A DNA stretch of 64,000 nt from contig CP066691.1 in NCBI GenBank assembly GCA_016432485.1, positions 388,709-452,708 of the forward strand, given 5' to 3'. The translations under genes were made by a program, and so were the position numbers. The stretch is from Candidatus Niyogibacteria bacterium (GTDB lineage: Bacteria; Patescibacteriota; Minisyncoccia; HO2-45-28). The notes under the pieces were generated by a model that searched no databases, had not been told where the DNA came from, and saw nothing but the letters and a program-made list of their open reading frames with translations. Shown here one piece after another: positions 1-64,000 of the stretch. How positions within the stretch are numbered: the first letter of the stretch is position 1; every line of letters begins with the position of its first letter.

Positions 1-123
1 CGCGTCAGCTTCCCCAAGAAGCTGATGCTGTTAATCGTTCAGGGCCGATTAGCGGCATCAAATTCCTGGATTCTCTGCAATGTTATTGTATTTTATACAC
101 TAATACATGGCAAAAAAAATTAT

Positions 124-795
124 TTAAAGGATCTCAATCACATGGTAGCGGTTTTTAATAAACTTGTAAAGCGCGGCCGGACGGTGTGCTCCCCTTCTTT
201 TGGCAGATACGGGCTTTACCAAACCGATAGACAACGCCTTTTTGCGGAAATTTCGCTTATCAAGTTTTTTGGCCAGAATAATTTCGTAGACTTTCTGGAG
301 ATCGCTTAGTGTGAATTCTCGCGGCAAAAGTCCATAGATTATATTGGTGTAACCTATTTTTGATCTTAGGCGCTCCAAAGCAAAACCGATTATTTTTTTA
401 TGGTCGTAAGCGAGTTTAGGAAGGGTTTTAACGCCAAACCATTTTATATCGCCGTACTCTTTGCTTGTTTTGGGCTCGATTCCGATTCTTGGTATCAGCG
501 CGAAATACGCGGTTGAAACTACCCGGCCAAAAGGGTCGCGATTAACCTCTCCAAAAGTGTAAAGCTGTTCTAAATAAACGTTTTTCAGTCCCGCTTTTAC
601 GGAAAGCTGGCGTTTGGCCGCCTGATCAAGCGACTCGTCGGCTTTTATTAATCCTCCGGGAGCCGCCCAAAAACCCACATAAGGCCTTTTTTTCATCTCA
701 ATTAAAAGAACTTTCAGCTCTTCCGAATCAATGCTGAAAATAATGACATCAACGGCCACTGCTGCGAATTTGTATTTTTGGCTGGATTTATTCAT
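124..795 (-). CDS. NUDIX hydrolase with C-terminal winged-helix (NrtR-like architecture)
   Basis: 223-aa ORF. Nudix-box-like segment GGLIKADESLDQAAKRQLSVKAGL followed by a basic C-terminal domain. Confidence 0.55.
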   Translation of the reverse strand: MNKSSQKYKFAAVAVDVIIFSIDSEELKVLLIEMKKRPYVGFWAAPGGLIKADESLDQAAKRQLSVKAGLKNVYLEQLYTFGEVNRDPFGRVVSTAYFALIPRIGIEPKTSKEYGDIKWFGVKTLPKLAYDHKKIIGFALERLRSKIGYTNIIYGLLPREFTLSDLQKVYEIILAKKLDKRNFRKKALSIGLVKPVSAKRRGAHRPAALYKFIKNRYHVIEIL

Positions 796-913
796 AACCT
801 TGCTCCTTTACTTAGTGTAGTATAAACACATTCTAATCCCGAATCAAAAACCCGTCAAGGGGGTTTAATGTGTTGATAACATTATAAATTATTTATGCTT
901 TTATGTCAAATAT

Positions 914-1681
914 CTACGGCCTTTCGGCCGGGTTATAGCGCCTTACGAGTATTTCAATATTTTTGGGCTCCTCGGTGATTGCCGTTTTGGGCCAGGAGAA
1001 AAAAACGGCTCTTTCGGCACTACCCCCTATTTCATCAACATTGGTAAGACTCGCGCCGATTGCTTTTCCTACATCATCATATAAAATCGCGGAAATCTGA
1101 ATATTCTTTATCGCGAAAATATCGTTATTGCGTAAAACCGCGCTTAGTCGGGGCTGCGGCAAAAGCGAGAAATCACGGGAAACCGTAATAATGTTTGTCG
1201 GAGAATATTCGGCAAAGCGCCACTTGACCGGGTCAATTTCAACCAAAGCCCTCACCGGAATACGCTCTCCCGTTGCGAATGTGGGGTCTAATATTAAAAA
1301 TTTTTCGTTCGGATTTATAAAAGTGGAGCCCTCTTTAAGGCCAATGACGATATTTTGTCCATCATAAATTTTCATGCGGTAAGTAAATTTGTCGGAGGCG
1401 GCCGAATTGTGGGTATTTTCAATGAGTGTGGCGACTTCGTAAAAACCGCCCGCTAATTTAAAAAGGCGGGTCCATAAAACTACGGGCTGGGTGAGATTTT
1501 CAAGACACGGCTTGCAGGGGCCGCCGCAATCCGCTTTTTCTTCTCCTTGATTTTTTTTATTGTCAAAACAAGTCGCTTCGGGTGTTACTTGAAAAGCAAT
1601 ATAAATGATTATTGCCAAAGGAATAATAATCAAAACGCCAAGATAAAAAAGCTGTTTTTTAAACCGCCAAGCTAATGCCAT
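914..1681 (-). CDS. hypothetical membrane-anchored protein (N-terminal TM, Cys-rich CGGPCKPC segment)
   Basis: 255-aa ORF with a hydrophobic N-terminus. No recognisable catalytic motif. Confidence 0.4.
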   Translation of the reverse strand: MALAWRFKKQLFYLGVLIIIPLAIIIYIAFQVTPEATCFDNKKNQGEEKADCGGPCKPCLENLTQPVVLWTRLFKLAGGFYEVATLIENTHNSAASDKFTYRMKIYDGQNIVIGLKEGSTFINPNEKFLILDPTFATGERIPVRALVEIDPVKWRFAEYSPTNIITVSRDFSLLPQPRLSAVLRNNDIFAIKNIQISAILYDDVGKAIGASLTNVDEIGGSAERAVFFSWPKTAITEEPKNIEILVRRYNPAERP

Positions 1682-1766
1682 ATATATTGAATATAAATGA
1701 AAAAGGCGGCCTCGGCAAAATTTGCCAAGACCGCCTATGATTCCCGAGCCTCATTTGCGCGGAGGC

Positions 1767-1967
1767 CTACGTTCGCACCTTCTGAAAAAACTCCGCCGCG
1801 CGACAGACGCGATACCCCGGAAAAATCTCGATTTCAATCATCTGGCGGCCTGGCAGAAGATTTTGGACTCCAAGAACCAGAAACTTTTGTCCGCGGACGA
1901 TCCCCTCCTCGATGTTGTCGCTGACAACAATGACAAGATCATGCTTTTGAAATTCCGATTTTGTCAT
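1767..1967 (-). CDS. small hypothetical protein
   Basis: 66-aa ORF preceded on the minus strand by AGGAGGATGTAAAAAATG, a strong SD at correct spacing. Confidence 0.35.
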   Translation of the reverse strand: MTKSEFQKHDLVIVVSDNIEEGIVRGQKFLVLGVQNLLPGRQMIEIEIFPGYRVCRAAEFFQKVRT

Positions 1968-2238
1968 TTTTTACATCCTCCTGCTCACGGGTTTAAAGAA
2001 CTTGCTTTCTCCGAAACCCTGCGCTTCGGAGCTCCACCCAACGCGCCATTACTTCTGACAAGAGCTAAGCTCTTGCCAAAATGATGCGCTCGGTGGAAAG
2101 GGAATCCGGATTGGACGGATTCCCGAACTCGCTCTCGGTTTTTTTGTTTTTTTACGTCAGAACATCACGCTCTCCTTTCTTTGTCCGGCTCATGAAGAGC
2201 CGCTGGATGGTTCGCGATGGTCCGCGTCAGAACTTTTT

Positions 2239-2496
2239 TTAGCGCCGTAAGAAAAACGATACGTAAAAGTATACGCAGGCGGCAAAGGAGCTGAACGAGA
2301 TCCCCGCCAAAACGGCAAAGAGCATTTTGTGCTCAGTGGGAACAAGGTAAATTGCCGACAACACTCCTGCCAAAGACAGAATGGCCAGAAAAACTATCGA
2401 GACGGCTAAGGCACAACCCCAAAATCCCATCTTTATATTCCTGATGCCCCCGGGGGATATATCCCTGTAAGATGACATGATTTTCATTTTTGTCAT
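2239..2496 (-). CDS. small hypothetical membrane protein
   Basis: 85-aa ORF with two hydrophobic stretches. Confidence 0.3.
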   Translation of the reverse strand: MTKMKIMSSYRDISPGGIRNIKMGFWGCALAVSIVFLAILSLAGVLSAIYLVPTEHKMLFAVLAGISFSSFAACVYFYVSFFLRR

Positions 2497-2680
2497 ACCT
2501 CCTTTTTTTGTGGATTTTACATCTGCTCCAAGAACAGCGAAGCTCCAAGGGCGCTTTAGAAAGGTACTTAATACTACTATCTAATAGTAGCACCTTATAA
2601 ATAAAAAGTCAAGTTAATCGGGAAGGATTCTTCCTCTGTTTCTAAAATCGGATAATCCGGCCCAGCCGGATTATGCCGCA

Positions 2681-3067
2681 TTATGCCGCGGCCTTGCGCC
2701 ATCTTTTTTCCATTTCATTCGCCGCAGCCTGTTCGGCAACAGAACGCAGGAAAAAAGATTTAGCCCTTAAACGCATTACGATCGCCTCATCTGATTCTTT
2801 TTTTGCTGCTTCCCATATATCAAGACTTCTGCTTTCTATTTCTTCCACATCTTCAGCGTCCACGTCATCTGACAACTCATTTACAATTTGCAACATTACC
2901 GTAGCAGATATCGGAACCTCTATGCCCAAAACAAGATTATGAGCCGCCTCGGCTTTTTCCGTAAAAGACAAATCTTCTTTAGACATAATTTCTTTAAATA
3001 CCGACAATAATTCTTCGTCTTTATTCTCCTCTGCTTCTTCTATATGAGTTAGGGATATTTTTTCCAT
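2681..3067 (-). CDS. acidic hypothetical protein
   Basis: 128-aa ORF rich in Glu/Asp. No known motif recognised. Confidence 0.4.
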   Translation of the reverse strand: MEKISLTHIEEAEENKDEELLSVFKEIMSKEDLSFTEKAEAAHNLVLGIEVPISATVMLQIVNELSDDVDAEDVEEIESRSLDIWEAAKKESDEAIVMRLRAKSFFLRSVAEQAAANEMEKRWRKAAA

Positions 3068-3221
3068 ATTAAAATTAAATTAACGCCGTCAAATTATATA
3101 ATTCCATAGTAATGCCTCTCGGATAAAACACAACCGCGCCGCGTAAAAATAGCGTAAAATAAGAAAATGAAAAAGCCGCCGCGTTGCCGCGACGGCTCCT
3201 CTCCTTTTTGGAGAGTCGTTT

Positions 3222-3653
3222 CTACTGCGCGCCCTCCACCATCCTGATGACCTCGTAGATGGCATTATTGAGAGCCGCCACTTCATCGTTGATGGCGCCC
3301 GCGGCCGCGCTTACGGAAACCCGGCCCCTATGCTTCAGGATGATCCATCCCGAAGCATAGTAGTTAAAGAGCTTATTCTCCATCGGACCCCTTGAAAGAA
3401 GAGTTGTCCTTCTTTCAAAAGAGATGTCTCCGGAGGTGACGCCCAGTTTCGCAAGCTTCTTGTAAAAATCGCGGAGGGCCCACGCATCCACATACTCCCC
3501 GTACGCCGTGATAGACAATCTCTCAAATATGACAGCTGTCACGGGGAGATTTTTGTCCAAGGCCACGGTCTCTCCGAAGGTCTTGGTCGCGACCGAGGCC
3601 AAAAAGGAGAACACCAATCCGATGAGAAACATCACCAAAAACGCCTTCTTCAT
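3222..3653 (-). CDS. secreted hypothetical protein
   Basis: 143 aa with signal-peptide-like N-terminus MKKAFLVMFLIGLVFSFLASVA. Confidence 0.45.
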   Translation of the reverse strand: MKKAFLVMFLIGLVFSFLASVATKTFGETVALDKNLPVTAVIFERLSITAYGEYVDAWALRDFYKKLAKLGVTSGDISFERRTTLLSRGPMENKLFNYYASGWIILKHRGRVSVSAAAGAINDEVAALNNAIYEVIRMVEGAQ

Positions 3654-3998
3654 CTTTCTTCCTCCTGAGTCAAGATTCTGCTTGGGTTCTTGGCCTTCAA
3701 AAACCCCTCATTTTCCAACTCTAATTATACTCCTATTTTAGTATTTTGTCAATAGCAGCCAAGCGCAAATTTTACCCTTAAAACTGCCCGTAGAACCGCC
3801 CAAGACACTCTGTATCGGCGGCTGCCTATCCCGCACTAAAATTGAATCCTGTGAGCTGGCGATTAGCTGCTTTCCCCCCAAAGGGGTATCACCCCGACAC
3901 CAGACGTTTCGCGTCGGTGCGGGGCACAGTCGGCACTACGATGTTTCGCCACACCACACTTCTTACGATCGTAAGAAGTGTGGTAGAATGGTTTTATA

Positions 3999-4523
3999 AT
4001 GAAAATCCCTGTGACCGACAAATTTTTATGGAAAATATATGACCTTATAGAAACGACCGAAGATGTTGTCGATTTTGTCGGACCAAGAACTATGTCCGAA
4101 GCCGTTTACCCTGATACAAGACGACTAAGACTCGAGTACCAAAAAGAAAAAGCCAGAAGAAGCTTTGCGGAATTTATTCGCTATCTTGGAGAAAAAGGAT
4201 ATATAAACATAAAAGCTCTTGAGGCGACAAGGGGATTTATTTTAACCCCAAAAGGAATCACAAAAGCTATTCGCGCAAAAAGAAAATTTCAAAAAAGGCG
4301 CAGAAGAAAAGATGGGCTTTGGATTATGGTTGTTTTTGATATTTCGGAAAAAAACAGGTTGGCAAGAGACGGTTTTCGCGTCAACCTGGCAGATTTAGGC
4401 TACACACAATTTCAAAAAAGCGTTTGGGTATGTCCTTATGACACATACAAAGAAACAGAAGAAGCAATAAGATTTTATAAAATTACTTCTTGCGTAAAAA
4501 TGTTTTTGATAAAAGAAATCTAA
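3999..4523 (+). CDS. short PaaX-like protein: winged HTH plus Cas2-like-fold middle domain (copy A)
   Basis: 174 aa. wHTH segment FAEFIRYLGEKGYINIKALEATRGFILTPKG resembles PaaX N-domain. WIMVVFDISEKNRLARDGFRVNLADLGYTQFQKSVWVCP resembles the PaaX middle / Cas2 beta1-alpha1-beta2 pattern. Paralog of 46855..47382. Confidence 0.6.
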   Translation: MKIPVTDKFLWKIYDLIETTEDVVDFVGPRTMSEAVYPDTRRLRLEYQKEKARRSFAEFIRYLGEKGYINIKALEATRGFILTPKGITKAIRAKRKFQKRRRRKDGLWIMVVFDISEKNRLARDGFRVNLADLGYTQFQKSVWVCPYDTYKETEEAIRFYKITSCVKMFLIKEI

Positions 4524-4622
4524 TCTTTCACCACGTTTTCTACGATCGTGAAAAGTGTGGTGAGTTACTAAAAATCTAATCATATTTTTTGTTAGTTTTA
4601 TAGTAAAAATTAGTTTTATAGT

Positions 4623-4649
4623 AAAAAGCTGTCCACTGAGGACAGCCTG
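4623..4649 (-). terminator. rho-independent terminator of the 23S-5S operon
   Basis: Minus-strand hairpin CAGGCTGTCC-ACTGAGG-ACAGC followed by TTTTT. Confidence 0.6.
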
Positions 4650-4779
4650 AAAACAACTAAATCCACGGAAAATATAACTACGGCAGCAGTTTAAGCCTTT
4701 CTTCAGTCTATGGTAAGACTGGTCTTTAAATCGCGCGTGTAAATCCCGCCATACGACGGGACAGGCTGGCAGCTTAAGT

Positions 4780-4892
4780 TCTTCAAGTTGGCGACTGCCT
4801 ACTCTCCCCTTGCGAGTACCATCGGCACTACGACGTTTTACGACCTTGTTCGGAATGGAAAAGGGTAGTTCCATCGCGTCAAGTCACCAACT
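4780..4892 (-). rRNA. rrf: 5S rRNA
   Basis: Minus-strand sequence CCGAACAAGGUCGUAAAACGUCGUAGUGCCGAUGGUACUCGCAAGGGGAGAGUAGGCAGUCGCC matches conserved 5S blocks (CCGAAC, GCCGAUGGUA, GAGAGUAGG). Confidence 0.85.
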
Positions 4893-5067
4893 TGGAAAAC
4901 TCAAACTTTAGCCACTTTTTAGGTCAAATAAATCTATAAGTATCAAAACATCGGGACAGAACTTGGCCATTTAGTACTCCTCGGCTGAACGCGTTGCCGC
5001 GCTTACACCTAGAGCCTATATACGTGCTAATCTCGCACGGGCCTCAACGATTCCTAATCTTGGAGTC

Positions 5068-5102
<35 letters not shown>

Positions 5103-5242
5103 TCCGAACATAGCTACCCAGCGGTGCTCCTGGCGGAACAGCTGGTAGACCAGAGGTTCGTTCGTTCCGGTCCTCTCGTACTAGGAACGACTCTCCTCAA
5201 GAATCAACGCCTGCAGTAGATAGGAGACCAACCTGTCTCACG

Positions 5243-5944
5243 CAATACTCAACTATTACTAATTGTTTGGACTATACCATCACCCCGCAACTGCGGGGGA
5301 CCGACGTGTTATCCGCCAATTTGGCGAATCTGGCTCAACCGAGCCAAGTCTCTACGGGGTCAGTACACGCTTAATTCTTTTTTTTGAGTAATTTAACTCT
5401 CTATATCTATCAACAAGTTTCAGTAGTCGTGAAAAATCGCTATCATTTTTCACGTCTTTTTTAACTCGCAAAATGTCCAGCATTAATTCCAACTGCTCTT
5501 TTTTAAGTCTTACATATGGCCTAACGCTGGCAAGAAAATCTTTTATATCATCAACCTTGTTTATGGTATATTCGATTATTCCATCTTTGCGATTCCTTAC
5601 TATACCGTAATTTATCAGAGAATATACTCGTTCAAAATTTTTACGATCTTTTGCTGACTGAAAAAATACAACGTATGGCGCGATTTGGAATCCGTAACGA
5701 TAAGTTGGATTCGGTTTCGCGCGCACGTAAACACTTCCATCGCCATCTAAAAATCCGGCGATGTAAGCTTTTTCGGTCGTTGAAAGATGTTTAAGCATAT
5801 ACGACTTCCCTCGGTATTATCCTAGCATACGACAGGTTGTTATTCAATGTGTATAACTAGGACTTCACCGATATGAGTCGGTTTTTCGATCCCGCTCGCG
5901 CGGGAAAGCCGCCGTGTGTTCTCAATGTTTTAAGGTTCTCTTTG
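5243..5944 (-). mobile_element. group I intron in 23S at the E. coli-equivalent L2593 site (I-CreI site)
   Basis: Exon junction reconstructs ...GGGUUCAAACCGU | CGUGAGACAGG... (E. coli AACGU|CGUGAGACAG, A2602 region). Intron begins after an exon U and ends with G. It contains a LAGLIDADG ORF in the rRNA orientation. Confidence 0.8.
5352..5798 (-). CDS. LAGLIDADG homing endonuclease (single-motif, I-CreI-like size)
   Basis: 148 aa containing the YIAGFLDGDGSVYV LAGLIDADG motif. Lies inside the 23S intron on the same strand. Confidence 0.85.
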   Translation of the reverse strand: MLKHLSTTEKAYIAGFLDGDGSVYVRAKPNPTYRYGFQIAPYVVFFQSAKDRKNFERVYSLINYGIVRNRKDGIIEYTINKVDDIKDFLASVRPYVRLKKEQLELMLDILRVKKDVKNDSDFSRLLKLVDRYRELNYSKKRIKRVLTP

Positions 5945-8095
5945 ACGGTTTGAACCCAGCTCGCGTATCTTTTTAATCGGCGAACAGCCGAACCCTTGGC
6001 AGCTTCTTCACCGCCAGGATAAGATGAGCCGACATCGAGGTGCCGAACACCGCCGTCGCTGTGGACGCTCGGGCGGTACTAGCCTGTTATCCCCGGAGTA
6101 GCTTTTATCCGTTGAGCTTTCGCGGCATCTAATGCCAACGATCGGATCACTACGCTCTGCTTTCGCACCTGCTCGGCATGTCCGCCTCGCAGTCAAGCCG
6201 GCTTATGGCGTTGCCCTATCGCTCCGATTTCCATCCGGAGCTAGCCGACCTTAATAGACCCCTCCATTACTCTTTAGGAGGGAAGTGCCCCACTTAAACT
6301 GCCCGCCAGATACTGTTCCCCGCGGTTTTTGCCCTCAAGGTTAGAATATAAGCGACTGAAGATGGGTATTTCACTGGCGGCTCCGTGTCATCCGAAAACA
6401 ACACTTCAAAGCCTCCCCACTATGCTACGCATCAGAAGCTTAAACCCAATATCAAGCTACAGTAAAGCTTCCGGGGTCTTTTCGTCTAACTGCAGGTAGC
6501 CGGCATCTTTACCGGCATTGTATTTTCACCGGGCTCCTCTCCGAGACAGTCCCCCAGTCGTTGCGCCTTTCGTGCACGTCTGAACTTACCAGACAAGGAA
6601 TTACGCTACTTTAACACGATTATAGTTATCGCGGACATTGACGAGGGCTTCGGTCGGTCAGCCAGACTAGTTAACTAGTAAACTAGCAAACTAGCAAGAC
6701 CGCCAACGTTAACCTTCTCGCATTGGTCAGGCGTCACCCCCTATACATCCTCTTACGAGTTCGCAGGGAGCTGTGTTTTTGGTAAACAGTCGCCAGGGGT
6801 ACTTTTGTTGCAGCCCCGCTCTTGCCCCGCAATTGCGGGGTGAACGGGGCAACTCTTATTGCTAACTTACGAGTGCTTTTTTGCCGAGTTCCTTGGAGAG
6901 GAATCACCCGTTCGCCTTGCTCTACTCGAGCCACCCACCTGTGTCGGTTTACGGTACGGTCCCCGCGCTTATGATTTTAGAAGTTTTTCTAGGAAGGCTC
7001 TTAAAGAAAATCCCTCCCGCCGTAGCGGAAAGTTCTTCTGCGGTATGAACTTTGCCTTGCGGCCGCTCTCCGGATTTTCCTGGAGAACAGCTCTTGCCAC
7101 AGAAACGCAAATCCAATAATGCGCTCTCTTTTATTTCCTCCGTCACTCCGTCAAAAAGCGAGGGGGCGCCGGAATATTAACCGGCTGTCCATCAGCTGCG
7201 GCTTTCGCCATTGCCTTAGGACCGGCTAACCCTTGGTTGATCACCATTGCCAAGGAAACCTTGGGTTTTCGGCGGGCCCGGATCTCACGGGCCTTGTGGT
7301 TACTTGTGCCAACATTCTCACTTCTCTACACTCCAGTCCGGCTCACGCCATAACCTTCACAGCATAGAGAATGCTCTCCTACCTCGCCAACGCAAAGCAT
7401 TGGCGACCCAATCTTCGGTACTTTGCTTAGCCCCGATTATCTTCGGCGCGAAATCTCTTAACGAGTGAGCTGTTACGCACTCTTTAAAGGATGGCTGCTT
7501 CTAAGCCAACCTCCTCGCTATCTGAGAAACCTCACCACCTTACTTGCACTTAGCAAAGATTTAGGGACCTTAGATGTGGGTTAGGGCTGTTTCCCTTTTG
7601 ACCAGTGGAGCTTAGCCCCCACGGTCTAACTGCCTCAATACGCTTCTGGTATTCGGAGTTTGGTAGGTGAGACGAGGTTTCCCCCTGTTCGCACCTTCCA
7701 GTAGCTCTACCCCCAGAAGTAATTTAAGACGCTAGCCCAAAAGCTATTTCGGAGAGAACCAGCTATTACCGAGTTCGATTAGCTTTTCACTCCTTGCCAC
7801 AACTCATCCGATGACGTTGAACGATCAACCAGTTCGGGCCTCCCTCCATCTTTCGACGGAGTTCACCCTGGTCATGGCAAGCTCACCCGGCTTCGGGTCT
7901 AATTCGTACTACCTGCAAACTAGCTTATAGCTGTTAGCTGTCAGCTGATAGAAGTTGCCCCCTAAAAACTGTAAGCTAAAAGCTAAAAGCTGAAATGCAA
8001 CGCGCTATTAACACTTGGTTTCCCTTTGATTGCGTCCCGTAGGACTTAGTCAAGCGATACGAATTAACTCGTTGGCTCATTCTTCAATAGGCACA

Positions 8096-8240
8096 CCGTC
8101 ACCCTCACACCTACTTTGGCATCGTTGCATCGTGTTTTCGTTATTCTTGTCACATATCCACTACAGCCAACGAAACATTCATTCCGCTGACTTACGTTTG
8201 TGATGCAACAAAAACACAATGCCAAAGTAGGTGTGGGGGC
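8096..8240. repeat. ~145-bp structured palindromic element inserted in 23S (copy 1)
   Basis: Terminal inverted ends CCCTCACACCTACTTTGGCAT...ATGCCAAAGTAGGTGTGGGGG. About 90% identical to 9091..9232. Confidence 0.7.
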
Positions 8241-8297
8241 TCCGATTCCTTGTAAGCATATGGTTTCAGGTACTATTTCACCGCCCTCAACGGGCTG

Positions 8298-8337
<40 letters not shown>

Positions 8338-9090
8338 TTGAAACGTATTTAGCCTTGGGAGTTAGTTCTCCCGGATTCCCCCGACCCATTCATGCGTCGA
8401 GGTACTCAAGTAATCCTTCGACTTCGCTCAGGATATAACACCCTGAGTTTAATCGAAGGGTAACGATTCAGAGAGCATAAGACCGTTTTTGAATACGGGG
8501 CTATTACCCACTATGGCCCGGCTTTCCAGCCGATTTTCCTAACGAAGTCTTAATTTTATTAACTCTCCTTGGGATTGCTCCCAAACGAACCGTACTTACA
8601 ACCCCTAACTAGTTGACTAGTAAACTAGTTCACTAGTTAAGTTTGGGCTGTTCCCTTTTCGCTCGCCGCTACTAGGGGAATTTGCACATCTCGCTTGCGC
8701 TCGATGTAATGACTAATTCCTAATTTCTAATTCCTAAAATAATTAGAAATTAGACATTAGATAATTAGAAATTGCATATCGAACGTAAGTGAGATATGTG
8801 TTGTTTTCTTTTCCTCCAGGTACTGAAATGTTTTACTTCCCTGGGTGCACTCTCCGATTAAAATCGGAGTAATTTGGTTTTGCCAAATTGGGTTTCCCCA
8901 TTCGGACATCCCCGGTTCAAAGGTTGCTCGCCACCTCCCCGAGGCTTATCGCAGGCACGCCACGTCCTTCATCGTCGTTTCAAACCAAGGCATCCACCAT
9001 ACGCCCTTATGTTCTGTCCCGGTGTTTTGATATTTATCCCGCCATTCTTTGTACCACTTACAAAGAAAACGGGATTTTTAGACTTATTTT

Positions 9091-9232
9091 CCCTCACACC
9101 TACTTTGGCATCGTTATGTCATGTTTTCGTTATTCTTGTCACGTATCCGCGACAGCCAACGAAACATTCATTCCGCCGACTGATACTTGTGATGCAACAA
9201 AAACACAATGCCAAAGTAGGTGTGAGGGTGAC
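9091..9232. repeat. ~145-bp structured palindromic element in the rRNA leader (copy 2)
   Basis: Same element as 8096..8240. Lies between the rRNA promoter and the 23S 5' end. Confidence 0.7.
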
Positions 9233-9378
9233 CCTTTCATAAATTGTCAAAGTTCTTGCGCACAAACGTAAAACCGCCTCTTGAAGGCGGGTTCTGCAAA
9301 TACGGCAAAATTTGACGCTACATTCCCCCTCCGCCTTCTTTTTGTGGATATATTAACTGGTTTAACATTTGTATTTCC

Positions 9379-9406
9379 ATTATATACCCCGCAAAAAGCG
9401 TGTCAA
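9379..9406 (-). promoter_or_regulatory. sigma70-type promoter of the 23S-5S operon
   Basis: Minus strand: TTGACA (9401-9406) - 16 nt - TATAAT (9379-9384). Confidence 0.65.
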
Positions 9407-9425
9407 GTGGTTCACGAACAAAAGA

Positions 9426-9452
9426 AAATCCCCGCGACCGCGGGGATTTTCT
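9426..9452 (-). terminator. hairpin terminator downstream of the 9472..10158 gene
   Basis: AAAATCCCCGCG-ACC-GCGGGGATTTTC, perfect stem with T-run. Confidence 0.6.
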
Positions 9453-9471
9453 TTCCACTAAACAATATACT

Positions 9472-10158
9472 CTAGTTGTTGGAAATATCCGAGCGAAGAC
9501 GCTCTATAAACCTTGCGGCGGCTTCCTTTCCTCCGAGACCGAAAGCCAAACCAACAGCCAAGGCCAAAGCGGCGATAAATCCGGTAAAGAATGTCTGAAC
9601 AAAAACTCCGGCGATGCCCAATTGATAGAGCGCCGCTAGAATGGCAAAAATCCAGATAGCCCACTTTGCAACTCCGCCCAAAAATCCAGCGGAAGGCAGA
9701 TGAGCCGCTTTTGCCGAACCGGCGACAAATTTTCTGACCACATCCGCGATAACGGCCGCCACAACCAAAATAATCGCGGCAACTATCACATTCGGCAAAT
9801 AGACCAAAACAATTTGAGCCAAGAATACATTAACTTCTCTCAAACCCAGAACATCAACGGCGGCAACCAAGAATACCAGTATGAAAAACCACTTCACGAG
9901 CACGCCAACGAATTTTCCGGAATCAAGCCTGAACCCAGCTCTGGAAAGCGGGTCTTCAACTCCCAGGCCCTGAAGAGCGCGATCAATTTTCAACGCTCGG
10001 AAAATCTGGATAACGACGCCTTCAAGAGCGGCGGCTATCACCCAGCCTATGATGAAAATGACAAGCGCTATAACTAATTGCGGCACAAAAGCCACAACTC
10101 CCACCCATAATTGCTGGAATGACGACAAAAGAACATCACCCCAAGTCTGTAACAACAT
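9472..10158 (-). CDS. multi-TM membrane protein, MscS-like conserved TM-helix repeat family
   Basis: 228 aa with several hydrophobic helices and repeated WxxGxxAxxxxL patterns typical of mechanosensitive-channel N-terminal TM repeats. Confidence 0.45.
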   Translation of the reverse strand: MLLQTWGDVLLSSFQQLWVGVVAFVPQLVIALVIFIIGWVIAAALEGVVIQIFRALKIDRALQGLGVEDPLSRAGFRLDSGKFVGVLVKWFFILVFLVAAVDVLGLREVNVFLAQIVLVYLPNVIVAAIILVVAAVIADVVRKFVAGSAKAAHLPSAGFLGGVAKWAIWIFAILAALYQLGIAGVFVQTFFTGFIAALALAVGLAFGLGGKEAAARFIERLRSDISNN

Positions 10159-10433
10159 AAAGTTTAATTATTTATATTTAAGGTTAAACCTTAATTTAGC
10201 TTATAAAACAGCTTTAAAACCGAAGAATTTCGACCTTTTTCGGTTTTAAAGCGAAAATTCTACTTTGAAACCCTTATTTTTTCGGGTACGCGTATATTAT
10301 ACCATATTTTAAGGCGATTTTCTCCTGTCTTAATAAAGTGTGGATAACTTGTGAACCTCAATTTACACAAGTCTGACTTGTGTCAAATAAAAAACCCGTC
10401 GTTCCGCTGGCTAGCGAAACGACGGGGCAATTT

Positions 10434-10646
10434 TCACTTCCCTTTGTGCTTCTTTTTTTTTATTCCAGCAACTGTCACTCCCCGTTTTGGAGAGGAGGTT
10501 GCTTGCTTCGCCTTCCTCTTCAGCGCGCGCCTGTGCCGCGCGCGCTCGCTGCCTTTGCCCCTCTTGATTGGTGGGCAACTGCCAGCGGCATGACGATCTC
10601 CTCCTCCGCCGACGAAATGCCCACAGAGGGCACACCTCTTTTTCAT
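10434..10646 (-). CDS. small basic Cys-containing protein (GC-rich island)
   Basis: MKKRCALCGHFVGGGGDRHAAGSCPP..., Lys/Arg-rich. SD AAAGGAG 9 nt upstream of ATG. Confidence 0.3.
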   Translation of the reverse strand: MKKRCALCGHFVGGGGDRHAAGSCPPIKRGKGSERARHRRALKRKAKQATSSPKRGVTVAGIKKKKHKGK

Positions 10647-10680
10647 GCGGCTTTTCTCCTTTCCGTGACGAACCACGCGC

Positions 10681-10923
10681 CTACTTCTTTCCAGCAGCGC
10701 GCTTTGAGGCCTTAATGGGGTTCACCTTCCGCCCCACTTGCTTTGCAGCAGCCCGCTCTCTTGCCTGTGCCAACAAACCGCTATGCATCGGACAAGAACC
10801 CAAAGCCCACAGCGCGCCGGGGTCGGAGTAGCGTTTGCAGAAACCGCCCTCCTGCTCCCCGCAACCTTCGCACTCGGCGACCACCGGCTTCGGTGTCGCC
10901 GCGAACACCTGGTTCAGACTCAT
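10681..10923 (-). CDS. small Cys-rich hypothetical protein (CEGCGEQEGGFC...GSCPM)
   Basis: 80 aa starting at MSLNQ, with GGAGGA SD 6 nt upstream. GC-rich codon usage unlike the flanks. Confidence 0.4.
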   Translation of the reverse strand: MSLNQVFAATPKPVVAECEGCGEQEGGFCKRYSDPGALWALGSCPMHSGLLAQARERAAAKQVGRKVNPIKASKRAAGKK

Positions 10924-10975
10924 TGCCCTTCCTCCTTTTAGTTTGATTGTGATTTTTGGACCGCCCGGATAACCT

Positions 10976-11530
10976 CTATTTCTTTTTTCCCGGCCGGTCG
11001 CGCCGACGGTCTTCGGCTTGCTGCTTCCGGATTTTGCGCTTTGCAGCCGGGGACATCTTATCGAAGTCCGACGGCAATGTAAAAGCGCCGTGAGCCCGCA
11101 TTGCCCCTGCAACTGCCGGATTCACTGGCCGTTGACGCGAAATTATCCGTCCGTCGATAACTCGCAAATCTCTGTCGGTTAACCTGTCGTCAACCTTAGA
11201 AAGGACCCTGCCTCCCAACTTTTCGTTGAGACGAAGAATCCCTTTGGTCTTGTTGCCCGATCGGGTACCATTCGCCGCATTCAGCTCCTGAGTGAGCCTC
11301 ATACGCAGAATGGATGGAAAAGAATCCCATTCTCGAGCAACGAGCTCAACCGCGGCGTGATGCGACATCGAATTGACGATAATCGCGACCACATTTTTTA
11401 ACTCTTTCCCCGCGTTCCAACCTTCAAAAACTACACCGCACGAATCACTCCCTGAAAAATCCTCCTCCTTTTTTCGCCACAACGAGAGGGGGATGTTTTT
11501 GTCAATCAGCCAAAGTGTCAAAAGCTTCAT
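10976..11530 (-). CDS. hypothetical protein (GC-rich island)
   Basis: Start at MKLLTLW, preceded by GGGAGGAAATATG. No confident domain; a possible RNase-H-like segment SGSDSCGVVFEGW is speculative. Confidence 0.4.
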   Translation of the reverse strand: MKLLTLWLIDKNIPLSLWRKKEEDFSGSDSCGVVFEGWNAGKELKNVVAIIVNSMSHHAAVELVAREWDSFPSILRMRLTQELNAANGTRSGNKTKGILRLNEKLGGRVLSKVDDRLTDRDLRVIDGRIISRQRPVNPAVAGAMRAHGAFTLPSDFDKMSPAAKRKIRKQQAEDRRRDRPGKKK

Positions 11531-11649
11531 ATTTCCTCCCTTCGGTTGGTTTGATGTTGCGGCAGAATCCTTATCCAAAGAAGATCCCGTTGATATGTCA
11601 ATATTGCAAAATACTCCTACATTATATAGTATAACTATAGAAAAGTCAA

Positions 11650-11754
11650 CCCCCACACCTATCGAGCTTTAAGGCTTTGGGAATTGTCCTTCAAACTTTT
11701 TATTATATAAACATAACTCATGAAATTAATTAAAAGCTCGATAGGTCGTGGGGG
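11650..11754. repeat. long-loop palindromic element with CCCCCACACCTA ends
   Basis: CCCCCACACCTATCGAGCTTT ... AAAGCTCGATAGGTCGTGGGGG, a 21-bp stem with one mismatch and ~62-nt loop. Confidence 0.6.
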
Positions 11755-11964
11755 TCAAGTGCGCGATGCTGGGATCGAACCAGTCGCGACTCGCTCACCT
11801 CAAAGGATTCGCTCGCGCTCCCTAGAAACCCTCGGTTTCTAGCGCCCCGCAGTTGCGGGGCTGTTTTCCTACACGCAAGGACGCTTACGCTTCCTCCCGA
11901 CCCCACCTCAAAGGTTCGATTCCTGCCTCAAAAGAAATAACGGCAAAAGCCGTTATTTCAAAAT

Positions 11965-12036
11965 TGGGCGGTGCAGGAATCGAACCTGCGCTCTCTGCAA
12001 TGTGAATGCAGCGTTTTACCATTAAACCAACCGCCC
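11965..12036 (-). tRNA. tRNA-Val (anticodon CAC)
   Basis: GGGCGGU-UG-GUUU-AAUGGUA-AAAC-G-CUGCA-UUCACAU-UGCAG-AGAGC-GCAGG-UUCGAUU-CCUGC-ACCGCCC-A. All four stems canonical. Confidence 0.9.
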
Positions 12037-12070
12037 AAAAACTAGCCGACACTAAGTGTCGGCTAGTTTT
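12037..12070 (-). terminator. hairpin terminator after the 12069..12680 gene
   Basis: AAAACTAGCCGACAC-TAA-GTGTCGGCTAGTTTT, perfect palindrome. Confidence 0.5.
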
Positions 12071-12680
12071 AAACATTCAACTTATCAAGGAGTTTCTCGT
12101 GCGGATGGTCAAAAATCTCGCGCAAAAAATGGTCGTACATGCCCATCCGATATTTAAACTCGTCCGCTGAAAAAAGGGCGTATTTGAGTTCTTTGCCGAT
12201 AACCGATTCAATCGAACTCAAAATACTCTCAAGCTTGGCGCGGCTTATTGAATCCCCTATCACCAAAACATCCAGGCGCGACGAATCATTGTCCAGAAAT
12301 ATCCCCGAGAGCACCACCAATTTTAGTTTTGAGCCGAGCGCCTTAAATTTTTTAAGCAAGACATCTTTGCCTATCGGAGCGGAATTGAGAATCAAGCCGC
12401 GAAGCTGATGCAGGAGCGCGAAATCCTGGTCCAAAATCCAGCCCCTTACTTTTTTATGCTTGGGTTTTTTATTTTTGAATTCAATTTCTATTTCTTTCGT
12501 TGACGGCTTGATGAAACCGATTTTTCTCAAAAGGCCGATTTCATAATTTGCTTTTCGTATATTAAGTTTAGTTCTCCGGCTTATGTCGCGCGACTCAAGT
12601 ACCTCTTCGGCGTTCATTAAAAACAAACGCATTATTTTAACTAACGCCTGCGAGGAGAACAGTTCGGCTAAAATATCCAT
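12069..12680 (-). CDS. hypothetical protein, N-terminal wHTH-like plus minimal nucleotidyltransferase-like segment
   Basis: 203 aa. Segment LSGIFLDNDSSRLDVLVIGD resembles the MNT GS...D.D motif. Confidence 0.35.
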   Translation of the reverse strand: MDILAELFSSQALVKIMRLFLMNAEEVLESRDISRRTKLNIRKANYEIGLLRKIGFIKPSTKEIEIEFKNKKPKHKKVRGWILDQDFALLHQLRGLILNSAPIGKDVLLKKFKALGSKLKLVVLSGIFLDNDSSRLDVLVIGDSISRAKLESILSSIESVIGKELKYALFSADEFKYRMGMYDHFLREIFDHPHEKLLDKLNV

Positions 12681-12766
12681 AATTTTACGCGATGCAAATC
12701 TACTAATGCATACTAATTATACCAATAGATTCGTATAATTAGAATCAATTCGTATATTGGTATCGA

Positions 12767-13192
12767 TTATTTAAGTTCAACCTTTGCGCCGGCCTCCTCA
12801 AATTTCTTTTTGAGCTCTTCGGCTTCTTCTTTCTTTATATTTTCCTTAACCACTTTCGGGGCCGCGTCAACCAAGTCCTTGGCCTCTTTCAGGCCCAAAC
12901 CAAGCGCTTCGCGCACGACTTTAATCACCTGAATTTTCTGCGCGCCCGCATCTTTTAATTCTACCGTAAATGAGGTTTTTTCAGCGGCTGCGGCTTCGGC
13001 TCCCGCGACTGCTCCGGAAGCTGCGGCCGGCGCCATAACGGCGGCTGACACTCCGAATTTATCTTCCAGGACTTTAACCAATTCGGCTAAATCCATAACG
13101 CTCATTGTTTCAATACTCGCAACCAAGTTCTTGAATTTTTCCGGCACTTCAACATTTTTATTTTCTTCTCCTAAATTTGGTGCTAATGACAT
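12767..13192 (-). CDS. rplL: 50S ribosomal protein L7/L12
   Basis: [19 protein letters not shown]...[40 protein letters not shown]. Confidence 0.85.
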
Positions 13193-13193
13193 A

Positions 13194-13712
13194 TTATTTT
13201 TTATTTGCTAATTGATTAATAATTCCGACCAAATTTCTAATTGGACCGCCAGCACCTCCAACCAAGCCGCGAAGCGGATAACCGATAAGATATACGGTTT
13301 GCGCTATAAGCGCTTCCCGTGACGGAAGAGTTGCCAACCGTTCAATAAAATCGGCCAAAACATATTTCCCGCCAAAAATTCCGCCTAAAATCTTTAATCC
13401 TTTATGGCTTTTGGAAAAATTCCTGACTATTTTGGCAACCTCGGGCGACTCCTCATAAATAAAGGCAACCGCCGCTTCGCCATCCAAAGCCGGCAGTTCT
13501 CCGGCATAGCCAAAAGCTCCCAAAACCCGTTTCAGCAGGGTTTTTTTAGCGACTTTCAAGTCCGCTCCGGCGCCCAGAAATTCTTTTCGCAAACGCGTCA
13601 TATCGCTTGCCGCCAAATCATGAAAATTAAGAAAAACGGCCATTTTTGATTTCTCGGCTTTTTGATGCAAATCCTTTATTATTTCTTCTTTTTTTGCTCT
13701 GGTGATGGCCAT
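13194..13712 (-). CDS. rplJ: 50S ribosomal protein L10
   Basis: [15 protein letters not shown]... L10 family. Directly upstream of rplL. Confidence 0.85.
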
Positions 13713-13874
13713 CTGACACAAATAAATACGGCTAATAATAAAGCCGCAAAATCGCCTCAATAGGTCTTATGGTATGCCTGCCTATTTTCTACGGCTTATA
13801 TAATAAGTATAACGCAAAAGAAAACGGCGTCAAGTATTCAAAAGGCCCTCTGCATGAGAGGGCTGAAATTGGGC

Positions 13875-14279
<405 letters not shown>

Positions 14280-15209
14280 TTAGCTACGTCTTGCGTAATA
14301 ATCCTCGCGATATTTATTAAACATCTGCTGCAGTTTCAGGGTCAAGGGTCCCACCGGAATTTCAAGGTCGTCTATTTTTTCAATGGGGATAATCCCGGTC
14401 GTGGAAGTCATGAGTGCGCCGTCCAACTTATCCATATACTGCTTAAGATAATAAACGGATATTGGCTCTCTTTTGGCCCAAAAGGCCGTTGGAGAGTTTT
14501 TTTCCACAATTTCCAGAACCACTTTCAGAGTAATGCCGTCCAAGACCTGGGGCCGGCCCGAATCGCCAGAAAGCGGCGGCGCAATCACCACTCCATTCTT
14601 AAACACAAAACAAACATTAGAACCGGTTGTCTCAAGTATTTCCCCGTCCGGACCTAAATACAAAATATCATGATAAGGAACTTTTCCTTCCGAATCCGGC
14701 TGTGATACTAAAAATCGTTCTCTCGCGCCGAAAAAATAATCCGGCCTTTTTACTTCAGCCAACTGCCTTTCAAATTTTCGCGTCGCCAGACGCGCGAAAC
14801 CTTCTTTTCTTTTCAGGCGGAAAACACGGGCATATAGCAGTGGTGAGCCAACCGGATTCCAGCCGTCTAAAGTTTTACCGGCTGTGCAGTGCAGATGTAT
14901 AATTGATTCTTCAAAGCCGTTTTTTTCAAGCAGTTCGCCGAGCCGCGCTTCCAGATCTACGCTTGCGATAACTTCAATTTTTGAAAGGTCTATAATTGCT
15001 TCTTTTGCGGAGCATTGAAGGCGTTGAAAATGGTCTAGCCAGTGAAAAATATTTCGTCCTCTGGCCTCCACAACCTCCAAAACCGCCCAGCCGCGAAGAG
15101 AACCAAGATCATTAAAAGGCACGCCCACATATGATCTACGCAAACCTTCGGTATCATGAATAACTCTTCCGATGAGTACGAATCTCCCTGCTGCCGGCCC
15201 TTTTTCCAT
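14280..15209 (-). CDS. class IV PLP aminotransferase (branched-chain aa aminotransferase / aminodeoxychorismate lyase family)
   Basis: 309 aa. Region ILETTGSNVCFVFKNGVVIAPP...LDGITLKVVLEI is typical of fold-type IV aminotransferases. Confidence 0.65.
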   Translation of the reverse strand: MEKGPAAGRFVLIGRVIHDTEGLRRSYVGVPFNDLGSLRGWAVLEVVEARGRNIFHWLDHFQRLQCSAKEAIIDLSKIEVIASVDLEARLGELLEKNGFEESIIHLHCTAGKTLDGWNPVGSPLLYARVFRLKRKEGFARLATRKFERQLAEVKRPDYFFGARERFLVSQPDSEGKVPYHDILYLGPDGEILETTGSNVCFVFKNGVVIAPPLSGDSGRPQVLDGITLKVVLEIVEKNSPTAFWAKREPISVYYLKQYMDKLDGALMTSTTGIIPIEKIDDLEIPVGPLTLKLQQMFNKYREDYYARRS

Positions 15210-15263
15210 TTTTCCTCCTTAAATGAAGGTGGAAAATCGCTCTAGAGAAAAGTTAATATAGAT

Positions 15264-15312
15264 TTGTGCCGGCGTCAATCCGGCTTGCCCCGTTCTAGCG
15301 GGGCTTGCCCCG
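15264..15312. repeat. tandem duplication of a 20-bp hairpin unit
   Basis: CTTGCCCCGTTCTAGCGGGG x2. Each unit has a CCCCG/CGGGG stem. Confidence 0.6.
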
Positions 15313-15314
15313 TT

Positions 15315-15947
15315 CTAGCGGGGCGCTCCAGGGCAAATGTCTTTCAAAATCGCTCCCGCTTTTTGGCGATTCGCTTTATTTTTCATTGCTCTATTGTATT
15401 CAATAATCATATAGGTCAAATTAAACCAATCTTTTTTCGGGAATAATTTCATCAAATCCTGCTCAATTTTTACGGGGTCATAATGGCTTGATAGTCCGCA
15501 GTAATTGGCGAATTGGCGCACATGCGTATCAACCGCAATGCCTTCAACAATTCCGTAGGCGTTGCCCAAAACAATGTTTGCGGTCTTTCGCCCAACGCCC
15601 GGAAGTTTGACCATCTCGGCCATGCTCTTTGGAAGTTTTCCGCCGTATTTTTCATCAATAATTTTTGTAGCGCCCATTATGCTCTTGGCTTTGGCTCTAT
15701 AAAATCCGGTTGATTTTATTTCTTGTTCAAACCGCGCGCGATTGGCGCAGGCGAAATCGCGAGCGGTTTTATATTTTTTGAAAAGTTTTTCCGTTACCTC
15801 GTTAACTTTTTTATCCGTGCATTGCGCCGAAAGTATTACCGCGACCAAAAGCTGGATATGGTTGCCATAATTAAGCCGGATTTTGGCGCCGGGGTAAAAT
15901 TTTTTAAGCCGACGCAAAATTTCCGCGGCCTTTTTCTTTTTATTCAT
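15315..15947 (-). CDS. nth: endonuclease III (HhH-GPD DNA glycosylase)
   Basis: LVAVILSAQCTDKKVNEVT...LPGVGRKTANIVL...VDTHV. Confidence 0.8.
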   Translation of the reverse strand: MNKKKKAAEILRRLKKFYPGAKIRLNYGNHIQLLVAVILSAQCTDKKVNEVTEKLFKKYKTARDFACANRARFEQEIKSTGFYRAKAKSIMGATKIIDEKYGGKLPKSMAEMVKLPGVGRKTANIVLGNAYGIVEGIAVDTHVRQFANYCGLSSHYDPVKIEQDLMKLFPKKDWFNLTYMIIEYNRAMKNKANRQKAGAILKDICPGAPR

Positions 15948-16008
15948 ATGTATATTTATATTTTAAACAAAAAAGCGACCGGAAAAAATAGGTCGCTATT
16001 TTCAAAAA

Positions 16009-17298
16009 TTAAGATAGGATGGCTCGTTCAATGTGACGCGGCGGACGAGCTCTCCACACTTCCCTTTTTGCAATCTCAAGCGCGATGGAGCGCGGATCGC
16101 GGACGGTCCGCTTCGCTTCTTCAAGAACAAAACGGGTATTATGCCCGACAACCCGCTTGGCATAATCCAAACCCTCTTCAGGAGTGCCGCCGGCATATTC
16201 CACATAGGACGCGCCCGAGGCGCCGGCATTGACAACAAAACCGGGTACGATAATTTTTCCTCTTTCCCAAAGCGCCCGCTCAGCCGATTCCGTAACTCCA
16301 AGATTCGCCCCCTGTAAAATTACCCGAGCGCGAATTTTTCCTACATTATCCTCATGAATCTGGCGCGGTTCGCTTGAGGCCAGCGCTAGTATGTCAACAT
16401 CGGCAAAAAGTTCTTCGCCGGGATTCAAACGACCGGTCGCAAACGAATATCCGCGAAGATCGCTGTTACGCGAAATGAGATCAAGAGTTCCGACTGGTTC
16501 AAAACCTCCGGCAATGAAATGGCACTGAATTACTCCTCCGAATCTTGGGTCGGCAATAATAGTTACTGTCGGCCGCTCGCCGACGCGAAACTCCTTAAGC
16601 CCCTTCATAAATCCCTGACCGACTGCGCCAAAACCTTGAATAGCCATAGTCGTTTTTGAAGAATGAAATTCAACGCCCGCGTATTCACACATCGCGATCA
16701 GCGCTTCAATAGAAGCAACGCCGGTAATTCCCATTTCATCATAAGGAATTCCGCCGAGATCCCGCGGCTTGCCGGTAGATACGCGCCTATCACCTAATTC
16801 ATCTACCACCTCTCGCGCCGCCCATTCGCCAAGACCCACATCGAGTCCAAAAATGTATTTACCCGGTGTATCGCCTATTTTAATAAGGTCGGCCTCAAAA
16901 AGCGCTCGTGCCCATCCGCGAAGCACTGCTTTGGCAATTAGTGTCACCTGCCGAGGATGGCCGGACTCAAAATCAATTCCGCCTTTTATGCCTCCCCATG
17001 GGTCATATTCCGGTTTCTCGCCGATCGGCACGCAAAGAACCTGTTTCCAGGTCATGACCCGTCCTTTACCAAGAGTAATTGCGAGGTCGCATCCACGATA
17101 CATAGCCGTTCCGCCCTTGCCGGTGCCGGTAGGACTGCGCCAAGTGTTATCAACGACAAGCCAGCCGATTTTTTCTTGTTTGGCTGATTTACGAGGATCG
17201 AAAACTTCGTGCACGGCTTCCGGTCCAAATTCGTCAGCGGGAAAATCAAGAACCGGTCTTAATTTTCGCACTTTGTAATGCGGGATTTGAAGCACCAC
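16009..17298 (-). CDS. Glu/Leu/Phe/Val dehydrogenase family enzyme
   Basis: 429 aa. GGIPYDEMGITGVASIEAL...AIQGFGAVGQGF...VNAGASGASYVEY. Confidence 0.7.
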   Translation of the reverse strand: MVLQIPHYKVRKLRPVLDFPADEFGPEAVHEVFDPRKSAKQEKIGWLVVDNTWRSPTGTGKGGTAMYRGCDLAITLGKGRVMTWKQVLCVPIGEKPEYDPWGGIKGGIDFESGHPRQVTLIAKAVLRGWARALFEADLIKIGDTPGKYIFGLDVGLGEWAAREVVDELGDRRVSTGKPRDLGGIPYDEMGITGVASIEALIAMCEYAGVEFHSSKTTMAIQGFGAVGQGFMKGLKEFRVGERPTVTIIADPRFGGVIQCHFIAGGFEPVGTLDLISRNSDLRGYSFATGRLNPGEELFADVDILALASSEPRQIHEDNVGKIRARVILQGANLGVTESAERALWERGKIIVPGFVVNAGASGASYVEYAGGTPEEGLDYAKRVVGHNTRFVLEEAKRTVRDPRSIALEIAKREVWRARPPRHIERAILS

Positions 17299-17365
17299 TG
17301 CCTCCTTTCTTTCATATAAAAAACAACCTCGCTTATCCTAATTGAGCGGCGTAAAAAAGTAAAGA

Positions 17366-20300
17366 TTATAGCGGATTGGGGTCGGTTGAGGGCGAACCGC
17401 AGTTGCATCCTGACATATCAATTGAGTAGCCGCTTGAAGCCGCGATATCTTTTTCATTTCCGGAAAAAGTCATGTTTTCCAGTGTCCCGTCGGCGCCGAC
17501 GACTCTTAATCCCGCGGCGACACCCGTGACTTTCTGGGTGTGGTTACGTATCGTTGTATTTTTAACGGAAAACAAATTGGCGGTCGGCGCGAAACGAATT
17601 CCGTTTTGGAAATTATTTTCCGTAACGGCCGTATCAATTTTAGCCGCGTCGGCCGCGATCCAAAGACCGGCCTTATTATCCGTGTTAATACCGGTCGTCT
17701 TTCCGCCGGCGTAGCGTAAAGTAAAACCCTTCATATCCAAAATACCGCCGTCTTCAATCACGATTCCATACCAATCGCCCGCCAGCGGAATATTTACAGC
17801 ATTGTCGGTATTGCCGCCCGCGCTGTCGTCATAAAGCGAAGTAAAAATAAGATCGGACGCGCTTGAATTGTTGGAGAATATTTTCCCGCCGTTTTTGATT
17901 GTTAACTTTCCGGCAGCATTATTAAAATCGGCATGACCCTTCACGACAATCTGCGGCTCAAAAGCCAGGGTTGTGCTGGCAAGCACATTAACTTCATTTT
18001 TAATCAGATACGCAAGTGAATTGGATTTAAGAGTCGTCGTTCCGACCGCGCTTGAAGTTATGTCGCCCGTAAGAACTACGGCGTTAAACGCGTTTCCGGA
18101 GCCGCTATTTGCGCTGAATGAGGCGACTGCGCCCGAACTTTCAACGGCCGAAACAGAATTATTGTTAAAAGTATTTGAAGAAATGATTGCTTGCGGCGCG
18201 GATGAAATGTAAATCCCATAACGATTATTTTCAAAAGTATTTCCGTTGATGGTCGGCGAGCCGCCCGCAACTCTTAAGCCCGCCGCTCCCGGACTAAGAC
18301 CGGAATCGGAATTTGTGCTGTTTCTAAAAATAGAATTATTTGAAACGGAGCTTACCGAATTCTGCTGCAGCCAAAGCCCGTGGCCGTTTGAATATTCAAC
18401 GGTAACGGCGTCAAAAGTCGCGTTCGTATTATCAACTGCGACCATCGCTTTATAAGTGGAATTTGAAAACCATCTGCCGCCATAGCGAATAATGGCGTTG
18501 GCAAATGAGGAATTCTGGCTGGTTGATTGAATTAAAATCTGCTGCCAGCTGCCCGCTACGGGACAGACAGCGGTTGAGGAAGCGTTTGACGGATCGCATA
18601 TTCCATCACCGTTCATGTCTCCGCCGTAATCATCGTCTTCAAAGGCGGTAAAAACAATGGGACTGGCCGCCGTGCCATCGGCGATAATTTTTCCTGAAAT
18701 TATAAGCGAGGGTTCGCTCAGCGTAACGAATTTTATCACTACTCCCGGCTCAATTGTTAGAGTTGAGCCCGCCGCGACAGTTATGTCATCACGGCCGATA
18801 AGATACGGGGAATTTTGTTTGGTAAGAGTTTTGTCGGAAGAAATTGTTGTCTGAACGCTTACCAAAAAACTGACGCTGTTTTTTGATTTTGGCGTGCCTT
18901 TTATTTGCTGACCCGAAGCATCAACGCCGTTTAAAATAAATTCGCCGATAGCGGTAGCCCAATTTACAGCACTTGTACCCGCGGTTTTGGAATCAACGCG
19001 CTCCATTGTTTTTTTGGCAGTATTATCGCCCGCGCACCAGTTGGAACAATTCGCGACCTCGTCAACAGTTGAGGTCGCGCCGCTTATAACGCGCTCAAGA
19101 AACAGGCGCTCGCCGCCGTTATTCAGCGCCCAACTTGCGCCGTCATTGCCGTATGGCGTCTGATCTGCGGCGACATCGCTTACGGTCAAATCGTCTTTCC
19201 GCTCCAAAAGATAATATCCGCCCGCGGAAACCGTGCCGGTTAAAGTTATTGACGGAGTGTTATCCTCGGCTCTTAAAATCCACAAGCCGGCAAAATCAAT
19301 GTTTTGCGCCGAATTGTTCTTCAATTCAAGCCATTCGTCTTCGGTTGATGACGCCGTGCCCATCCAGGCGATTTCGTTTATGACTACCGGAAGGGAGGCG
19401 GTTTCTATGGTTTTTGATATTTCTATTTGATTGCCTGCCGCGTCGGCGGCCTTAACCGTGAAAGTGTATGCCGTGAAATCGTTTAAAAGTTCCGATGTTT
19501 CAACGCTTGAAGTCGCGCCGAATGTTTTTGGAAAACCGACGCAAGACGCGCCGTTTGTTTCGCAGTTTAATTCATAACTTGCGAGGTCTTCGGCCGTTGA
19601 CGACCATTGCAGGGTTGCCGCAGTTGAAGTTGAAAGGCACCCTGACGAAAACGAGCTTGCGCATTCTATTATTGAAAAATTTAAGTCGGGTGAGGTTGTA
19701 TCGGCTGGCTCTTCCGGCTCCGGTTCCGGTGAAGCCAAGTTGGACGAACCTCCTCCGCCAATGGCGCCCCCTCCCGAAGGAAGCGCGACCAAACCGTATT
19801 GGTCACGGATGCCATTATTTTCCGCCGCTTTTTTCTTGCCGCCATTCTCTTCGCCCCCTTCAACCTCTTCGGTTTCAACATCAACCACTTCAATCCCCCC
19901 CACCTCAACCCCCTCTTCATTTTCAGCCACTTCTACACCCTCGTTTCTTTCTGCCTCCTCTCTCTTTTCGTCCCTTTCAACCTCTTCGACCCCTTCACCT
20001 AAAATCTGCGTAGCAACAACCGCTTTCTGTCCGCTTGGAAGTCGAACTTCCAAATCGTTTTCTAAATCTGCCGACGTTACGCTTGAACCGTAAAATGTGG
20101 CGGCAAAACTAAAAATTTTATTTTTTGTATTATCAAAAATTTTCTGCGCCCAAGTTTTATTTTTGTTGTATAAAACTTTTGTTTCTTTTTCTTTCTCAAT
20201 TTCGTCAAAAAATAGTTTTATGACGCCCGCCCCGTGCAAAACAGCTTGTTTGGAAAGACGAGACCAGTAATCTCCAAGTAGTTCGCTTGTATTATCAACA

Positions 20301-21142
20301 AAAACTAAATAATTATCTGGGTTTGTTGGATCTTGAAAAACTTTTGCCAGACGAAACTCATCGACTTTTTCATCTAGCCCATACATAAAAAGAATGGTTT
20401 CCCCACCAATAATTTCTACCCCAATTCTAATAGGTTTGGGCAAATCGTAATTTTCTATAGAATCTCTACTAAAAAAATTATTATTTGAATATTTGGCTAA
20501 ATTATTAAAATATTCATCCAGATTTGTAAAAATAATCGGTCTTTGACCTTTTAACTTTGAAACTATGTCTATATTTTGTATATCAAATTGTTTTGTCCAA
20601 TGTTCATACGGACTTCCCAAATCCAAAACAGGCGGATGCGGGTCATTACGAGTGTGGTCGGGAACGCTCGCATCCTGTATCAAATGCAAAATATGGCCTA
20701 GTGTTTTTAATCCTCTCTCTTTATCACCCCAAGCGTATTCATAAATCGCGCGCTCCCAAGAATAATCAGAGTCAGCAGAATACAGCTCTTTTACTTCACC
20801 AAGGCCGACTGAAGCAAAACCCGCCTGGTCAAAAGTGGCTTTGGCCCAGTCCTTTGAGCTTAACTGCCCCCAAAGCCCCCTTTCATAAACCGGGTCGTAA
20901 AAATGACGCAGCCAGCGAGGCGCAGCGTCTTCATCAATACTGCCCCGCTTTACTAATTCTTTTTCCGCATCAGTAAATGACAATTCCGTAAAGTTCAGAT
21001 TAAAAAAATTAATGGTTTCCTGGGTTAAAGCCGGGTGCGTTGTTTGGTCGCTATAAGCCAAAACAAAAAACGGCCACAACAAAAGAATTGTGACCGCGGT
21101 TGAAAAAATCGTGGCTCTTTTTACATATCTATAATTTTCCAT
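17366..21142 (-). CDS. giant secreted surface protein: N-terminal Zn-dependent PLC / P1-nuclease-like domain, acidic linker, lamin-tail domain, parallel beta-helix repeats
   Basis: 1258 aa. HILHLIQDASVPDHT (His/Asp metal site-like), VINEIAWMGTASSTEDEWLELKNNS (LTD-like), many NxxG/beta-helix repeats. N-terminal signal/TM. Confidence 0.55.
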   Translation of the reverse strand: MENYRYVKRATIFSTAVTILLLWPFFVLAYSDQTTHPALTQETINFFNLNFTELSFTDAEKELVKRGSIDEDAAPRWLRHFYDPVYERGLWGQLSSKDWAKATFDQAGFASVGLGEVKELYSADSDYSWERAIYEYAWGDKERGLKTLGHILHLIQDASVPDHTRNDPHPPVLDLGSPYEHWTKQFDIQNIDIVSKLKGQRPIIFTNLDEYFNNLAKYSNNNFFSRDSIENYDLPKPIRIGVEIIGGETILFMYGLDEKVDEFRLAKVFQDPTNPDNYLVFVDNTSELLGDYWSRLSKQAVLHGAGVIKLFFDEIEKEKETKVLYNKNKTWAQKIFDNTKNKIFSFAATFYGSSVTSADLENDLEVRLPSGQKAVVATQILGEGVEEVERDEKREEAERNEGVEVAENEEGVEVGGIEVVDVETEEVEGGEENGGKKKAAENNGIRDQYGLVALPSGGGAIGGGGSSNLASPEPEPEEPADTTSPDLNFSIIECASSFSSGCLSTSTAATLQWSSTAEDLASYELNCETNGASCVGFPKTFGATSSVETSELLNDFTAYTFTVKAADAAGNQIEISKTIETASLPVVINEIAWMGTASSTEDEWLELKNNSAQNIDFAGLWILRAEDNTPSITLTGTVSAGGYYLLERKDDLTVSDVAADQTPYGNDGASWALNNGGERLFLERVISGATSTVDEVANCSNWCAGDNTAKKTMERVDSKTAGTSAVNWATAIGEFILNGVDASGQQIKGTPKSKNSVSFLVSVQTTISSDKTLTKQNSPYLIGRDDITVAAGSTLTIEPGVVIKFVTLSEPSLIISGKIIADGTAASPIVFTAFEDDDYGGDMNGDGICDPSNASSTAVCPVAGSWQQILIQSTSQNSSFANAIIRYGGRWFSNSTYKAMVAVDNTNATFDAVTVEYSNGHGLWLQQNSVSSVSNNSIFRNSTNSDSGLSPGAAGLRVAGGSPTINGNTFENNRYGIYISSAPQAIISSNTFNNNSVSAVESSGAVASFSANSGSGNAFNAVVLTGDITSSAVGTTTLKSNSLAYLIKNEVNVLASTTLAFEPQIVVKGHADFNNAAGKLTIKNGGKIFSNNSSASDLIFTSLYDDSAGGNTDNAVNIPLAGDWYGIVIEDGGILDMKGFTLRYAGGKTTGINTDNKAGLWIAADAAKIDTAVTENNFQNGIRFAPTANLFSVKNTTIRNHTQKVTGVAAGLRVVGADGTLENMTFSGNEKDIAASSGYSIDMSGCNCGSPSTDPNPL

Positions 21143-21627
21143 ACACTATTCTCATTTTTACTAAAACTTATCGTTTGTGTATAAACACCTGATGGCACAC
21201 TGAACTCTTTTCCTCCAACATTTACACTACCTCCCCCGCTTTCTATTTCATAATTAAAAATTGCTGAGTTGCTATCCAAACTTTTGATTTTAGATTCTCC
21301 AATTAGTTTCACAAAATCCGTAAGACCATTTTTCTCTTTAGTAACTTGAAGCTTCTGTAACCACTCCCCCTGTTTCTCCACCACAAAATATTTGCTCGCC
21401 AATTCTATATCGCCGGCTTTCAGGGCATCAATAAATAATTGAAGGGTCTCTTCTGGGGTTTGTCCGCCATAAGTATCGTTGGCATATTGTTTTTCAAGAT
21501 CCGCGTAGTAACGCAGGGCTTTCTGTTCGGGACTAAAATAATAGTTCAAAAAATAAAGCACTGCCAATACCAAAACAACAATCAAAACAAACCCCCCAAT
21601 AAACTTCAAAGACGTCTTATTTATCAT
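21121..21627 (-). CDS. hypothetical membrane-anchored protein
   Basis: Likely start MINKTSLKF. The upstream in-frame extension is encoded by a REP palindrome. Confidence 0.4.
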   Translation of the reverse strand: MINKTSLKFIGGFVLIVVLVLAVLYFLNYYFSPEQKALRYYADLEKQYANDTYGGQTPEETLQLFIDALKAGDIELASKYFVVEKQGEWLQKLQVTKEKNGLTDFVKLIGESKIKSLDSNSAIFNYEIESGGGSVNVGGKEFSVPSGVYTQTISFSKNENSVWKIIDM

Positions 21628-21629
21628 AT

Positions 21630-22382
21630 TTAATTCCCCTCCAAGTCCAAGTCCGAACTCGGTTCGGATTCCGAACCGAGTTCGGACTTGGGCCGGTTTA
21701 TCCATTCACTTATAAATTTCCAATAATCCTCAACGCTGTTATCAAAATACTCCATCACCATACTTTTATCAATAAGTGACGCAAATTTTGTTCCTTGTTC
21801 AAGGTAATCAGGCAGACTAGACCACTTGTACTCCTTTAAAAACTTTTCCGCCCCCACTTTATCCTCAACATATCCCCTCTCTTTCCACATCGGGTCAAAT
21901 AATTCTAAAGGATTCAGATGAATATATCGGCTTACATGCGTAAAATGTTTGTCTCCGCCTATATGCACCGCCTTAAATTTGCCGCTAAAGAGCGGCCCCG
22001 AGCGTTTATATTTAGTATTAAAGTACAAAGCGTGGCTTACCTGAAGACGGTGCAGAAAAGCGCTTATGCCTCCTTCTTTCAGTTCTTTCACCAAGAGATG
22101 AAAATGATTTGGCATAAAACACCAGCTTAATATCTCAACCATTGGTTCCTTGTCGGAATCCGTCAGAGTCGGAACCGAGTTCTGCATTTGACGCGCTGGC
22201 TTGCCGGAGGCATCGTTCAAATAGAATAAAATAGTTGCAAATCTACGTCTATCAAAGTCATCTTCAAATATAGTGCGCTTTTCCACGCCTCTGGTAAAAA
22301 TGTGGTATATTTCCCCCTCTACAAAATCAATATCACGCATTGCCCTAAACTCTAACACACTGTCAGAACTCGGTTCTGACAA
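21630..22382 (-). CDS. REP-associated tyrosine transposase (IS200/IS605-like Y1 HuH transposase, RAYT)
   Basis: HuH motif CFMPNHFHLLV and catalytic-Tyr region HVSRYIHLNP. Flanked on both sides by REP palindromes. Confidence 0.7.
   Translation of the reverse strand: MSEPSSDSVLEFRAMRDIDFVEGEIYHIFTRGVEKRTIFEDDFDRRRFATILFYLNDASGKPARQMQNSVPTLTDSDKEPMVEILSWCFMPNHFHLLVKELKEGGISAFLHRLQVSHALYFNTKYKRSGPLFSGKFKAVHIGGDKHFTHVSRYIHLNPLELFDPMWKERGYVEDKVGAEKFLKEYKWSSLPDYLEQGTKFASLIDKSMVMEYFDNSVEDYWKFISEWINRPKSELGSESEPSSDLDLEGN
21641..21694. repeat. REP palindrome (GAACCGAGTTC family), locus 1
   Basis: CCAAGTCCGAACTCGGTTCGGATTCCGAACCGAGTTCGGACTTGG, a near-perfect ~50-bp palindrome. Confidence 0.75.
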
Positions 22383-22409
22383 AACTGTGGATAAGTTGTG
22401 AATATGTCC

Positions 22410-22445
22410 ATCCGAACCGAGTTCGGACTGAACTCGGTTCGGATC
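22410..22445. repeat. REP palindrome, locus 2
   Basis: TCCGAACCGAGTTCGGACTGAACTCGGTTCGGATCG, immediately upstream of the RAYT start. Confidence 0.75.
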
Positions 22446-22452
22446 GAATAAA

Positions 22453-23112
22453 CTATTGGAGCGAATCTAGAAACAATTGGATGTCGCCGGTGGGGTCGGC
22501 GCCGGCGGAAATGCCTTGTTCTAAAACTTCCCTAGCCCTACTTATATCCCCCATTACTTCCCTATAAAATCCGGCCATTTGATAATAAACAAAGCCGTTC
22601 TTGGGCTCGGCTTGAATAGCTTTTGAGAAACTTTCCTCCGCCTTCTGATTATTATGAATGTAATAAGCGTAGAGATCGGCCGAATTTAAAAAAGATGTGG
22701 CTATGTTGGGACGAATAATGCCCGCAAAACTCCACGCTTCAATCGCTCCTTCATAGTCGCCCGCGGACTTTCTCAAAATACCCAATTGAAGCCAACCCTG
22801 CAGATAGTTATAATTACCCTTCAGCATTAAAGAAACCTCCTGTATGTCTAAAATCAGTTGTTGGCGTCTTTCCTTCGAAATACCAACCACAACCTTAATA
22901 GGCCTCTCTAAATCAGGGATATTCTTGTCAATTACGGCAGATTCCGAACCGAGTTCGGCAGCTGCAGAACTCGGTTCGGACTCGGGTTCTGGTTCGAATA
23001 GCGGCGGAGGCAAGGGTAACGGAACTTTCTGGTCGCGCCAGATGAAATATCCGGCCACTGCGACAATAACAAGTAAAAATAAAGGCAAAAGCGGTTTAAA
23101 TTTTAAGTTCAT
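22453..23112 (-). CDS. TPR-repeat protein with N-terminal TM anchor
   Basis: 219 aa. TPR-like helices in the C-terminal half. Linker EPEPESEPSSAAAELGSESAV is encoded by a REP palindrome. Confidence 0.5.
   Translation of the reverse strand: MNLKFKPLLPLFLLVIVAVAGYFIWRDQKVPLPLPPPLFEPEPESEPSSAAAELGSESAVIDKNIPDLERPIKVVVGISKERRQQLILDIQEVSLMLKGNYNYLQGWLQLGILRKSAGDYEGAIEAWSFAGIIRPNIATSFLNSADLYAYYIHNNQKAEESFSKAIQAEPKNGFVYYQMAGFYREVMGDISRAREVLEQGISAGADPTGDIQLFLDSLQ
22942..22998. repeat. REP palindrome, locus 3 (inside coding sequence)
   Basis: TTCCGAACCGAGTTCGGCAGCTGCAGAACTCGGTTCGGACTCGGGTTCTGGTTCGAA. Confidence 0.7.
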
Positions 23113-23160
23113 AAGGAATATTTTAGCATTTGGAAAATTTTGTGCAACCCCCCCTCCTCA

Positions 23161-23203
23161 AAATCCGAACTCGGTTCGGCACGAACCGAGTTCGGAATCG
23201 GAA
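23161..23203. repeat. REP palindrome, locus 4
   Basis: AATCCGAACTCGGTTCGGCACGAACCGAGTTCGGAATCGG. Confidence 0.7.
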
Positions 23204-23206
23204 ATA

Positions 23207-23238
23207 GAAAAACCCCCCGCAACTGCGGGGGGTTTTTC
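23207..23238 (-). terminator. hairpin terminator after the giant gene 23267..26947
   Basis: AAAAACCCCCCGCA-ACT-GCGGGGGGTTTTTCG. Confidence 0.55.
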
Positions 23239-23266
23239 GTAGCCTTAGCTAATCCACAAGGATTGA

Positions 23267-26200
23267 TTAGTTGGGGCTTGTGAAGTACTCGGTGGTCATA
23301 TTCGTTCCCGGCAGGCCAGGAAGGGCATAACCGTTCGTCCAGTCAAGATCATAGATGCTCGCGGACGTTGATGTTGAGCGAGGCGACCAGACCAAGTCAT
23401 TATGCGTACTTTCCTTAGCTGTCGTAGAGGCGGTGAACATATTACCAGCAGTTTCTGACGCTAAATCAGAACCGGTAAACGCAGACGGGTACGCGGCATC
23501 GCCGTCAAGCTGGGCGCTAATTGTTTCAACGCCTGTAGCCGATTCAACATTAGCCACGGTCGCTCTGAAATCAAAGTATCTGGTAATGCCTGAAGGAACA
23601 ACATAAGTGGTTGTGGCATTGCAAGTAACCGTGCCTTTGTCAGGGTAAACTTCAATAACTAATGGGCTGTCATTGGCGCTCGGTGTCTGAGCCGTTTCAG
23701 TAATCGCATTTCGTCCATTGACACAGTTTCCGTAGTTCACTAAACCATCGGTTGTGAAAGAGGAATCAACGGTTGATAGACCGCTGTCGGTGTAGGCATA
23801 CAGGCCGTATGTTGAAGTTGTTGCCGTAACAGAGGATGAACCGATTGTGAAGGTCCACTTGTAGAACGCAACATCTCCGCCGGTTGCGGTAACGCTGAAA
23901 CGATACAGAGTTTTGCCTGACTGGGTTCCGACTGTCAAAGAGTTGTTCGGAACGGCAAGTTTAACAAATGTCGGGTAGGCCTTGTTAATACGGATGCCGG
24001 TAGAAGAAGTGTCGTTGGCGGAAGGCGTAATGTTGCTTCCGGACGCCACACCAACTCCGTAGTTTCCGTTGGTTCCCTCATTGTTGCCGTCATAATCAAC
24101 TTTCAAGAATTCACCTGAAGCAGTGATTGGCCCGCTATTTGTTAGCGCGGAAATGTCTCCTTTTATGATCAGCACTTTAGAGCTGTCTTTAGGAATAACA
24201 AAACCGGTAAGCGCGCTGGATGTCGCGTAGTCAGATGAAGGAAATACCGCTTCACCCACTTGCGTTGAGCCATCCCACAAAGTCACCTTTCGTTCAACAA
24301 GGCTGGTCGGAGAGTTTGAGGCTCCGCCGGTAAGCTGAAGCGCTACTTGTTTGAGCTCAATGTTTTCGTCTGAGGCGCTAAAGCGAATCTGTGAAAGAAT
24401 CACTCCGGTTGAGCCGGCATTTACAAGCTTATATCCCGGGCTTCCGGCATCCAATGCGACAGAAAGGGAACCTCCGGTAGCAATAGTCATTCTTTGTCCA
24501 TCAGAATCAGTGAAGGTCTCATCCACGGTTTGTCCGCTGGTAAGTCCTGTGGCGCCGGTAAAGGTTTCGCCATTATTAAGACCCCAAGCATAAATGGCGC
24601 CGCTTGCGGCAGAACCGGAAACATCACATTTTAAGACGAGCGTTTTTGAAGTTCCTTTGGCAAGAGTAAGTCCTGAACCGTCAAAAGTGAAGCTGGTTGA
24701 AGAACCCTCCGTAGTCGGATTCTTAATGTTTGCCGAGTTAACAACCGTAGAGCCGTCGTACATCTTACAATTGGTAAGGTCGGTTACCGCGCCGGTCGAA
24801 ACCATATCATAGACAACCGGCAAACTGGTGATACGAATGTCTTCACCAGAAGCAGTTACATCAAGAATGTAGTTGGCAAAGACAAATTGCGAAGCTCCCT
24901 GAATTACGGTTTGCGCGATTGGAATGCTTGAAACCGAAACCGTCAACGCTCCGGATTTGACTGTCATCAAGCTGAAAGTCAAAGGCGAGGACGGACTCGG
25001 AGTAATGGTGTTGCCGGTAACCTGTCCGGTAACAGTGCCCCAAGCCGAAGGAGTGGTGGATGCCTGAAATGTATCATCGTTTTCCAGGTCAGTTCCAATC
25101 TTGCCTTTCAAAATGTATGAGTGGACTCCGACTGGGAAAGTAACGGTGTCAGAGAATTGAATTTCACCTGTTGCGGTACCCGCGGCACCTGAAGCATTGC
25201 CTTCCGTGGCAACTCCATCAACTGGTCCGGCAATAACCGCTCCATTTTCGTCATACAAGGAAACACTGGTGATGTCGTCCGCGTCTTCTCCGGACGCCTC
25301 GTTTTCAAGGTGAACGTTGAAGTGCATTGCCGCAACAGAAATTGGCTCGCCTCTCACATCAACCGTGAAAGCGCCCAACGGCTGGTTTGCCAAGTTAATG
25401 GCAACGTTCTGGGCAGGCGCCAAAACAGAGTTGGTGGAAACAGTCATACTTCCCGTTGAAATCGTAACCTGGGCGGCGTCATAGTACGGGTCGTCCGCGT
25501 TGTTAAAGTCCGCGCCGTCAGTTGCGGCGGCCGCGGAATCAAGCGGAGGAGTTAATCCGTATCCATAGAGCGCGCCGACAAACGCGACATCAGTTCGTTT
25601 CTGAATATCAAAGTCAATATTTCGGTTTGAACCGCCTGAAATATCGCCTTTAATTGATATTTCTTTGAAGAATCCTTTAGGCATCAAAAGCCCCTTCCCG
25701 CTGTTTTCAGTAAATACAGTGGTGTAATACTTTCCGTCGGCGCTCACTGTCGGGTCATAAACGCTTCCATTGGCATGAACCTTGACATTTGCCAAGTCAT
25801 CCTTGGAAGCCGAGCCCGACTGGTACCACCTGATGTATTTAATGTAAACATCTTCGGCAGAACCGGCGGTGAATTTAACTGACGAGAAAGTATAACCCGT
25901 TGTCCCAACTTCTTTGGTCTGGGATGAACCCGGGTCTAATGAACCGCGAGCAGGACCAGGAACCGTTCCAATGGTTAATGTTTCGTTAACCGTGTGGCCC
26001 GCGCCGGTAATCGGGAATGTGCCGTTAACAGCGGCGTTCGCGGCAACAGCGCTTATCGAAAGATACGCAATCTGTCCGCCGTATCCGCCACCCGATGTTT
26101 GAGCGTTTCCGCCGACAACCATCGTTTTGGTTTGACCGGCTTTAACAACAAAGTCCTCGGTCAAAGTTGCCTGATGAACGGAATTCAATGTTTTTACAAG

Positions 26201-26947
26201 ACCAACCTGCGTTCCCTGATCATCCATCAAGATGAGTCCAGCAAACGCGGCGTCCTGTGCAAGACCGGTTCTTTCAATCGTGAGTGAATCCACCGTTACA
26301 TCTCCGTCAGAAGACGCGGTGAAATTAACAACCGTGAATGGAACGCGCGTGGAGTTAACCGGAAACAAACTTGCTACCGGCTGTGTGCCGGCAGTAACCG
26401 TCAATCCGCTTCCAGCCGGAACAACGACCGGAGTGGTTGGGGTTGTTGGAGTTGTCGGCGTAGTCGGAGTTGTTACAACCGTTCCGGCAACCGCGTTATA
26501 TTTGGCTCGCGAAATTGAACCAAAATATCCGACAGCCGGAGACACTCCGTTAGCTGCCTGCCAAGCGGCAACCGCCGACTGTGTTACAGAACCAAAGTAT
26601 CCGGTTGCGCCACCCGAAAATGTGAAGTGGCCGGTACCGGTCAGATAGTTCTGCAAGCAAGTTACATCATCGCCTTTAGAACCCACTGTCAGGTCGTTGG
26701 CGAAACTGCAAGCTCCGGCAGAAACTGTGCCGCTTGTAGCTTGACCGCGCAATGACAAGTTAACGTTATTGACCGTGGTTTGGTCAGCTCCAAACGACTG
26801 CAACAGCGAAATAATTGACTGGATCTGAGCCTCGGTTAAAGCCGCGCTCGCGACCGGAACCAAAGCGGAACCCGCCAATAAAATCGCAGTTGACACAGAA
26901 ACAATGGCCGAAGCCACTTTTTTGTGTTTTGCAATTAATTTACTCAT
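23267..26947 (-). CDS. giant cell-surface protein with peptidoglycan-binding domain, TPTTP linker and Ig-like beta-rich repeats
   Basis: 1226 aa. N-terminal signal/TM. PG_binding_1-like block GSKGDDVTCLQNYLTGTGHF...GYFGSVTQSAVAAWQAANGV, then (TPT)n linker, then Thr/Ser/Gly-rich beta repeats. Confidence 0.55.
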   Translation of the reverse strand: MSKLIAKHKKVASAIVSVSTAILLAGSALVPVASAALTEAQIQSIISLLQSFGADQTTVNNVNLSLRGQATSGTVSAGACSFANDLTVGSKGDDVTCLQNYLTGTGHFTFSGGATGYFGSVTQSAVAAWQAANGVSPAVGYFGSISRAKYNAVAGTVVTTPTTPTTPTTPTTPVVVPAGSGLTVTAGTQPVASLFPVNSTRVPFTVVNFTASSDGDVTVDSLTIERTGLAQDAAFAGLILMDDQGTQVGLVKTLNSVHQATLTEDFVVKAGQTKTMVVGGNAQTSGGGYGGQIAYLSISAVAANAAVNGTFPITGAGHTVNETLTIGTVPGPARGSLDPGSSQTKEVGTTGYTFSSVKFTAGSAEDVYIKYIRWYQSGSASKDDLANVKVHANGSVYDPTVSADGKYYTTVFTENSGKGLLMPKGFFKEISIKGDISGGSNRNIDFDIQKRTDVAFVGALYGYGLTPPLDSAAAATDGADFNNADDPYYDAAQVTISTGSMTVSTNSVLAPAQNVAINLANQPLGAFTVDVRGEPISVAAMHFNVHLENEASGEDADDITSVSLYDENGAVIAGPVDGVATEGNASGAAGTATGEIQFSDTVTFPVGVHSYILKGKIGTDLENDDTFQASTTPSAWGTVTGQVTGNTITPSPSSPLTFSLMTVKSGALTVSVSSIPIAQTVIQGASQFVFANYILDVTASGEDIRITSLPVVYDMVSTGAVTDLTNCKMYDGSTVVNSANIKNPTTEGSSTSFTFDGSGLTLAKGTSKTLVLKCDVSGSAASGAIYAWGLNNGETFTGATGLTSGQTVDETFTDSDGQRMTIATGGSLSVALDAGSPGYKLVNAGSTGVILSQIRFSASDENIELKQVALQLTGGASNSPTSLVERKVTLWDGSTQVGEAVFPSSDYATSSALTGFVIPKDSSKVLIIKGDISALTNSGPITASGEFLKVDYDGNNEGTNGNYGVGVASGSNITPSANDTSSTGIRINKAYPTFVKLAVPNNSLTVGTQSGKTLYRFSVTATGGDVAFYKWTFTIGSSSVTATTSTYGLYAYTDSGLSTVDSSFTTDGLVNYGNCVNGRNAITETAQTPSANDSPLVIEVYPDKGTVTCNATTTYVVPSGITRYFDFRATVANVESATGVETISAQLDGDAAYPSAFTGSDLASETAGNMFTASTTAKESTHNDLVWSPRSTSTSASIYDLDWTNGYALPGLPGTNMTTEYFTSPN

Positions 26948-27429
26948 AAATAAATTTTCATTAATTGATTCTTCTTCATCCCGCGCTAGCGAGATTTCAA
27001 AAAATCTTCAGAGAGTAAATACTTAACCTCGACAAAGTTAAGATTCTCTCTTTTTAAATAATCCAAACTGGTAAACTTTCGGTAAATGAGGCCTATCCTT
27101 ATCAACGTAACCCCGCCAAATGGCGTACGGAATACATTTAATCGACCGGACCAAACCTCAACTTTAAAGCAATTTAATTTTTCTTTCTCAGATCATCAAT
27201 CATTTCAGTCGCGTTATTAAATTATCAAAGTTCTCTATGCGGTCTCTCAAACGAATACGTCAAATCGAGCCATTGTCTGGCTTTGAAATACGCTCTGCAC
27301 CTCAAACAACCTTGCATCCATTTCTGATAATCTGCATTAACTCTTATTATAATTCCCCATTTCAAGCCTGGCAAAATAGCCATATGTGGATAACTTTGGA
27401 AGGCAAAATTGGGGTTTCTTTAGGCTACT

Positions 27430-27459
27430 AAAAAGCCCCCTTCAAGTCAATAAGGGGAC
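27430..27459 (-). terminator. hairpin terminator after 27488..28201
   Basis: Minus strand GTCCCCTTATTGACTTGAAGGGGGC followed by TTTTT. Confidence 0.5.
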
Positions 27460-27487
27460 AAAAAATAAGTATAATATATGTATTGTG

Positions 27488-28201
27488 TCAACCCGCTAAT
27501 TTATATCGGCGCCATCTTTTTTCGCCTTCTTTTAGCAAAAGACCTTCGCCGGCCATTCCAACCAAATCCCGCTGTAAAGTTTTCTCGCCTATCCGCCCCC
27601 TAAACACGCCTGCCAGCTCCCCTACGCTAACCCAATCTTTCTCTTTTATAAAAGAGATTATTTCCTCTCGTCTTTCACCATTACCCTCCTTCACCTCATT
27701 ATTCTCATTATTCCCATTATCCTTTTTATTTTCGGTTATTTCAGTTATTTTATGGTTTTCAAGAGTTAAGCTTTGATTATCTTGTTCTTGTTGTCCATTA
27801 GATATTTGTCCAATAGATTTATGTCCGATATGCCCAACAGCCGACGGCTCTGGCAAAATATCATATCTTTTCTCAATTAGATGGTCAGATAGACTTTTGT
27901 ATTCTCTTTTTAACACCTGAAAATTGGCATCTGATATAAAAGACCCTGAAGCCGCAAGCTCAAAAACCCTGACCGATTGATTTATTTTTTCAGTTACCCG
28001 GTCAATCTGCCGCACCCTGTCATTGGGAGGAGCGGTTTTTACTTTTAAAAGCGATTCAAAAATTTCCAAACCCTCGCGGCGCAAAAGCCATTTTAAGGGC
28101 TCCGAATCCGAAAAAAGATCGGTCACCCGATAAAGCGCCTCGGTCAATTTTTGCGAGCGTTCGTAAATTTGTTCCAGGTGACCATTTTTTTCGCCAGACA
28201 T
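27488..28201 (-). CDS. hypothetical protein with C-terminal winged-helix DNA-binding domain
   Basis: 237 aa. C-terminus IISFIKEKDWVSVGELAGVFRGRIGEKTLQRDLVGMAGEGLLLK is wHTH-like. Middle is low complexity. Confidence 0.4.
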   Translation of the reverse strand: MSGEKNGHLEQIYERSQKLTEALYRVTDLFSDSEPLKWLLRREGLEIFESLLKVKTAPPNDRVRQIDRVTEKINQSVRVFELAASGSFISDANFQVLKREYKSLSDHLIEKRYDILPEPSAVGHIGHKSIGQISNGQQEQDNQSLTLENHKITEITENKKDNGNNENNEVKEGNGERREEIISFIKEKDWVSVGELAGVFRGRIGEKTLQRDLVGMAGEGLLLKEGEKRWRRYKLAG

Positions 28202-28246
28202 TGTTTATAATTCTAAACGCCCCAAAATTTTTTGCAAATCCAAAAC

Positions 28247-28286
28247 GTGCAGAACCGAGTTCTGCGTCAGAACTCGGTTCTGCACG
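28247..28286. repeat. REP-variant palindrome, locus 5
   Basis: GTGCAGAACCGAGTTCTGCGTCAGAACTCGGTTCTGCAC. Confidence 0.65.
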
Positions 28287-28340
28287 AAGAAAAATAGCGG
28301 ACTCAATTGAGTCCGCCACTAAAAATGTGTTTTTTGCTTT

Positions 28341-29246
28341 CTACTTTTTGGGGGTTAAAACCTTCGGGTCAAGAATAAAACTCTGGCCCGGCGGAATCAT
28401 GATTAAACTGACCTTATCGCTCAAGCGCTGGATCATCTGCCACTGTATCAGCGCCGGAGTCAAAGAGGCAGCCAGCTTGGCATTGGCTTCGGCCTGCTTG
28501 GTTGCGCGCTCTAGAGTCGCCTGCCCTTCGCCCTTGGCTTTTTCAATAACCTGTAGAGCTACGAATCTGCTGGCTTTGACCTTTTGTTCTTCCTCAAGAG
28601 CTTTTTGCGTGGCAATCTGTTTGGCCTCAATGGACTCCTTGAATGCTTTACGGAAATCAATGTTATCCAGCAGCAAGTCAACCACTTCGATAGAATAGGG
28701 CGAGAGTTCTCTTTCAAGGCGTTCGCGGACTGTCTTCCTGATTTTTTCGCGGTTTGGGGCGATGTCCACGCTATTGTATTTTACCGTTTCGTCCTTAAAA
28801 TTTTGTGCAACACGAGGCCTTACAAGAACATCGAAATAATCCGGACCAACGGTCCTATACAACTGCTGAATGGTCTGAGGCGACACACGAATATTCAATG
28901 TGGCATCAACGAAAACATCCTGCGTTTCCCGGCTAAAGGAATCCAGCTTCTTAAGTTGGTGGCTTCTGACGCGAACATTAGCCTTCAACACGCTTTTCCA
29001 TGGTGCCACAAACTTCGGACCCTCTGAAATCTGTCCCGTGATAGCGCCAAACTCCGAAATCACGCCAACCTCCCCGGCCGGTATCTGATAAAAAGATGAG
29101 ACAAAGGTAATGATGCCCGCCAGAGCAAAAACGACATAACGCACAAGCCTTGGAAGGATACGCAAGTCTTCTGGGAAAAATTTTTGTGCGAAAGCAAAAG
29201 CAACAAAAACCAGTCCCAAAAGAACAATCACCACTATCCAACCCAT
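28341..29246 (-). CDS. SPFH/band-7 (HflC/prohibitin-like) membrane protein
   Basis: N-terminal TM then SPFH domain, GEVGVISEFGAITGQISEGPKFVAPW..., with coiled-coil C-terminus. Confidence 0.75.
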   Translation of the reverse strand: MGWIVVIVLLGLVFVAFAFAQKFFPEDLRILPRLVRYVVFALAGIITFVSSFYQIPAGEVGVISEFGAITGQISEGPKFVAPWKSVLKANVRVRSHQLKKLDSFSRETQDVFVDATLNIRVSPQTIQQLYRTVGPDYFDVLVRPRVAQNFKDETVKYNSVDIAPNREKIRKTVRERLERELSPYSIEVVDLLLDNIDFRKAFKESIEAKQIATQKALEEEQKVKASRFVALQVIEKAKGEGQATLERATKQAEANAKLAASLTPALIQWQMIQRLSDKVSLIMIPPGQSFILDPKVLTPKK

Positions 29247-29381
29247 TCTTTTCTTCCTCCAAAAAAATAAAGGTGCTACCTTCGCCAAAAGCCCCGAGCT
29301 TTCGGCAACCAAAACCCAAAAGCATTATACACACCCCGAAAAAGTTGTCAAGTGTGATTACTATTTATTTGCTCTCCAAAA

Positions 29382-29442
29382 CCCCCACACCTACTTTTCA
29401 ATACTTCGTTTGCGCTTCGCGCTTTGAAAAGTAGGCGTGGGG
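29382..29442. repeat. palindromic element with CCCCCACACCTACTTTT ends
   Basis: CCCCCACACCTACTTTT ... AAAAGTAGGCGTGGGGG. Overlaps the msrB 3' end and adds ~17 codons. Confidence 0.6.
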
Positions 29443-29831
29443 GCAAATCTTAGACAAATTGAATTTATGCAATGGCGTTTGCCGGTGGTTTCTTTCGGCC
29501 CGTCATCAAAAACATGGCCTAAATGCGACTTGCATCTGGCGCAGACGACTTCGACTCGCTCCATCCCTCCGGAATCGTCTTTTTTAAACTCCACCGCGCC
29601 GGGAAGCGCTTGGTCAAAACTCGGCCAGCCACCGCCAATGCGGGGCAAGCCGGTTCCGGAATCAAACTTGGCATCGGACGAAAAAAGCGGATTTCCGCAC
29701 GCCGCGCACTTGAAAGTCCCCTCTCTTTTTTCATGTAAAAGTTTTCCGGAAAACGGCGCCTCCGTCCCCTTTTCGCGCATTACATTATATTGTTCTGGGG
29801 TTAGTTTGTTTTTTATTTCATTCTCATCCAT
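29391..29831 (-). CDS. msrB: peptide methionine sulfoxide reductase MsrB
   Basis: CAACGNPLF...GWPSF...CARCKSHLGHVFDDGP...RHCINS. C-terminal tail encoded by the palindromic element. Confidence 0.8.
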   Translation of the reverse strand: MDENEIKNKLTPEQYNVMREKGTEAPFSGKLLHEKREGTFKCAACGNPLFSSDAKFDSGTGLPRIGGGWPSFDQALPGAVEFKKDDSGGMERVEVVCARCKSHLGHVFDDGPKETTGKRHCINSICLRFAPTPTFQSAKRKRSIEK

Positions 29832-29897
29832 ATTATTTTTTAAAATCTACTAATTTCTATCATTAACATTCATCAACGGCCGTTGATGAATGTTAAC

Positions 29898-30455
29898 TTA
29901 ATTTCTGGTTTTAGTTTTTAGTAATTCGGTGAATTTTTCTTTTACTTTTTCTAATTTCGGATTTATCACTGTCTGGCAATATGACGCTGATTTGTTTTTA
30001 GCGTAGTAATCTTTGTGGTAATCTTCGGCCGGATAAAATTTATCTAAAGGTTTTATTTCGGTTACAACCGGCGCGCCCTCCGCGGATGACTCGTTAATTT
30101 TTTTAATGAATTCTTCGGCTTCTGTTTTTTGAGCATTGATCGTATAAAAAATCGCCGAACGATACTGCGTGCCGACATCCGCCCCCTGCCGGTTTAGCGT
30201 CGTTGGGTTGTGAGCCGAGAAAAAAACGATTAAAAGTTTTTCAAATGATATTTGCGCCGAGTCATATTCTATTTTTATTACTTCTGCGTAGCCCGTTTTA
30301 CCCGAACATACCTCCTCATAAGTCGGATTGGGCCTAAAACCGCCGGCATATCCGGGCTGGACCGATATAACGCCTTTTAACATTTTGAAAATCGCTTCGG
30401 TGCACCAAAAGCACCCCCCGCCGAAAACAATTGTCTCTTTTTTGCCTTCCGTCAT
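29898..30455 (-). CDS. msrA: peptide methionine sulfoxide reductase MsrA
   Basis: GGGCFWCTEA active-site motif. 185 aa. Confidence 0.85.
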   Translation of the reverse strand: MTEGKKETIVFGGGCFWCTEAIFKMLKGVISVQPGYAGGFRPNPTYEEVCSGKTGYAEVIKIEYDSAQISFEKLLIVFFSAHNPTTLNRQGADVGTQYRSAIFYTINAQKTEAEEFIKKINESSAEGAPVVTEIKPLDKFYPAEDYHKDYYAKNKSASYCQTVINPKLEKVKEKFTELLKTKTRN

Positions 30456-30463
30456 GTTTTAAG

Positions 30464-39317: not shown

Positions 39318-39766
39318 TGTGTGAAAAGCGGAAGAATATCTATGGCGCCTGCCGTGATAACACGTGAATTCCGATACGCCTCTGCCGCCTTAACCATAAT
39401 AGGATCGCCGACATGCGCGTCTGAAAAAACCGCGGGGCTCGCAATCAATTTCTGCCCCCCTCGCCCGTCGGATTCGCCGCTGAATTCAAGTTTCGCGAAT
39501 TGCGTGCCCGCCGTAATCTGAATGGTCGCGTCCCGACGGATAATCACCTCTTTCTTCAAGAGCAGGTCGCTGTCAAATCCGGAAACAAAATAAAGTTTGC
39601 CTCCGGCATCAATGGATGTAACAATCGCCTGAAAATGGAACGGCGTATCCGAGTCAATGACCGCCGATGTTTCTCCGGCTTGCCTGGACCCGGCCTGCCA
39701 GAAATAGACAACAGCGACAACCAAAACGATAAAAATGATTAAAATTACAGCGTTTTTTGAGGGCAT
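39314..39766 (-). CDS. hypothetical membrane-anchored protein
   Basis: 150 aa with N-terminal TM. Overlaps the upstream stop by 4 nt (operon-like). Confidence 0.35.
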   Translation of the reverse strand: MPSKNAVILIIFIVLVVAVVYFWQAGSRQAGETSAVIDSDTPFHFQAIVTSIDAGGKLYFVSGFDSDLLLKKEVIIRRDATIQITAGTQFAKLEFSGESDGRGGQKLIASPAVFSDAHVGDPIMVKAAEAYRNSRVITAGAIDILPLFTQ

Positions 39767-39953
39767 AAAATATAAAAATTAAGCTGTTATATTAATATGA
39801 TAGCAAATTGCGCCTCTGTAGATATTCTGCGCTGTGGATAAACGCCGACTACCCTTTGCAAAAGTTCACTATACTAACAATGTTCAAAAATAACTAAAAA
39901 AGAAGGCCACCCCGTTGCCGAGGTGGCGTCTTAAATTTTCTGATGTTATTAGA

Positions 39954-40319
39954 TCAAGGGTGTTCTTGCGCTACCTCGATTTTTTCTGCTTCCAAAAGGG
40001 CATTCAGGATTCTTGATAATATGCTTAGTGCTTCAGAGGAATCCATCCCCTCTTTCCAATCAGTACCCCCTTGGTTCGCCATTCCGGAACCGTTTCGCTC
40101 TTCATCAATAAGCTTAACGCCACCGGCAAGCGAATTACCGACCCAGAAAGGATCTGTGTAATAAATGGAGTAATCGACACATTGCACTGCCTCGTTCTCG
40201 GAATCACTCACACATATAGTAATTCCTTTTAATTTATCCCCGTGCGCTTCTTTGATTGGCGCCAAATCAAAACTAACGAAATACCTGCCGCCTTTAATTA
40301 TTCGGACTATTTTTGACAT
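39954..40319 (-). CDS. hypothetical protein
   Basis: 121-aa ORF with no recognised motif. Confidence 0.3.
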   Translation of the reverse strand: MSKIVRIIKGGRYFVSFDLAPIKEAHGDKLKGITICVSDSENEAVQCVDYSIYYTDPFWVGNSLAGGVKLIDEERNGSGMANQGGTDWKEGMDSSEALSILSRILNALLEAEKIEVAQEHP

Positions 40320-40479
40320 TCGAGTCCTCCTTTTTCAAAAAACTTTTGGCTAACAAAACGCCTATTCTCTAACAGAGAGGTTAGCACGCAATATAAATTC
40401 TGTCAAGGTTTTCGTTATGGTTCAGTGGCAAAGAAGATTTTTATTATTATTCAGCAACAAAAAGTTCCATTTCCCTGTA

Positions 40480-40569
40480 CCCGCCTTCGCATCCTCCTTC
40501 GTCAGAGACTTCGGATGGACGCAGTAAAGCTACGGAGGGCAAAGAAAAAGTCTCATAAAGTGCACTTTA
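40480..40569. repeat. ~85-bp direct repeat, copy 1
   Basis: CCCGCCTTCGCATCCTCCTTCGTCAGAGACTTCGGATGGACGCAGTAAAGCTACGGAGGGCAAAGAAAAAGTCTCATAAAGTGCACTTT. About 90% identical to 41882..41965. Confidence 0.7.
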
Positions 40570-40700
40570 GGAGAACAGGCTTGCCCCGTACCAAGCTTTG
40601 CTCTGGTACTGGGGTCAAAACCTTTTTGAAGTTGGTTGTTGAATAAAAAAAGCGCTGGAATTCGCGTCCAGCGCAGTATCTTTACACTTAGTGAAAATTA

Positions 40701-41126
40701 CTAGCGGCACTTTGATCTGTCGAACTTTATTTCTACCTCCTCTGTGAAATCATACACCGAAACAGAATGCGTAATAATCATATTTTCGTGTTGTTCAACC
40801 TTGTTTTCGGCCGTGTTTGGCCTTTCAATCACGAATATGCCTTTCCCGACAAGCATGGAACAACCGATAACAAACACAGAACCAAAAGTCCCTGTTGGCC
40901 TTATGTCTGGATGAGGGTTGGCAAGCCACACATTTACATCACCTTGATTCGGATTGTAAACCCAGGTGTTAGTGTAAACATGCACTGTCGCTTTCCCTAT
41001 ATTGTCGTTGATTTCAAACGACGCACGATAGCGATACCCCAACGACTTGTCACTGTTGCCATAGGCAGTAACCGATACCAGTAAAAAACACGCAATAAGC
41101 AATGAACAGGCGGCGTTTTTGAGCAT
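40701..41126 (-). CDS. small secreted hypothetical protein
   Basis: 141 aa with signal peptide MLKNAACSLLIACFLLVSVTAYG. Confidence 0.4.
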   Translation of the reverse strand: MLKNAACSLLIACFLLVSVTAYGNSDKSLGYRYRASFEINDNIGKATVHVYTNTWVYNPNQGDVNVWLANPHPDIRPTGTFGSVFVIGCSMLVGKGIFVIERPNTAENKVEQHENMIITHSVSVYDFTEEVEIKFDRSKCR

Positions 41127-41406
41127 CTTCTTCTCCTATGGGAGGACCTTTCTTACAAAAAACTTTGAAATGCGGCGCCTCTTTCTAAAGTACCACCGAC
41201 ACATAAAAAAACAACCCACCGGAGTTTTCTTGTTAGAACCTCTGTTTTGGCGGATTTGAATTCTGTGGACTGCCGTCTAATTCGCTTCAGAAATATTGTT
41301 AGACGCTGATAGAGAGTAGCGAGTCGTTATCTTGACTATAAATTCTAAATGATTATTATTAACAGTAGAATAAGCAATATTTAAATAGCACAGGATACGA
41401 GGAGGA

Positions 41407-41778
41407 ATGTGCATGAGAAAGGTTGTGAAGAAAACGACACTTTGGCGATGTTCAGTATGTGGCGCTGAATACAGAAAGAAATCCGATGCTCAAAAATGTG
41501 AGGGTATGCCAGTTGAAGAGCAGAAGTTTAGGGTCAGTGATCAAGTAACCAACTCAATGGAGCCGCGTGTATGCTCGTCAGGTGGCGAATACCGATTCAA
41601 TGGGAGAATCAGTAAAGTTTTTGGACCGCAGCCGCCAGATGAAGAATATTGGAATAAGTGGCTGGGCGGATTGCCCAAAACGCATGTTTTCTATTACGAA
41701 GTCACTTACAAATGTCCCAAGTGTGGGCAAAAGAAAGATGCTACGTACTTTGGGCCAGAACTAGAAAAAGTAAAATAA
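41407..41778 (+). CDS. small Zn-ribbon protein
   Basis: CSVCGAEY...CEGM at the N-terminus and CPKCGQKKD at the C-terminus. Confidence 0.4.
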   Translation: MCMRKVVKKTTLWRCSVCGAEYRKKSDAQKCEGMPVEEQKFRVSDQVTNSMEPRVCSSGGEYRFNGRISKVFGPQPPDEEYWNKWLGGLPKTHVFYYEVTYKCPKCGQKKDATYFGPELEKVK

Positions 41779-41881
41779 ATATTTAAAAGTGCTATTGCTC
41801 ACACCTTGTGGGCTTTTTTGTTAGAACCTCCAAGGTTTCTGAAATAGAAATGGCGATTGATGTGTGATGGCGCCTCTCCTA

Positions 41882-41965
41882 CGCATCCTCCTTCGTCAGA
41901 GACTTCGGACGGACACAGTAAAGCTACGGTAGGGCAAAGAAAAAGTCTTAAAAAGTGCACTTTTA
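41882..41965. repeat. ~85-bp direct repeat, copy 2
   Basis: See 40480..40569. Confidence 0.7.
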
Positions 41966-42208
41966 TAGACGACCCGCCTTCGCCAAGGCTACGGCGGGCA
42001 AGTGTTACTGCGTCCTTCGAAGCTTTAGCGAAGAAGGAGAACCTCTCTCAAGGCGCTACCTGATCTTTTGGATAACGGTTTACTGCGCCCTAGAAACGCT
42101 CTAAAACGCTGATAGAAAGCGAAATTTTCATCAGCCTATTGTTTTTTTGCTTATAGGAAGTATATTGAAACATAGACAGTTCAAACCCCTCGACAGGAGA
42201 CACTGGGT

Positions 42209-42553
42209 ATGAAAAATCTTCTTGGTAGTGCTGTTATTCTCATTGTTGGATTAGCAATCGGGCTTATACTGCCCAAATATCTTGGAGGAGAAAAAAATAC
42301 AATATTGATATATGCTCTGCAAAACAAGAAAGATCCTTCAAAAGTAGTGGTGTCTATACAGATCTTGGAAAATAGTGAGGCGTGGCTAGCCTACAGATTT
42401 TCGCTGGAGAACAAAGGCAAAGATGCGATTCTGGCAGGATTCTCTGACGAAGAATGGAGCAGCCTTGCTTTAGAAAGCCAGAGGCCCAAACATTTCAACG
42501 CCAGCGCAGATTTTGAAAACAGCTTCCGCCTCCGTTACGTTGAACCTGAATAA
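42209..42553 (+). CDS. small membrane-anchored hypothetical protein
   Basis: 114 aa, N-terminal TM. SD-like GGAG upstream. Confidence 0.4.
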   Translation: MKNLLGSAVILIVGLAIGLILPKYLGGEKNTILIYALQNKKDPSKVVVSIQILENSEAWLAYRFSLENKGKDAILAGFSDEEWSSLALESQRPKHFNASADFENSFRLRYVEPE

Positions 42554-42776
42554 TATTTTGCGAGCTGAACACTATAGATGAGGTCCAACAGGGACCTCTT
42601 TTGTTAGAACCTCTATTGAACTATCACAATATCCTTTCTTTTTCAGAAGAAATTATCGTCGGCGTAAAAAGCGATTCTCTTTCCCTATACAGGGAATGTA
42701 ACGATGTTAGAACCTCCAAGATTTTTGAAATTTAAATAACTTTAGCGCGGCTAAAACGTCAAAAGTCCAATAGTGT

Positions 42777-42846
42777 GCGGGTAGGGGGAATCGAACCCCC
42801 TTCTCAACCTTGGGAAGGTCGCATCATGCCATTAGACCATACCCGC
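42777..42846 (-). tRNA. tRNA-Gly (anticodon CCC), irregular acceptor stem
   Basis: GCGGGUA-UG-GUCU-AAUGGCA-UGAU-G-CGACC-UUCCCAA-GGUUG-AGAA-GGGGG-UUCGAUU-CCCCC-UACCGC-A. Acceptor needs a bulged G or has a 1-nt indel. Confidence 0.55.
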
Positions 42847-42850
42847 GAAA

Positions 42851-43387
42851 TTATTTTTTAACCAGCACGCCATCTGTCCACTCATACGGCAAAGAATAAA
42901 TTTTGACATCGGCCTTGACCAGCGCGCCGTTTAACCACTCGTTAAAATCTCCGCCCTCTTCTCGCAGAACTTCCGACAAAATGTCCTGGCGCGCCTGCGG
43001 CAAAAGAGCAAACTCTTTGAACTCATCAACACTCCAACCATAAAGACTCCGGGAGGCATTTTCAAGGCTGTCGGCAGCTTTTTGCCAGGCCGCCTCAACT
43101 CTTTTTTTAGCTTCTTTACGGTCAATTCCTCGCGTTTCAAGCTCGGATTCAATCAATTCATTCATAATCAGCGATATAATTATGCCTCGTTTCGCCGTTT
43201 CTTCATCAATCGGTTCCAGGGTCGCTCTCCGATAATATTCAAGGCCCGAAAGCCGGTCGTAATATTTTCCGGCCCAAACGGAACTGCCGTTTACATTAAT
43301 CAGCGGGTAAACGCGAAGATTCGCTGTAAAAAAAGATAAAAGCGCCAGCGCGACCAAGGCCGCCAAAATATAAAAAACGTATTTCAT
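42851..43387 (-). CDS. hypothetical membrane-anchored protein
   Basis: 178 aa, N-terminal TM. Confidence 0.4.
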   Translation of the reverse strand: MKYVFYILAALVALALLSFFTANLRVYPLINVNGSSVWAGKYYDRLSGLEYYRRATLEPIDEETAKRGIIISLIMNELIESELETRGIDRKEAKKRVEAAWQKAADSLENASRSLYGWSVDEFKEFALLPQARQDILSEVLREEGGDFNEWLNGALVKADVKIYSLPYEWTDGVLVKK

Positions 43388-43809
43388 CGATTAAAATTGA
43401 AAAGACCGGTAAAAAAGCCGCCGATTTCAGACAAAAAAGACGAAAATTTTCCGGGTTCGTTGTCCGCGCCCTTTTGCCGGCGGTCAATTATAGTCATCAA
43501 TTCCTCGCCGGGTTTTGCTAAACCGAATTGCCGGCGCAATTCCTTTTCAAGACCGTAAGAACTGGATAAATAATCCAGTCTTTTTTCCAAATCGGCCGAT
43601 TTAATCGCGATATCCGCGCGCTCTTCCCTGACCCCAATATAAGCCGTCCGGGCGTCTCTTGCCCCGATATACGCTTTTATCGCGGCCTGCCCCAAAAAAA
43701 TAAGCATCAAAAACATAACGGCCAAAACCGGACGGGAATAAATCAATTTTTGGTTCGGATTTCGCCTTTTAAAACCGGCCATTAAATTTATTATATCATT
43801 TTTTGGCAT
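43384..43809 (-). CDS. septum formation initiator-like (FtsB/DivIC/FtsL-type) protein
   Basis: 141 aa with single TM then coiled-coil. Position next to cell-envelope genes. Low-complexity evidence only. Confidence 0.4.
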   Translation of the reverse strand: MPKNDIINLMAGFKRRNPNQKLIYSRPVLAVMFLMLIFLGQAAIKAYIGARDARTAYIGVREERADIAIKSADLEKRLDYLSSSYGLEKELRRQFGLAKPGEELMTIIDRRQKGADNEPGKFSSFLSEIGGFFTGLFNFNR

Positions 43810-43956
43810 TGCCGAATTGACGGCCGGGGTTTATGATAACGGCATGTTTCTAAGCCCTAAAAATAAGAAAAGATACGGCGCCATCTGGACTGCCATCAGC
43901 GTTTTAGCCATTATCGCGATGATAATTTTTCTTATCATCCCGCTGATAAGCGTTTT

Positions 43957-45741
43957 CTAGTTCCGTCGTATCATTTTTATAAAAACCTCATGGGGAATCT
44001 GAACGCGCCCGAATTCTTTGAGGCGTTTTTTTCCCTTTTTTTGCTTGGACCAAAGCTTCATCTTGCGTGTTCTGTCGCCGCCGTAAAGATATCCGGTAAC
44101 ATCTTTTTTAAGCGCGGGCAAAGTTCTTGAAGCTATAATCCTGCCTAGAGATTGTGCCTGAAGTTTCATCGCAAAAAGCTCTCTGGGTAAAATTGAATAA
44201 AGTTTTTCAACCGCGTCTTTGGATTCGCGCTCAATACGAGACCTGGAAACCACCCGGCTGAAAGCCGGAACTATACTGCCATGCACCAAAATATCAAGGC
44301 GCGCCACATCAGCTTCACGTAAATCGCCGGGCTTGTAGGAAAAAGAGGCGTAACCGGACGTGGAACTTTTTAATTCATCAAAAAAATCGCGCATCAGCTC
44401 GCGGAGGGGCATTTCGGCTTGAATCAAAATACGGTTTTCGCCGAAAATATCAGTGCTTAAAACGGATCCCTCGCGGCTTTGAATAAGCTTAAGACTGGGG
44501 CTTAAATATTCTGAAGGAACTATAAGCCGACAATCGGCCCACCTTTCTTTAACCGATAAAATATCGTGGTCGTTCGGGAATTCGGATGGCGCGAAAATAA
44601 ATTTTGTTTCGCCATTTTTCATACTTATTTCGTAGGCCACGGTGGGAGACGCGGCAACGACTTTCATTCCGAATTCGCGCTCCAATCTTTCAAGAACTAT
44701 CTCCAAATGCAGCATGCCCAAAAAACCCAAACGCATCCCGCGGCCCAAAACACTTGAAGATTCTTCTTCGTACGAAAAAGAGGTGTCGCTTAAATGCAGG
44801 CGTAAAATTGCTTTTTTAAAATCGCTGAAATCATCTTCTTTCAACGGATAAACGCTTGTCCAAACTACCGACTGGGGTTCGTGATAGCCGCCCAGGGCCG
44901 GAGCCGGATTCAAGACAGACGTAAGCGTATCTCCCACTCTAACCTCGGACGGATTTTTTATATTGGTCGCGATGTATCCTATTTCTCCGGCTTGCAATTC
45001 GGCGGCCTGAGATCGGTTTGGCTTAAATACGCCTATTTCTTGTATCGTGAACTTAATTCCTGACCGCACCAACTTTACCTCGTCGCCTTTTTTGAAAATG
45101 CCGTCAAAAACTCGGATGTAGGCGATGACTCCTTGATGAGCCGAGTAATCAAAATCAAATATCAAAGCGCGGCGCGGCGATTCAACGTTCCCTGAAGGCG
45201 CAGGAACGCGCTCAACGACTTCTTTTAAAAGTTCCTCAACGCCTTCGCCCGTTTTTCCGGATACTTTAAGAATTTCTTCAGTCCCGACGTTTAAAATCTT
45301 TTGTATTTCTTCTTCAGTTTTTTCTACCCTTGCGCCCGCTAGGTCAATCTTGTTGACCACAGGAACTATTTTCAGCTTCAATTCGCGAGCCATATCCAAA
45401 ACAGAAATCGTCTGGGCTTCAACTCCTTGAGTGCCGTCAACCAAAAGAATCGCCCCTTCCACCGCGGCCAGAGCCCGTGAAACTTCGTAAGCAAAATCAA
45501 CGTGTCCTGGCGTGTCTATTAAATTCAGTTGGTAGTTGATAGTTGATAGTTGATAGTTCATCCGGACCGGCTGCATTTTTATGGTTATGCCTCGTTCGCG
45601 CTCCAATTCCATTGAATCCAAAAATTGCTCGCGCATTTTTCTTTTTTCTATTGTGCCGGTCAATTCCAAAAACCGGTCAGCCAGCGTTGACTTGCCATGG
45701 TCAATGTGAGCGATGATGACGAAATTTCGGATATTTTGCAT
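43957..45741 (-). CDS. lepA: elongation factor 4 (LepA)
   Basis: NFVIIAHIDHGKSTLADR, DTPGHVDF, NKIDL plus the LepA-specific C-terminal domain. Confidence 0.9.
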   Translation of the reverse strand: MQNIRNFVIIAHIDHGKSTLADRFLELTGTIEKRKMREQFLDSMELERERGITIKMQPVRMNYQLSTINYQLNLIDTPGHVDFAYEVSRALAAVEGAILLVDGTQGVEAQTISVLDMARELKLKIVPVVNKIDLAGARVEKTEEEIQKILNVGTEEILKVSGKTGEGVEELLKEVVERVPAPSGNVESPRRALIFDFDYSAHQGVIAYIRVFDGIFKKGDEVKLVRSGIKFTIQEIGVFKPNRSQAAELQAGEIGYIATNIKNPSEVRVGDTLTSVLNPAPALGGYHEPQSVVWTSVYPLKEDDFSDFKKAILRLHLSDTSFSYEEESSSVLGRGMRLGFLGMLHLEIVLERLEREFGMKVVAASPTVAYEISMKNGETKFIFAPSEFPNDHDILSVKERWADCRLIVPSEYLSPSLKLIQSREGSVLSTDIFGENRILIQAEMPLRELMRDFFDELKSSTSGYASFSYKPGDLREADVARLDILVHGSIVPAFSRVVSRSRIERESKDAVEKLYSILPRELFAMKLQAQSLGRIIASRTLPALKKDVTGYLYGGDRTRKMKLWSKQKKGKKRLKEFGRVQIPHEVFIKMIRRN

Positions 45742-45752
45742 ACCCAGTACAA

Positions 45753-45959
45753 TTACACCGATTTATAATTTCGCAATCTCATGCCAAACCACCTTCGACC
45801 CCTTGTGGTTTTTAAATATCTTTCTCTTTGTTGAGCGTCCTCTTTGTTTAAACATGCTTCATAATATATTAACTTCAATGGCCTGTAATTATCGCCATCT
45901 TTATCGCTATGCGGAACATAAGTGTAGAAGAACACAATCGGTGTAATTGTACTGGGCAT
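45753..45959 (-). pseudogene. degraded GIY-YIG nuclease-family gene remnant
   Basis: FFYTYVPHSDKDGD (cf. YVYIL.SEKDGS) jumps directly to YRPLKLIYYEA...RERYLKTTRGRRWFG (cf. RPLKLVYYEEF...REYQLKKWSR). The YIGyT..RR..H core is deleted. Confidence 0.45.
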
Positions 45960-46032
45960 AAATAAATATTCTAACTTATTTCAAGATAAATAAAAATACG
46001 GCGACCCCACGGCCGTCGCATATTTTTATCGT

Positions 46033-46671
46033 TTAGTTGCCGATAAGAACCTTTCCTGAAACGGCGTTCTGGTATGTATAAAAAACCTCGCGAAGCGCCG
46101 ATTCATAACCAGCTTTTACTTGAAACCCTACGACGAGAAAAAATTTTCCCGATTCAAAATCCCGAATCAATTCTTCTTTGTTTGTGAAGTGGGAGAAAAA
46201 CTCTTTGTATATATCAAGTTCCTGGACAAGAGTTTTTTTGGGTATTTTTTTATCTCTTGGATGTCCCCAGATTGTCTCAAGGCACTGCCTTGGTTCCCAG
46301 AGGGCGAAGCCCGTTCCTTTGTCCACCGACATTCCTTTGGATTCATAAAAGAACTTTTCGGCAGGCGTAAGGCTTGTCATCTCAAGTCGTCCTGAAAAGG
46401 GAGTTCTGCGGTAGGTTTGAAATCCCGGACATTGCGGAAAATCTGGAAAACCGGCAATCTCAATTTTCAAGAAGGGTCTACCCTCCTTGATAAACACGGT
46501 TACTTTATCGCCATCCCAATAGTGATAAAGGCCGATGATGCTCGCACCCACGTTACTGGCAACGCTCAACTCAACAAACAAAAGGGCCGCTGCAAACAGC
46601 AGAAGCATTTTTTTCATTCGCTTCACCTCCTTCTTAAGCGGAGAAGGCGCCTTCCTTGGACGCGGCTCCAC
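46033..46671 (-). CDS. secreted hypothetical protein
   Basis: Signal peptide MKKMLLLFAAALLFVELSVASNVGAS. Confidence 0.4.
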   Translation of the reverse strand: MEPRPRKAPSPLKKEVKRMKKMLLLFAAALLFVELSVASNVGASIIGLYHYWDGDKVTVFIKEGRPFLKIEIAGFPDFPQCPGFQTYRRTPFSGRLEMTSLTPAEKFFYESKGMSVDKGTGFALWEPRQCLETIWGHPRDKKIPKKTLVQELDIYKEFFSHFTNKEELIRDFESGKFFLVVGFQVKAGYESALREVFYTYQNAVSGKVLIGN

Positions 46672-46796
46672 ATAGAGCCGGCCCGCAGAAGCGAGCTGAA
46701 AAGAACTACGACCGTATTATAATCGCCCGCACCAAAATGTCAAACCAAACCTCGCCCAAACACGGAACACCAAATATAAAACAGAGCGTATAATCT

Positions 46797-46830
46797 AATA
46801 CAGGCGATCGCTTTTATTAGATTATTGGTG
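46797..46830. repeat. GCGATCGC-centred palindrome upstream of PaaX-like copy B
   Basis: AATACAGGCGATCGCTTTTATTAGATTATT. Repeated at 47380..47412. Confidence 0.7.
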
Positions 46831-46854
46831 TAAAATCATATATAATTAAACATT

Positions 46855-47382
46855 ATGCGGCTACCTATTACGGACGAATTTTTGTGGAAATTGTATGATT
46901 TTACTGAAGAGCTTGATAAAACATATGACTTTTTCGCCCCGCGCACACCATACGAAATAGTCTATCCTGAAATACATCGCTTAAAACGCGAGTATCAAAG
47001 ATCAAGCGCGCGAACAGGTTTCAGTCAATTTGTACAAAATCTGCAAAACAGAGGATATATTCAAGTAAAGGCGCTCAAAGGAACAAGGGGCGTTATTCTC
47101 ACGCCGAAAGGCGCCGAAAGAGCATTGAGAATAAAGTTAAAATTCGTAAAAAAGAAAAAGCGAAAAGATAATAAATGGATTATGATTATTTTCGATATAC
47201 CAGAAAAACAAAGACGCGCAAGAGAATTGTTCAGAAACGCGCTGATAAATCTTGGGTATCAAAAACTACAAAAAAGCGTTTGGGTGTGCCCTTACGACGT
47301 GCACAAAGAAACAGAAGAAGCGATACGGGCATACCGCTCCATTCCTTACGTCAAACTTTTTATTATAGAAGAGATAATCTAA
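46855..47382 (+). CDS. short PaaX-like protein: winged HTH plus Cas2-like-fold middle domain (copy B)
   Basis: 175 aa. FVQNLQNRGYIQVKALKGTRGVILTPKG (cf. PaaX FVRTALFRLNKEGWLDVSRIGRRSFYSLSDKG). KDNKWIMIIFDIPEKQRRARELFRNALINLGYQKLQKSVWVCP (cf. PaaX WDGKWLLLLSEGL...LIWQGFGALAPSLMASP). Confidence 0.6.
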   Translation: MRLPITDEFLWKLYDFTEELDKTYDFFAPRTPYEIVYPEIHRLKREYQRSSARTGFSQFVQNLQNRGYIQVKALKGTRGVILTPKGAERALRIKLKFVKKKKRKDNKWIMIIFDIPEKQRRARELFRNALINLGYQKLQKSVWVCPYDVHKETEEAIRAYRSIPYVKLFIIEEII

Positions 47383-47412
47383 TACGGGCGATCGCTTTTA
47401 TTAGATTATTAA
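47380..47412. repeat. GCGATCGC-centred palindrome downstream of PaaX-like copy B
   Basis: TAATACGGGCGATCGCTTTTATTAGATTATT. Direct repeat of 46797..46830. Confidence 0.7.
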
Positions 47413-47430
47413 TATTTTCGGCCCAATCCC

Positions 47431-49116
47431 CTATCCCTCAATCGCGCTTCGGGGTTCTGGCGCGACGGCTTCGCTTTTCCAAAATTTATGGCCAAGAGCT
47501 TCGGTTATGTCGCGGATTTCGCGATTCCCTGAAAACCAAAGAAATGCTCCGGCCGAAATAAGACCGGAGAGCGCCGCTGATATCCCGTGGAAAAAAACGC
47601 CCAAAAAAGTTTGGAGATCAAAAAATCCGCCGGTTATTCGCAAAACGCTGTAAGAAACCGCTCCTAAAATCAGAGCCGAAACCGCGTTTTGCAAAGACGA
47701 ACGTAAAAGCGTTCCGTCAAGGGTCTTGAAAAAGCGGTTAAAACCAAACCACAGCAAAACGGCATTAATAACACTGCCTATGCTGAATGAAAGTACAAGC
47801 AAAAGGACCGAGGTCTGATTTAGGTCCTCAACGCGCAAAATATGTTTACCCAAAAAAAGCAGAGCCGTATTTGATTTGAAAAGATATAAAGTGCCCGCGG
47901 CCATGGCAACGGTTACCAAACCCGAAATAGCGTTCACGATAAGAGGAAAAGCGGTGCGTCCGGCAGCGTAAAACGCCCGCACCAAAAGCAAAACTATGCC
48001 CTGCGCCAATATGGATACGCTGAATAATCCCAAAGCGGCCGCGGTCAGCCGCGTGTCAGACCAGCTGAAAACTCCGGCGCCCAGAATTACGCGGACAATG
48101 TGCGCGCGTAAAACTATAAACAAAACCACAAACGGAAGCGACCAAAAAATAATATGGCGCAGGGAAGAAACAACGCCCGAAACAAATTCTTCTTTTTTGC
48201 CGTCAACAAAAAAACGGGCCATGGTCGGAAAAGTGGCGACACTATAAGACAGCCCCACAACGCTCAAGGGAATGCTGAATAAATTATAGGCCAGCTGAAA
48301 AACAGCAATGGAACCCGCGCCTATGGCCGACGCCATGGCCGTAAAAACAATCAAAACCAACTGATTAAAACCGAGTCCGGCCGAACGCGGCATGGAAAGT
48401 TTAAGAACATCCAAAGCATCTCGGCTGAAAATTTTAAAAGTCAGGCCCGGAAAAAGTCCAAGCGAAACCAAACTCGGCACCTGTATTAAAAAATGGAGCA
48501 AGGCGCCCAGCACAACGCCCCAAGCTAGTCCCGAAAGACCCATTGCCGGATAAAAAAACAAAATGCCGGCTATGATACCGACATTATAGAGAATAGGACT
48601 TAAGGCGTAAATAAAAAAACGGCTATGCGCTTGAAGGACATTAGAAACAAGAGTTGAGAAACCCAAGAGCAAAGGAGATAAAAGAAGTACGCGGCTTAAA
48701 TTGATAAGTTGGTCAAAACTCGCCACAGAAAATCCCGGGGCGATAAAAGCTGAAATGTAGGGCATTAAAAAAAACGAGACCGAAATCAGCAGGGCCGCAA
48801 CCAGAAAAAAAAGACCGGATACCCGCGAAATAAATTTTTTAACCTCGCCCGATCCGCGGCTTTCTTTCTGCACAAAAATCGGGAGAATCGCGGCACTAGT
48901 TGAAAATATGAGCAGAACTGAATATAAAAAATCAGGAACGCGAAAAGCGGCAAAATAAATATCAAGAGTTGCTCCGGCGCCGAAAGAGCCGGCGAGCAAT
49001 CTGTCACGATAAAGCGCCAAAAATTTGGCGGCCACGCTTGATAAACCAATAAGCAAAGCGGCCTGATAAACGCCGGCCACCTCTCGGTTCAAAGACGATA
49101 AAAATTTTCTGACCAT
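47431..49116 (-). CDS. murJ: lipid II flippase MurJ/MviN
   Basis: 561 aa with 14-TM MviN pattern (LLAGSFGAGATLDIYFAAFRVPDFLYSVLL...). Confidence 0.8.
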   Translation of the reverse strand: MVRKFLSSLNREVAGVYQAALLIGLSSVAAKFLALYRDRLLAGSFGAGATLDIYFAAFRVPDFLYSVLLIFSTSAAILPIFVQKESRGSGEVKKFISRVSGLFFLVAALLISVSFFLMPYISAFIAPGFSVASFDQLINLSRVLLLSPLLLGFSTLVSNVLQAHSRFFIYALSPILYNVGIIAGILFFYPAMGLSGLAWGVVLGALLHFLIQVPSLVSLGLFPGLTFKIFSRDALDVLKLSMPRSAGLGFNQLVLIVFTAMASAIGAGSIAVFQLAYNLFSIPLSVVGLSYSVATFPTMARFFVDGKKEEFVSGVVSSLRHIIFWSLPFVVLFIVLRAHIVRVILGAGVFSWSDTRLTAAALGLFSVSILAQGIVLLLVRAFYAAGRTAFPLIVNAISGLVTVAMAAGTLYLFKSNTALLFLGKHILRVEDLNQTSVLLLVLSFSIGSVINAVLLWFGFNRFFKTLDGTLLRSSLQNAVSALILGAVSYSVLRITGGFFDLQTFLGVFFHGISAALSGLISAGAFLWFSGNREIRDITEALGHKFWKSEAVAPEPRSAIEG

Positions 49117-49124
49117 TGAACGGC

Positions 49125-51446
49125 CTATTCCCTGACTGGCGGCTCTTGGCGGGCTTCGGGCCTAGGCGCCGGCGGGGATATTCCGGACAAGGCGCTTTTT
49201 CCATTGCGCAAATTTCTTAATATCTGATCCACTTCTGCGTTTTGAGGATTTAAACTTTTTATCAATTCAAATTGTTCAATGGCCGCGGGCTTCATTCCCA
49301 GACGGTCGTAAATCAAGCCCAAAAAATATCTGGCGTTTGAGTAGTTTGAATTCAGAGCAACCGCTCTTTCAAAAACAACGCGAGCGTTATCCAGGCGGTT
49401 TGAACGATAGTAAAGCAAACCGAGCTGAAACAGCGCTCCAATATCGTTCGGGCTCAAAACGGCCGCCGCTTCAGCGCGCAGAATAGCGTTAGAAGTATTG
49501 CCCTGCGCGTCTTCTATTTGAGCTAAAAGAAAATGCGCGGGAGTATAGTTGCTTTTAAGTTTCAAAGAATCTTCAAGCAAGCCCTTGGCCTGATCAAGCT
49601 GATTCAAGGCCAGTGCCACCCTGGCCTGAACCAATAAAGGTTCGGGACTTGTGGAATTTCTTGCCGCGGCTTCTTTGTAAGCGCTCATGGCAAATTCCGA
49701 AGCCCCAGCAACCTGAAAAGGAATCACCGCTTCATAAACGCGCCCCATAGCCATCCAATTAAGATTTTCCGCTGGATTAAGATTGACCGCGGTTTGCGCG
49801 TTTTGTATGGCCCGGCTTAAAAAACTCTGAAATCCGCCTCTTATATCGTCAGCGGAAAGGTCGCCTCTATTGAGCAATAAAGCCATGTCCTGCAAATCTA
49901 ATTCGGCCGCCGCTCTAAAATAAGAATCGCGCTGGTCCAAAGAAATCGCCAAACCCAGAGCTCCGCGCGCTCCAGCCGCATCACCAACCGCGCTTAATTG
50001 ACCGGCTCTCCCAAAAAAGTAAGCCGAGGCGTATTTTTGTCCGAAAATGTAAAAACTGGAAAAAGAAACTATTAAAAGAAATATGATGGCCAGAGCCGAT
50101 ATGAATCCGATTCCTGAACTTTGGAAAAGAGCGATGTTATACTCTTTAGCCAGGCGGCGCTCGGAAATAAGCGCCATAAACATGCCCAAAAACAAAAACA
50201 GAAAAAGGGTTAAGGTGAATCCGACGTTGTAAACGAACAAATAAACAAAAATCATCAGGGAACCGCAAAGAACCAAAACAAAAATAGGGTCAAGTTTTGT
50301 CTGCCCGGAGCCGGCAAGGGCCTTTAAACTAAAATAAAAAAACGAAAGTGCGACTAACAAAAAAGCGGCAAAGCCCAAAATGCCGACCGAGGCCAAAAGA
50401 GACGGCACAAACGCGACTCCGCTTGAAAAACGGGTCGCCCAAAAAATACTTTCATTGACGGCAAGCGGTTTGAAGCGCAGCCAATCGTATACGAAAGTCG
50501 CCGGACCCGAACCAAGGAAAGGAGTTTCTTCAAGCGTCTTTTGCACAACCGTCCAGGAAGCCGGGAAAGACGGCCTAACTTCAAGATCGCCCAATCCTAA
50601 ATAAGAAATAATTGACGAAGAAATTGCCGGAACCTGGATAAATAAAAGCACTACGATTAAAGCCAAAAGCGTTGCGCTAAAAATATTTATTCTACGCGGC
50701 TTCAAAGATAAAAGGTAGGCCATTATTACCAGCAAAAAAGAAAAAGTTACCCACCAAATAATACGATTGTTGACCATCACGATAACGACGAGCGAAATTA
50801 AAGACAGCCCCATAAAAACGGCGCGAAGCCTGCGTTCGGTCAAAACCTCAAAAAGAAAAAGCGCAAGCACTCCCACCACGCTGAAAAATATCCCGAGTTC
50901 GGTCCAGGAACCAAAGAGATTTGAAGATGCTGATGAAAAATTAATTCCCAAAAAAGAACTGAAACCAAAAACAACCCGCAAAAGCTGAAAGATAAAAATA
51001 AGAAGAGCGGATGAAAACAGGGCCGAGAACCAAAAAAATACTTCTTTCGGAGTGCGCAGATAAAAATAAGCGACAAATCCGGCAATCACAAACATCAAAA
51101 CGGCAAAGAAACTTGAGGCGTCGTCATTTAATTCGTAGAAAGAAACATGCGGGCTTAATGAAAAAACACCGGACATAAACCAAACCGCCGCCATAAAAAT
51201 AAGCGTCAAAGCCAAATAATTTTTTGGCAGCGTAACCGTTCCGGTATTAATCCGACCGACAAGCCAGCATAGAAAAGCGACAATTATCAAAAGATAAGAT
51301 AAGGCCACTTTGTTCGTGCCCAGGGGATTTGAAGTAAGAGGCAAAACCCAAAACGGAACAAGAAAGCCGAGCAAGTAAACCGACCAGCGCCCCGCTCTGT
51401 CCCATAAAGAAAAAGAGAGTGGTTTTTCAGCTAAATTTTCAGCCAT
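49125..51446 (-). CDS. O-antigen ligase/polymerase-like multi-TM protein with C-terminal TPR repeats
   Basis: About 12 TM segments then TPR-like helices (AEAAAVLSPNDIGALFQLGLLYYRSNRLDNARVVFERAVALNSNYSNARYFLGLIY). Confidence 0.55.
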   Translation of the reverse strand: MAENLAEKPLSFSLWDRAGRWSVYLLGFLVPFWVLPLTSNPLGTNKVALSYLLIIVAFLCWLVGRINTGTVTLPKNYLALTLIFMAAVWFMSGVFSLSPHVSFYELNDDASSFFAVLMFVIAGFVAYFYLRTPKEVFFWFSALFSSALLIFIFQLLRVVFGFSSFLGINFSSASSNLFGSWTELGIFFSVVGVLALFLFEVLTERRLRAVFMGLSLISLVVIVMVNNRIIWWVTFSFLLVIMAYLLSLKPRRINIFSATLLALIVVLLFIQVPAISSSIISYLGLGDLEVRPSFPASWTVVQKTLEETPFLGSGPATFVYDWLRFKPLAVNESIFWATRFSSGVAFVPSLLASVGILGFAAFLLVALSFFYFSLKALAGSGQTKLDPIFVLVLCGSLMIFVYLFVYNVGFTLTLFLFLFLGMFMALISERRLAKEYNIALFQSSGIGFISALAIIFLLIVSFSSFYIFGQKYASAYFFGRAGQLSAVGDAAGARGALGLAISLDQRDSYFRAAAELDLQDMALLLNRGDLSADDIRGGFQSFLSRAIQNAQTAVNLNPAENLNWMAMGRVYEAVIPFQVAGASEFAMSAYKEAAARNSTSPEPLLVQARVALALNQLDQAKGLLEDSLKLKSNYTPAHFLLAQIEDAQGNTSNAILRAEAAAVLSPNDIGALFQLGLLYYRSNRLDNARVVFERAVALNSNYSNARYFLGLIYDRLGMKPAAIEQFELIKSLNPQNAEVDQILRNLRNGKSALSGISPPAPRPEARQEPPVRE

Positions 51447-51518
51447 ATTCAAAATAGTATCATAAGCCAATTTGACTGGCAAAACAACCTTATGCACAAT
51501 AAAGTAATGGGACGATAT

Positions 51519-51719
51519 ATGACAATCAAAGAGGCAGCTAAATATCTGGGAGTCTCCCCGCTGACCTTGCGCAATTGGGATAAAAAGGGGCAACTGGTGG
51601 CCATAAGGCACCCGGTCAACAATTATCGCCTGTATACTTTTTCGGACATAGAAAAATTTCTAAAAAGCTTTGAGGGCAGAAGGCCCAGAAAATTGAAAGT
51701 CCGACTCATAGAGGATTAA
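51519..51719 (+). CDS. small HTH_17 (excisionase/MerR-type) DNA-binding protein
   Basis: MTIKEAAKYLGVSPLTLRNWDKKGQL helix-turn-helix. Confidence 0.5.
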   Translation: MTIKEAAKYLGVSPLTLRNWDKKGQLVAIRHPVNNYRLYTFSDIEKFLKSFEGRRPRKLKVRLIED

Positions 51720-51761
51720 TCCTTTGGCAAGCCATTAACCCTTCGACAAGCTCAGGGTAAA

Positions 51762-51790
51762 GAAAACACCCCGCAGCTGCGGGGTGTTTT
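51762..51790. terminator. bidirectional hairpin terminator
   Basis: AAAACACCCCGCAGCTGCGGGGTGTTTT. Confidence 0.6.
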
Positions 51791-51792
51791 CG

Positions 51793-52248
51793 GCTGCGCG
51801 TCCGTAAGCCGAATTCTGTTTTAGATGGTCATTTATCTGTTCCATAAATTACTTTATGGAATCAAGCGGCACCTCCGCCTATGAGGCGGATACGGCCTTG
51901 CACCAAACGGGGTTTGCCATCAGCAATAAATTACTTTATTGCGAACTGCGATAGCCATAGAGCCCAAAATGGACATAAAGACACTCGCAGACTTTTCACC
52001 TTTGGTTCGGAAGAACCACCCTGAGCACAGTCGAAGGGTTGCCCTTCAATGCGTTCGCCTTCGGCGAACTTATTCAGGGTTAGTTTGCTTCGCAAACTAG
52101 TATCGTCTCTGTGGCACTTTCCCTAGCCCGGCATTACTGCCGGGCCGATGGATGTTATCCATCGCTTACACATTAAAAATGAATTTCAATGTAGTGTTCG
52201 GACTTTCCTCGGGACACAAGACTGTGCCCCGCGACCATTCAACGCGCA
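51793..52248 (-). ncRNA. rnpB: RNase P RNA
   Basis: Minus strand has GAGGAAAGUCCGAAC (P4 5'), GGGAAAGUGCCACAGAGACGA (B. subtilis-like GAAAGUGCCACAG) and ACAGAAUUCGGCUUA (P4 3'). P1 is GCGCGU/ACGCGC. Promoter TTGACT-17-TATATA lies upstream. Confidence 0.8.
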
Positions 52249-52257
52249 ACTTATTTA

Positions 52258-52286
52258 TATATAGCATAATTAAATTCAAAAGTCAA
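52258..52286 (-). promoter_or_regulatory. promoter of rnpB
   Basis: Minus strand TTGACT - 17 nt - TATATA, about 8 nt before the P1 5' strand. Confidence 0.55.
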
Positions 52287-52403
52287 ATAAAACAAAAAAT
52301 TGGGTAATGCGTTGAGTAATGCACCGACTTAACATATCCTAACGGCCGTTAGGATATGTTAAGCGGATTTTAAAACAAAAAACTCGCCCGTCTTAAACTA
52401 AAT

Positions 52404-52434
52404 AAACAAAAAACTTGGACACTCCGTGTCCAAG
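52404..52434 (-). terminator. terminator after the M16 peptidase gene
   Basis: CTTGGACACGGAGTGTCCAAG hairpin followed by TTTTTTGTTT on the minus strand. Confidence 0.6.
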
Positions 52435-52448
52435 TTAATATAAACGTT

Positions 52449-53753
52449 TTAATTCAAAAAAAGAGCAATCTCTTTTTCTAATGATTCTGGTCCGGTTAAG
52501 GCAACCGTCAGCTGGCCGAGTGAAAGGAGACTATAAGCCACGCCAAGAACATCATCCTTTGTCACCCCGGCAACTTGCCTTTCCTCCTCTTCGCGATTCA
52601 CCATCCGGCCGTATCTCAAAACATTTGAGCCGTTTTTGGCCGCAAAACCGCCGGCCGACTCCATCTTCATATCCGCGGCATTTAGCAAAAACTTGGAATC
52701 AACAAGCTCCTGGTCGCTGACCGGCTCGCGGGCCATTTTTTCAACTTCAACCATAATAACCTTGAAGGCCTCCACCGGCTTGGTGGTCATTGTCATTATG
52801 TTAAAAACACCGGCATCGCGAAATTCATCCGTGCTTGAACGCACACGATAAGCAAGCGCGCGCTTTTCCCTGACTTCCGAAAAAAGACGCGAGGACATTT
52901 TTCCGCCAAGAATATCCGCCAAAATTCTTGCCGCATGCCTATATGGGCTATGATATCCGCCGATTCTGAAACCGGCGGCAATCGTGGTCTGATCAAATCT
53001 GCCAACTCTTTCTATATATCTTGTCTTGCTTTGGTACGGCAGAAAACAGCGCGACATGAGGCCGGAGCCAACTTGCCAACTTTGGCCGAAATTACCAAGG
53101 GCCTTTTCGGCAGCGCTAAGTGCCTCGTCAAAAGTTATCCCTCCGGCAATTGAAATTACAATGTTTTCCGGCAAGTACCACTTTTTTATAAGAGCGCGCA
53201 TGTCCTCGGGGCCGATACGACGAATAGTATTTTCGGAACCAATAATGCCCATCTGAAGGTTGAACATCGCCTCGGGCAAAAGAACCACCGGCGCACAAGC
53301 GGCATTATTTTCTTCATACATTCGCTTCTCTTCCAAAATTACCTGCCGTTCTTTTTCCCATTCTTCGTGAGCAAGTAAGCTATAATGCAAAGAATCGGCA
53401 TAAACCCTCAGAACTTCTTGAAAACGCACGGCCGGAGCTAAAAACCAATAACCCGTTCTCTCCACGCCGGTAAAAGCGTTAATCGTCGCTCCGTTGCCTT
53501 CCATTTCGCGGGCAATGTCCATAGCATTTCTTGAAGGAGTCCCTTTAAATATCATATGTTCAAGAGCGTGCGAAACGCCGACCACTTCATCGTCTTCGTC
53601 TCTGGAACCAACGCCGACCAAAAAGTAAAAAGCGACAACTTCCGATGCCGGCCTATTTTCAACTACAACTCTTATGCCATTTGAAAGCTGGCCGACTCTG
53701 TGATTACCGATAAAACCAATACCACCGTTTACAACATCCCCACCCTCGGACAT
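52449..53753 (-). CDS. M16-family zinc peptidase (insulinase-like)
   Basis: HALEHMIFKGT (HxxEH) inverted zincin motif. 434 aa. Confidence 0.75.
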   Translation of the reverse strand: MSEGGDVVNGGIGFIGNHRVGQLSNGIRVVVENRPASEVVAFYFLVGVGSRDEDDEVVGVSHALEHMIFKGTPSRNAMDIAREMEGNGATINAFTGVERTGYWFLAPAVRFQEVLRVYADSLHYSLLAHEEWEKERQVILEEKRMYEENNAACAPVVLLPEAMFNLQMGIIGSENTIRRIGPEDMRALIKKWYLPENIVISIAGGITFDEALSAAEKALGNFGQSWQVGSGLMSRCFLPYQSKTRYIERVGRFDQTTIAAGFRIGGYHSPYRHAARILADILGGKMSSRLFSEVREKRALAYRVRSSTDEFRDAGVFNIMTMTTKPVEAFKVIMVEVEKMAREPVSDQELVDSKFLLNAADMKMESAGGFAAKNGSNVLRYGRMVNREEEERQVAGVTKDDVLGVAYSLLSLGQLTVALTGPESLEKEIALFLN

Positions 53754-53825
53754 TTCCGCCTCCTTTTTTGGAAAAGAAAAACCGCGCTTATCATAGCGCG
53801 GCGTGGTTTATAAAGTCAATTTTAT

Positions 53826-54899
53826 TTAAACCCCCGCAGAATTTTCTTCAACGACTTGATACTTATCCAAGTTCGCCTCAAATTCGTGCAAGCGCCTCCA
53901 AATACTGCGCAATCTTGTGATTCTTGTCCAATTGTCAATAAACACGGCTAAACTTGAACGCACTTCTCCAAAAGCTCCGGATATTTGGATAACGATTCCT
54001 AGAGACGCGATTCCAGCCATTAAACTTGAGCCCATAATAATAAAAGGCAAAATAACCATCATCTGATTATACATACTAAGCCACAAGTCGACGTAGCCGT
54101 AATGCAAATACAAACGGAAATAATTAACTTTAATTCCCGTAAATAAACCCGCCAGCGTTAACATGTTTGAATGGTTAGTTTTATCGTCTTCGGCCAAAAC
54201 CAATTCTTTTCTAAACGCGGCCTCAACCACCTGATTGTTATACTCGAGTTTCGGCAGAAAGTAAGCGACTCCCCAAGTAATTGCCATTCCGCCAATACTT
54301 ACTGCCAGCGCCACCCAAAACAGCGAGCCCGGGATATCGGTTAAAATCCAAAACTTCACTTCATTGCTTAAACCCCACAAAATCGGAGAAAATACCACCA
54401 CCGTCATAACGGCATTCATCGCTTTGAGCCCCAGGGATTCTAAAATATCCGCAAAGAGAGCCGGATCTTCTTGCATACGCTGGCTTTCGCCTTCAATTTT
54501 AACCGGCACGTTTTTCCATCGCGGAAGATAATCAAAAGTTATGGCCGTGCGCCACCTAAAAACATAGTGGCGGGCTATAAAATTCATAATCGTTGATAAA
54601 AGAATCCAGCACACGGCAAGCCACGCGAATCGTCCGAGACCCCCGTAAAAATCTTGGAGCGCATAGCTTTTCGGAGCCTGCATTATGTTATAAAAATCTC
54701 TTTGCCACCGATTAAATAACACTGAAAGATAAACAAGCGAAGAAGAGAGAAGTATCAACAAGAAGCCCGCGCCGTAGGCCCACAAAGCCCATTTCTTTGA
54801 CCAGAAAAAAGATTTTATCACCAGCCGTCCTCCTGATGTATCTTTAGTTTCAAATGACGAATTCTTGCGCAACTGTAGCACAAAAAATTGAATTAGCAA
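53826..54899 (-). CDS. multi-TM transporter-like protein (SbmA/BacA-like, ABC type-2 TM domain)
   Basis: 357 aa, about 6-7 TM. Assignment by overall topology only. Confidence 0.35.
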   Translation of the reverse strand: MLIQFFVLQLRKNSSFETKDTSGGRLVIKSFFWSKKWALWAYGAGFLLILLSSSLVYLSVLFNRWQRDFYNIMQAPKSYALQDFYGGLGRFAWLAVCWILLSTIMNFIARHYVFRWRTAITFDYLPRWKNVPVKIEGESQRMQEDPALFADILESLGLKAMNAVMTVVVFSPILWGLSNEVKFWILTDIPGSLFWVALAVSIGGMAITWGVAYFLPKLEYNNQVVEAAFRKELVLAEDDKTNHSNMLTLAGLFTGIKVNYFRLYLHYGYVDLWLSMYNQMMVILPFIIMGSSLMAGIASLGIVIQISGAFGEVRSSLAVFIDNWTRITRLRSIWRRLHEFEANLDKYQVVEENSAGV

Positions 54900-54923
54900 A
54901 AGCGCGGTTTAAGCCGCGCTTTT

Positions 54924-55754
54924 TTATTTCCCCGAAAGCAAAGACCCGATTAAAAAACAGTTTTTCCCGCAGTTTTCGGTTCGACGAACAATAATAGAGC
55001 GCAAAAAACCTTTTTCATCTACAATCAGAGAGCCGCTGACATAGGGCATTTCTGAATCCGGTTTGTACGCCTCCATCCGGTCGGAAAGAATGCCCGGCTC
55101 TTCCTTGAGCCATTTCATAAACAATTGTCTATCCTGAAAACGAATATTTCCCGTGGAATCGTAAAGGCCGGAAATTGCTCCATATTTAGCGCACAATTTC
55201 ACATTTTTCACAAGCCGGCACAAAGTCCCTCGGTCTTGAAAGGTCAGCTGACCTCTGACGAATTTCATTTTAATGGCGGCCCCTCTAACCGACGAATAGA
55301 CTGCCCTGTCTTCAAAAAAATCTTGCGATCTTACAAAGCCAACAATAAACAATTCACCGATTTCCGTTTCTTGGCTTCCGATTTTAAATGCCGAAGCCGT
55401 GGGGTAATTTTTCGGAAGAGGAATATACGCGAGATCTCTTTCCAGAAGAATCTCAACAGAGTCTTTCGGAATGCTTAAAAAATATTTTCCGATATAGACG
55501 CCGACGGTTCTGGAAATATGAATCAGGGCATGAGCCGGAGTAACAACGGTCGGCCGGCCATCTTTGACGATAAGGCCGCCTACCTGAGCCCACACCTGCC
55601 GCGCTCCCGTCGCCGGATTATAATTTTCAAGCGACACGATAGCGATATTATCAGGAATAATTTCATTATCTCCTTCTACGGATTTGAACGCCAAAAAAAA
55701 CAGCGTAACAAAAAGCAGGAAAACAGTAACTCCCAGAAACTTAAGTTTCTTCAT
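54924..55754 (-). CDS. secreted protein, possible trypsin-like serine peptidase
   Basis: Signal peptide. TPAHA (cf. TAAHC) and GSLIVDEKG (cf. GDSGGPL) are weak matches. Confidence 0.3.
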   Translation of the reverse strand: MKKLKFLGVTVFLLFVTLFFLAFKSVEGDNEIIPDNIAIVSLENYNPATGARQVWAQVGGLIVKDGRPTVVTPAHALIHISRTVGVYIGKYFLSIPKDSVEILLERDLAYIPLPKNYPTASAFKIGSQETEIGELFIVGFVRSQDFFEDRAVYSSVRGAAIKMKFVRGQLTFQDRGTLCRLVKNVKLCAKYGAISGLYDSTGNIRFQDRQLFMKWLKEEPGILSDRMEAYKPDSEMPYVSGSLIVDEKGFLRSIIVRRTENCGKNCFLIGSLLSGK

Positions 55755-55868
55755 GGTGCCTCCCCGACGGCACTGCGGAAAAATTATTAATGTTCGGACC
55801 TGCTTAAATTATACTTCGTAAAACGCCAATAAACTTGTGCATAAGTTTTTCGGCGGATTCAATGCCTA

Positions 55869-58208
55869 TTATAGTTCCTGAATTTCGCACACACCCGAAA
55901 CGCAGGCAAGCTCTTTCGCTCCCTCAGTGGTATCGTCTTTTTCGTATAACACAATTTGAGAAAAGTCTATGGCCGGAAAATTCTTTTTCATTTCCTCATA
56001 CCGCTCTTTGGTAATAGTTTCATAGGGTGCCAGCTGGTAGACCGTGTCTTCTCTCGGCAAAAAAGAAAGGCCGCCTAAAATATCCCATTCTTTATAAAGC
56101 CAATGCGCGACATCAAGCCATTCGTCATCTCCCACCGAGATTGTCACCGATGGATTATGCTCAGTAAAATTTTGTTTAACAATTTTCCAGTGTTCCAGCT
56201 GGTCAATGGCTGAAAGATTATCGCGAAAAATCGCTCCTTTCGGCGCTTTGACCGGAAACTCAATGACATAAGTATTAGCCAAACCCATGGCTTGCCCCAC
56301 CTCCGGCTTATAAGGCGCTTTCTGGTCTTTTAACATTTGAAACAGGCTGTCGGTGGCGGAAATTCTGACTCTACGGATGTAATATTCCGAATGCCGAGGA
56401 TGCATCCCGCTTGACGCATCTACTGTCTGCGAGAGATTGCCGGATGGCTTAACGCAGGTTATCGCCGCCGAGGGCGCAACGCCGAAACGGGCGGCATATT
56501 CTTTGTTAATCCGAACAGTCTCTTCACGTAATTTTTTTAAGACCCCCGGATTCCTTGCCGCCGGCGAATCCCATTGGCCGGTAATAGAAACGCCTAAAAG
56601 CCGTTCTTCATTGCAGTTTCTTTTCCAGTCCTTGGACAGATACGGAAAATCGGTCAGCGTTGACTGGTAAGTTCCCAGAATCGTCGCCAAACGAACTTTT
56701 CGCAAAAGCGTTTCCTCTGTGTCTTCGGCCCGGGCAACCACTTCGGATAGATTGCAGAAAGATTTTGAGCGCAGCAAAATTTCGCCGCACGGATTTGTGC
56801 CCATGGTAGAAACATCTTCCTTAACAATCTTCCAGCGGCGTGCCGGAAGCTGGTTTTTTAATCCGCCTCTGTTAAAAATTCCCCGCTCACCGGAGCCGGA
56901 TTTGGCTAACGCCAGCCATTCTTCCAAAAATTGAGTGGCGGTTGGCTTTTCATTATAAACCGCCGAATTATTGGCCAGCATTCTCTGCGGTTCTTTTATG
57001 TAAAATTGGCCTTTTTTGGCATCGCGCATTTCAATATCATCAAGGTCGGAAAGAGAAATCAAAGCCGAGCGCCGAACGCCTCCTGAGACAACAATATCGC
57101 CTATTTTGCAGATGATATCGTGAACATCAAGATTTGAAAGACGTTTTCCCTGACGCGCCAAAATTTTCCTGCGCGAAAAATCCATAAGATCGCGAAGCGG
57201 TCCGGGGCCCGAAGATTTTCCTCCCATTGTTTTTAAGCGCGCGCCCTCGGGACGCAATTTAGAAAAATCAAAATCAATGTCTTTGCCCGAAAACCAGGTC
57301 TTAAGTCCGAGGGTTAAAGCGTTACACCAGCCCTCCTTTGAATCCTCGACAATGTGCGCCGGCAATTTTTCTCCGGTTTGTTTTTTAATCTGCGGAAGCT
57401 GCTGGGCGGTCTGCGACTCAACTGAAAAACCAACTCCCGCGCCGCACATTGAAACGTACATCATCTCGGCAAAATCTTCTAATTTCGTCGGCGCGATAAA
57501 AGAACAATTATAAGCGGCGACATTGGTGGCTCTGGCCGCTTTGCCGGCAAACTGCAAAAGACGCATTGAAGGCATTGCTTCGGCATTTAAAATCCCCGCG
57601 CGAAGTTCCTGATATTCCTCGTCCCGCAAATCATCGCCCAGATTTTCTTTCATAAAATTCATATAGCGATCTACTGTTTCTATCCAAGTCTCTCTGCGAT
57701 TTTCTTCTTCAATCCAGCGCGAGTATGTGCGGTAATAAACAAACTCGGCTAGGGGATTTCTAAAATATTTTTTTGACTCGCGGACAAGTTTTTTGAGCTC
57801 CGTGGGGACTTTTCTGCGGGCCTGGCGGATTTCAGATCTTTTTTGGCGGTAAAGAATATAGGCCTTGGCCGTCTTGGGAAAATCCATCAAGATGAGCTGC
57901 TGCTCTACGATATCCTGAATGTCTTCAATGCCCGGCGTTCCGCCATTAACGAATTTTTTGCGCAGTTCTCTAATCACGGAGTCGGCCACGCGAATAGGAT
58001 CATTTTTCAAATCGCCTTCGCCGTTTCTTTCTTTGACCGCCTCCATTGCCAAAGAAATTGCCCGCACAATCCTGGATGTGTCAAAAGGCACAATACGACC
58101 GTCGCGTTTGCGGACCTCTTTTAAAACCGAACCCGCCGGCTCTTTTCCGGCGGATAAAAATTTTTTTGCGGCCTCTTCTTTTTTTGCTGAAACAACCGTC
58201 ATTGCCAT
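55869..58208 (-). CDS. nrdJ: class II (adenosylcobalamin-dependent) ribonucleotide reductase with N-terminal ATP-cone
   Basis: ATP-cone VKRDGRIVPFDTSRIVRAI. Active-site NPCGEI. 779 aa, single chain. Confidence 0.8.
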   Translation of the reverse strand: MAMTVVSAKKEEAAKKFLSAGKEPAGSVLKEVRKRDGRIVPFDTSRIVRAISLAMEAVKERNGEGDLKNDPIRVADSVIRELRKKFVNGGTPGIEDIQDIVEQQLILMDFPKTAKAYILYRQKRSEIRQARRKVPTELKKLVRESKKYFRNPLAEFVYYRTYSRWIEEENRRETWIETVDRYMNFMKENLGDDLRDEEYQELRAGILNAEAMPSMRLLQFAGKAARATNVAAYNCSFIAPTKLEDFAEMMYVSMCGAGVGFSVESQTAQQLPQIKKQTGEKLPAHIVEDSKEGWCNALTLGLKTWFSGKDIDFDFSKLRPEGARLKTMGGKSSGPGPLRDLMDFSRRKILARQGKRLSNLDVHDIICKIGDIVVSGGVRRSALISLSDLDDIEMRDAKKGQFYIKEPQRMLANNSAVYNEKPTATQFLEEWLALAKSGSGERGIFNRGGLKNQLPARRWKIVKEDVSTMGTNPCGEILLRSKSFCNLSEVVARAEDTEETLLRKVRLATILGTYQSTLTDFPYLSKDWKRNCNEERLLGVSITGQWDSPAARNPGVLKKLREETVRINKEYAARFGVAPSAAITCVKPSGNLSQTVDASSGMHPRHSEYYIRRVRISATDSLFQMLKDQKAPYKPEVGQAMGLANTYVIEFPVKAPKGAIFRDNLSAIDQLEHWKIVKQNFTEHNPSVTISVGDDEWLDVAHWLYKEWDILGGLSFLPREDTVYQLAPYETITKERYEEMKKNFPAIDFSQIVLYEKDDTTEGAKELACVSGVCEIQEL

Positions 58209-58307
58209 ATTAATTCAATTATACTCCGCCACGGACAAAACCGTCATCTGTGGAAAAAGGTTAATAAAACCCGAGTCTAATTCGGGAAAAATGAGCTCAA
58301 ATTGTAT

Positions 58308-59411
58308 TTAGCCGCGTTTTGAACGCCTTAAGAATGCCGGCACTGCCTCCCAGTCACTTTCATCAGCTGCTTCTTTTTTCGCTTTAACTTCGGTGCCGTT
58401 TTCCGCGCCCTCTTTTTTGTCCTTATCGTTTTGAAATAGTTTTTGAATTCTGCCGTCAGACGGGAAACCGGAAGCGATAACCGTTATTTTAAATTCTCCC
58501 CTTTTCAGACGGTCATCATGAAAAGCTCCGAAAATGACTTTGGCTTCTTTGTCTATGGCCCCAGTTATCACCCGCGCCGCTTCTTGAATCTCCCACATAG
58601 TCATATCTTCTCCGCCGGATACGGCAAAAAGAACACCTTTGGCGCCGTCAATGGACATGTCCAAAAGCGGCGAACTAATAGCTAGACGGGCGGCTTCTTC
58701 GGCCCTCTTATCTCCCGCGCCCTTACCTATGCCCATAAGAGCCGAACCCGAATTGGACATAATGGCTTTTACATCTGAAAAATCCACGTTTATTATTCCA
58801 GGCATGGTAATCAAGTCCGATATACCCTGCACGGCTTGGCGTAAAACCTCGTCGCACATGGCAAAAGCCGACAGAAAAGAAGTATTCTTATCCACCACCG
58901 CAAGCAAACGATCGTTTGGAATAACAATCATAGCGTCAACATTATTTCTTAATTTGACCAGACCCTCTTCGGCTATCTGAATTCTTTTCAAGCCCTCAAA
59001 AACAAAAGGCTTGGTAACAACGGCAATGGTCAATATGCCCGCCCCTTTTGCCGCGGAAGCAATTACAGGCGCGGCTCCGCTGCCGGTCCCGCCGCCGAAA
59101 CCGCAAGTGACAAAAACCATATCGGCTCCTTTAAGCGATTCTTCAATTTCAGCTTTATTTTCTTCGGCTGCCTGCCTGCCTAGATCCGGGTCCATTCCGG
59201 CGCCAAGTCCTCGAGTTACGGTGCGTCCGATATGCAGTTTCTTGGACATCAAACTATGATGCAAATCCTGGGCGTCGGTATTGACGCCGATAAAATCCAC
59301 CCCCCTCACTTTTGAACGGATCATGTGGTCAACGGCATTAAGCCCGGAGCCGCCGACTCCGATGACTTTAACGCGCGCGAATGTTTCCACGTCTGGTTTT
59401 ACTTGCGGCAT
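58308..59411 (-). CDS. ftsZ: cell division protein FtsZ
   Basis: GVGGSGLNAV, GGGTGSGAAPVIA tubulin signature. Confidence 0.9.
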   Translation of the reverse strand: MPQVKPDVETFARVKVIGVGGSGLNAVDHMIRSKVRGVDFIGVNTDAQDLHHSLMSKKLHIGRTVTRGLGAGMDPDLGRQAAEENKAEIEESLKGADMVFVTCGFGGGTGSGAAPVIASAAKGAGILTIAVVTKPFVFEGLKRIQIAEEGLVKLRNNVDAMIVIPNDRLLAVVDKNTSFLSAFAMCDEVLRQAVQGISDLITMPGIINVDFSDVKAIMSNSGSALMGIGKGAGDKRAEEAARLAISSPLLDMSIDGAKGVLFAVSGGEDMTMWEIQEAARVITGAIDKEAKVIFGAFHDDRLKRGEFKITVIASGFPSDGRIQKLFQNDKDKKEGAENGTEVKAKKEAADESDWEAVPAFLRRSKRG

Positions 59412-59525
59412 AAAAATTAGTTTATAACTTTTAGCTTATATCTGTTACCTTTTATGGGCAAGTTGACCATGCCGCCCTTTGTGTGGCGTAAATACGAATA
59501 CGCCGCGCGGCTGGCGTATTCGTAT

Positions 59526-60692
59526 TTACGGCAAAAGGGATTTAAGCCAGCGAAACGCCGCGTTTTTGGTTTTTGCGGTGAGGTTCGAGCCAAATCCCGG
59601 ACGCCCCTGGCTGGCATCATAAGCCATAATACAAAGCCCGACTGCCACTGACCAAGGCCCGATGTCCAATCCGTCCGGCATTCTAGTTTCTTCAAAATCG
59701 CCCATCCGAACCGGAAGCTCCAGATAATCTTTCACGAAATCGGGAAGGTCGGGCAGTCTTGCTCCGCCTCCGGTCAAAACAACGCCCGCGGGCAAAAGTT
59801 TGACGCGGTCTATTTTCTTTAAATGTTTATTGGTCAATTCAAAAATATCCGAAAGTCTTGCCGAAATAATATCGGCAGCCTGTTTTTTTGACGATGCCGA
59901 GGACGCCGAGAAATTTTTTTTCATATTCTCGGCTTCATCAATGGTTGTTTTAAAACCAATAGCCAAGTCGCTTGTAATGTTTGCCGAACCGTACGGCAAA
60001 ACTTCAAGCGAAATGGGCAGACCTTCTTCAAAAACAGCAAGCGACGAAGTGCCCGCGCCTATATCAATCAGCATTGCGCCCACCTCTTTATGGCGTTTCG
60101 GCAAGACCGCGCGGGCGGCGGCAATCGGAGAAGCAATAACATCTTCGGCCATAAACCCGGAAAGCTCGGCGACCCTAACCACGTTTTTGATGTCTCGGCT
60201 CAAAGCAGTAATGAATATAGCTTCGCATTCAAGTTTTGAACCGACCATTCCGGTTGGATCAGGAGTTTTGAATTGCCCGTCAACCGTAAAAGACAAAGCA
60301 AAACTATGCAGAACTTCGCGATTCGTCAAAGGCTCTATGTTTGATTGGCATTGCTCAAGGGCCCGAGCGGCGTCAAATTCCGAAATTTCATGATTGGCCC
60401 TGGATACCATAATCAGCCCCTTGGAGCGCACGTAAGCAAGATCCGTGCCGCCAACAGACAAAACCCCGGAGCGCAAACGTAAACCCGATTTCTTTTCGGC
60501 CATTACGACTGATGCCTTGAGACTTTTTGACGTTTCTTCAATATCTATGATTTTTCCTCTTCTGATGCCGGAAGAAGGACTGGAACCGACACCAAGAATT
60601 TTCAAGCCCTCGCCGCGTTTATCCCAGCCGGCGACAACGCTTTGGACGCCGGAACTCCCGATATCTATTCCTAGGACAAAATTTTTAGCCAT
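59526..60692 (-). CDS. ftsA: cell division protein FtsA
   Basis: Actin-like ATPase (GIDIGSSGVQ...). Directly upstream of ftsZ. Confidence 0.85.
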   Translation of the reverse strand: MAKNFVLGIDIGSSGVQSVVAGWDKRGEGLKILGVGSSPSSGIRRGKIIDIEETSKSLKASVVMAEKKSGLRLRSGVLSVGGTDLAYVRSKGLIMVSRANHEISEFDAARALEQCQSNIEPLTNREVLHSFALSFTVDGQFKTPDPTGMVGSKLECEAIFITALSRDIKNVVRVAELSGFMAEDVIASPIAAARAVLPKRHKEVGAMLIDIGAGTSSLAVFEEGLPISLEVLPYGSANITSDLAIGFKTTIDEAENMKKNFSASSASSKKQAADIISARLSDIFELTNKHLKKIDRVKLLPAGVVLTGGGARLPDLPDFVKDYLELPVRMGDFEETRMPDGLDIGPWSVAVGLCIMAYDASQGRPGFGSNLTAKTKNAAFRWLKSLLP

Positions 60693-61075
60693 TTTTGCTC
60701 TGCTTGATTCATAATTTTTAATTGTTTCGGAGTGTCATGTTTAAACCCTTTTAAGTGCAGAAGGGCGTGAATATACACTAAAAGAACGTGCGATCTTTGG
60801 GTTCGCGCCGACTTTTTAGCCTCGCGGCGAACAAACGGCAAATCAATAAAAATCTCTCCGGAATTTTTACCCAACGCGAAGGCCAAAACATTTGTCGGCC
60901 CGTTCTTACGGCGGTATCTGCGGTTAATCCGCGTCATCTCTTTGTCGCCGGTAAAAACCAGGCTCAAATCGTAACGCGAAAACAATATTTTATTTTTAAT
61001 TTTCTGCCAGGGAAGCTCCGGAAGAGTCTTTACGGTCAAATTTTTAACTGCGAACGCCGTCATCGCCCTAACCAA
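60671..61075 (-). CDS. ybeY: rRNA maturation endoribonuclease YbeY
   Basis: HALLHLKGFKHDT, the H..H...H metal motif. Confidence 0.75.
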   Translation of the reverse strand: MVRAMTAFAVKNLTVKTLPELPWQKIKNKILFSRYDLSLVFTGDKEMTRINRRYRRKNGPTNVLAFALGKNSGEIFIDLPFVRREAKKSARTQRSHVLLVYIHALLHLKGFKHDTPKQLKIMNQAEQKWLKILS

Positions 61076-61517
61076 GCTTTTCTTTCACAGCTTCGGCTAC
61101 CCGATCGCCTGAAGCTTTGCCCTTTAAAACCGCCATAGCCGCTTTCATTACTTTTCCGAAATCACCGGCTCCTTTTGCTCCGGTCTCGCGAACGCTGTCC
61201 ACAACAATTCTTTTCAAATCCTCGTCTGAAATCTCTTGCGGAAGATAAGCCGATATCATCTCTCCCTCTTTTTCTTCTTTTGAAGCCATTTCCTGGCGAC
61301 CGCCTTTCAAAAATTCCCTAACGGCATCCTTGCGTTTTTTCAATTCCTTGGAAAGAACGTCTATAATCTCTTCATCCGAAAGTCCGACCTCTTTTTTTAA
61401 AACCTCTATCTCCTTATTGGCTATGGCGGACAAAATCATCCGCAGAACCGAAACTTTCAGAGTTTCGCCCGCCTTCATCGCGATTTTCAATTCGTCTTCA
61501 AGCCTTTTTTTAAGCAT
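61068..61517 (-). CDS. GatB/YqeY-domain protein
   Basis: MLKKRLEDELKIAMKAGETLKVSVLRMILSAIANKEIE. Confidence 0.7.
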   Translation of the reverse strand: MLKKRLEDELKIAMKAGETLKVSVLRMILSAIANKEIEVLKKEVGLSDEEIIDVLSKELKKRKDAVREFLKGGRQEMASKEEKEGEMISAYLPQEISDEDLKRIVVDSVRETGAKGAGDFGKVMKAAMAVLKGKASGDRVAEAVKEKLG

Positions 61518-61743
61518 TTTGACGCCCCACTTTTATTTTACCGAGTTTTTGCAATTTTTCTATTTCTTTCCTGCGCTTAATGCGCGCCAGGGCGTTTTTG
61601 CGCTTTTTAAAATCGGACGACTTGCGCTCGTGAAAACGAACTTTGCGCACGCGGCCCAAAATCCCGGCCTGTTGAACCTTTTTGGTAAAGCGCCTCAAAG
61701 CGCTGGTCGTGGTTTCATTTTCATTTCTTTTTATTTCAGCCAT
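61510..61743 (-). CDS. rpsU: 30S ribosomal protein S21
   Basis: MAEIKRNENETTTSALRRFTKKVQQAGILGRVRKVRFHERKS..., S21 pattern. Start chosen at the internal ATG. Confidence 0.7.
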   Translation of the reverse strand: MAEIKRNENETTTSALRRFTKKVQQAGILGRVRKVRFHERKSSDFKKRKNALARIKRRKEIEKLQKLGKIKVGRQNA

Positions 61744-61792
61744 AAAATTAAGCGTAAAGCGAAATACTAAAAATGTAAAATAGTTGTTTCTT

Positions 61793-62128
61793 CTATTTGT
61801 CCGTATTTTTTGCCCAGCCGCCCAAAAGATGCAAGTGAAGATGGTCAACGATTTGTCCTCCGTCGCGCCCGACATTAAAAACCAACTTATAACCCTTAAG
61901 CCCGACGCGTTCCGCCTGCATTTTGGCAATAAAAATCAGCTCTGAAATTATTTCTTTATGATTGTCCTTCAAATGTCCTATGGACTCAATATGCTCCTTG
62001 GGCACCGCCAAATAATGTACGGGTGCTGACGGCTTTATGTCTTTGAAAACAATAATACCCTCATTTTCAAAAATAATTTCGGCAGGGATTTCTTTTTTAG
62101 CTATCTTGCAAAAAATACAGCCATCCAT
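61793..62128 (-). CDS. HIT-family (histidine triad) protein
   Basis: C-terminal HLHLHLLGG histidine triad. Confidence 0.8.
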   Translation of the reverse strand: MDGCIFCKIAKKEIPAEIIFENEGIIVFKDIKPSAPVHYLAVPKEHIESIGHLKDNHKEIISELIFIAKMQAERVGLKGYKLVFNVGRDGGQIVDHLHLHLLGGWAKNTDK

Positions 62129-62132
62129 GCTT

Positions 62133-63506
62133 TTAATTTCTGATTTTCGACTTCTTTTTCAGATAATCAACAACTTTTTCCTGGAGCACGGTTTCTTGGG
62201 CTCCGGAAATCATGTCGCGCACAATAGCCGTTCCGTCAAGGGCTTCTTTCTGGCCGATTATCAGAGCCGTAGCGGAACCGGCCTTATCCGCCAGTTGCAG
62301 CTGCTGACGCAAATTATCTTTGGAAAAAGACTGGGTAAGGCTGAACTTGGCTTTGCGCAAAGATTCAAAAATGGCTAAAGTCTTTTTCTTAGCCTGCGGC
62401 CCAATTTGAATCAAAGATACGTCTGGTTTTTTTTCTTTCACCGGATTCAACCCCCGAATTGCCAGCTCCTCGGCCAAACGGTCAACCCCCAAGGCTCCGC
62501 CAACGCCAAAAAGTTTCTTTTGCCCCAAATTTTCAGCCAGATAATCATAACGGCCTCCGGCAGCCAAGGCTACCGGCGCAGGAGCGGTCGGCTTTTTATC
62601 AGCCGGGTTTTCTGCTCCTTCGGGTTCTTTAGATTCCCCGGATTCTTTCTTCTTTTCCGGCGATGCCTCCAAAAAAATTTCAAAAACAGTTCTTGAATAA
62701 TAATCCAGACCCCTTACTAAATGGGGGTCAAGAAAATAAGGAACGTTCAATTCGTCCAAAAGTTCCAAAACGCTTTTGAAATGGGCCCGGCAGGACTGAC
62801 AGCTGAAATCTATGGTTTTGGGCGCATCAGCCTTAACCTCAACGCACGAAGGTTCTTTGCAATCCAGAAGCCGCAACGGATTGGTCTTAAGTCTCTGGCG
62901 GCAATTTTTGCAAAGCGAATTTATTTTTCGGCGATAATAAGCCAGAAGTTCTTTGCGAAAATCCGCCCGGCATTCCTTGTCGCCCAAAGTATTTATATGA
63001 ACAATAAAATTTTTGAGGCCCATTTCCTGAAAAATTAGCGCGAAAGCGCGGATAACCAAAGCGTCGGAAAAACTTGATTCATCTCCCAGAACCTCCAAAT
63101 CAAACTGTTCAAACTCGCGAAAACGGCCGCGCTGCGGATTTTCGTGCCTAAAAAAAGAGCCGAACGTGTAAAACATAACCGGCTGGGTCCATGATTGCAT
63201 GCCGTGTTCAAAATAAACGCGAACCGCGGGCACAGTCCACTCGGGACGCAAAACCAAATTATCTCCGCCGCGAGTTTTAAAAGAATACATTTGTTTTTCA
63301 ACTATGTCCGAAGTTTCTCCCAGGGTCGGCGAAAAAATCTCCGCATGTTCTATGTGGGGCGTACGAATGGGCTTAAAGCCGTAGGCCTCGGCTATTTCTC
63401 CGGCTTTGGATTCAATAGCTCTCAAAACCAAGACATCGTGAGGCATTATGTCTCTTGTTCCCTTGGGCGTTTTTAGAAATTCTTTTTTGGAAATTTTCTT
63501 GGGCAT
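62133..63506 (-). CDS. hisS: histidyl-tRNA synthetase
   Basis: Class II aaRS motifs (FRHENPQRGRFREFEQ, GGRYD) with a low-complexity K/E/P insertion. Confidence 0.85.
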   Translation of the reverse strand: MPKKISKKEFLKTPKGTRDIMPHDVLVLRAIESKAGEIAEAYGFKPIRTPHIEHAEIFSPTLGETSDIVEKQMYSFKTRGGDNLVLRPEWTVPAVRVYFEHGMQSWTQPVMFYTFGSFFRHENPQRGRFREFEQFDLEVLGDESSFSDALVIRAFALIFQEMGLKNFIVHINTLGDKECRADFRKELLAYYRRKINSLCKNCRQRLKTNPLRLLDCKEPSCVEVKADAPKTIDFSCQSCRAHFKSVLELLDELNVPYFLDPHLVRGLDYYSRTVFEIFLEASPEKKKESGESKEPEGAENPADKKPTAPAPVALAAGGRYDYLAENLGQKKLFGVGGALGVDRLAEELAIRGLNPVKEKKPDVSLIQIGPQAKKKTLAIFESLRKAKFSLTQSFSKDNLRQQLQLADKAGSATALIIGQKEALDGTAIVRDMISGAQETVLQEKVVDYLKKKSKIRN

Positions 63507-63539
63507 ATTACAAATTAACCTAATTATTCTAATAGAAAT

Positions 63540-64000
63540 TTAATTTTCTTGTCCCGGCATATAAGCAAACGCTGTCGGAGGCCATAATCTTAATAAAGCC
63601 CTGCCGGTTATGTTCTTCCTCGGAAGCGGCCCCCAACTGCGCGAATCCAAGCTGAAAAAATTATTGTCGCCCATCACGAAATATTCATCGTCTCCCATCC
63701 GCCATTCTTTGCCGTCAATGACCAATTCCTCACCGGGAAGACCGACTATCCTTTTTATGAAAAACTTTGACGGGTCCAAGGGATAGCGAAAAACTATAAC
63801 ATCGTCTTTTTGGGGCTCGCGGATAAGATTATAAGTCAGTTCGTCAATAATCAAATAGTCGCCCGATGAAAATGTCGGCGCCATTGATTCGCCCGAGACG
63901 ATAAAGGGCTGGGCGATAAAAAACCGAATAGGCATCACAATCGCTAAAACAATAATGCCGAATTTGGCTATTTCCCAAACCCCGGACCAAAATTTAGATT
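63540..64000 (-). CDS. lepB: signal peptidase I (partial; N-terminus beyond window end)
   Basis: GESMAPTF (Ser box), VMGDNNFFSLDSRSWG. In-frame upstream codons encode the TM anchor FGIIVLAIV running off the window. Confidence 0.7.
   Translation of the reverse strand, partial: SKFWSGVWEIAKFGIIVLAIVMPIRFFIAQPFIVSGESMAPTFSSGDYLIIDELTYNLIREPQKDDVIVFRYPLDPSKFFIKRIVGLPGEELVIDGKEWRMGDDEYFVMGDNNFFSLDSRSWGPLPRKNITGRALLRLWPPTAFAYMPGQEN

Follow-up and report, generated by a model that had tools for sequence, protein, structure and literature searches.

Genes A and B of the window (the whole 64-kb stretch of DNA analysed here, from an ultra-small bacterium of the Patescibacteria) encode short PaaX-like proteins, and each gene lies between two palindromes. 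Together with their kin they would define a large undescribed family of regulators, the ~175-aa PaaX-like proteins of Patescibacteria. To judge from the sequence comparisons, the palindromes are most likely the binding sites of the protein, and the upstream copy is well supported as a putative autoregulatory operator. The account favoured on balance is that of a PaaX-like repressor that acts as a dimer, represses its own gene, and has a cognate operator on either side of that gene.

Domain content and fold of proteins A and B

Gene A (3999-4523, plus strand) is an open reading frame for a 174-aa short PaaX-like protein (PF20803, E 3.3e-18) with a winged-helix N-domain and a Cas2-fold C-domain. 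Gene B (46855-47382, plus strand) encodes a 175-aa paralogue, and both frames have the coordinates given in an earlier sequence-only reading of this DNA. That reading recognised the two proteins as paralogues at about 45% identity; the paralogy stands, and the identity is 55% (96/174, E 5e-67). A tblastn search of the 64-kb window did not find a third paralogue. A profile search puts the family at 5,676 clusters at 50% identity, nearly all of them of 170-200 aa.

The Pfam model PaaX_M (PF20803) matches A at 66 bits (E 3e-18) and B at 74.6 bits (E 7e-21), where its cut-off is 24; Cas2 is a weaker match of both. The similarity to the PaaX middle domain and Cas2 core, noticed earlier, is confirmed by this match and by the fold matches given below. 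The same holds for the absence of the PaaX C-terminal domain: Pfam finds no PaaX_C in either protein, and both end, at 174-175 aa, directly past the Cas2-fold domain. The full-length PaaX equivalog TIGR02277 gives 23.4 bits for A and 26.4 bits for B, below its cut-off of 264.55, with an alignment that extends back to residue 61 of B. The Pfam PaaX N-domain has no match in A or B at E<=1, and a PDB sequence search with the family profile returned nothing meaningful.

The AF2 model of A, built from 125 sequences, has a pLDDT of 84.9 and replaces an earlier model from 31 sequences with a poor N-domain (pLDDT 74). Its N-domain consists of a helix, a beta-hairpin wing (residues 69-82), and a helix, and its C-domain has the order beta-alpha-beta-beta-alpha-beta. 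In the PDB, E. coli PaaX 8a39 is the top fold match (E 5.8e-4 over 114 columns, rmsd 4.0), and Rv0674 3kfw is a further Foldseek match; the two align across both domains over 114-120 columns. Cas2 structures align to the C-domain with a probability of 1.0. The winged helix that had been called PaaX-type is thus supported by the predicted model at the fold level only, with no Pfam N-domain match beside it.

Residue D114, in FDIPE, is invariant in 125 diverse family members, as are R123, Q139, and S141. It aligns with the Asp of the beta1 'YDI' of Cas2, which in that protein is a metal-binding catalytic residue. Read from the alignment, the invariant D114 leaves room for an enzymatic role of the family, a point against the self-repression account.

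Several homologues are named 'CRISPR-associated endonuclease Cas2' by NCBI. A genuine CRISPR-associated Cas2 would suit the scores of A and B with the cas2 model TIGR01573 (24.9 and 35.3 bits, barely over the cut-off of 24.5), the matches to the PADLOC Cas2 models (E 7.5e-9 for A and 5e-11 for B), and the fit of Cas2 structures to the C-domain. The Cas2-model match, however, spans only about half of the model, the PaaX_M score is far higher, and an additional N-terminal DNA-binding domain of ~100 aa is present in a protein of 174-175 aa in total. The window is free of CRISPR repeat families and arrays, and Cas1 is absent from the recurrent neighbours of 80 loci. This explanation already fails on context, and it can be given next to no credence.

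Paired palindromes around the genes

The A upstream site (3950-3987) occupies a 38-bp frame with a perfect 32-bp palindrome at 3953-3984, and its CGATCG centre lies 30 bp before the ATG. The sequence-only reading saw this perfect palindrome and took it to be 28 bp long. The A downstream site (4528-4563) is the related imperfect palindrome that it also reported, lying in the same register and beginning 5 nt past the stop codon. Its arms are 82% complementary, and 27 of the central 36 positions match the upstream copy. Gene B has the analogous layout with a different palindrome, as had been described. Its upstream site (46790-46825) is a 36-bp imperfect palindrome with the centre GCGATCGC, 47 bp before the ATG. 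Its downstream site (47374-47409) matches the upstream copy at 35/36 positions and takes in the final 9 nt of the ORF, stop codon included. The A and B site sequences have no further occurrence in the window at <=3 mismatches, with 0 expected from 100 shuffles, and zero-loop palindromes scoring at least 9 number 20 in the window against 0-3 in shuffles.

This layout recurs across the family. About 70% of relatives in other genomes have the gene between two copies of its own 38-bp palindrome. Of 79 testable homologous loci, 63 reach an upstream/downstream repeat score of 14 or more, against 7 of 289 control genes; 43/79 and 1/289, respectively, reach 20 or more. The sites share one plan: within a 38-bp palindrome, the core is of the CGRYCG type, the spacer is A-rich, and the outer arms are specific to the locus. 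The cores are CGGCCG (40), CGATCG (37), AAGCTT (12), CAATTG (4), and AACGTT (4). Within a locus, the outer arms of the two copies are 72-96% identical, whereas between loci the figure is 25-45%. Among the loci listed, a genome has up to 4 paralogues, and every one of them has a site of its own.

The symmetry holds over positions 1-19 from the centre, including the central 2-4 bases, which are unable to pair in a hairpin. Paired copies share neither relative orientation (14 direct, 11 inverted, 32 ties) nor imperfections (17 same, 12 flipped, 122 other), and the half-sites are therefore held independently to one consensus. Arm similarity climbs from 0.37 to 0.70 with the identity of the N-domain (12/500 Mantel permutations reach the observed value). 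The co-variation of protein and arm is weak overall (rho 0.11), and this counts against the operator model.

A predicted extended -10 of gene A, TGgTAGAAT (3981-3989, plus strand), was read from the sequence; it lies in and next to the gene-proximal arm, and the ATG follows 9 nt later. A Shine-Dalgarno is absent before gene A, and its promoter is probably leaderless or near-leaderless. In 23/57 paired loci, the 'near' class, the upstream copy lies ~30 bp before the ATG; in 18/23 of these, the gene-proximal arm contains a TATAAT-like -10 that the ATG follows after 6-9 nt. A -10 hexamer at positions 16-21 occurs in the gene-proximal arm of 33/57 loci and in each other arm of 13-21/57. The upstream copy would act as an autoregulatory operator because the site is conserved in position, holds a -10 in its proximal arm, is locus-specific, is symmetric to the centre, and has the span of a PaaX operator. 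The sequence-only reading offered autoregulatory operators on both sides; comparative evidence supports the upstream one well.

The centre of the downstream copy lies at +14/+15 in 18/57 loci. In some loci only, the start of the next gene is at promoter distance from this copy. A downstream site serving as the promoter of the next gene holds for this subset only, and its -10 matches are no better than those of the other non-proximal arms.

Downstream copies that start at or just past the stop codon would also fit a role at the RNA level, in which the palindromes are bidirectional terminators or 3'-end stabilising hairpins that the encoded protein does not recognise. Orphan copies are likewise found 14-27 nt past stop codons, and the genome has palindromic terminators elsewhere. 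Where the two copies differ, own-arm pairs are symmetric in 314/576 cases and cross-site pairs in 200/576, a figure that is partly selection bias. Mismatches on the sense strand are G.T in 98 cases and A.C in 56, for which strand composition is a possible cause. The own-arm symmetry and the G.T excess may point to selection, or to templated correction, acting on the hairpin; they are counted against the operator model, and they favour an RNA-level role as well as the mobile cassette discussed below. A hairpin needs complementarity and not identity, however, and the RNA-level role leaves the locus-specific sharing by both copies, the co-variation of the arms with the protein, and the symmetry into the central 2 bases unexplained. 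The sites have no consistent T-tract, a terminator scan makes no call at them, and the upstream copy holds the -10 and would be largely untranscribed from the gene's own promoter. Such a role is considered quite improbable.

Inserted DNA and orphan sites

Both window genes lie in DNA that is missing from close relatives. The insertion polymorphism that the sequence-only reading proposed to look for is present, the A and B units being absent at the same junctions in the relatives L201-L203 and L206. The A segment comprises about 0.9-1.1 kb of extra DNA, including a foreign 5S gene and its terminator. Its far boundary is a 5S rRNA remnant, from the 3' half of an older gene (3853-3946, minus strand), which was established by comparison with L206 only. 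In this relative, which lacks a family gene, the 3' end of the 5S continues directly into the sequence beyond gene A. Rfam gives no 5S match in the region upstream of A. The B segment (45742-47430) separates murJ from lepA by 1.69 kb and is absent from three relatives, in which murJ directly adjoins lepA. Besides unit B, it contains a GIY-YIG remnant and an ORF of 212 aa that has a promoter of its own.

A compact selfish unit with the hairpins as its ends, also suggested earlier, is not upheld. The palindromes are not element ends, because more DNA was inserted than the palindromes enclose (the foreign 5S and terminator at A, two more ORFs at B). The flanking copies share no common orientation or imperfections, no recombinase is found near the window units, and there are no near-identical copies.

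These points also weigh on a broader explanation by a mobile or formerly mobile cassette. Its palindromes would be recombination or cleavage sites and its protein a site-specific nuclease or recombination-directing factor; alternatively, passive repeat recombination would move the gene, with re-entry at orphans. The insertions in the window favour it, as do family proteins that are 75-86% identical in differing genomic contexts, units at different junctions of one conserved gene cluster, the several paralogues per genome, the orphan sites, and the invariant aspartate aligned with the catalytic Asp of Cas2. Three DprA|X|TopA loci also have a second copy of the final 65-70 bp of dprA, on the opposite side of the unit. 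Independent recent insertions of distinct elements at one target were rejected for these duplications, since the gene is as diverged as dprA (65-72% for the gene against 70-71% nt identity for the host neighbours). The trio thus points to one old insertion followed by vertical descent, which counts against the cassette. Outer direct repeats beyond the palindromes are confined to the DprA|TopA group and, weakly, window A.

Further evidence against a cassette comes from the age of the paralogues, which are 55% identical in the window, and from synteny groups that are stable across genomes. The neighbours in the window are rRNA for A and murJ and lepA for B, and the recurrent neighbours of 80 loci are housekeeping genes (Mur ligase, FemAB, DegT, FtsQ, DprA, TopA, MetRS, TatD, LigA, and similar) with no recombinase or transposase among them. 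Within the units, Pfam, NCBIfam, and PADLOC return only PaaX_M and Cas2, with no recombinase or HUH/Y1 transposase. Viral contigs contain no relatives. We know of no transposase or integrase activity of the Cas2 fold. The cassette is thus regarded as doubtful. It is less likely still that the protein is also a site-specific nuclease or recombination factor, cutting or pairing its private palindrome at the CGRYCG core, with gene and palindromes as a minimal mobile cassette that moves between cognate orphans.

Palindromes without a gene were found, two of them in the window. The first (29863-29896), of the same class as the paired sites, has the form TTAACAT-N7-ACGGCCGT-N7-ATGTTAA and lies between two minus-strand ORFs with no family gene nearby. 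From their translations, these ORFs appear to be msrA, at its stop, and msrB, at its start. The second (52328-52363) is of the same class and arm type and lies 78 bp upstream of the 5' end of RNase P RNA. For one site type, about 60% of the copies have no family gene next to them and count as orphans. Palindromes unassociated with these genes had been named as a finding that would speak against the proposed pairing, and for this site type they do occur in part. The orphans are intergenic, and their spacing to neighbouring stops and starts is like that of the gene-flanking sites. The ~60% share suggests small regulons, while in the cassette explanation the orphans would be empty or landing sites. 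Their frequency fits a regulon equally well as scars or landing sites.

Proposed mechanism and comparison with known systems

In the operator model, the Cas2-fold domains would dimerise, like the same region in PaaX, and keep the winged helices ~29 bp apart, so that the dimer is proposed to read the 38-bp palindrome. The winged helices would read the locus-specific outer arms at positions 11-18 from the centre, and the Cas2-fold dimer would cover the CGRYCG-type core and the A-rich spacer. Since the upstream copy overlaps the gene's own promoter, bound protein is proposed to block RNA polymerase. The outcome would be negative autoregulation, as described for PaaX at the Px promoter. A second cognate operator would be the downstream copy, which lies at the stop codon or overlaps it. 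Most likely this copy would either serve as a roadblock or insulator against transcription that reads through or runs antisense, or be the second of two anchors of a repression loop; at some loci it may be the operator for the promoter of the gene that follows. The orphans in the rest of the genome may form a small regulon. No effector-binding domain is present, and this is counted against the model.

The genomes of Patescibacteria (the candidate phyla radiation) are tiny, and to our knowledge almost nothing is known of gene regulation in these bacteria. The family offers an unusually legible recognition code, each protein lying between two copies of its own 38-bp site. Comparison alone provides ~60 protein-site pairs that are usable to work out how sites are specified. 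The pairs could serve for predicting regulons from orphan sites and as mutually non-interfering repressor/operator pairs for engineering. The recurrent database label 'CRISPR-associated endonuclease Cas2' is corrected. If the mobile or nuclease reading were true, the units would be a new type of mobile element on the Cas2 fold, with a bearing on how this fold was recruited to DNA transactions. No literature joining PaaX and Cas2 was found, and PaaX is unmentioned in the top-ranked literature on Patescibacteria/CPR.

REP/RAYT pairs and IS200/IS605 elements consist of a small gene flanked by hairpin-forming palindromes. The family resembles them in having a ~0.5 kb gene between similar palindromes, with extra palindrome copies in the genome. 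In contrast, A and B lack HUH/Y1 motifs and have the Cas2/PaaX_M fold, their palindromes have a low copy number and an own sequence per paralogue, and there are no recent copies. An HUH/IS200-like transposase was rejected, with no HUH/Tyr motifs and with Pfam and fold matches to Cas2/PaaX_M. Integron attC sites and Xer/dif modules were also rejected: the palindromes here are perfect and locus-specific, with no arrays and no common site.

The Cas2/VapD ferredoxin-fold nucleases share the fold of the C-domain and the FDIPE...R...Q.S.W motif, including the beta1-aligned Asp. The Cas2 dimer lies along duplex DNA in Cas1-Cas2 complexes. A and B differ in being fused to a winged helix, in having no cas1, CRISPR array, or VapX-like partner, and in their length of 174-175 aa, whereas stand-alone Cas2 has ~90-100 aa.

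Lambda cI is a repressor gene between its own operators OL and OR, with looping. The family is similar in that a regulator gene is bracketed by cognate operators, here putative, of which the upstream one overlaps its own promoter. Unlike lambda cI, it is a single small chromosomal gene with one palindrome per side, and it recurs in many paralogues.

PaaX is the phenylacetyl-CoA-responsive repressor of the paa operon in E. coli and Pseudomonas (PDB 8a39, 3l09; Pfam PaaX/PaaX_M/PaaX_C). It has a winged-helix N-domain, to which A and B have a predicted counterpart at the fold level, followed by a Cas2-fold middle domain (PF20803), which A and B share. Its operator, TGATTC-N27-GAATCA, spans 39 bp (PMC9493321), and the widely spaced inverted half-sites of the family span 38 bp. 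PaaX represses its own promoter (Px) by hindering RNA polymerase, and its C-terminal domain binds the inducer (PMC9493321). Overlap with the own promoter is common to both, for the A/B family in silico only. A and B differ from PaaX in their length (~175 aa without the C-terminal helical domain, against 305 aa for the 8a39 chain), in the missing Pfam N-domain match, in scores far under the TIGR02277 cut-off, and in having no association with paa catabolic genes, either in the window or among the recurrent neighbours. The family is also distinct in its several paralogues per genome, each with a private palindrome, and in a second cognate site at the stop codon, with the core conserved as well as the arms.

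Protein family and fold

Protein A (174 aa; 3999-4523, + strand) and protein B (175 aa; 46855-47382, +) are 55% identical over their full length (96/174, E 5e-67). This bears out the paralogy proposed in the sequence-only reading, at a higher identity than the roughly 45% estimated there. The Pfam domain PaaX_M ("PaaX protein central Cas2-like domain") matches residues ~102-171 of both, with E-values of 3.3e-18 (A) and 6.8e-21 (B) and bit scores of 66 and 75 (cut-off 24), while CRISPR_Cas2 is matched more weakly. PaaX_C is absent from both in the Pfam search, so the claimed resemblance to the PaaX middle domain and Cas2, and the claimed lack of a PaaX C-terminal domain, are both confirmed. The PaaX N-domain of Pfam gives no match in A or B. 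From NCBIfam, cas2 is matched at its cut-off and the PaaX model reaches 23-26 bits against a cut-off of 264.55; PADLOC reports Cas2 models only.

In the AlphaFold2 model from 125 aligned sequences (pLDDT 84.9), two helices precede a beta-hairpin wing (residues 69-82), which a linker helix connects to a beta-alpha-beta-beta-alpha-beta domain whose pLDDT is 96-98. Foldseek ranks E. coli PaaX, 8a39, first among PDB structures (E 5.8e-4, 114 columns, rmsd 4.0); Rv0674 (3kfw) aligns across 120 columns, and for many Cas2 and VapD structures the match is confined to the C-domain. D114, R123, Q139, and S141 are invariant in 125/125 aligned sequences, and D114 aligns with the beta1 aspartate of Cas2.

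The 31 close homologues from a protein search are 160-182 aa long and carry PF20803 without exception. A scan with one genome per species gave 105 relatives, 80 loci of which were taken for analysis. By their labels nearly all come from metagenome-assembled genomes of the Patescibacteria radiation, with a few marked "archaeon" or Saccharibacteria, and genomes carry up to 4 copies among the loci listed. When 1.84 billion representative proteins were searched with a family profile, 5,676 clusters passed E<=1e-3 and 3,179 passed E<=1e-10; nearly all are 170-200 aa long.

Paired palindromes and their anatomy

The upstream palindrome of A is a perfect 32 bp (3953-3984) centred on CGATCG; its imperfect downstream counterpart (4528-4563), in the same register, begins 5 nt past the stop codon. 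The upstream palindrome of B (46790-46825) is identical at 35/36 positions to the downstream copy (47374-47409), which holds the B stop codon. Neither recurs elsewhere in the window at <=3 mismatches, where chance predicts no occurrence, and tblastn finds no third paralogue in the window. A repeat score was computed between the 150 bp before the start codon and the 150 bp after the stop codon, with ORFs from the same DNA as controls. Scores of at least 14 occur in 63/79 family loci and 7/289 controls, and scores of at least 20 in 43/79 and 1/289, respectively. At 57 loci the two copies could be aligned in register, and in several of the remainder the partner lies farther off (L003, +1.6 kb; L020, -321 bp; L039, -220 bp; L068, +714 bp). 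The pairing first noticed around A and B is thus confirmed in the window and holds for the whole family. At these four loci and L057, the partner is 0.2-1.6 kb distant, so that the pair takes in a further ORF besides the regulator gene; in L057 a third copy lies 730 bp upstream.

The site is 38 bp long, with complementarity of 0.70-0.98 at positions 1-19 and background values beyond. The cores are 6-bp palindromes: CGGCCG (40), CGATCG (37), AAGCTT (12), CAATTG (4), AACGTT (4), and rarer variants. Positions 8-10 are A-rich, and positions 11-18 are locus-specific, with 72-96% identity between the copies of one locus against 25-45% between loci. The two central bases are also symmetric, though unable to pair in a hairpin; the centre-finding method favours symmetric centres, and the upstream/downstream alignment, independent of it, gives the same cores.

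The two copies have no common orientation (14 direct, 11 inverted, 32 ties), nor are imperfections common to them (asymmetric pairs: 17 the same in both, 12 flipped, 122 other). Each of the four half-sites is therefore held to one consensus, which is what a symmetric dimer would impose, unlike the remains of a recent duplication. Where the copies differ, symmetry is kept by both at 64 positions, by one at 186, and by neither at 38. At such positions own-arm pairs (314/576) exceed cross-site pairs (200/576), so that each copy tends to self-symmetry, and sense-strand G.T mismatches outnumber A.C (98 vs 56). Selection for hairpin formation and templated correction of quasi-palindromes are possible causes of both; selection bias could also account for the self-symmetry figure, and strand composition for the G.T excess.

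In 23/57 paired loci (the near class), 26-33 bp separate the upstream centre from the ATG; in the others the centre is at -38 to -105 or farther. At least 5/6 of TATAAT is found at positions 16-21 of the gene-proximal arm in 33/57 loci, against 13-21/57 for the other three arms. In the near class, 18/23 loci have a TATAAT-like hexamer in that arm, with the ATG 6-9 nt on and no Shine-Dalgarno sequence. The candidate promoter of A, TGgTAGAAT (3981-3989), fits this pattern, being followed by 9 nt and the ATG. We infer that the transcripts are leaderless or nearly so, with a promoter that falls within the palindrome. Past the stop codon, the downstream centres group at +9, +14/+15 (18/57), and +19 to +22, and the next gene starts at promoter distance from the downstream copy in a subset of loci only.

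Genomic settings, insertions and orphan sites

Family genes (X) usually lie co-directionally with their neighbours within arrays of housekeeping genes, and several contexts recur: Mur ligase-DegT/X/FemAB-FtsQ, helicase-DprA/X/TopA, MetRS-TatD/X, X/LigA, and SDR/X/MBL-ADK. Cas1 and recombinases are absent from the recurrent neighbours, and the window has no CRISPR array; the context of A, B, and the family thus does not back the database annotation as Cas2. Context is often kept among orthologues, yet proteins 75-86% identical also occur in differing contexts. In three loci of the DprA/X/TopA group, the last 65-70 bp of dprA (about 21 codons) are repeated after the unit, that is, the gene with its two palindromes, just upstream of topA (L061, 3600-3669; L071, 2051-2115; L080, 3637-3706); the L061 copy stops at the topA ATG. 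The family gene has diverged as far as dprA in this trio (65-72% vs 70-71% nucleotide identity), which indicates a single old insertion that was then inherited vertically. The repeated 3' ends are 77-89% conserved between genomes, against 71-76% for the coding copy and 70-71% for the dprA body, and may function as a leader or promoter for topA.

Three relatives, with MurJ 71-76% identical, have lepA 18-37 bp past murJ, whereas the gap in the window is 1.69 kb. Unit B, in this segment, runs antisense to both murJ and lepA. The segment also holds, within 45742-46790, an ORF of 212 aa with a signal peptide (46033-46671, -) and a GIY-YIG remnant, a 67-aa ORF (45765-45965, -) that matches only the C-terminal half of the domain. 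The 212-aa ORF has a 12/12 sigma-70 promoter, TTGACA-N16-TATAAT (46743-46716, -), and a terminator (46015-46002) containing an ACGGCCGT core.

The window contains 23S and 5S rRNA, RNase P RNA, and four tRNAs. At unit A, the relative used for comparison (L206) lacks the family gene across 16.7 kb, and its 5S 3' end with downstream flank matches window 3877-3817 at 93%. The functional 5S of the window (4786-4891, -) is 79% identical to that of L206, compared with 93% for the neighbouring 23S 3' end, and differs in helix I and the processing stem. Positions 3853-3946 (-), upstream of A, are what is left of an older 5S gene: its 3' half, which keeps the L206-type helix-I strand and has a ~30-nt internal insertion. 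The functional 5S gene seems to be a horizontal replacement; a foreign segment carrying this gene, its terminator (4648-4626), and unit A would have replaced the 5' part of the old 5S.

Since both A and B lie within DNA missing from close relatives, they belong to the flexible genome. This insertion polymorphism leaves some support for a mobile cassette. The mobile unit with hairpins as ends, proposed earlier, is not borne out in that form: the palindromes do not delimit the inserted DNA, and recent copies and a recombinase are missing.

Further elements were observed nearby. The 23S match is broken near its 3' end (~4950-5945) by inserted DNA with an ORF for a LAGLIDADG endonuclease (5352-5798, -; PF00961, E 2.7e-8), presumably a group I intron that carries its homing endonuclease; L206 has a different sequence inserted at the corresponding place. 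The 18-bp unit TTAGTTTTATAGTAAAAA is exactly duplicated in tandem at 4592-4627, between the rRNA terminator and the downstream site of A. A perfect 12/12 sigma-70 promoter (3752-3724, -) points away from gene A towards a 143-aa ORF. A separate palindrome family on TCCGAACCGAGTTCGGA has at least five copies within ~7 kb (21647-21691, 22407-22447, 22940-22983, 23164-23196, and 28246-28286).

Two orphan sites, TTAACAT-N7-ACGGCCGT-N7-ATGTTAA, occur in the window. The site at 29863-29896 separates the stop of an apparent msrA from the start of an apparent msrB, both ORFs on the minus strand, and that at 52328-52363 precedes RNase P RNA by 78 bp. Both are of the same class as the A and B sites with a different arm type, and no family gene is nearby. 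As a reverse test, metagenomes were scanned for TAACAT-N8-CGRYCG-N8-ATGTTA. This gave 29 sites within 200 bp of a family gene, on both sides of some genes, and 47 sites without one nearby, each with at least 800 bp of sequence per side. The latter are intergenic and mostly good palindromes, often 14-27 nt past a stop and 27-57 nt before a start. The palindromes are thus not limited to gene flanks, and orphan copy number suggests small regulons rather than REP-like spread. Because a paralogue with TAACAT-type sites (L002) occurs in the relative MAG CAYPMM01, the window orphans lead us to expect a third paralogue in another part of this genome.

Proposed autoregulation and comparison with PaaX

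The best-supported reading is that of a PaaX-like repressor family without an effector domain, each member being autoregulated via a private 38-bp palindromic putative operator. A second cognate copy would flank each repressor gene, with orphan operators elsewhere in the genome. No description of such a gene between private palindromes was found in the searchable literature. Arm similarity between loci rises from 0.37 below 35% N-domain identity to 0.70 above 75%, a weak effect (Mantel test, observed value reached in 12/500 permutations). Core similarity tracks C-domain identity slightly better, also weakly (1/500).

The E. coli PaaX operator is TGATTC-N27-GAATCA, spanning 39 bp; PaaX hinders RNA polymerase at its own Px promoter and so represses it, and its inducer is bound by the C-terminal region (review, PMC9493321). 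The family proteins differ from PaaX in missing the C-domain. Their sites share its span and logic, with outer half-sites ~29 bp apart and the gene's own predicted promoter overlapped.

Follow-up and report, generated by a model that had tools for sequence, protein, structure and literature searches.

A probable hairpin-delimited Y1/HUH element in a Candidatus Niyogibacteria genome, a non-canonical and probably low-copy relative of REP/RAYT systems

Results

A single Y1/HUH gene of predicted RAYT type

The window, meaning the whole 64-kb stretch of Candidatus Niyogibacteria DNA that was analyzed, contains one copy of a class-2 Y1/HUH gene (RAYT/TIRYT-like), located on the minus strand at 21630–22340 and recognized by its motifs, by Pfam, by its fold and by profile searches. 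An earlier note, made from the sequence alone, had described a 250-aa protein; this corresponds to a mechanical open reading frame (ORF) covering 21630–22382 with a TTG start at 22382, whereas in the deposited gene model translation begins at an ATG at 22340 and the product has 236 aa (P0001, 100% identical to the window protein). In the 236-aa protein, HuH occupies residues 79–81 and the catalytic tyrosine is residue 139. The HuH (NHFH) and YIHLNP motifs of Y1 transposases to which the note had drawn attention are both present, and the protein passes the Pfam Y1_Tnp profile (PF01797), as had been proposed for checking, scoring 39.9 bits where the cut-off is 23. No variation was seen at HuH, at Tyr139 or in the SS pair among the aligned relatives (42 of 42). 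The family consensus reads MPNHFHLL, LFQG, YIHLNP and WSS, with protein lengths of 211–272 aa; Y...NP is found in 79 of 84 members and Y..NQ in 2 of 84, the window protein having YIHLNP.

The AF2 model of the 236-aa protein has a pLDDT of 89, with low values in the tail, and among PDB structures Foldseek ranks E. coli TnpAREP in complex with its REP hairpin highest (4ER8; E 3.5e-6; target-normalised TM-score 0.68); the IS608 and ISDra2 TnpA structures come next (E about 1e-4). A sequence profile run against the PDB also placed 4er8 first (E 6e-4), and a single-sequence phmmer search against the same database gave no match. The NCBIfam model REP_Tyr_transpos (NF047646) was matched by the window protein at 40.3 bits, below the curated equivalog cut-off of 80 bits, and by 42 of 42 aligned relatives, all of them below threshold. 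A Pfam HTH domain was found in none of 42 members, tail included, and no tnpB-like neighbor was seen among the genomic contexts examined for the Y1 gene and its relatives. Judged by its sequence and its modelled fold, the window protein is a predicted Y1/HUH enzyme of the RAYT-type class.

Within this class, TnpAY1 subclass 2.1 (Quentin et al. 2018, PMC6006769), equivalent to Bertels group 1 RAYT and to TIRYT/TIRtron (Di Nocera et al. 2013, PMC3733652), is characterized by NH[YF]H, FQ, Y[IV]HLNP, an SS tail motif and a median length of about 238 aa (PMC6006769). The motifs of the window protein (NHFH, FQ, YIHLNP, WSS, about 236 aa) fit subclass 2.1/TIRYT/Bertels group 1 and not the REP-associated subclasses, the assignment being a motif match to Table 1 of PMC6006769 and not one made with the HMMs of that paper. 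The designation REP/RAYT given in the earlier note therefore holds as far as the RAYT-type class is concerned, on the basis of Y---NP, of 4ER8 and of the 42/42 REP_Tyr_transpos matches, and weakens beyond that point, given 40 instead of 80 bits and the subclass 2.1 motifs. The genome is indeed CPR, the sources of the protein being designated Candidatus Niyogibacteria, but to call its context AT-rich is not right, since the GC content in the window is 39–52% (about 45% on average).

Hairpin copies are clustered around the Y1 gene

When both strands of the 64-kb window were searched with up to 1 mismatch, the 11-mer GAACTCGGTTC was found in 12 exact copies between 21655 and 28280, whereas shuffled windows have 0.95 on average and never more than 4, so that 0 of 100 shuffles reach 12. 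The 15-mer CCGAACTCGGTTCGG has 12 matches in the window against 0.12 expected. The 12 copies of GAACTCGGTTC make up five inverted doublets and two single copies, all of them within 6.6 kb around the Y1 gene, and the remaining 57 kb of the window contain none. The hairpin of the window is CCGAAC-TCG-GTTCGG, its units having stems of 6–9 bp and loops of 3 nt, and the five doublets, folded as single-stranded DNA, have energies between -18.5 and -27.6 kcal/mol (z between -6.9 and -9.7). The palindromes are thus located as had been claimed, including three further loci within 6 kb.

More specifically, the 3' boundary doublet (21647–21691) is a perfect 22+22 nt palindrome (-27.6 kcal/mol, z -8.3) lying within the last 20 codons of the Y1 gene, where it encodes ...SELGSESEPSSD..., and the 5' boundary doublet (22407–22447) lies in the 112-nt spacer that separates a TPR-like gene from the Y1 gene. 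A single hairpin, GTCAGAAC-CGA-GTTCTGAC, with a 9-bp stem, is found at 22361–22381, 21–41 nt upstream of the ATG. Inside the gene, 24 codons before HuH, an in-frame copy, CAGAACTCGGTTCCG, at 22170–22184 encodes QNSVP in a variable loop; its hairpin is weakened in the window genome (z -1.1), and its position is shared with relatives. These two single copies, 22361–22381 and 22170–22184, did not figure in the earlier note.

Three satellite doublets lie away from the Y1 gene. That at 22940–22983 is read in frame as EPSSAAAELGS in the variable N-terminal linker of the TPR-like gene (22453–23112). The doublet at 23164–23196 is intergenic, between the TPR-like gene and a gene for a 1226-aa protein, and hairpins are also clustered at the syntenic equivalent of this site in L222, the closest relative. 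The third, a CAGAAC variant at 28246–28286, is placed between a Band_7 gene and a gene for a 237-aa HTH-like protein, and another relative, L136, carries its own hairpin at the equivalent site. Altogether, 3 of the 7 hairpin sites of the window are inside ORFs. The doublet at 22940–22983 was considered as a clean insertion; the alignment of TPR-like orthologues shows that the linker around it varies in all species, so that a clean insertion cannot be claimed. A promoter/terminator scan gave no signal at the window hairpins.

Lineage-specific hairpins bracket related genes

The comparison set consisted of 90 related loci, in a Y1 family of about 2,000 protein clusters at 50% identity. A shared perfect hairpin at both start and stop was detected in 57 of 75 related genes and in only 3 of 105 control ORFs. 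The bracketing hairpin is lineage-specific and sits directly upstream of the start, the 5' copy about 30–60 nt before it, and at the stop codon. In about one quarter of the family loci no bracket was detected; the detector misses imperfect hairpins, such as those of L155, L160 and L179, and the reported fractions are therefore conservative. A third, in-frame intragenic hairpin is present in about one third of the metagenome loci (26/80). The intragenic copies of these 26 loci are placed 15–36 codons before HuH, and the distance is 21–40 codons for all 29 copies upstream of HuH. The intragenic site is the loop that joins helix 1 to strand 2, and intragenic copies occur in all three reading frames.

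The stems of the family hairpins are 94–97% Watson-Crick, and their mismatches comprise 22 G-T and 21 A-C pairs, that is, no G-T excess and hence no signal of RNA-level selection on the stems. The 5' and 3' hairpins have no constant relative orientation (21 opposite, 14 same), which fits neither a strict IS200 rule nor a strict REPtron rule. Among 215 hairpin copies across the family, the GT[AG]G foot is found in 7, with a background rate of 6.9%, and CGTC at the hairpin foot in none.

Like the window, the relatives show hairpins concentrated near the gene, with 178 copies within 300 nt of it, only 16 in 416 kb of flanks, and 1 in 114 kb at 6–10 kb from the gene. Given this local clustering in both the window and its relatives, copy number is probably low. 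Dispersal can nevertheless occur in the family, as in L096, whose hairpin arrays are found on four contigs of one MAG. A degenerate doublet pattern, GAACYSRGTTCN{3,12}GAACYSRGTTC, run over genome contigs gave at least 120 matches, which are unrelated palindromes, with L096 among the matches listed.

These data bear on whether the locus is a canonical REP/RAYT system, in which a domesticated RAYT would spread high-copy REP/REPIN sequences genome-wide in extragenic space and the cluster would be only the home REPtron. The arrays of L096 agree with such a system, as do the inverted doublets, which are REPIN-like, the apparently single-copy and vertically inherited Y1 gene, and TnpAREP as the best structural match. 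The palindromes were also said to flank the gene on both sides as REPs, and indeed the layout is REPtron-like, but without the GT[AG]G foot (7/215) they are not canonical REPs. Moreover, the absence of copies from the other 57 kb corresponds to fewer than about 44 further sites in the 837-kb contig (95% confidence, if evenly spread), relatives have a single copy in the 114 kb at 6–10 kb from the gene, and 3 of 7 sites are in ORFs instead of extragenic space. Taking into account also the protein score of 40 bits against the 80-bit RAYT cut-off and the motifs of subclass 2.1 (PMC6006769), we regard a canonical system as unlikely.

Hairpin sequences change in concert at conserved sites

The gene order HTH237, 1226, TPR, Y1, 168, LTD1258 is kept in seven Niyogibacteria relatives, in which the Y1 protein is 54–75% identical and the neighbor proteins are 50–75% identical, with one partial match over 157 aa at 96%. 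Each of these relatives has a different hairpin at the same sites, and within one relative all sites match. Compared with the hairpin of the window, syntenic relatives carry TGGTTAGAAC-TCG-GTTCTAACCA, ACAAGAGC-CGT-GCTCTTGT, CAAGAGC-TTA-GCTCTTG, CGGATACC-A-GGTATCCG or TGGACAGC-TCGGAGT-GCTGTCCA. The sequence changes in concert also at the satellite sites, which do not adjoin the Y1 gene.

Outside this syntenic group, three pairs of loci with unrelated flanks (L174/L202, L207/L210 and L196/L220) show blastn homology that ends 5 nt or less from the outer hairpins; in L174, the homology covers 1638–2433 and coincides with hairpins at 1643 and 2430. All close relatives of the window are syntenic, and for this reason the hairpin-bounded unit is demonstrated in relatives and not for the window. 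Taken together, these comparisons suggest that in Niyogibacteria the element stayed at one chromosomal site through speciation, and that in other lineages the hairpin-to-hairpin unit moved as a block.

Movement as a block raises the question of an active autonomous IS200-like insertion sequence, a 0.8-kb unit that still transposes and whose hairpins are left and right subterminal structures. The hairpin-gene-hairpin architecture, the Y1 fold and homology that stops at hairpins between unrelated flanks are what such an element would give. Against this, the Y1 gene keeps its syntenic position across seven Niyogibacteria relatives (54–75% protein identity), there is one copy in the 64-kb window, and identical proteins are confined to one genomic context each (P0001 over 13 contigs, P0062 over 24 contigs). 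Its Tyr motif is Y---NP instead of Y---Q and its length about 236 aa instead of about 150 aa (PMC6006769), and solo hairpin doublets are found away from the gene, so that we give an active insertion sequence little credence.

The fixed positions of the hairpins (about 30–60 nt before the start, the coding loop and the stop codon) could also be those of regulatory sites, namely operators, attenuators or RNA structures, with the Y1 protein acting mainly as a palindrome-binding autoregulator and no DNA being moved. Dimeric proteins typically bind at near-perfect odd-centered palindromes, and the Y1 gene is part of a co-directional cluster. Such a role leaves aside that the catalytic HuH and Tyr are invariant, that hairpins change in concert at satellites not adjoining the gene and that the homology unit stops at the hairpins; in addition, the stems lack the wobble-pair bias that would point to RNA-level selection, and the hairpins carry no terminator or promoter signal. 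We consider purely regulatory sites very improbable.

Discussion

In our analysis, the window locus is likely to be a hairpin-delimited Y1/HUH element of about 0.8 kb (21647–22447), built around a single-copy class-2 TnpAY1 gene. The hairpin of the element marks its 5' end, its 3' end and an in-frame site in a disordered coding loop, with a few REPIN-like doublets within 6 kb. The element can be described as REPtron/TIRtron-like, a non-canonical relative of REP/RAYT that is probably low copy, and this description draws on the observed fold, motifs, hairpin association, conserved positions with concerted change, and unit boundaries. Several observations do not fit easily with it: the intragenic hairpin of the window is weak (z -1.1), orientation is mixed, about one quarter of the loci are unbracketed, and subclass 2.1, whose motifs match, is reported without REP-like sequences (PMC6006769).

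By homology, binding, cleavage and copying of the hairpin may be expected, and the element might benefit its host. The enzyme would bind the hairpin in single-stranded DNA, for example on the lagging-strand template, and would use Tyr139 together with the metal held by HuH to cut at the hairpin foot, remaining covalently attached to the DNA through a 5'-phosphotyrosine until the strand is rejoined. Copying or replacement, perhaps together with gene conversion, would keep the hairpin copies matched to one another and to the protein, and new copies might occasionally be seeded nearby. Ordinary gene conversion between nearby repeats, with no enzyme activity, could alternatively be the source of the concerted change.

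Among known systems, subclass 2.1/TIRYT shares the motifs, a similar length and, probably, low copy number, as well as flanking repeats, which can extend into the gene ends and can be self-complementary or dimeric. A low abundance of the flanking repeat (about 12 occurrences genome-wide for group 1; PMC5581495) is probably common to both. However, subclass 2.1 is reported to lack REP-like hairpins (PMC6006769), whereas perfect hairpins bracket 57 of 75 genes here, and the coding sequence has a further hairpin, in frame and at a fixed place. The TIR motif GGGGWSAS occurs near the gene ends in only 1 of 84 loci, and the C-terminal HTH of TIRYT (Bac_DnaA_C/HTH_23/HTH_28) has no Pfam counterpart here (0/42). 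Finally, non-IS tnpAY1 genes are reported to favor large genomes (PMC6006769), and the genome of the present CPR host is below 1 Mb.

The canonical REPtron (E. coli TnpAREP/YafM, 4ER8; Pseudomonas REPIN-RAYT) is the best structural match and has in common a vertically inherited and, here, probably single-copy Y1 gene with cognate flanking hairpins, inverted REP doublets and protein-hairpin co-evolution. It differs in the GT[AG]G foot, missing here, and in its tens to hundreds of dispersed copies versus a handful of local ones; the present protein exceeds the canonical one by about 70 aa, has a helical domain at its C terminus and falls below the NCBIfam equivalog cut-off. In TnpAY1 subclass 2.4 (Cyanobacteria/Bacteroidetes), as here, a cognate hairpin lies in frame in the coding sequence of the enzyme, in a peripheral variable region, but its REPs are placed between HuH and Tyr and are long or 'double foot' with GT[AG]G, while the copy described here is upstream of HuH and has no foot motif. 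With IS200/IS605 elements (IS608 and ISDra2 TnpA) the likeness extends to the Y1 HUH fold, to (sub)terminal hairpins at the limits of the gene, and to a hairpin-to-hairpin block as the homology unit between unrelated contexts. Their TnpA has Y---Q and about 150 aa, often with a tnpB partner and in multiple near-identical copies per genome, and their left and right ends are asymmetric and on one strand; here we find Y---NP, about 236 aa, one copy in the window and a single context, and near-identical end palindromes in mixed orientation. In the library searched, REP/RAYT or TIRYT elements are not described from CPR bacteria in any paper.

Surveys of RAYT/TnpAY1 rest on complete genomes of cultivated phyla (PMC6006769), and a very large CPR family breaks two of their generalizations, the preference for large genomes and the hairpin-free state of subclass 2.1. 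The annotation "transposase" on CPR Y1 genes hides their nature. Part of the interest of the family lies in a hairpin that is conserved, in frame, within the very gene of the enzyme, and we tentatively put forward, as a possibility and not as the expected outcome, that compact Y1/HUH elements are found across Patescibacteria with three recognition hairpins (before the start, in frame before HuH, and at the stop), concerted turnover and self-targeting. If so, the enzyme would process or bind its own gene in a self-targeting circuit, whether for autoregulation or for programmed self-editing, and an active system that copies and replaces single-stranded DNA hairpins would be vertically inherited in some of the smallest bacterial genomes.

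Each gene has its cognate hairpin directly next to it in the sequence, and orthogonal HUH-tag/ssDNA recognition pairs are therefore easily drawn from the family. With sites that remain constant and a hairpin sequence that differs in each lineage, it represents a minimal and repeated natural experiment in protein-hairpin co-evolution, and a tractable system in which to ask whether Y1 genes are selfish, domesticated or both.

Hairpins in the window

Searching the 64-kb window on both strands with up to one mismatch, we found 12 copies of the 11-mer GAACTCGGTTC, all exact and all between 21655 and 28280, and none in the other 57 kb. Dinucleotide-preserving shuffles gave a mean of 0.95 copies and reached 12 in 0/100 cases, confirming that the palindromes described by an earlier note around the Y1 gene (21630-22340, minus strand) are real. 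Ten of the 12 copies are paired as five inverted doublets, at 21647-21691 (within the final 20 codons of the gene), 22407-22447, 22940-22983, 23164-23196 and 28246-28286, which fold as single-stranded DNA into long hairpins (-18.5 to -27.6 kcal/mol, z -6.9 to -9.7). All five repeat loci of the earlier note were thus recovered, but it had overlooked two single copies, a hairpin with a 9-bp stem at 22361-22381 and, inside the ORF, a weakened copy (22170-22184). The start codon is ATG 22340, which puts the former 21-41 nt upstream of it.

Hairpins of the form GGAACTCGGTTCC-N-GGAACCGAGTTCC, with the same 11-mer core, are also present in loci L024 (5305), L114 (1429) and L124 (4796 and 5591), hosted by Saccharibacteria, Nealsonbacteria and Lawsonella MAGs; no Y1 homologue was found in the 8-kb stretches of these loci, and the shared core may be a chance coincidence. 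Other long perfect or near-perfect palindromes of the window (52328-52363, 3953-3984, 29863-29896 and 12690-12765) are unrelated to this family; one of them is a 36-nt perfect palindrome adjoining the RNase P gene.

The rRNA, RNase P and tRNA genes of the window confirmed an ordinary chromosomal context. The matches to 23S rRNA (5900-9020; 3,121 nt vs a 2,925-nt model) and RNase P RNA (51789-52250; 462 nt vs 367 nt) exceed their models, so both genes may contain insertions. About 1 kb separates the 5S gene (4786-4891) from the 23S gene, and a 16S gene was not found within the 64 kb. AT skew is unusually strong (0.15 to 0.33) over about 6 kb at 46000-52000, a region spanning long minus-strand ORFs at 47431-49116 and 49125-51611. 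A second hairpin-bracketed gene (46790-47410) is a plus-strand 175-aa ORF at 46855-47382 with a PaaX_M/Cas2-like domain (Pfam, 74.6 bits), flanked by two near-identical 37-nt palindromes, ATAATCTAATAC(A/G)GGCGATCGCTTTTATTAGATTATT, at 46790-46826 and 47374-47410, with a third, weaker copy near 47045. The palindromes may be operators, or they may mark another small element.

The Y1 protein

The 250-aa protein of the earlier note exists as a mechanical ORF (21630-22382, minus strand) from a TTG start, but the public annotation gives a 236-aa "transposase" from ATG 22340. Its assignment to a Candidatus Niyogibacteria MAG bears out the CPR-like context that had been proposed; GC is about 45%, so that the DNA is not notably AT-rich as claimed. 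The protein passes Pfam Y1_Tnp (39.9 bits vs a cut-off of 23). The predicted HuH and catalytic-Tyr motifs hold, with H79 and H81 (HuH), Y139, H141/N143 (YIHLNP) and S174/S175 (WSS) invariant in an alignment of 42 relatives, in which F of the LFQG motif is also invariant and G nearly so.

The proposed RAYT grouping stood in part. The sole NCBIfam match is REP_Tyr_transpos, and the top Foldseek match is E. coli TnpAREP with its bound REP hairpin (4ER8, E 3.5e-6), above IS608 and ISDra2 TnpA, a result with which a sequence profile against the PDB concurs (4er8, E 6e-4); the NCBIfam score, however, is 40 bits against an 80-bit cut-off, all 42 aligned relatives likewise match below it, and the motifs are those of subclass 2.1. 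In their table of motifs, Quentin et al. 2018 (PMC6006769) assign NH[YF]H, FQ, Y[IV]HLNP, SS and a length of about 238 aa to this subclass, and by these published motifs, rather than the authors' HMMs, the protein appears to belong there. Subclass 2.1 is Bertels group 1 and is for the most part equivalent to the TIRYTs described by Di Nocera et al. 2013. The AlphaFold model (pLDDT 89, pTM 0.86) shows a Y1 core and a helical C-terminal domain, with low confidence restricted to residues 41-67 and 217-236, the two stretches that hairpin DNA encodes. Among 1.84 billion cluster representatives, a profile search returned 2,039 at E <= 1e-30, whose named members include Niyogibacteria, Zambryskibacteria, Paceibacterota, Parcubacteria and similar groups.

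Hairpins bracket the gene across the family

A metagenome scan added 80 loci (35-67% identity). Our strict test counted a gene as bracketed if perfect hairpins with stems of 6 bp or longer and one 10-mer in common lay close to its start and to its stop. With automated, conservative hairpin calls, 57/75 evaluable Y1 genes passed vs 3/105 control ORFs of similar size from the same loci; the earlier claim of palindromes on both sides of the gene therefore extends to the family. The 5' copy lies mostly 30-60 nt before the start and the 3' copy between 30 nt before and 20 nt past the stop codon. An additional copy within the ORF, 15-36 codons before HuH, was seen in 26/80 metagenome loci, and the intragenic copies upstream of HuH lay 21-40 codons before it in 29/29 cases. 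These are read in all three frames and encode unrelated peptides, so that the constraint acts on DNA rather than protein. In a neighbour-joining tree, the three-site arrangement forms one large clade that includes Niyogibacteria, the other clade has mostly the two end copies alone, and hairpin tops are related where proteins are related. Watson-Crick pairs make up 94-97% of the stems, and G-T mismatches are not enriched relative to A-C mismatches.

Sites persist while hairpin sequences change

At the loci of the closest homologues (Y1 54-75% identity), gene order matches the window: 237-aa HTH-like, 1226-aa, TPR-like, Y1, 168-aa and a ~1260-aa LTD/beta-helix protein, the neighbours being 50-75% identical except for one partial 157-aa match at 96%. 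The Y1 gene has therefore long resided at one site through considerable divergence, its catalytic residues intact. At the matching places (5' flank, coding loop and 3' end), the hairpin differs per genome: CCGAAC-TCG-GTTCGG in the window, TGGTTAGAAC-TCG-GTTCTAACCA in L222 and L225 (Y1 75% and 71% identical to the window), ACAAGAGC-CGT-GCTCTTGT in L142 (67%), CAAGAGC-TTA-GCTCTTG in L138 (61%), CGGATACC-A-GGTATCCG in L136 (57%) and TGGACAGC-TCGGAGT-GCTGTCCA in L131 (54%). Satellite positions are kept as well: where the window has 23164-23196, between its 1226-aa and TPR-like genes, L222 carries a cluster of its own hairpin, and L136 carries its own hairpin between the Band_7 and HTH-like genes, as the window does at 28246-28286. 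The copies of a given genome differ by 0-2 bases, whereas those at orthologous sites of different genomes are unrelated or alike at the stem top only. The sites therefore evolve in concert, which requires copying among them.

The largest local satellite group among the relatives is in L168 (region ~920-4170), with five additional hairpins of its own, TTAGGAGC-CTC-GCTCCTAA, mainly doublets, 2.5-5.8 kb upstream of the Y1 gene. Among strains encoding the identical protein P0008, L131, L132, L134 and L135 differ from L133 right after the 3' hairpin, some having 46-aa and 203-aa ORFs and another a single 156-aa ORF; this may be a rearrangement beside the hairpin.

Copy number and mobility

A hairpin family was accepted for 60 metagenome loci; at these, 178 copies lay within 300 nt of the Y1 gene and only 16 in 416 kb of surveyed flanks, with a single copy in the 114 kb at 6-10 kb from the gene. 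Assuming an even spread, we calculated from the empty 57 kb fewer than about 44 further sites at 95% confidence in 837 kb, the span of the longest contig encoding the window protein (836,981 bp). The sparse flanks and the empty 57 kb indicate probably tens of copies per genome at most. The family lacks the canonical REP foot GT[AG]G (7/215 hairpin copies vs 6.9% background) and also the TIRYT motif GGGGWSAS (1/84 loci). A canonical genome-wide REP/RAYT system, with which the TnpAREP-like fold would agree, is less likely. REP-like dispersal does occur among family members: L096 (1206-1975), a more distant 227-aa member (36% identity) in MAG CAYJVP01, labelled uncultured Gammaproteobacteria (55% GC), is flanked by tandem TCCGGAACC(C/G)GGTTCCGGA hairpins whose arrays recur on three more contigs of that MAG (L035, L057 and L083). 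It is the sole case of clearly dispersed cognate hairpins among the loci compared.

In several pairs whose proteins are 65-80% identical, the flanks are unrelated and nucleotide homology stops no more than 5 nt from the outer hairpins, as in L174 (homology 1638-2433, hairpins at 1643 and 2430) and likewise in L207/L210 and L196/L220. In these relatives the block from hairpin to hairpin (~0.72-0.81 kb) is thus a discrete unit, moved over evolutionary time, and the family is not purely sessile. Purely regulatory palindromes, a role conceivable for copies just before the start, are a less likely reading in view of such boundaries. An active insertion sequence would also move as a unit and is likewise less likely: the window has one copy, and the exact proteins P0001 (that of the window) and P0062, found on 13 and 24 contigs respectively in many samples, each occupy a single genomic context.

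Interpretation

The element is best read as REPtron/TIRtron-like, consisting of a class-2 Y1 HUH enzyme with cognate hairpins, fixed and vertically inherited in Niyogibacteria with a few local REPIN-like offshoots. From its homology to TnpAREP and IS608 TnpA, the enzyme would recognise the hairpin in single-stranded DNA, cleave its foot and rejoin it via HuH and Tyr139; such cleavage and rejoining, or gene conversion, would account for the concerted turnover. Given the conserved intragenic copy, the enzyme may also act on, or bind, its own gene.

Self-complementary repeats flanking TIRYT genes and overlapping their ends, and the low repeat abundance of group 1, were already known (PMC3733652, PMC5581495). 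Subclass 2.1, however, was reported without REP-like sequences (PMC6006769), whereas most evaluable genes of the present subclass-2.1-like family are bracketed by perfect hairpins. In subclass 2.4, in-frame REPs with GT[AG]G feet lie inside tnpAREP between the HuH and Tyr motifs (PMC6006769); here, the intragenic hairpin is upstream of HuH and the foot is absent. Our literature search found no description of this CPR Y1 family, of perfect-hairpin bracketing of a subclass-2.1-like protein, of a fixed intragenic hairpin upstream of HuH, or of sites that persist while their hairpin sequences change. Non-IS tnpAY1 genes have been reported to prefer large genomes (PMC6006769), and the presence of this Y1 family in CPR bacteria goes against that preference.

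Follow-up and report, generated by a model that had tools for sequence, protein, structure and literature searches.

Integron attC and attI sites share a core with the consensus GTTRRRY, and attC sites are imperfect palindromes of 50-150 nt with inverted cores (RYYYAAC ... GTTRRRY). Integron cassettes are mostly promoterless and lie in one orientation, and a complete integron includes the IntI tyrosine recombinase and attI beside the array. Shufflons combine inverted recombination sites with a linked recombinase of the Rci/Hin type, and islands integrated at tRNA genes carry a direct repeat of the tRNA 3' end at their distal boundary and an integrase gene beside the tRNA. The pdif (dif-like) modules of Acinetobacter plasmids exploit Xer recombinases, at 28-bp sites with two inverted 11-bp arms. 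Phage morons are independent promoter-gene-terminator units, of which a recurring boundary motif is not a feature. In single-strand transposition of the IS200/IS605 type, elements with subterminal hairpins enter immediately 3' of a constant target word of 4-5 nt, which is not duplicated. Small secreted and membrane proteins are thought to mediate the host-attached lifestyle of Candidate Phyla Radiation (CPR) bacteria; CPR genomes are tiny, and gain and loss of such proteins in them are poorly understood. REP elements are short GC-rich palindromes outside genes, frequently paired as inverted doublets that fold into a long hairpin, with many copies across a genome and the same palindrome beside its RAYT gene. 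REP and REPIN elements and their RAYT (Y1) transposases are taken here as defined in the abstract of PMC3337134, and REPINs are described in such abstracts as mostly vertically inherited.

The locus analysed here is contained in a stretch of 64,000 nt from a Candidatus Niyogibacteria bacterium, referred to as the window, and lies on the 3' side of a tRNA-Gly gene. It is neither an integron nor an RNA element. The explanation tentatively preferred is that of a gene-flux hotspot adjacent to tRNA-Gly, in which a short motif, named S (TGTTA^GAACC), may be a recombination or insertion site recognised by a protein, and GC-rich hairpins may be miniature insertions of the REP/REPIN kind. The genes of the locus and their signals are the following.

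39954..40319, minus strand: hypothetical gene of 121 aa, left neighbour of the array (open reading frame)
40652..40674, both strands: terminator-like hairpin, closing the 141-aa gene
40701..41126, minus strand: 141-aa gene with an N-terminal signal-peptide-like segment (open reading frame)
41332-41359: promoter-like site of the Zn-ribbon gene, TTGACT, 16 nt, TATTAT (promoter scan)
41413..41778, plus strand: Zn-ribbon protein gene, 121 aa, with two CxxC pairs and an SH3-like barrel
41797..41813, plus strand: intrinsic-terminator-like hairpin of the Zn-ribbon gene, its T-run leading directly into S
42139-42166: promoter-like site of the 114-aa gene, TTGTTT, 16 nt, TATATT (by eye, unflagged by the scan)
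42209..42553, plus strand: 114-aa gene with an N-terminal membrane-spanning-like segment (open reading frame), occupying the variable slot
42580..42598, plus strand: intrinsic-terminator-like hairpin of the 114-aa gene, its T-run leading into S
42775..42846, minus strand: tRNA-Gly (CCC), its 3' end facing the array

Genes and tRNA are as described in the initial annotation, except that the Zn-ribbon gene more likely starts at 41413, with AGGAGG 7 nt upstream and the same start in public records. This gene is the conserved anchor of the locus: it has ten homologues, with 64-78% identity, and adjoins a tRNA-Gly gene in five loci, while genome and metagenome scans provided only five further Zn-ribbon loci. 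A fold search with its AlphaFold model (pLDDT 85.7) returned only weak SH3/L19-like matches. Family scans of the array proteins (Pfam, PHROGs, NCBIfam, PADLOC) gave only weak zinc-ribbon matches, and none for the 121-aa left neighbour or the 141-aa protein. The left neighbour has an identical product in same-strain contigs; the 141-aa gene belongs to a narrow family, for which a search of 1.84 billion representative proteins returned no more than 6 relatives.

The slot between the Zn-ribbon and tRNA-Gly genes is filled by a different gene in each species: the 114-aa gene, on the plus strand, in the window, a lipoprotein-like gene of 138 aa, on the minus strand, in the related locus L011, a GIY-YIG gene, also on the minus strand, in L010, and yet another gene in L018. 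The only relative of the 114-aa gene (68% identity) resides at a different locus, in L025, where S is again found upstream. No pseudogene remnants of the relatives' slot genes were detected in the window, apart from a GIY-YIG homologue 3 kb away. The search for alternative cassettes thus revealed different slot genes in relatives between the same boundary motif, in agreement with the modular, cassette-like organisation initially proposed. Each unit is small and self-contained: a gene preceded by an upstream module and a promoter-like site and followed by a terminator-like hairpin.

Independent short-read contigs from the same strain break at the repeats and match this part of the window with 100% identity, one of them recurring in 12 samples; the array sequence is therefore no assembly artefact. 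The available same-strain contigs, drawn from many samples, agree in sequence and in order, so that no strain-level variation, in cassette order or otherwise, and no sign of ongoing rearrangement was observed in them.

S is represented by the 9-mer GTTAGAACC, which occurs in four intact copies within 41230-42716 and nowhere else in the 64 kb scanned (4 intact copies per 1.5 kb, against none across the other 62 kb). It is likewise restricted to the homologous locus in L010 (20 kb scanned) and L011 (15 kb scanned). Two copies lie next to the Zn-ribbon gene and a fifth, interrupted one precedes the 114-aa gene; the remaining two belong to the module M described below.

41230..41242, plus strand: copy W1 (TTGTTAGAACCTC), from a motif scan of the 64 kb
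41818..41851, plus strand: copy W2 with the start of the tail (TTGTTAGAACCTCCAAGGTTTCTGAAATAGAAAT), equivalent to module M without its spacer
41966..42043, plus strand: fifth copy, interrupted, reading TAGACGA, hairpin H (41973-42002), TGTTA, hairpin X in minus orientation (42008-42038), GAACC

The longer word TTGTTAGAACCTC is found exactly at 41230, 41818 and 42601, and with one mismatch, as ATGTTAGAACCTC, at 42704; these 4 matches compare with 0.08 expected. Every copy has the same orientation, and all are direct repeats. The core is the asymmetric word TGTTAGAACC, present in a single orientation throughout and constituting the invariant part of M; a scan of the whole region found neither a reverse-orientation S nor an inverted core GGTTCTAAC. 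Two copies are extended by a 33-nt sequence (41819-41851 and 42705-42737, 88% identity). The W2 block is 85-88% identical to L010 10524-10563, and W1 marks the point where the gene order left of the Zn-ribbon gene departs from that of L010 and L011.

Re-alignment of the repeat modules reproduced all three repeat classes reported in the initial annotation, far above chance. Its four boundary-motif copies reduce to three exact ones and a mismatched fourth, at 42704 rather than 42705, and the extension of the motif in two places was confirmed. The second motif, ACGCTGATAGARAG, indeed occurs twice (chance expectation 0.01), but at 41303 and 42106, not 41295 and 42108. The ~85-bp repeat is real, with borders at 40488-40568 and 41882-41963 and 94% identity with one indel. 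Three features had gone unremarked: the interrupted fifth S (41966-42043), a partial spacer copy (40428-40478), and the placement of the 85-bp element as an arm of a ~190-nt hairpin (41868-42056).

Only four genomes carry S, which makes the comparative base thin. In the fourth of them, L025, an identical S is located at a different locus. The motif is missing from the more distant relatives L018-L022 and L027, and where the Zn-ribbon terminator is followed by the orthologous position, in L022 and L026, its sequence has diverged. S with its tail had no match in IMG/VR. The 98 IMG/VR matches to TTTTGTTAGAACCTC were single, and the multi-copy TTTTGTTAGAACCTC loci inspected there were AT-rich contigs with flanks unrelated to the window modules; both were taken as chance. 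Literature searches turned up neither the motifs nor any relevant work on integrons or REPINs for this lineage.

Small units in a row, a recurring short core beginning with GTT, variable content and a single site orientation are traits shared with integrons and CALINs, and the initial annotation had likened the locus to an integron or a shufflon. An integron-like cassette array, an integrase-less attC cluster or a shufflon could account for direct repeats at unit boundaries, for the resemblance of GTTAGAA to the attC/attI core GTTRRRY and for gene content varying between species, but is extremely improbable. GTTAGAA has an A at the consensus Y. The array has no IntI, inverted R''/R' cores or foldable attC, and the absence of GGTTCTAAC from the region leaves no attC-type palindrome. 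No recombinase, of the tyrosine or any other type, and no transposase was identified by Pfam within ±8 kb of the array (all ORFs in 32478-51611). Furthermore, the linker M contains two direct S copies, in place of an imperfect palindrome, and has no stable conserved fold on either strand; the units, 2-4 per array, bear their own promoter-like and terminator-like signals, and the slot gene of L011 is on the opposite strand. Inversion of the shufflon type is impossible, because the S copies are all direct repeats, and there is no invertase.

The locus resembles pdif in having discrete gene modules between short recombination sites, with an enzyme encoded elsewhere; S, however, is asymmetric and has no conserved inverted partner. 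As a dif/Xer site it was discarded, since it lacks the inverted arm and no switch in gene strand bias occurs at the locus. The resemblance to morons lies in units that apparently have their own promoter-like and terminator-like signals, between conserved neighbours. In contrast to morons, the array is chromosomal, lies in a core-gene neighbourhood without phage genes and has a recurring boundary motif; no blastn match was found among 50,697 phage records.

Between the units lie whole or fragmentary copies of M, a lineage-conserved noncoding linker of ~150 nt made up of terminator, S, spacer, S and tail.

42597..42740, plus strand: full module M, with S-a (42601-42613), a ~90-nt spacer, S-b (42704-42716) and tail
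40428..40478, plus strand: partial copy of the M spacer (GAAGATTTTTATTATTATTCAGCAACAAAAAGTTCCATTTCCCTGTA), ending abruptly at a GC-rich element

The partial copy aligns with window 42645-42700, L010 9709-9764 and 10467-10522, and L011 5892-5947. In the alignment of M from three species (window 42597..42740, L010 10396-10560, L011 5847-5990) 83 of the 174 ungapped columns are invariant (48%), and the two S copies are the sole invariant runs of 11 nt (permutation P = 5e-5). S is thus unchanged between genomes whose orthologous protein shows 68-78% identity, while the modules outside S are conserved to ~55-70%. A half-copy (TAGAAC/TAGAC/GTAAC) lies one helical turn before S-b. The passage from the Zn-ribbon terminator into S is also seen in L010, L011 and L026. 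The flanks of S are reassorted: three kinds on the left (terminator T-run, ...ACGAT, other) and three on the right (spacer, the tail CCAAGRTTTYTGAAAT, and CTCTCAAGGCG) are mixed in at least five combinations. Folding of M gave a weak consensus only, on both strands (-9.7 and -8.7 kcal/mol over ~200 nt).

A further module, U, is found upstream of both plus-strand genes.

41245..41331, plus strand: module U upstream of the Zn-ribbon gene, including ACGCTGATAGAGAG (41303-41316)
42048..42139, plus strand: second copy of U, including ACGCTGATAGAAAG (42106-42119)

The two copies, each of ~90 nt, are paralogous (z = 5.1), and the first is related to the region upstream of the Zn-ribbon gene in L010 (z = 2.9). 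In both copies ACGCTGATAGARAG is placed 67 nt downstream of GAACC. Of the duplicated leaders suggested at first, what stands is the duplication of a leader or promoter-upstream module before both plus-strand genes.

These modules bear on the main rival to the hotspot reading, namely that S is a cis-regulatory site bound by a protein (operator, activator site or roadblock) and shared by a small regulon of genes for secreted or membrane proteins, the repeated modules being duplicated upstream regions and ordinary duplication and homologous recombination having made the mosaics. Several copies of S (W1, the split one, both of those in L025) have promoter-like sites 56-110 nt downstream: S precedes the hexamers of the Zn-ribbon gene in the window and, as a split copy, in L010, those of the 114/115-aa gene in the window and L025, and those of a 160-aa gene in L025. 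A regulatory site would sit likewise, and this weighs against the hotspot. The paralogy of the upstream modules, with the constant position of ACGCTGATAGARAG, the half-copy one helical turn before S-b, as in direct-repeat binding sites, and the constraint on S across species point in the same direction. On the other hand, two of the five window copies and two of the three L010 copies have no downstream gene on their own strand, and face the antisense tRNA-Gly or the opposite-strand GIY-YIG gene. Hairpin DNA, 61 nt in all, splits the copy that precedes the Zn-ribbon gene in L010 and the 114-aa gene in the window, yet this copy is still kept. The spacing between S and the promoter-like sites is variable (56 to 110 nt). 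In the window the array has no linked regulator gene; ECF sigma genes are present near the locus in L010 and L025, but S has no consistent -10 partner. For the same reason S was rejected as a sigma-70 or ECF-sigma promoter, no such partner being found at the proper distance in window or L010/L025 sequence. Overall, a regulatory S is somewhat unlikely.

The GC-rich elements of the locus include two hairpins of ~30 nt, H and X (fold -14.2 and -9.6 kcal/mol), and their combinations.

40480..40579, plus strand: copy A of the 85-bp repeat, with H-left (40480-40490), X in plus orientation (40491-40524), H-right (40525-40544) and a 44-nt tail
40580..40616, plus strand: single-copy GC-rich hairpin (CCCCGTACCA...TGGTACTGGGG), fold -19.3 kcal/mol
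41878..41963, plus strand: copy B of the 85-bp repeat (repeat alignment)
41868..42056, plus strand: long imperfect hairpin of ~190 nt, in which the plus-oriented X of copy B pairs with the minus-oriented X after H

The 85-bp repeat is composed of X nested within H, plus the 44-nt tail, which in copy A terminates in GTGCACTTTAGGAGAACAGG, an end common to L011 5236-5254 (19/19 nt). No second copy of the hairpin at 40580..40616 was found. Copy B forms the left arm of the long hairpin, and the region 41860-42075 folds better than shuffled sequences (MFE -74.9 kcal/mol, z = -2.98). This fold, and the 97% identity of the H-TGTTA-X block in two species, would suit a structured regulatory RNA (leader, riboswitch or small RNA) formed by the 85-bp element and its neighbours. 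Such an RNA is nevertheless very improbable: copy A, folded in its own context, is no better than shuffles (z = -1.07), and its six differences from copy B are non-compensatory. The two window copies have opposite orientations relative to neighbouring genes, and the element lies upstream of the Zn-ribbon gene in L010, downstream in the window. Rfam matched the tRNA only, at the gathering threshold and up to E = 10, and neither an RNA family nor a conserved fold accounts for the elements, the two checks that the initial annotation had proposed. A coding role was rejected as well, the ORFs through the two copies being in different frames; a search of 5.8 billion proteins found nothing related to the translated 68-aa ORF of the element.

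The hairpins inserted within S have exact boundaries. Deleting H and X from the fifth copy regenerates TAGACGATGTTAGAACCTC, in agreement with the empty sites at window 42697-42716 and L010 10516-10535. The same two insertions, at the same positions, are present in L010 9767-9832, and in both genomes their removal restores S exactly; the H-TGTTA-X block is 97% identical between them, whereas the coding sequence next to it reaches ~80%. A GC-rich hairpin of 53 nt starts directly after TTTTTTGTTA(G) in L011, with a one-base ambiguity of the insertion point and a restored site that is diverged. All these insertions fall within 10 nt of each other inside S. Entry at TGTTA^G, with no duplication, would fit both X in the window and L010 and the other hairpin in L011 (two events, with one-base ambiguity each); the entry word of H differs. 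Two unrelated IMG/VR contigs also contain H as an exact 29-mer, which would be expected of a mobile or promiscuous mini-element.

The repeats might instead be decaying relics with no present function. They would then go back to local segmental duplication of the intergenic region at the Zn-ribbon gene, into which MITE/REP-like hairpins were inserted afterwards. Conservation of only ~55-70% outside S, lack of strain-level variation and of an adjacent enzyme gene, and divergence of S at the orthologous position in L022 and L026 would all be in line with this. Yet two invariant 11-nt runs amid 48% invariant columns are unexpected under uniform decay, an identical S exists at a different locus of a fourth genome, and the hairpins are clustered inside S. 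Relics of this kind are regarded as improbable.

According to the hotspot reading, S would be a DNA site recognised by a protein able to cut and rejoin DNA. Exchange between S copies could have deleted the spacer, giving W2, duplicated module U, and put different genes into the same slot across species. Miniature GC-rich hairpin elements would also enter at S: H and X interrupt one copy, and an unrelated hairpin interrupts S in L011, at a position compatible with the same bond, TGTTA^G. The 85-bp direct repeat may be a composite insertion which, with the inverted X, generates a REPIN-like long hairpin. The putative enzyme would act in trans. In favour of this reading are the confinement of S to the locus, its constancy between species, its reassorted flanks, the changing slot gene, the filled and empty sites, the H 29-mer in unrelated contigs, the insertion beside tRNA-Gly in L019 and the Y1/HUH transposases described below. 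Arguments against it are that no recombinase or transposase lies within ±8 kb, that the same-strain contigs are collinear, that S is known from four genomes only, that the L011 insertion is ambiguous by one base with a diverged restored site, and that the palindromes beside the Y1 gene differ from H and X. The same mosaics could be produced by homologous recombination between duplicated intergenic modules, without a site-specific enzyme.

A Y1/HUH transposase gene, flanked by its own palindrome doublets (CCGAACYSRGTTCGG), is located at 21630-22382, and another Y1/HUH transposase is encoded in L010; enzymes moving hairpin DNA therefore exist in these genomes. The presence of this gene in the same window, together with the ~30-nt GC-rich extragenic palindromes H and X and the pairing of an inverted X couple into a long hairpin (41868-42056), recalls REP/REPIN systems. 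Within the 64 kb covered, H and X number only 2-3 copies, all within the array locus, which may be a difference from such systems. The doublets flanking the Y1_Tnp gene differ from both, and H recurs without change in viral contigs of unrelated sequence, unlike the mostly vertical inheritance described for REPINs.

A more specific proposal, that S is the cleavage and crossover site of a so far undescribed cassette-exchange system of CPR bacteria, in which an enzyme acting in trans would move promoter-bearing small-gene units and mini-hairpins in and out of a conserved tRNA-adjacent linker, is quite unlikely. The enzyme could be a Y1/HUH transposase, such as that at 21630-22382, or a housekeeping tyrosine recombinase, and the system, if real, would be a functional analogue of integrons assembled from different parts. 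Should S, a conserved asymmetric site of 9-11 nt, mark the places of gene swapping and hairpin entry, it would provide a sequence handle on exchange sites, on the mobile gene pool and for an enzyme search; should it be regulatory, it would be among the first cis-regulatory motifs defined in the lineage.

As in tRNA-linked islands, the array is on the 3' side of the tRNA and its content varies among relatives. The window differs from them: there is no integrase within ±8 kb, a search of the window with the last 24 nt of tRNA-Gly, allowing up to 3 mismatches, gave no second copy, and S has no significant similarity to the tRNA. The relative L019 shows the classic arrangement, in which 20 nt of the tRNA 3' end are present twice, flanking a GC-rich insert of ~190 nt; this identifies the 3' side of tRNA-Gly as an insertion site in the clade. 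S was also considered as a remnant (att) of the tRNA-Gly 3' end, and dismissed, as local alignments of its flanks to three tRNA-Gly genes did not surpass those of shuffles; the one exception is a duplicated tRNA-flank segment in L011.

The window comes from a Candidatus Niyogibacteria genome (Candidate Phyla Radiation); it is a core-gene stretch in which nearly all genes are carried by the minus strand. The repeat array lies in a zone limited by two tRNA genes and occupied by small hypothetical genes, none of which was assigned by family searches. The Zn-ribbon and 114-aa proteins correspond, at 100% identity, to the NCBI records HYY55_02295 and HYY55_02300, both located on an 836,981-bp contig. 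Independent short-read contigs from the same strain match the window at 100% at the array and stop at the repeats, as expected of de Bruijn assemblies; no alternative arrangement was seen among them. The main features of the zone are the following:

37105-37180, tRNA-Thr, left limit of the zone
40480-40579, copy A of the 85-bp repeat
41230-41242, W1, leftmost copy of the short repeated word S
41878-41963, copy B of the 85-bp repeat
41973-42002, hairpin H, 30 nt, GC-rich (CCCGCCTTCGCCAAGGCTACGGCGGGCAAG)
42008-42038, hairpin X in opposite orientation, directly after the intact H
42775-42846, minus strand, tRNA-Gly(CCC), right limit of the zone

All repeats listed in the initial annotation were recovered on re-examination. 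TTGTTAGAACCTC is present in three exact copies and one variant copy, ATGTTAGAACCTC (chance expectation 0.08), and ACGCTGATAGARAG in two, at 41303 and 42106 (chance expectation 0.01); the copies of the 85-bp repeat are 94% identical, with one indel. S, defined as the 9-mer GTTAGAACC, is confined within the 64 kb to the array copies; it is no genome-wide, uptake-type word, at least for the DNA available.

Ten relatives of the Zn-ribbon gene were found (64-78% identity), and a tRNA-Gly gene adjoins it in five loci. On the right side, the window and L011, a locus from another genome, have in common the order tRNA-Gly, DivIC-like gene, LepA, MurJ and TPR protein; left of the Zn-ribbon gene, the two gene orders bear no relation to each other, and W1 is located at the break. 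The anatomy of the array is modular. A noncoding module of about 150 nt, M, common to three genomes, is composed of a terminator T-run, a first S copy (S-a), a 90-110-nt spacer, a second copy (S-b) and a tail (AAGATTTCTGAAATAGAAA). In its alignment 83 of 174 ungapped columns are invariant, and the only invariant 11-nt runs are the two S copies, an outcome with a permutation frequency of 5e-5 (20,000 permutations). S is therefore constrained far more than its surroundings, for which reason it is unlikely to be a purely neutral relic. Spacer fragments, both truncated by a GC-rich element, were detected at 40428-40478 in the window and at 9709-9764 in the related genome L010. The comparative base for S is made up of four genomes; in the fourth (L025), S is found at another locus, upstream of the sole relative of the 114-aa gene, and a different small gene is preceded by an S-like copy. 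After the Zn-ribbon terminator, L026 carries the variant TAGAACTTCC, the site of L022 has diverged from S, and no S was found there in the more distant relatives examined. Two small genes of L025 have terminators followed by a shared motif unlike S, TTTTCTTTTACYTMATCC (6185-6235 and 9280-9330); repeated post-terminator words may thus be a general feature of these small-gene units.

The flanks of S are reassorted, with at least five different pairings of left and right types. Downstream of the Zn-ribbon terminator, for example, come S and spacer in L010 but S and tail in the window; the latter is what a deletion between the two copies S-a and S-b would be expected to leave. The slot that separates the Zn-ribbon gene from tRNA-Gly is species-specific in content, its gene differing genome by genome:

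window, plus strand, 114-aa membrane-type protein
L011, minus strand, 138-aa lipoprotein-like protein
L010, minus strand, GIY-YIG protein
L018, another, different gene

The Zn-ribbon and 114-aa genes have paralogous upstream stretches of approximately 90 nt after S (z = 5.1), with ACGCTGATAGARAG at 67 nt past GAACC in both, and for these regions the earlier suggestion of duplicated promoter or regulatory leaders was right. The 114-aa copy resembles the region upstream of the L010 Zn-ribbon gene (z = 4.3); no resemblance was found to that upstream of its L025 orthologue. The position of the small GIY-YIG nuclease gene varies from genome to genome: in L010 and L011 it is next to the Zn-ribbon locus, and in the window a tblastn match to its protein (35% identity, E = 2e-9) is located at 45768-45938, minus strand, just upstream of lepA.

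Hairpins are inserted precisely inside S. A fifth S, at 41966-42043, consists of TAGACGA, H, TGTTA, X and GAACC, in this order; removal of H and X leaves TAGACGATGTTAGAACCTC, equal to the uninterrupted S-b near the tRNA (…AACGATGTTAGAACC…). L010 has the same two insertions, identically placed, and the whole block is 97% identical to that of the window; identity is about 80% in the Zn-ribbon coding sequence alongside, and the flanks further out barely align. In L011 an unrelated 53-nt GC-rich hairpin breaks the S copy following the Zn-ribbon terminator, right after TTTTTTGTTA(G). Entry at TGTTA^G would fit both cases, each with a one-base ambiguity.

S may be inferred to be a protein-recognised DNA site, with strand cutting and rejoining. 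In the candidate, unproven mechanism, S copies would exchange with one another by cutting and rejoining at S, hairpin elements would enter by the same activity, and the enzyme would be supplied in trans. The main rival, judged less likely, takes S to be a cis-regulatory site belonging to a small regulon: some copies do lie upstream of promoter-like sites, but others are without any downstream gene, and the interrupted copy is nevertheless kept in two species.

Of the integron- or shufflon-like array initially proposed, the modular units and a gene content differing between relatives stand. An integron is rejected, since no recombinase was found between 32478 and 51611, there is neither an inverted core nor a foldable attC-like site, and the units have promoter-like and terminator-like signals of their own; a shufflon is excluded because all S sites are direct repeats. 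A tRNA-derived att site was also rejected for S after tRNA comparison, as was a dif site for the locus. The locus is probably a new form of a known theme, the variable region next to a tRNA that has received miniature palindromic insertions; what sets it apart is the conserved asymmetric core motif at unit boundaries.

The 85-bp repeat is a composite of small hairpins, in which the halves of H surround the 34-nt hairpin X and are followed by a 44-nt tail. Copy B and the inverted X thus form an imperfect hairpin of about 190 nt (fold z = -2.98 versus shuffles); copy A, without such a partner, folds no better than shuffles. Several results speak against a regulatory RNA: the differences between the copies follow no compensatory pattern, ORFs cross them in differing frames, and they are oppositely oriented relative to adjoining genes; the Rfam scan gave no match for the element. 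H recurs unchanged, as an exact 29-mer, in intergenic sequences of two GC-rich, unrelated viral contigs from IMG/VR (L023, 778-806; L024, 4607-4635), and the same tiny hairpin therefore spans very distant genomes.

A Y1/HUH IS200-like transposase gene (Pfam Y1_Tnp; 21630-22382, minus strand) is located 19 kb from the array. Back-to-back doublets of a 15-nt palindrome, CCGAACYSRGTTCGG, border both this gene and the next TPR gene (21647-21691, 22407-22447, 22940-22983 and 23164-23196), a RAYT/REPIN-like arrangement (21630-23200) in a Candidate Phyla Radiation genome. L010 encodes a homologue; hairpin-mobilising enzymes therefore exist in these genomes. Since the bordering palindromes differ from H and X, a link to the array is only a lead.

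Other observations concern relatives of the locus and other parts of the window. In the relative L019 (240-470), the tRNA-Gly(CCC) 3' end is duplicated over 20 nt (TGTGCGAGTACGGGGAATCG), in textbook fashion, on either side of a GC-rich insert of about 190 nt directly downstream of the Zn-ribbon gene; this looks like the remnant of an integration event, and shows the tRNA-Gly 3' side to be an insertion site in the clade. In another relative, L020 (176-2748), a 709-aa TraG/VirD4-like coupling protein (DUF87, TrwB_AAD_bind) follows the Zn-ribbon gene in place of the tRNA, a hint that this gene at times moves together with genes of mobile elements. The tRNA-Gly 5' end with its upstream flank (42839-42874) matches a site within the MurJ gene (48819-48854) at 75% over 36 nt, probably by chance. 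One arm of a 45-nt inverted repeat (35086-35130 and 37054-37098, 98% identity) lies directly beside tRNA-Thr. In the region 5900-9228, the 23S rRNA match (gene on the minus strand) extends over 3121 nt for a 2925-nt model. The 5' end of the gene is straddled by a direct repeat of 138 nt (8102-8239 and 9091-9228, 91% identity), and short tandem ACTAGTNA repeats occur within the match, at about 6666 and 8600; these features suggest insertions inside, or a duplication at, the gene. Finally, one of the few plus-strand genes of the window, an ORF at 46855-47382 carrying a PaaX-middle/Cas2-like domain, has a copy of a 37-nt direct repeat at either end (46790-46826 and 47374-47410, 97% identity).

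Follow-up and report, generated by a model that had tools for sequence, protein, structure and literature searches.

A small PaaX-like gene (copy B) is bracketed by two almost identical palindromes, and this layout recurs across its family, since the flanks upstream (U) and downstream (D) of the gene share a locus-specific palindrome of about 38 bp in 60 of 80 homologous loci from Patescibacteria. On the basis of sequence comparisons, we lean toward the view that the encoded protein, here termed mini-PaaX, is a truncated PaaX-type repressor and that the palindromes are its two predicted cognate operators. The pairing of the palindromes thus probably reflects gene control rather than the footprint of a transposon. 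To our knowledge, Patescibacteria (CPR) have few recognizable regulators, none of them studied experimentally, and literature searches on PaaX, Cas2-like proteins and palindromes, as well as on palindromic repeats in Patescibacteria, returned no account of such an arrangement.

All positions refer to the window, i.e., the whole 64,000-nucleotide (64-kb) stretch that was analyzed; a slash within a palindrome marks its dyad center. The features around copy B are the following:

46033..46671, minus strand: cargo gene for a secreted 212-aa protein without family match, divergent from gene B
46716..46743, minus strand: promoter with perfect consensus, TTGACA-16-TATAAT, found by promoter scan and pointing away from gene B to the cargo gene
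46790..46826, no strand: U-B, upstream palindrome of copy B, ATAATCTAAT-ACAGGCGA/TCGCTTTT-ATTAGATTAT(T), putative operator over the -35 region
46841..46846, plus strand: candidate -10 box of gene B, TATAAT, 8 nt ahead of the ATG, read from the sequence
46855..47382, plus strand: gene B, 175-aa mini-PaaX, with a PF20803 match and an NCBIfam PaaX alignment
47374..47410, no strand: D-B, downstream palindrome of copy B, putative second operator, 36/37 identical to U-B

The repeat is a 37-bp imperfect palindrome, ATAATCTAATAC[A/G]GGCGATCGCTTTTATTAGATTATT, whose two copies start 584 bp apart and differ only by the A/G exchange. An earlier note on this DNA had reported a 30-bp direct repeat around copy B; the repeat exists, but it is slightly longer and shifted. 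The note's description of each copy as an imperfect palindrome was confirmed, as both have 18-bp arms with 2 to 3 mismatches around the center GCGA/TCGC and, folded as single strands, reach -15.2 and -15.3 kcal/mol (z = -3.6 and -3.9, respectively). Nor is the 37-mer a common dispersed repeat, the outcome that the note had set against its own reading: at up to 3 mismatches it has exactly these 2 matches in the 64-kb window, while 100 shuffles led us to expect 0.

U-B ends 28 nt upstream of the ATG at position 46855 and covers the -35 region, with the candidate -10 box located 14 nt past the palindrome. Because the -35 region is poor, this promoter was missed by a simple two-hexamer scan, and the location of the candidate -10 box 8 nt before the ATG implies a short-leader or leaderless mRNA. 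D-B overlaps the final three codons of gene B, namely, codons 174 and 175 and the TAA stop at 47380-47382. In the orthologous loci (L081 to L085), the outer 10-bp arms of U-B are kept, the -10 position reads TGTATAAT or TGTATAGT, and the promoter of the cargo gene is conserved together with gene B. The outer arms of D-B are also kept in orthologues while its inner 16 bp differ, and from this comparison, D-B appears to have taken on the U type by conversion within the lineage of the window.

The window harbors a paralogous gene, copy A, and, as the earlier note had proposed, copy A displays the same architecture with another palindrome. Copy A and two solo palindromes comprise the following features:

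3953..3984, no strand: U-A, upstream palindrome of copy A, ACCACACTTCTTACGA/TCGTAAGAAGTGTGGT, perfect 16+16, 32 bp
3984..3989, plus strand: candidate -10 box of gene A, TAGAAT, starting at +16 from the dyad center, the family-wide register
3999..4523, plus strand: gene A, paralogous mini-PaaX of 174 aa, 55% identical to B
4529..4562, no strand: D-A, downstream palindrome of copy A, CACCACGTTTTCTACGA/TCGTGAAAAGTGTGGTG, an imperfect relative of U-A
29863..29896, no strand: solo palindrome of the same class, TTAACATTCATCAACGG/CCGTTGATGAATGTTAA, separating the stop of msrA from the start of msrB (minus-strand genes)
52325..52366, no strand: second solo palindrome, flanked by the genes for an M16 peptidase and for RNase P RNA

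U-A folds to -24.9 kcal/mol (z = -6.5), and the center of D-A is found 22 nt past the stop codon of gene A. Both palindromes have the center ACGA/TCGT and hence form a ACGATCGT-centered pair. The two solo palindromes have their outer arms (TTAACAT) and core in common, and the five inner positions at which they differ are changed on both arms and fully compensated. These two copies, of a third type, are the only extras, as no further A- or B-type copy was found in the 64-kb window. The neighbors of copies A and B in the window are LepA, MurJ, the secreted protein and 5S rRNA. A structured RNA was sought upstream of copy A (3770-3950) with no result (z = -1.0), and the search for known RNA families gave only spurious hairpin matches (E about 0.02). 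Terminator-like hairpins elsewhere in the window are built differently, with GC-rich stems flanked by A and T runs.

Protein B stops at residue 175, right after a PaaX_M/Cas2-fold domain (residues 102 to 171; PF20803, 6.8e-21, 74.6 bits versus a cut-off of 24), and is thus devoid of the C-terminal effector domain of PaaX (PaaX_C). The match to PaaX_M is stronger than that to the Pfam Cas2 family (PF09827, 29.4 bits). Among NCBIfam models, the Cas2 model TIGR01573 scored 35.3 bits (cut-off, 24.5) and the PaaX model TIGR02277 scored 26.4 bits, far under its equivalog cut-off of 264.55; the latter alignment covers PaaX positions 42 to 150 and reaches back to residue 61 of protein B. The top Foldseek matches were Cas2 chains, with PaaX (8a39) also found, and searching the PDB by sequence yielded no significant relative. 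Pfam detected no PaaX N-terminal domain at E<=1. The AlphaFold model of the N-terminal part, which is of low confidence at residues 67 to 83, is helical, and this part is probably a winged helix; residues 56 to 86 show the conserved pattern F-x6-L-x3-G-x14-LT-xx-G, which would correspond to the helix plus wing of winged-helix proteins. All 77 sequences compared carry Asp at the position that is catalytic in Cas2 (D114). No HUH/Tyr motif was found, the conserved aromatic residue after Pro146 being Tyr or Phe, and the Pfam and NCBIfam searches returned just the PaaX_M/Cas2 domains and no transposase or integrase domain.

Because the fold and the HMM match the C-terminal 70 residues, these proteins are publicly annotated as "CRISPR-associated endonuclease Cas2," which is very likely a misannotation. 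CRISPR Cas2 proteins are stand-alone, measure about 90 to 110 aa and adjoin cas1 and a CRISPR array. Mini-PaaX shares their fold and HMM match over those 70 residues but has 175 aa, with an additional N-terminal, putatively DNA-binding part of about 100 residues; no cas1 was found near copies A and B and no regularly spaced repeat array in the 64-kb window. Membership in a defense system was dropped, as PADLOC gave matches to Cas2 models only and none for the cargo proteins. A phage or plasmid origin was likewise rejected, since IMG/VR and INPHARED hold no phage or virus relatives of mini-PaaX and the only plasmid relatives are distant PaaX regulators on actinobacterial plasmids. The family itself is large, amounting to about 6,170 clusters at 50% identity.

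In the survey of 80 loci, a U/D repeat was called when it exceeded the 99th percentile of a null made of mismatched pairs. While 60 loci were above this threshold, about 20 had no convincing pair. Overall, 95 significant palindromes adjoin the 80 genes, compared to only 2 to 3 palindromes of this class in 676 kb of related sequence without the gene. Among distant PaaX_M genes, L158 has both palindrome copies and L107 has U, with D not clear. Since the layout recurs at most genes of the family, it is real and family-wide, in agreement with the suggestion of the earlier note that it is a property of the gene family. The palindromes measure 36 to 40 bp and yield the predicted operator consensus RTA-N5-[AT]TT-N-T-N-RCGR/YCGY-N-A-N-AA[AT]-N5-TAY. 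Paralogues within one genome carry differing arms (A versus B; L002/L005/L022; L009/L025/L039), and arm similarity correlated only weakly with sequence identity in either protein part, DNA-binding or Cas2-like (rho, 0.06 to 0.12). The genes next to mini-PaaX at other loci include femX, topA and ligA, and neighbors mostly lie on the same strand (66/74 upstream and 59/70 downstream).

The GATC center that the note had singled out is present in both A and B but does not hold for the family, in which GA/TC accounts for about 56% of the centers and GG/CC for about 39%, next to AGCT, ACGT, AATT and GTAC. As GGCC, AGCT and ACGT centers occur too, a role of Dam methylation at GATC is not general, and we rejected it as a family feature. 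The octamer GCGATCGC of the cyanobacterial HIP1 element is also contained in copy B. It occurs 2 times in the window versus 1.2 to 1.5 expected, which is about the chance level, and CGATCG and CGGCCG are not depleted, so that a HIP1-type iterated palindrome was rejected as well.

Both palindromes are placed with respect to the gene's own promoter and stop codon. A -10-like hexamer was found in the right arm of 24 of 47 U copies (background, 8.6%), and 13 of the 47 have a perfect TATAAT (background, 1.2%). At 18 loci the hexamer starts exactly at +16 from the dyad center, a register to which copy A conforms. D begins no more than a few nucleotides from the stop codon, and in about 60% of the loci its center lies 9 to 24 nt past the gene's own stop. 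D was equally frequent with a convergent (8/11) and with a co-oriented (48/59) neighbor, thus indicating that its presence goes with the mini-PaaX gene itself. For the downstream gene of femX-linked loci, the -10 box is provided by the right arm of D.

The palindromes are also symmetric beyond their conserved positions. Non-conserved positions were still base-paired in 81 to 97% of cases out to position 18, and the central 4 nt were self-complementary in 94 to 96%. G.T and A.C mismatches numbered 94 and 73 (20/18 in U and 31/23 in D), without strand bias. The lack of such a bias, together with the self-complementary center, favors a duplex-DNA target of two-fold symmetry over an RNA hairpin. 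When U and D of one locus were compared, 114 symmetric double changes were observed versus 55.5 ± 5 expected, 62 of them fully compensatory. In quasipalindromes, template switching during replication can yield symmetric changes without a dedicated enzyme (PMC7202029).

Copy B lies between MurJ and LepA, and its position is unchanged in relatives at 86 to 91% amino acid identity. The PaaX gene and the cargo gene form a two-gene block of about 1.7 kb that is present in the window and in L081 to L085 and absent from the equally related L086 and L087 (LepA 78 to 80% and MurJ 71 to 76% identical), in which MurJ and LepA are separated by 40 to 43 nt. Neither a palindrome of this class nor a half-site was present at any of about 50 MurJ-LepA junctions that lack the gene, these two closest ones among them. 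The strain variants that the earlier note had called for thus exist as far as the missing block is concerned, but no single repeat copy is left in them. In related strains the cargo gene is replaced by a non-homologous gene; it differs between L081 and L082 despite near-identical PaaX modules, with the breakpoint within the conserved promoter region, about 150 nt beyond U and not at the palindrome. Since the breakpoint is away from the palindrome, ordinary homologous recombination suffices to account for it. The block of L083 and L085 is bordered by D at one side and by a third palindrome with near-identical arms at the other, L068 has the array-like order P-amidase-P-PaaX-P, and in L062 a family gene also lies between MurJ and LepA, in the opposite orientation relative to them. 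Third copies occur at L063, L068 and L083/L085, and extra copies stay within about 1.1 kb of the gene. Perfect 38-bp copies were found in frame inside the coding regions of murF (L063) and of an aminotransferase gene (L006).

The earlier note had read the direct repeats on either side of a single small gene as a possible target-site duplication. In that case, a 0.58-kb element would have entered a palindrome that was already there. This we find scarcely credible and rejected, because the related genomes without the gene have no palindrome at the MurJ-LepA junction; moreover, the repeats are placed by promoter and stop codon rather than by an insertion boundary, with U integrated into the promoter. 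The inserted block has two genes and a length of about 1.7 kb, a transposase is absent, and we know of no target-site duplication approaching 37 to 38 bp. There are no near-identical copies as expected of a transposable element, and the paralogues A and B are old, their identity of only 55% excluding a recent transposition. We give little credence to the note's other suggestion, paired recombination sites, by which the palindromes would be site-specific sites of the att or attC kind that bound a cassette and allow excision, inversion or exchange of gene and cargo. The presence and absence of the block among relatives, its borders in L083 and L085, the array-like L068, the exchanged cargo of L081 and L082 and the inverted gene of L062 would all suit such sites. 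However, the empty junctions are free of palindromes, the L081/L082 breakpoint is off the palindrome, and no excision product or inversion polymorphism was seen. Neither copies A and B nor the loci whose neighbors were read (downstream, by eye, among those listed) have a recombinase or integrase nearby, and mobile relatives in phages, viral contigs or plasmids are restricted to the distant actinobacterial regulators. In addition, differing U and D each stay self-symmetric, which a crossover at the center between different sites would not give. Compared to integron attC sites, the palindromes are short and near-perfect and the gene has its own promoter in U, and in contrast to integron arrays, a locus has at most three palindromes.

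An action at the RNA level appears quite improbable to us. Here, D would terminate the mRNA or stabilize its 3' end, and U would terminate the transcript of the gene upstream; the two would be alike by coincidence, or because the Cas2-like domain binds or cleaves RNA. The start of D at the stop codon, the stable stems (-15 to -25 kcal/mol), the co-directional gene runs at most loci and the description of some Cas2 proteins as endoribonucleases (PDB entry names) are in line with it. Yet mismatches that G.U pairing would tolerate are not enriched on the coding strand and the loop nucleotides are themselves palindromic, and about half of the loci have the -10 box within U, so that U is there transcribed only in part with the gene. 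An intrinsic (Rho-independent) terminator in particular was not supported: the stems are AT-rich, unlike those of the terminator-like hairpins elsewhere in the window, D is followed by 3.85 T per 10 nt (background, 2.96) with no T-run, and the terminator scan did not call the palindromes. We also regard as unlikely a partnership resembling REPINs and RAYTs, in which the palindromes would be copy-paste hairpin or cruciform elements that the flanked Cas2-fold protein, vertically inherited like a RAYT but of a different fold, cuts, copies or maintains. In published REPIN-RAYT systems (PMC3337134, PMC3116915, 10.1101/2022.05.22.493013), too, the gene is inherited vertically with cognate palindromes on both sides, and each paralogue has a palindrome family of its own; compensated stem changes are also shared (PMC3337134, PMC3116915). 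The dyad symmetry preserved independently in U and D, the compensated solo copies, the third and in-frame copies, the invariant D114 and the apparent conversion of D-B point in the same direction. Against this, template switching alone can give symmetric changes (PMC7202029), and a fixed -10 register, as in U, is expected of a promoter-operator. The HUH-Tyr transposase fold and motif are missing, and the palindrome is symmetric through the loop and integrated with a promoter. Copy numbers are tiny, a handful over the 64 kb and 676 kb covered instead of tens to hundreds, and extra copies do not leave the vicinity of the gene. Rickettsia palindromic elements can likewise sit in frame in protein-coding genes, as in L063 and L006, but these, like HIP1, are highly iterated genome-wide, whereas the intragenic copies here are rare and adjoin the gene.

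We therefore return to the palindromes as predicted operators of a mini-PaaX repressor. Such a protein would consist of an N-terminal DNA-binding part and a Cas2-fold dimerization domain, without the effector domain, and would place its dimer on the dyad of the palindrome. The DNA-binding parts would touch the paralogue-specific outer arms (positions 10 to 19 from the center), and the Lys/Arg-rich linker and Cas2-fold dimer would cover the CG(R/Y)CG core and the conserved A/T tracts. Since U overlaps the gene's own promoter, bound protein would silence the very gene that encodes it. The palindrome at the stop codon, D, would offer a further operator, which may act jointly with U by forming a loop over the gene of about 0.6 kb, for which a tetramer would be required, or may serve as a roadblock or insulator; where a co-oriented gene follows closely, D could double as its promoter-operator.

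In Escherichia coli, PaaX recognizes the 39-bp site TGATTC-N27-GAATCA and keeps RNA polymerase off its own promoter, Px, which is thereby repressed (PMC9493321). Like mini-PaaX, it has a PaaX_M/Cas2-fold central domain, and its operator at Px/Pa/Pz, an inverted repeat of about 39 bp, matches the proposed operators in size and logic, as judged by sequence. Mini-PaaX is, however, half the size and lacks the C-terminal phenylacetyl-CoA-binding domain, its neighbors are LepA, MurJ, femX, topA, ligA and others instead of paa genes, its site is palindromic over the whole length rather than in two hexamers, and its gene has a second palindrome copy at the 3' end. Repressors that loop DNA between two operators include lambda CI (OL/OR around cI), LacI, GalR and DeoR. 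These have like or identical operators on either side of a promoter or gene, a few hundred base pairs apart as here, although looping by mini-PaaX is conjectural, and we know of no parallel for a second site that is placed so strictly at the stop codon. Counting against the assignment as operators is the weak correlation between arm and protein sequence (rho about 0.1), and a simple operator does not explain the paired non-conserved positions, the symmetric double changes in U and D or the perfect intragenic copies. A combination, which we consider rather unlikely, would have the palindromes be operators as well as a small self-copying or protein-copied population, with the Cas2-fold protein nicking or cutting the hairpin or cruciform and so seeding conversion or insertion. 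If true, a Cas2-like fold would take the part that an HUH transposase plays in REPIN-RAYT systems. Such a partnership would explain the apparent U-to-D conversion and the compensated changes behind the symmetry, together with the third copies that border islands and the solo and in-frame intragenic copies.

The independent, compensated evolution of two 38-bp palindrome copies 0.6 kb apart constitutes a clean natural data set, suited to the question of how bacterial chromosomes maintain long perfect palindromes. For the mini-PaaX family, routinely mislabeled as Cas2, the predicted operator consensus, the fixed-register promoter and the paralogue-specific arms provide a concrete model, by which binding specificity, autoregulation and regulons become directly testable in vitro or in E. 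coli.

The direct repeat that an earlier note had reported around copy B, the mini-PaaX gene at 46855-47382 (+; 175 aa), was present as a 37-bp pair, ATAATCTAATAC[A/G]GGCGATCGCTTTTATTAGATTATT, at window 46790-46826 (upstream copy, U-B) and 47374-47410 (downstream copy, D-B). A single base distinguishes the two copies, whose starts are 584 bp apart, and a search of the 64 kb for further copies returned only these two matches at ≤3 mismatches, compared to none in 100 shuffles. Each is an imperfect palindrome centred on GCGA|TCGC, with a single-strand fold of about -15 kcal/mol (z of -3.6 and -3.9). A single ORF, copy B itself, lies between them; U-B ends 28 nt before its ATG and D-B overlaps its final two sense codons and TAA stop. 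The same architecture with another palindrome, also claimed earlier, was found at copy A (174 aa), which is 55% identical to copy B and whose palindrome arms are unrelated to those of copy B:

3953-3984, upstream palindrome of copy A, perfect, 32 bp, centre ACGA|TCGT
3999-4523, plus strand, copy A
4529-4562, downstream palindrome of copy A, imperfect relative of the upstream one, centre ACGA|TCGT

For 80 homologous loci from species-representative genomes, the 150 nt upstream of the start were compared with the 150 nt downstream of the stop, and the best ungapped match between the upstream (U) and downstream (D) flanks was set against the 99th percentile of mismatched upstream/downstream pairs. 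The match exceeded this threshold in 60 of the 80 loci, with scores of up to 53, compared to a mean of 8.8 and a maximum of 16 for mismatched pairs, and the segments common to both flanks were palindromes of 35 to 40 bp. By a separate palindrome score (null 99th percentile, 9.6), at least one palindrome was significant in 61/80 loci and two in 35/80. Two distant PaaX_M genes met by chance also carried such elements, L158 a CGATCG-centred pair and L107 an upstream copy centred on GCGGTCGC. As a control, 676 kb of loci from a LepA-based scan held only two or three palindromes of the mini-PaaX class, thus indicating that the linkage to this gene family is specific. The proposal that flanking palindromes belong to the gene family was borne out by the 60 loci and by L158, and the architecture is far more general than the earlier note could tell.

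Residues 102-171 of the copy B protein matched Pfam PaaX_M ("PaaX protein central Cas2-like domain," 6.8e-21) and, more weakly, CRISPR_Cas2. The protein narrowly passed the NCBIfam cas2 model (35.3 versus a cut-off of 24.5 bits) and was far from passing the PaaX equivalog (26 versus 264.55 bits), although the latter alignment spans residues 61-170 and hence extends into the DNA-binding part of PaaX. Among the PDB matches of the predicted model, Cas2 chains ranked highest and both E. coli PaaX (8a39) and Rv0674 lower, and the protein has no space for the PaaX effector domain, hence the name mini-PaaX. All homologues fetched came from Patescibacteria metagenome bins, often under the name "CRISPR-associated endonuclease Cas2," which NCBI applies because members narrowly pass the TIGR01573 cut-off. 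Since neither copy A nor copy B has cas genes as neighbours and the window holds no CRISPR-like array, this name is very likely wrong, and the lack of cas neighbours together with the better fit to PaaX_M makes a systematic misannotation of the family in Patescibacteria genomes likely. When 1.84 billion cluster representatives were searched with a profile, 6,170 relatives passed E≤1e-3 and 4,290 passed E≤1e-10, most of them about 180 aa long; no relative was found in viral contigs or phage genomes, and in the plasmids searched the matches were limited to canonical, distantly related PaaX regulators.

In about 60% of the loci, D is centred 9 to 24 nt past the stop codon of the mini-PaaX gene itself, and this stop codon often coincides with the conserved TA of the D outer arm. 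The spacing between each copy and the adjacent gene on its outer side (upstream of U, downstream of D) varies broadly, so that both copies are tied to the mini-PaaX gene and not to its neighbours. These neighbours are largely co-oriented (upstream, 66/74; downstream, 59/70), and D was equally frequent with a convergent (8/11) and with a co-oriented (48/59) downstream gene. Among 47 well-defined U copies, the right arm contained a -10-like hexamer in 24 (versus 8.6% of random 16-mers), starting exactly 16 nt from the dyad in 18, and a perfect TATAAT in 13 (background, 1.2%). Judging from the sequence, U is integrated with the promoter of the mini-PaaX gene. Copy A keeps the 16-nt register, with TAGAAT at 3984-3989, 9 nt ahead of the ATG, while the TATAAT of copy B (46841-46846) lies just past U-B, which would thus cover the -35 region; copy B orthologues have TGTATAAT or TGTATAGT at this position. 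In one group of loci in which a femX-like gene comes next, D provides the -10 of that gene with its right arm.

From the dyad outwards, the half-site reads [TC]CG[TC]-N-A-N-AA[AT]-N5-TA[TC], and the arms are 81 to 97% complementary up to position 18, including positions with almost no sequence conservation; paralogues of one genome have different arms. The GATC centre emphasized earlier holds at copies A and B but not as a family feature, since roughly 56% of the centres are GA|TC and roughly 39% are GG|CC, and AGCT, ACGT, AATT, and GTAC occur in more distant clades. In the whole window, GATC is scarce, at 102 occurrences versus about 195 expected by a Markov estimate; GGCC is moderately scarce (259 versus 340), and CGATCG and CGGCCG show no depletion.

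In close relatives (86 to 91% protein identity), the order LepA, small gene, mini-PaaX, MurJ, TPR protein is kept. The LepA-based scan of metagenome contigs covered 80 loci, and MurJ and LepA were direct neighbours in about 50 of them. Two of the latter, L086 and L087, which lack mini-PaaX and have MurJ-LepA spacers of 40 to 43 nt, are as close to the window as PaaX-bearing relatives (LepA identity, 80 and 78%, versus 81% for L083; MurJ identity, 76 and 71%, versus 74%). An insertion polymorphism of the kind anticipated does exist, as a block of about 1.7 kb comprising mini-PaaX and a divergently transcribed gene is absent from L086 and L087, but no single target copy is left there. Indeed, none of the roughly 50 direct junctions held a class palindrome or half-site. 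With nothing like a single pre-existing target copy at the empty junctions, a target-site duplication is extremely improbable, and the transposon-style interpretation proves mostly wrong.

The divergent gene, here called the cargo gene (window 46033-46743, including its promoter), is driven by a perfect-consensus promoter divergent from copy B and encodes a secreted 212-aa protein; among the orthologous loci, L081, L083, and L085 have an unrelated 229-aa protein and L082 a third sequence, and no cargo protein matched Pfam or PADLOC. L081 and L082 have PaaX modules that stay near-identical until roughly 12 nt beyond the -10 box. A PaaX_M-family gene stands beside lepA in the window and in L062, L107, and L158, the four arrangements apparently being independent of one another. 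In L062, it lies between MurJ and LepA but is oriented, relative to them, the opposite way from the window gene. With about 0.5 cases expected among 80 lepA loci, this recurrence may be chance.

A plain operator model leaves compensated symmetry, a fast inner segment, extra copies, and solo copies unexplained. U and D of one locus often differ by mirror-position changes on both arms; 114 such double changes were observed, versus 55.5 ± 5.0 expected under independent arms (2,000 shuffles; maximum, 71), and 62 of the 114 keep both copies perfectly paired. In L039, L049, L054, and L066, the inner/outer sequences of U and D differ, each copy still being a near-perfect palindrome. Among the orthologous loci, the outer arms (10 bp, ATAATCTAAT) do not vary, but the inner 16 bp switch between the GCGATCGC and ACGGCCGT types; D of the window lineage has an inner segment of the U type that repeats all three of its asymmetries, which points to one site having been copied onto the other. 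Extra copies include a perfect third 38-bp palindrome of the local mini-PaaX class, in frame within murF (L063:2252-2290), and a near-perfect one (38 bp, 1 mismatch, 19-bp arms), in frame within the next gene (L006:3752-3790). The murF palindrome encodes the peptide CNRFLPIGRNLL, found again at the murF C terminus, which runs through U; the L006 host gene is a DegT-like aminotransferase, in which the palindrome encodes an inserted peptide, YGVFSTAVENTP, that the L022 homologue lacks. L068 is laid out as palindrome-amidase-palindrome-PaaX-palindrome. L083 (~3087-3122) and L085 share a third palindrome with nearly B-type arms, ATAATCTATTTTAGACGG|CCGCTTGAAATAGATTAT, between the cargo gene terminator and the lepA promoter, so that the inserted block is palindrome-bounded on both sides; the window has no counterpart. 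Two solo copies in the window differ from each other at five inner positions on both arms:

29863-29896, solo palindrome copy, TTAACAT arms, AACGGCCGTT core
52325-52366, solo palindrome copy, TTAACAT arms, AACGGCCGTT core

The finding is real and, on sequence comparison, is best seen as a PaaX-type repressor with an inverted-repeat operator. The E. coli PaaX site, TGATTC-N27-GAATCA, is 39 bp overall, and the protein represses its own Px promoter via RNA polymerase exclusion (PMC9493321). The mini-PaaX palindromes are equal to it in overall length and are placed in the same way with respect to the promoter of the regulator gene itself, and it is mainly for these reasons, together with the domain homology, that we read them as cognate operators. 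A mini-PaaX dimer would occupy the entire 38-bp dyad, with its Lys/Arg-rich linker (KKKKRKD-KW) and Cas2-fold dimer over the A/T tracts and CG core and with paralogue specificity coming from the outer arms. Occupied U would block the promoter, resulting in autorepression, and D would be a second site at the far end of the 0.6-kb gene, where looping could stabilise repression; alternatively, D could act as a roadblock insulating the gene within long co-directional gene runs, and a closely following gene might also come under its control. We regard this arrangement, a dimer on the dyad with U for autorepression and D as second site, as somewhat probable.

Compensated symmetry, inner switching, and extra and solo copies would be accounted for by a copy-paste system of the REPIN/RAYT type that uses a Cas2-fold protein, but the very low copy numbers and the absence of an HUH motif make this unlikely. 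That the palindromes are recombination sites of a cassette would suit the polymorphic MurJ-LepA island and the swapping of the cargo gene between near-identical PaaX modules; since the breakpoint falls within the conserved promoter and not at a palindrome, and no recombinase was seen beside copy A, beside copy B, or at those loci for which neighbouring genes were read, we consider it improbable. Slightly less probable still are RNA hairpins: D lacks a trailing T-run, the central tetranucleotide is self-complementary, and mismatches on the coding strand do not favour G.T over A.C (94 versus 73; U, 20/18; D, 31/23), so that selection on an RNA hairpin is unlikely. The dyad symmetry seems to belong to the DNA itself and could stem from occasional hairpin or cruciform formation with template-switch "correction," a known mutational route for quasipalindromes (PMC7202029), or from a requirement for an extruded structure.

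The window also holds a family of TCCGAACCGAGTTCGGA-type palindromes (21645-23198 and 28246-28286; long composite palindromes at several sites, arms of ≤24 nt), unrelated to the mini-PaaX class, and the following elements:

4786-4891, minus strand, 5S, in the rRNA region 4786-9230
5352-5798, minus strand, LAGLIDADG-like ORF between 5S and the annotated 23S end
5900-9020, 23S, about 200 nt longer than the model
8102-8239 and 9091-9228, 138-nt repeat with internal 24-nt inverted repeats
35086-35168 and 37016-37098, 83-nt inverted repeats, 98% complementary, enclosing 1.85 kb
45753-45959, minus strand, 68-aa GIY-YIG ORF (Pfam GIY-YIG, 1e-4)
45740-45763 and 45936-45959, 24-nt inverted repeats around the GIY-YIG ORF, 96% complementary

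The rRNA region may be an intron or homing-endonuclease arrangement, and the 83-nt inverted-repeat unit, which ends beside tRNA-Thr (37105-37180), may be an insertion element or invertible segment. The lepA promoter is separated from the lepA ATG precisely by the GIY-YIG ORF; because the same promoter directly abuts lepA in L083 and L085, the unit resembles a small mobile GIY-YIG element that has captured the start of lepA.

As far as our searches show, both a conserved second operator copy at the stop codon and full-length dyad symmetry evolving by compensated changes are unusual and undescribed in the literature searched. A FemAB-like (femX) gene lies directly downstream of mini-PaaX in L009, L014, L016, L023, L024, L029, L057, and L071, a femX-like gene is also downstream in L013 and L027, and other neighbours share a cell-envelope theme (MurJ, MurF, amidase, FtsW/RodA, and a TPR/O-antigen-ligase-like protein). 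The recurrence of femX and these neighbours suggest that the mini-PaaX family may control a cell-envelope regulon.
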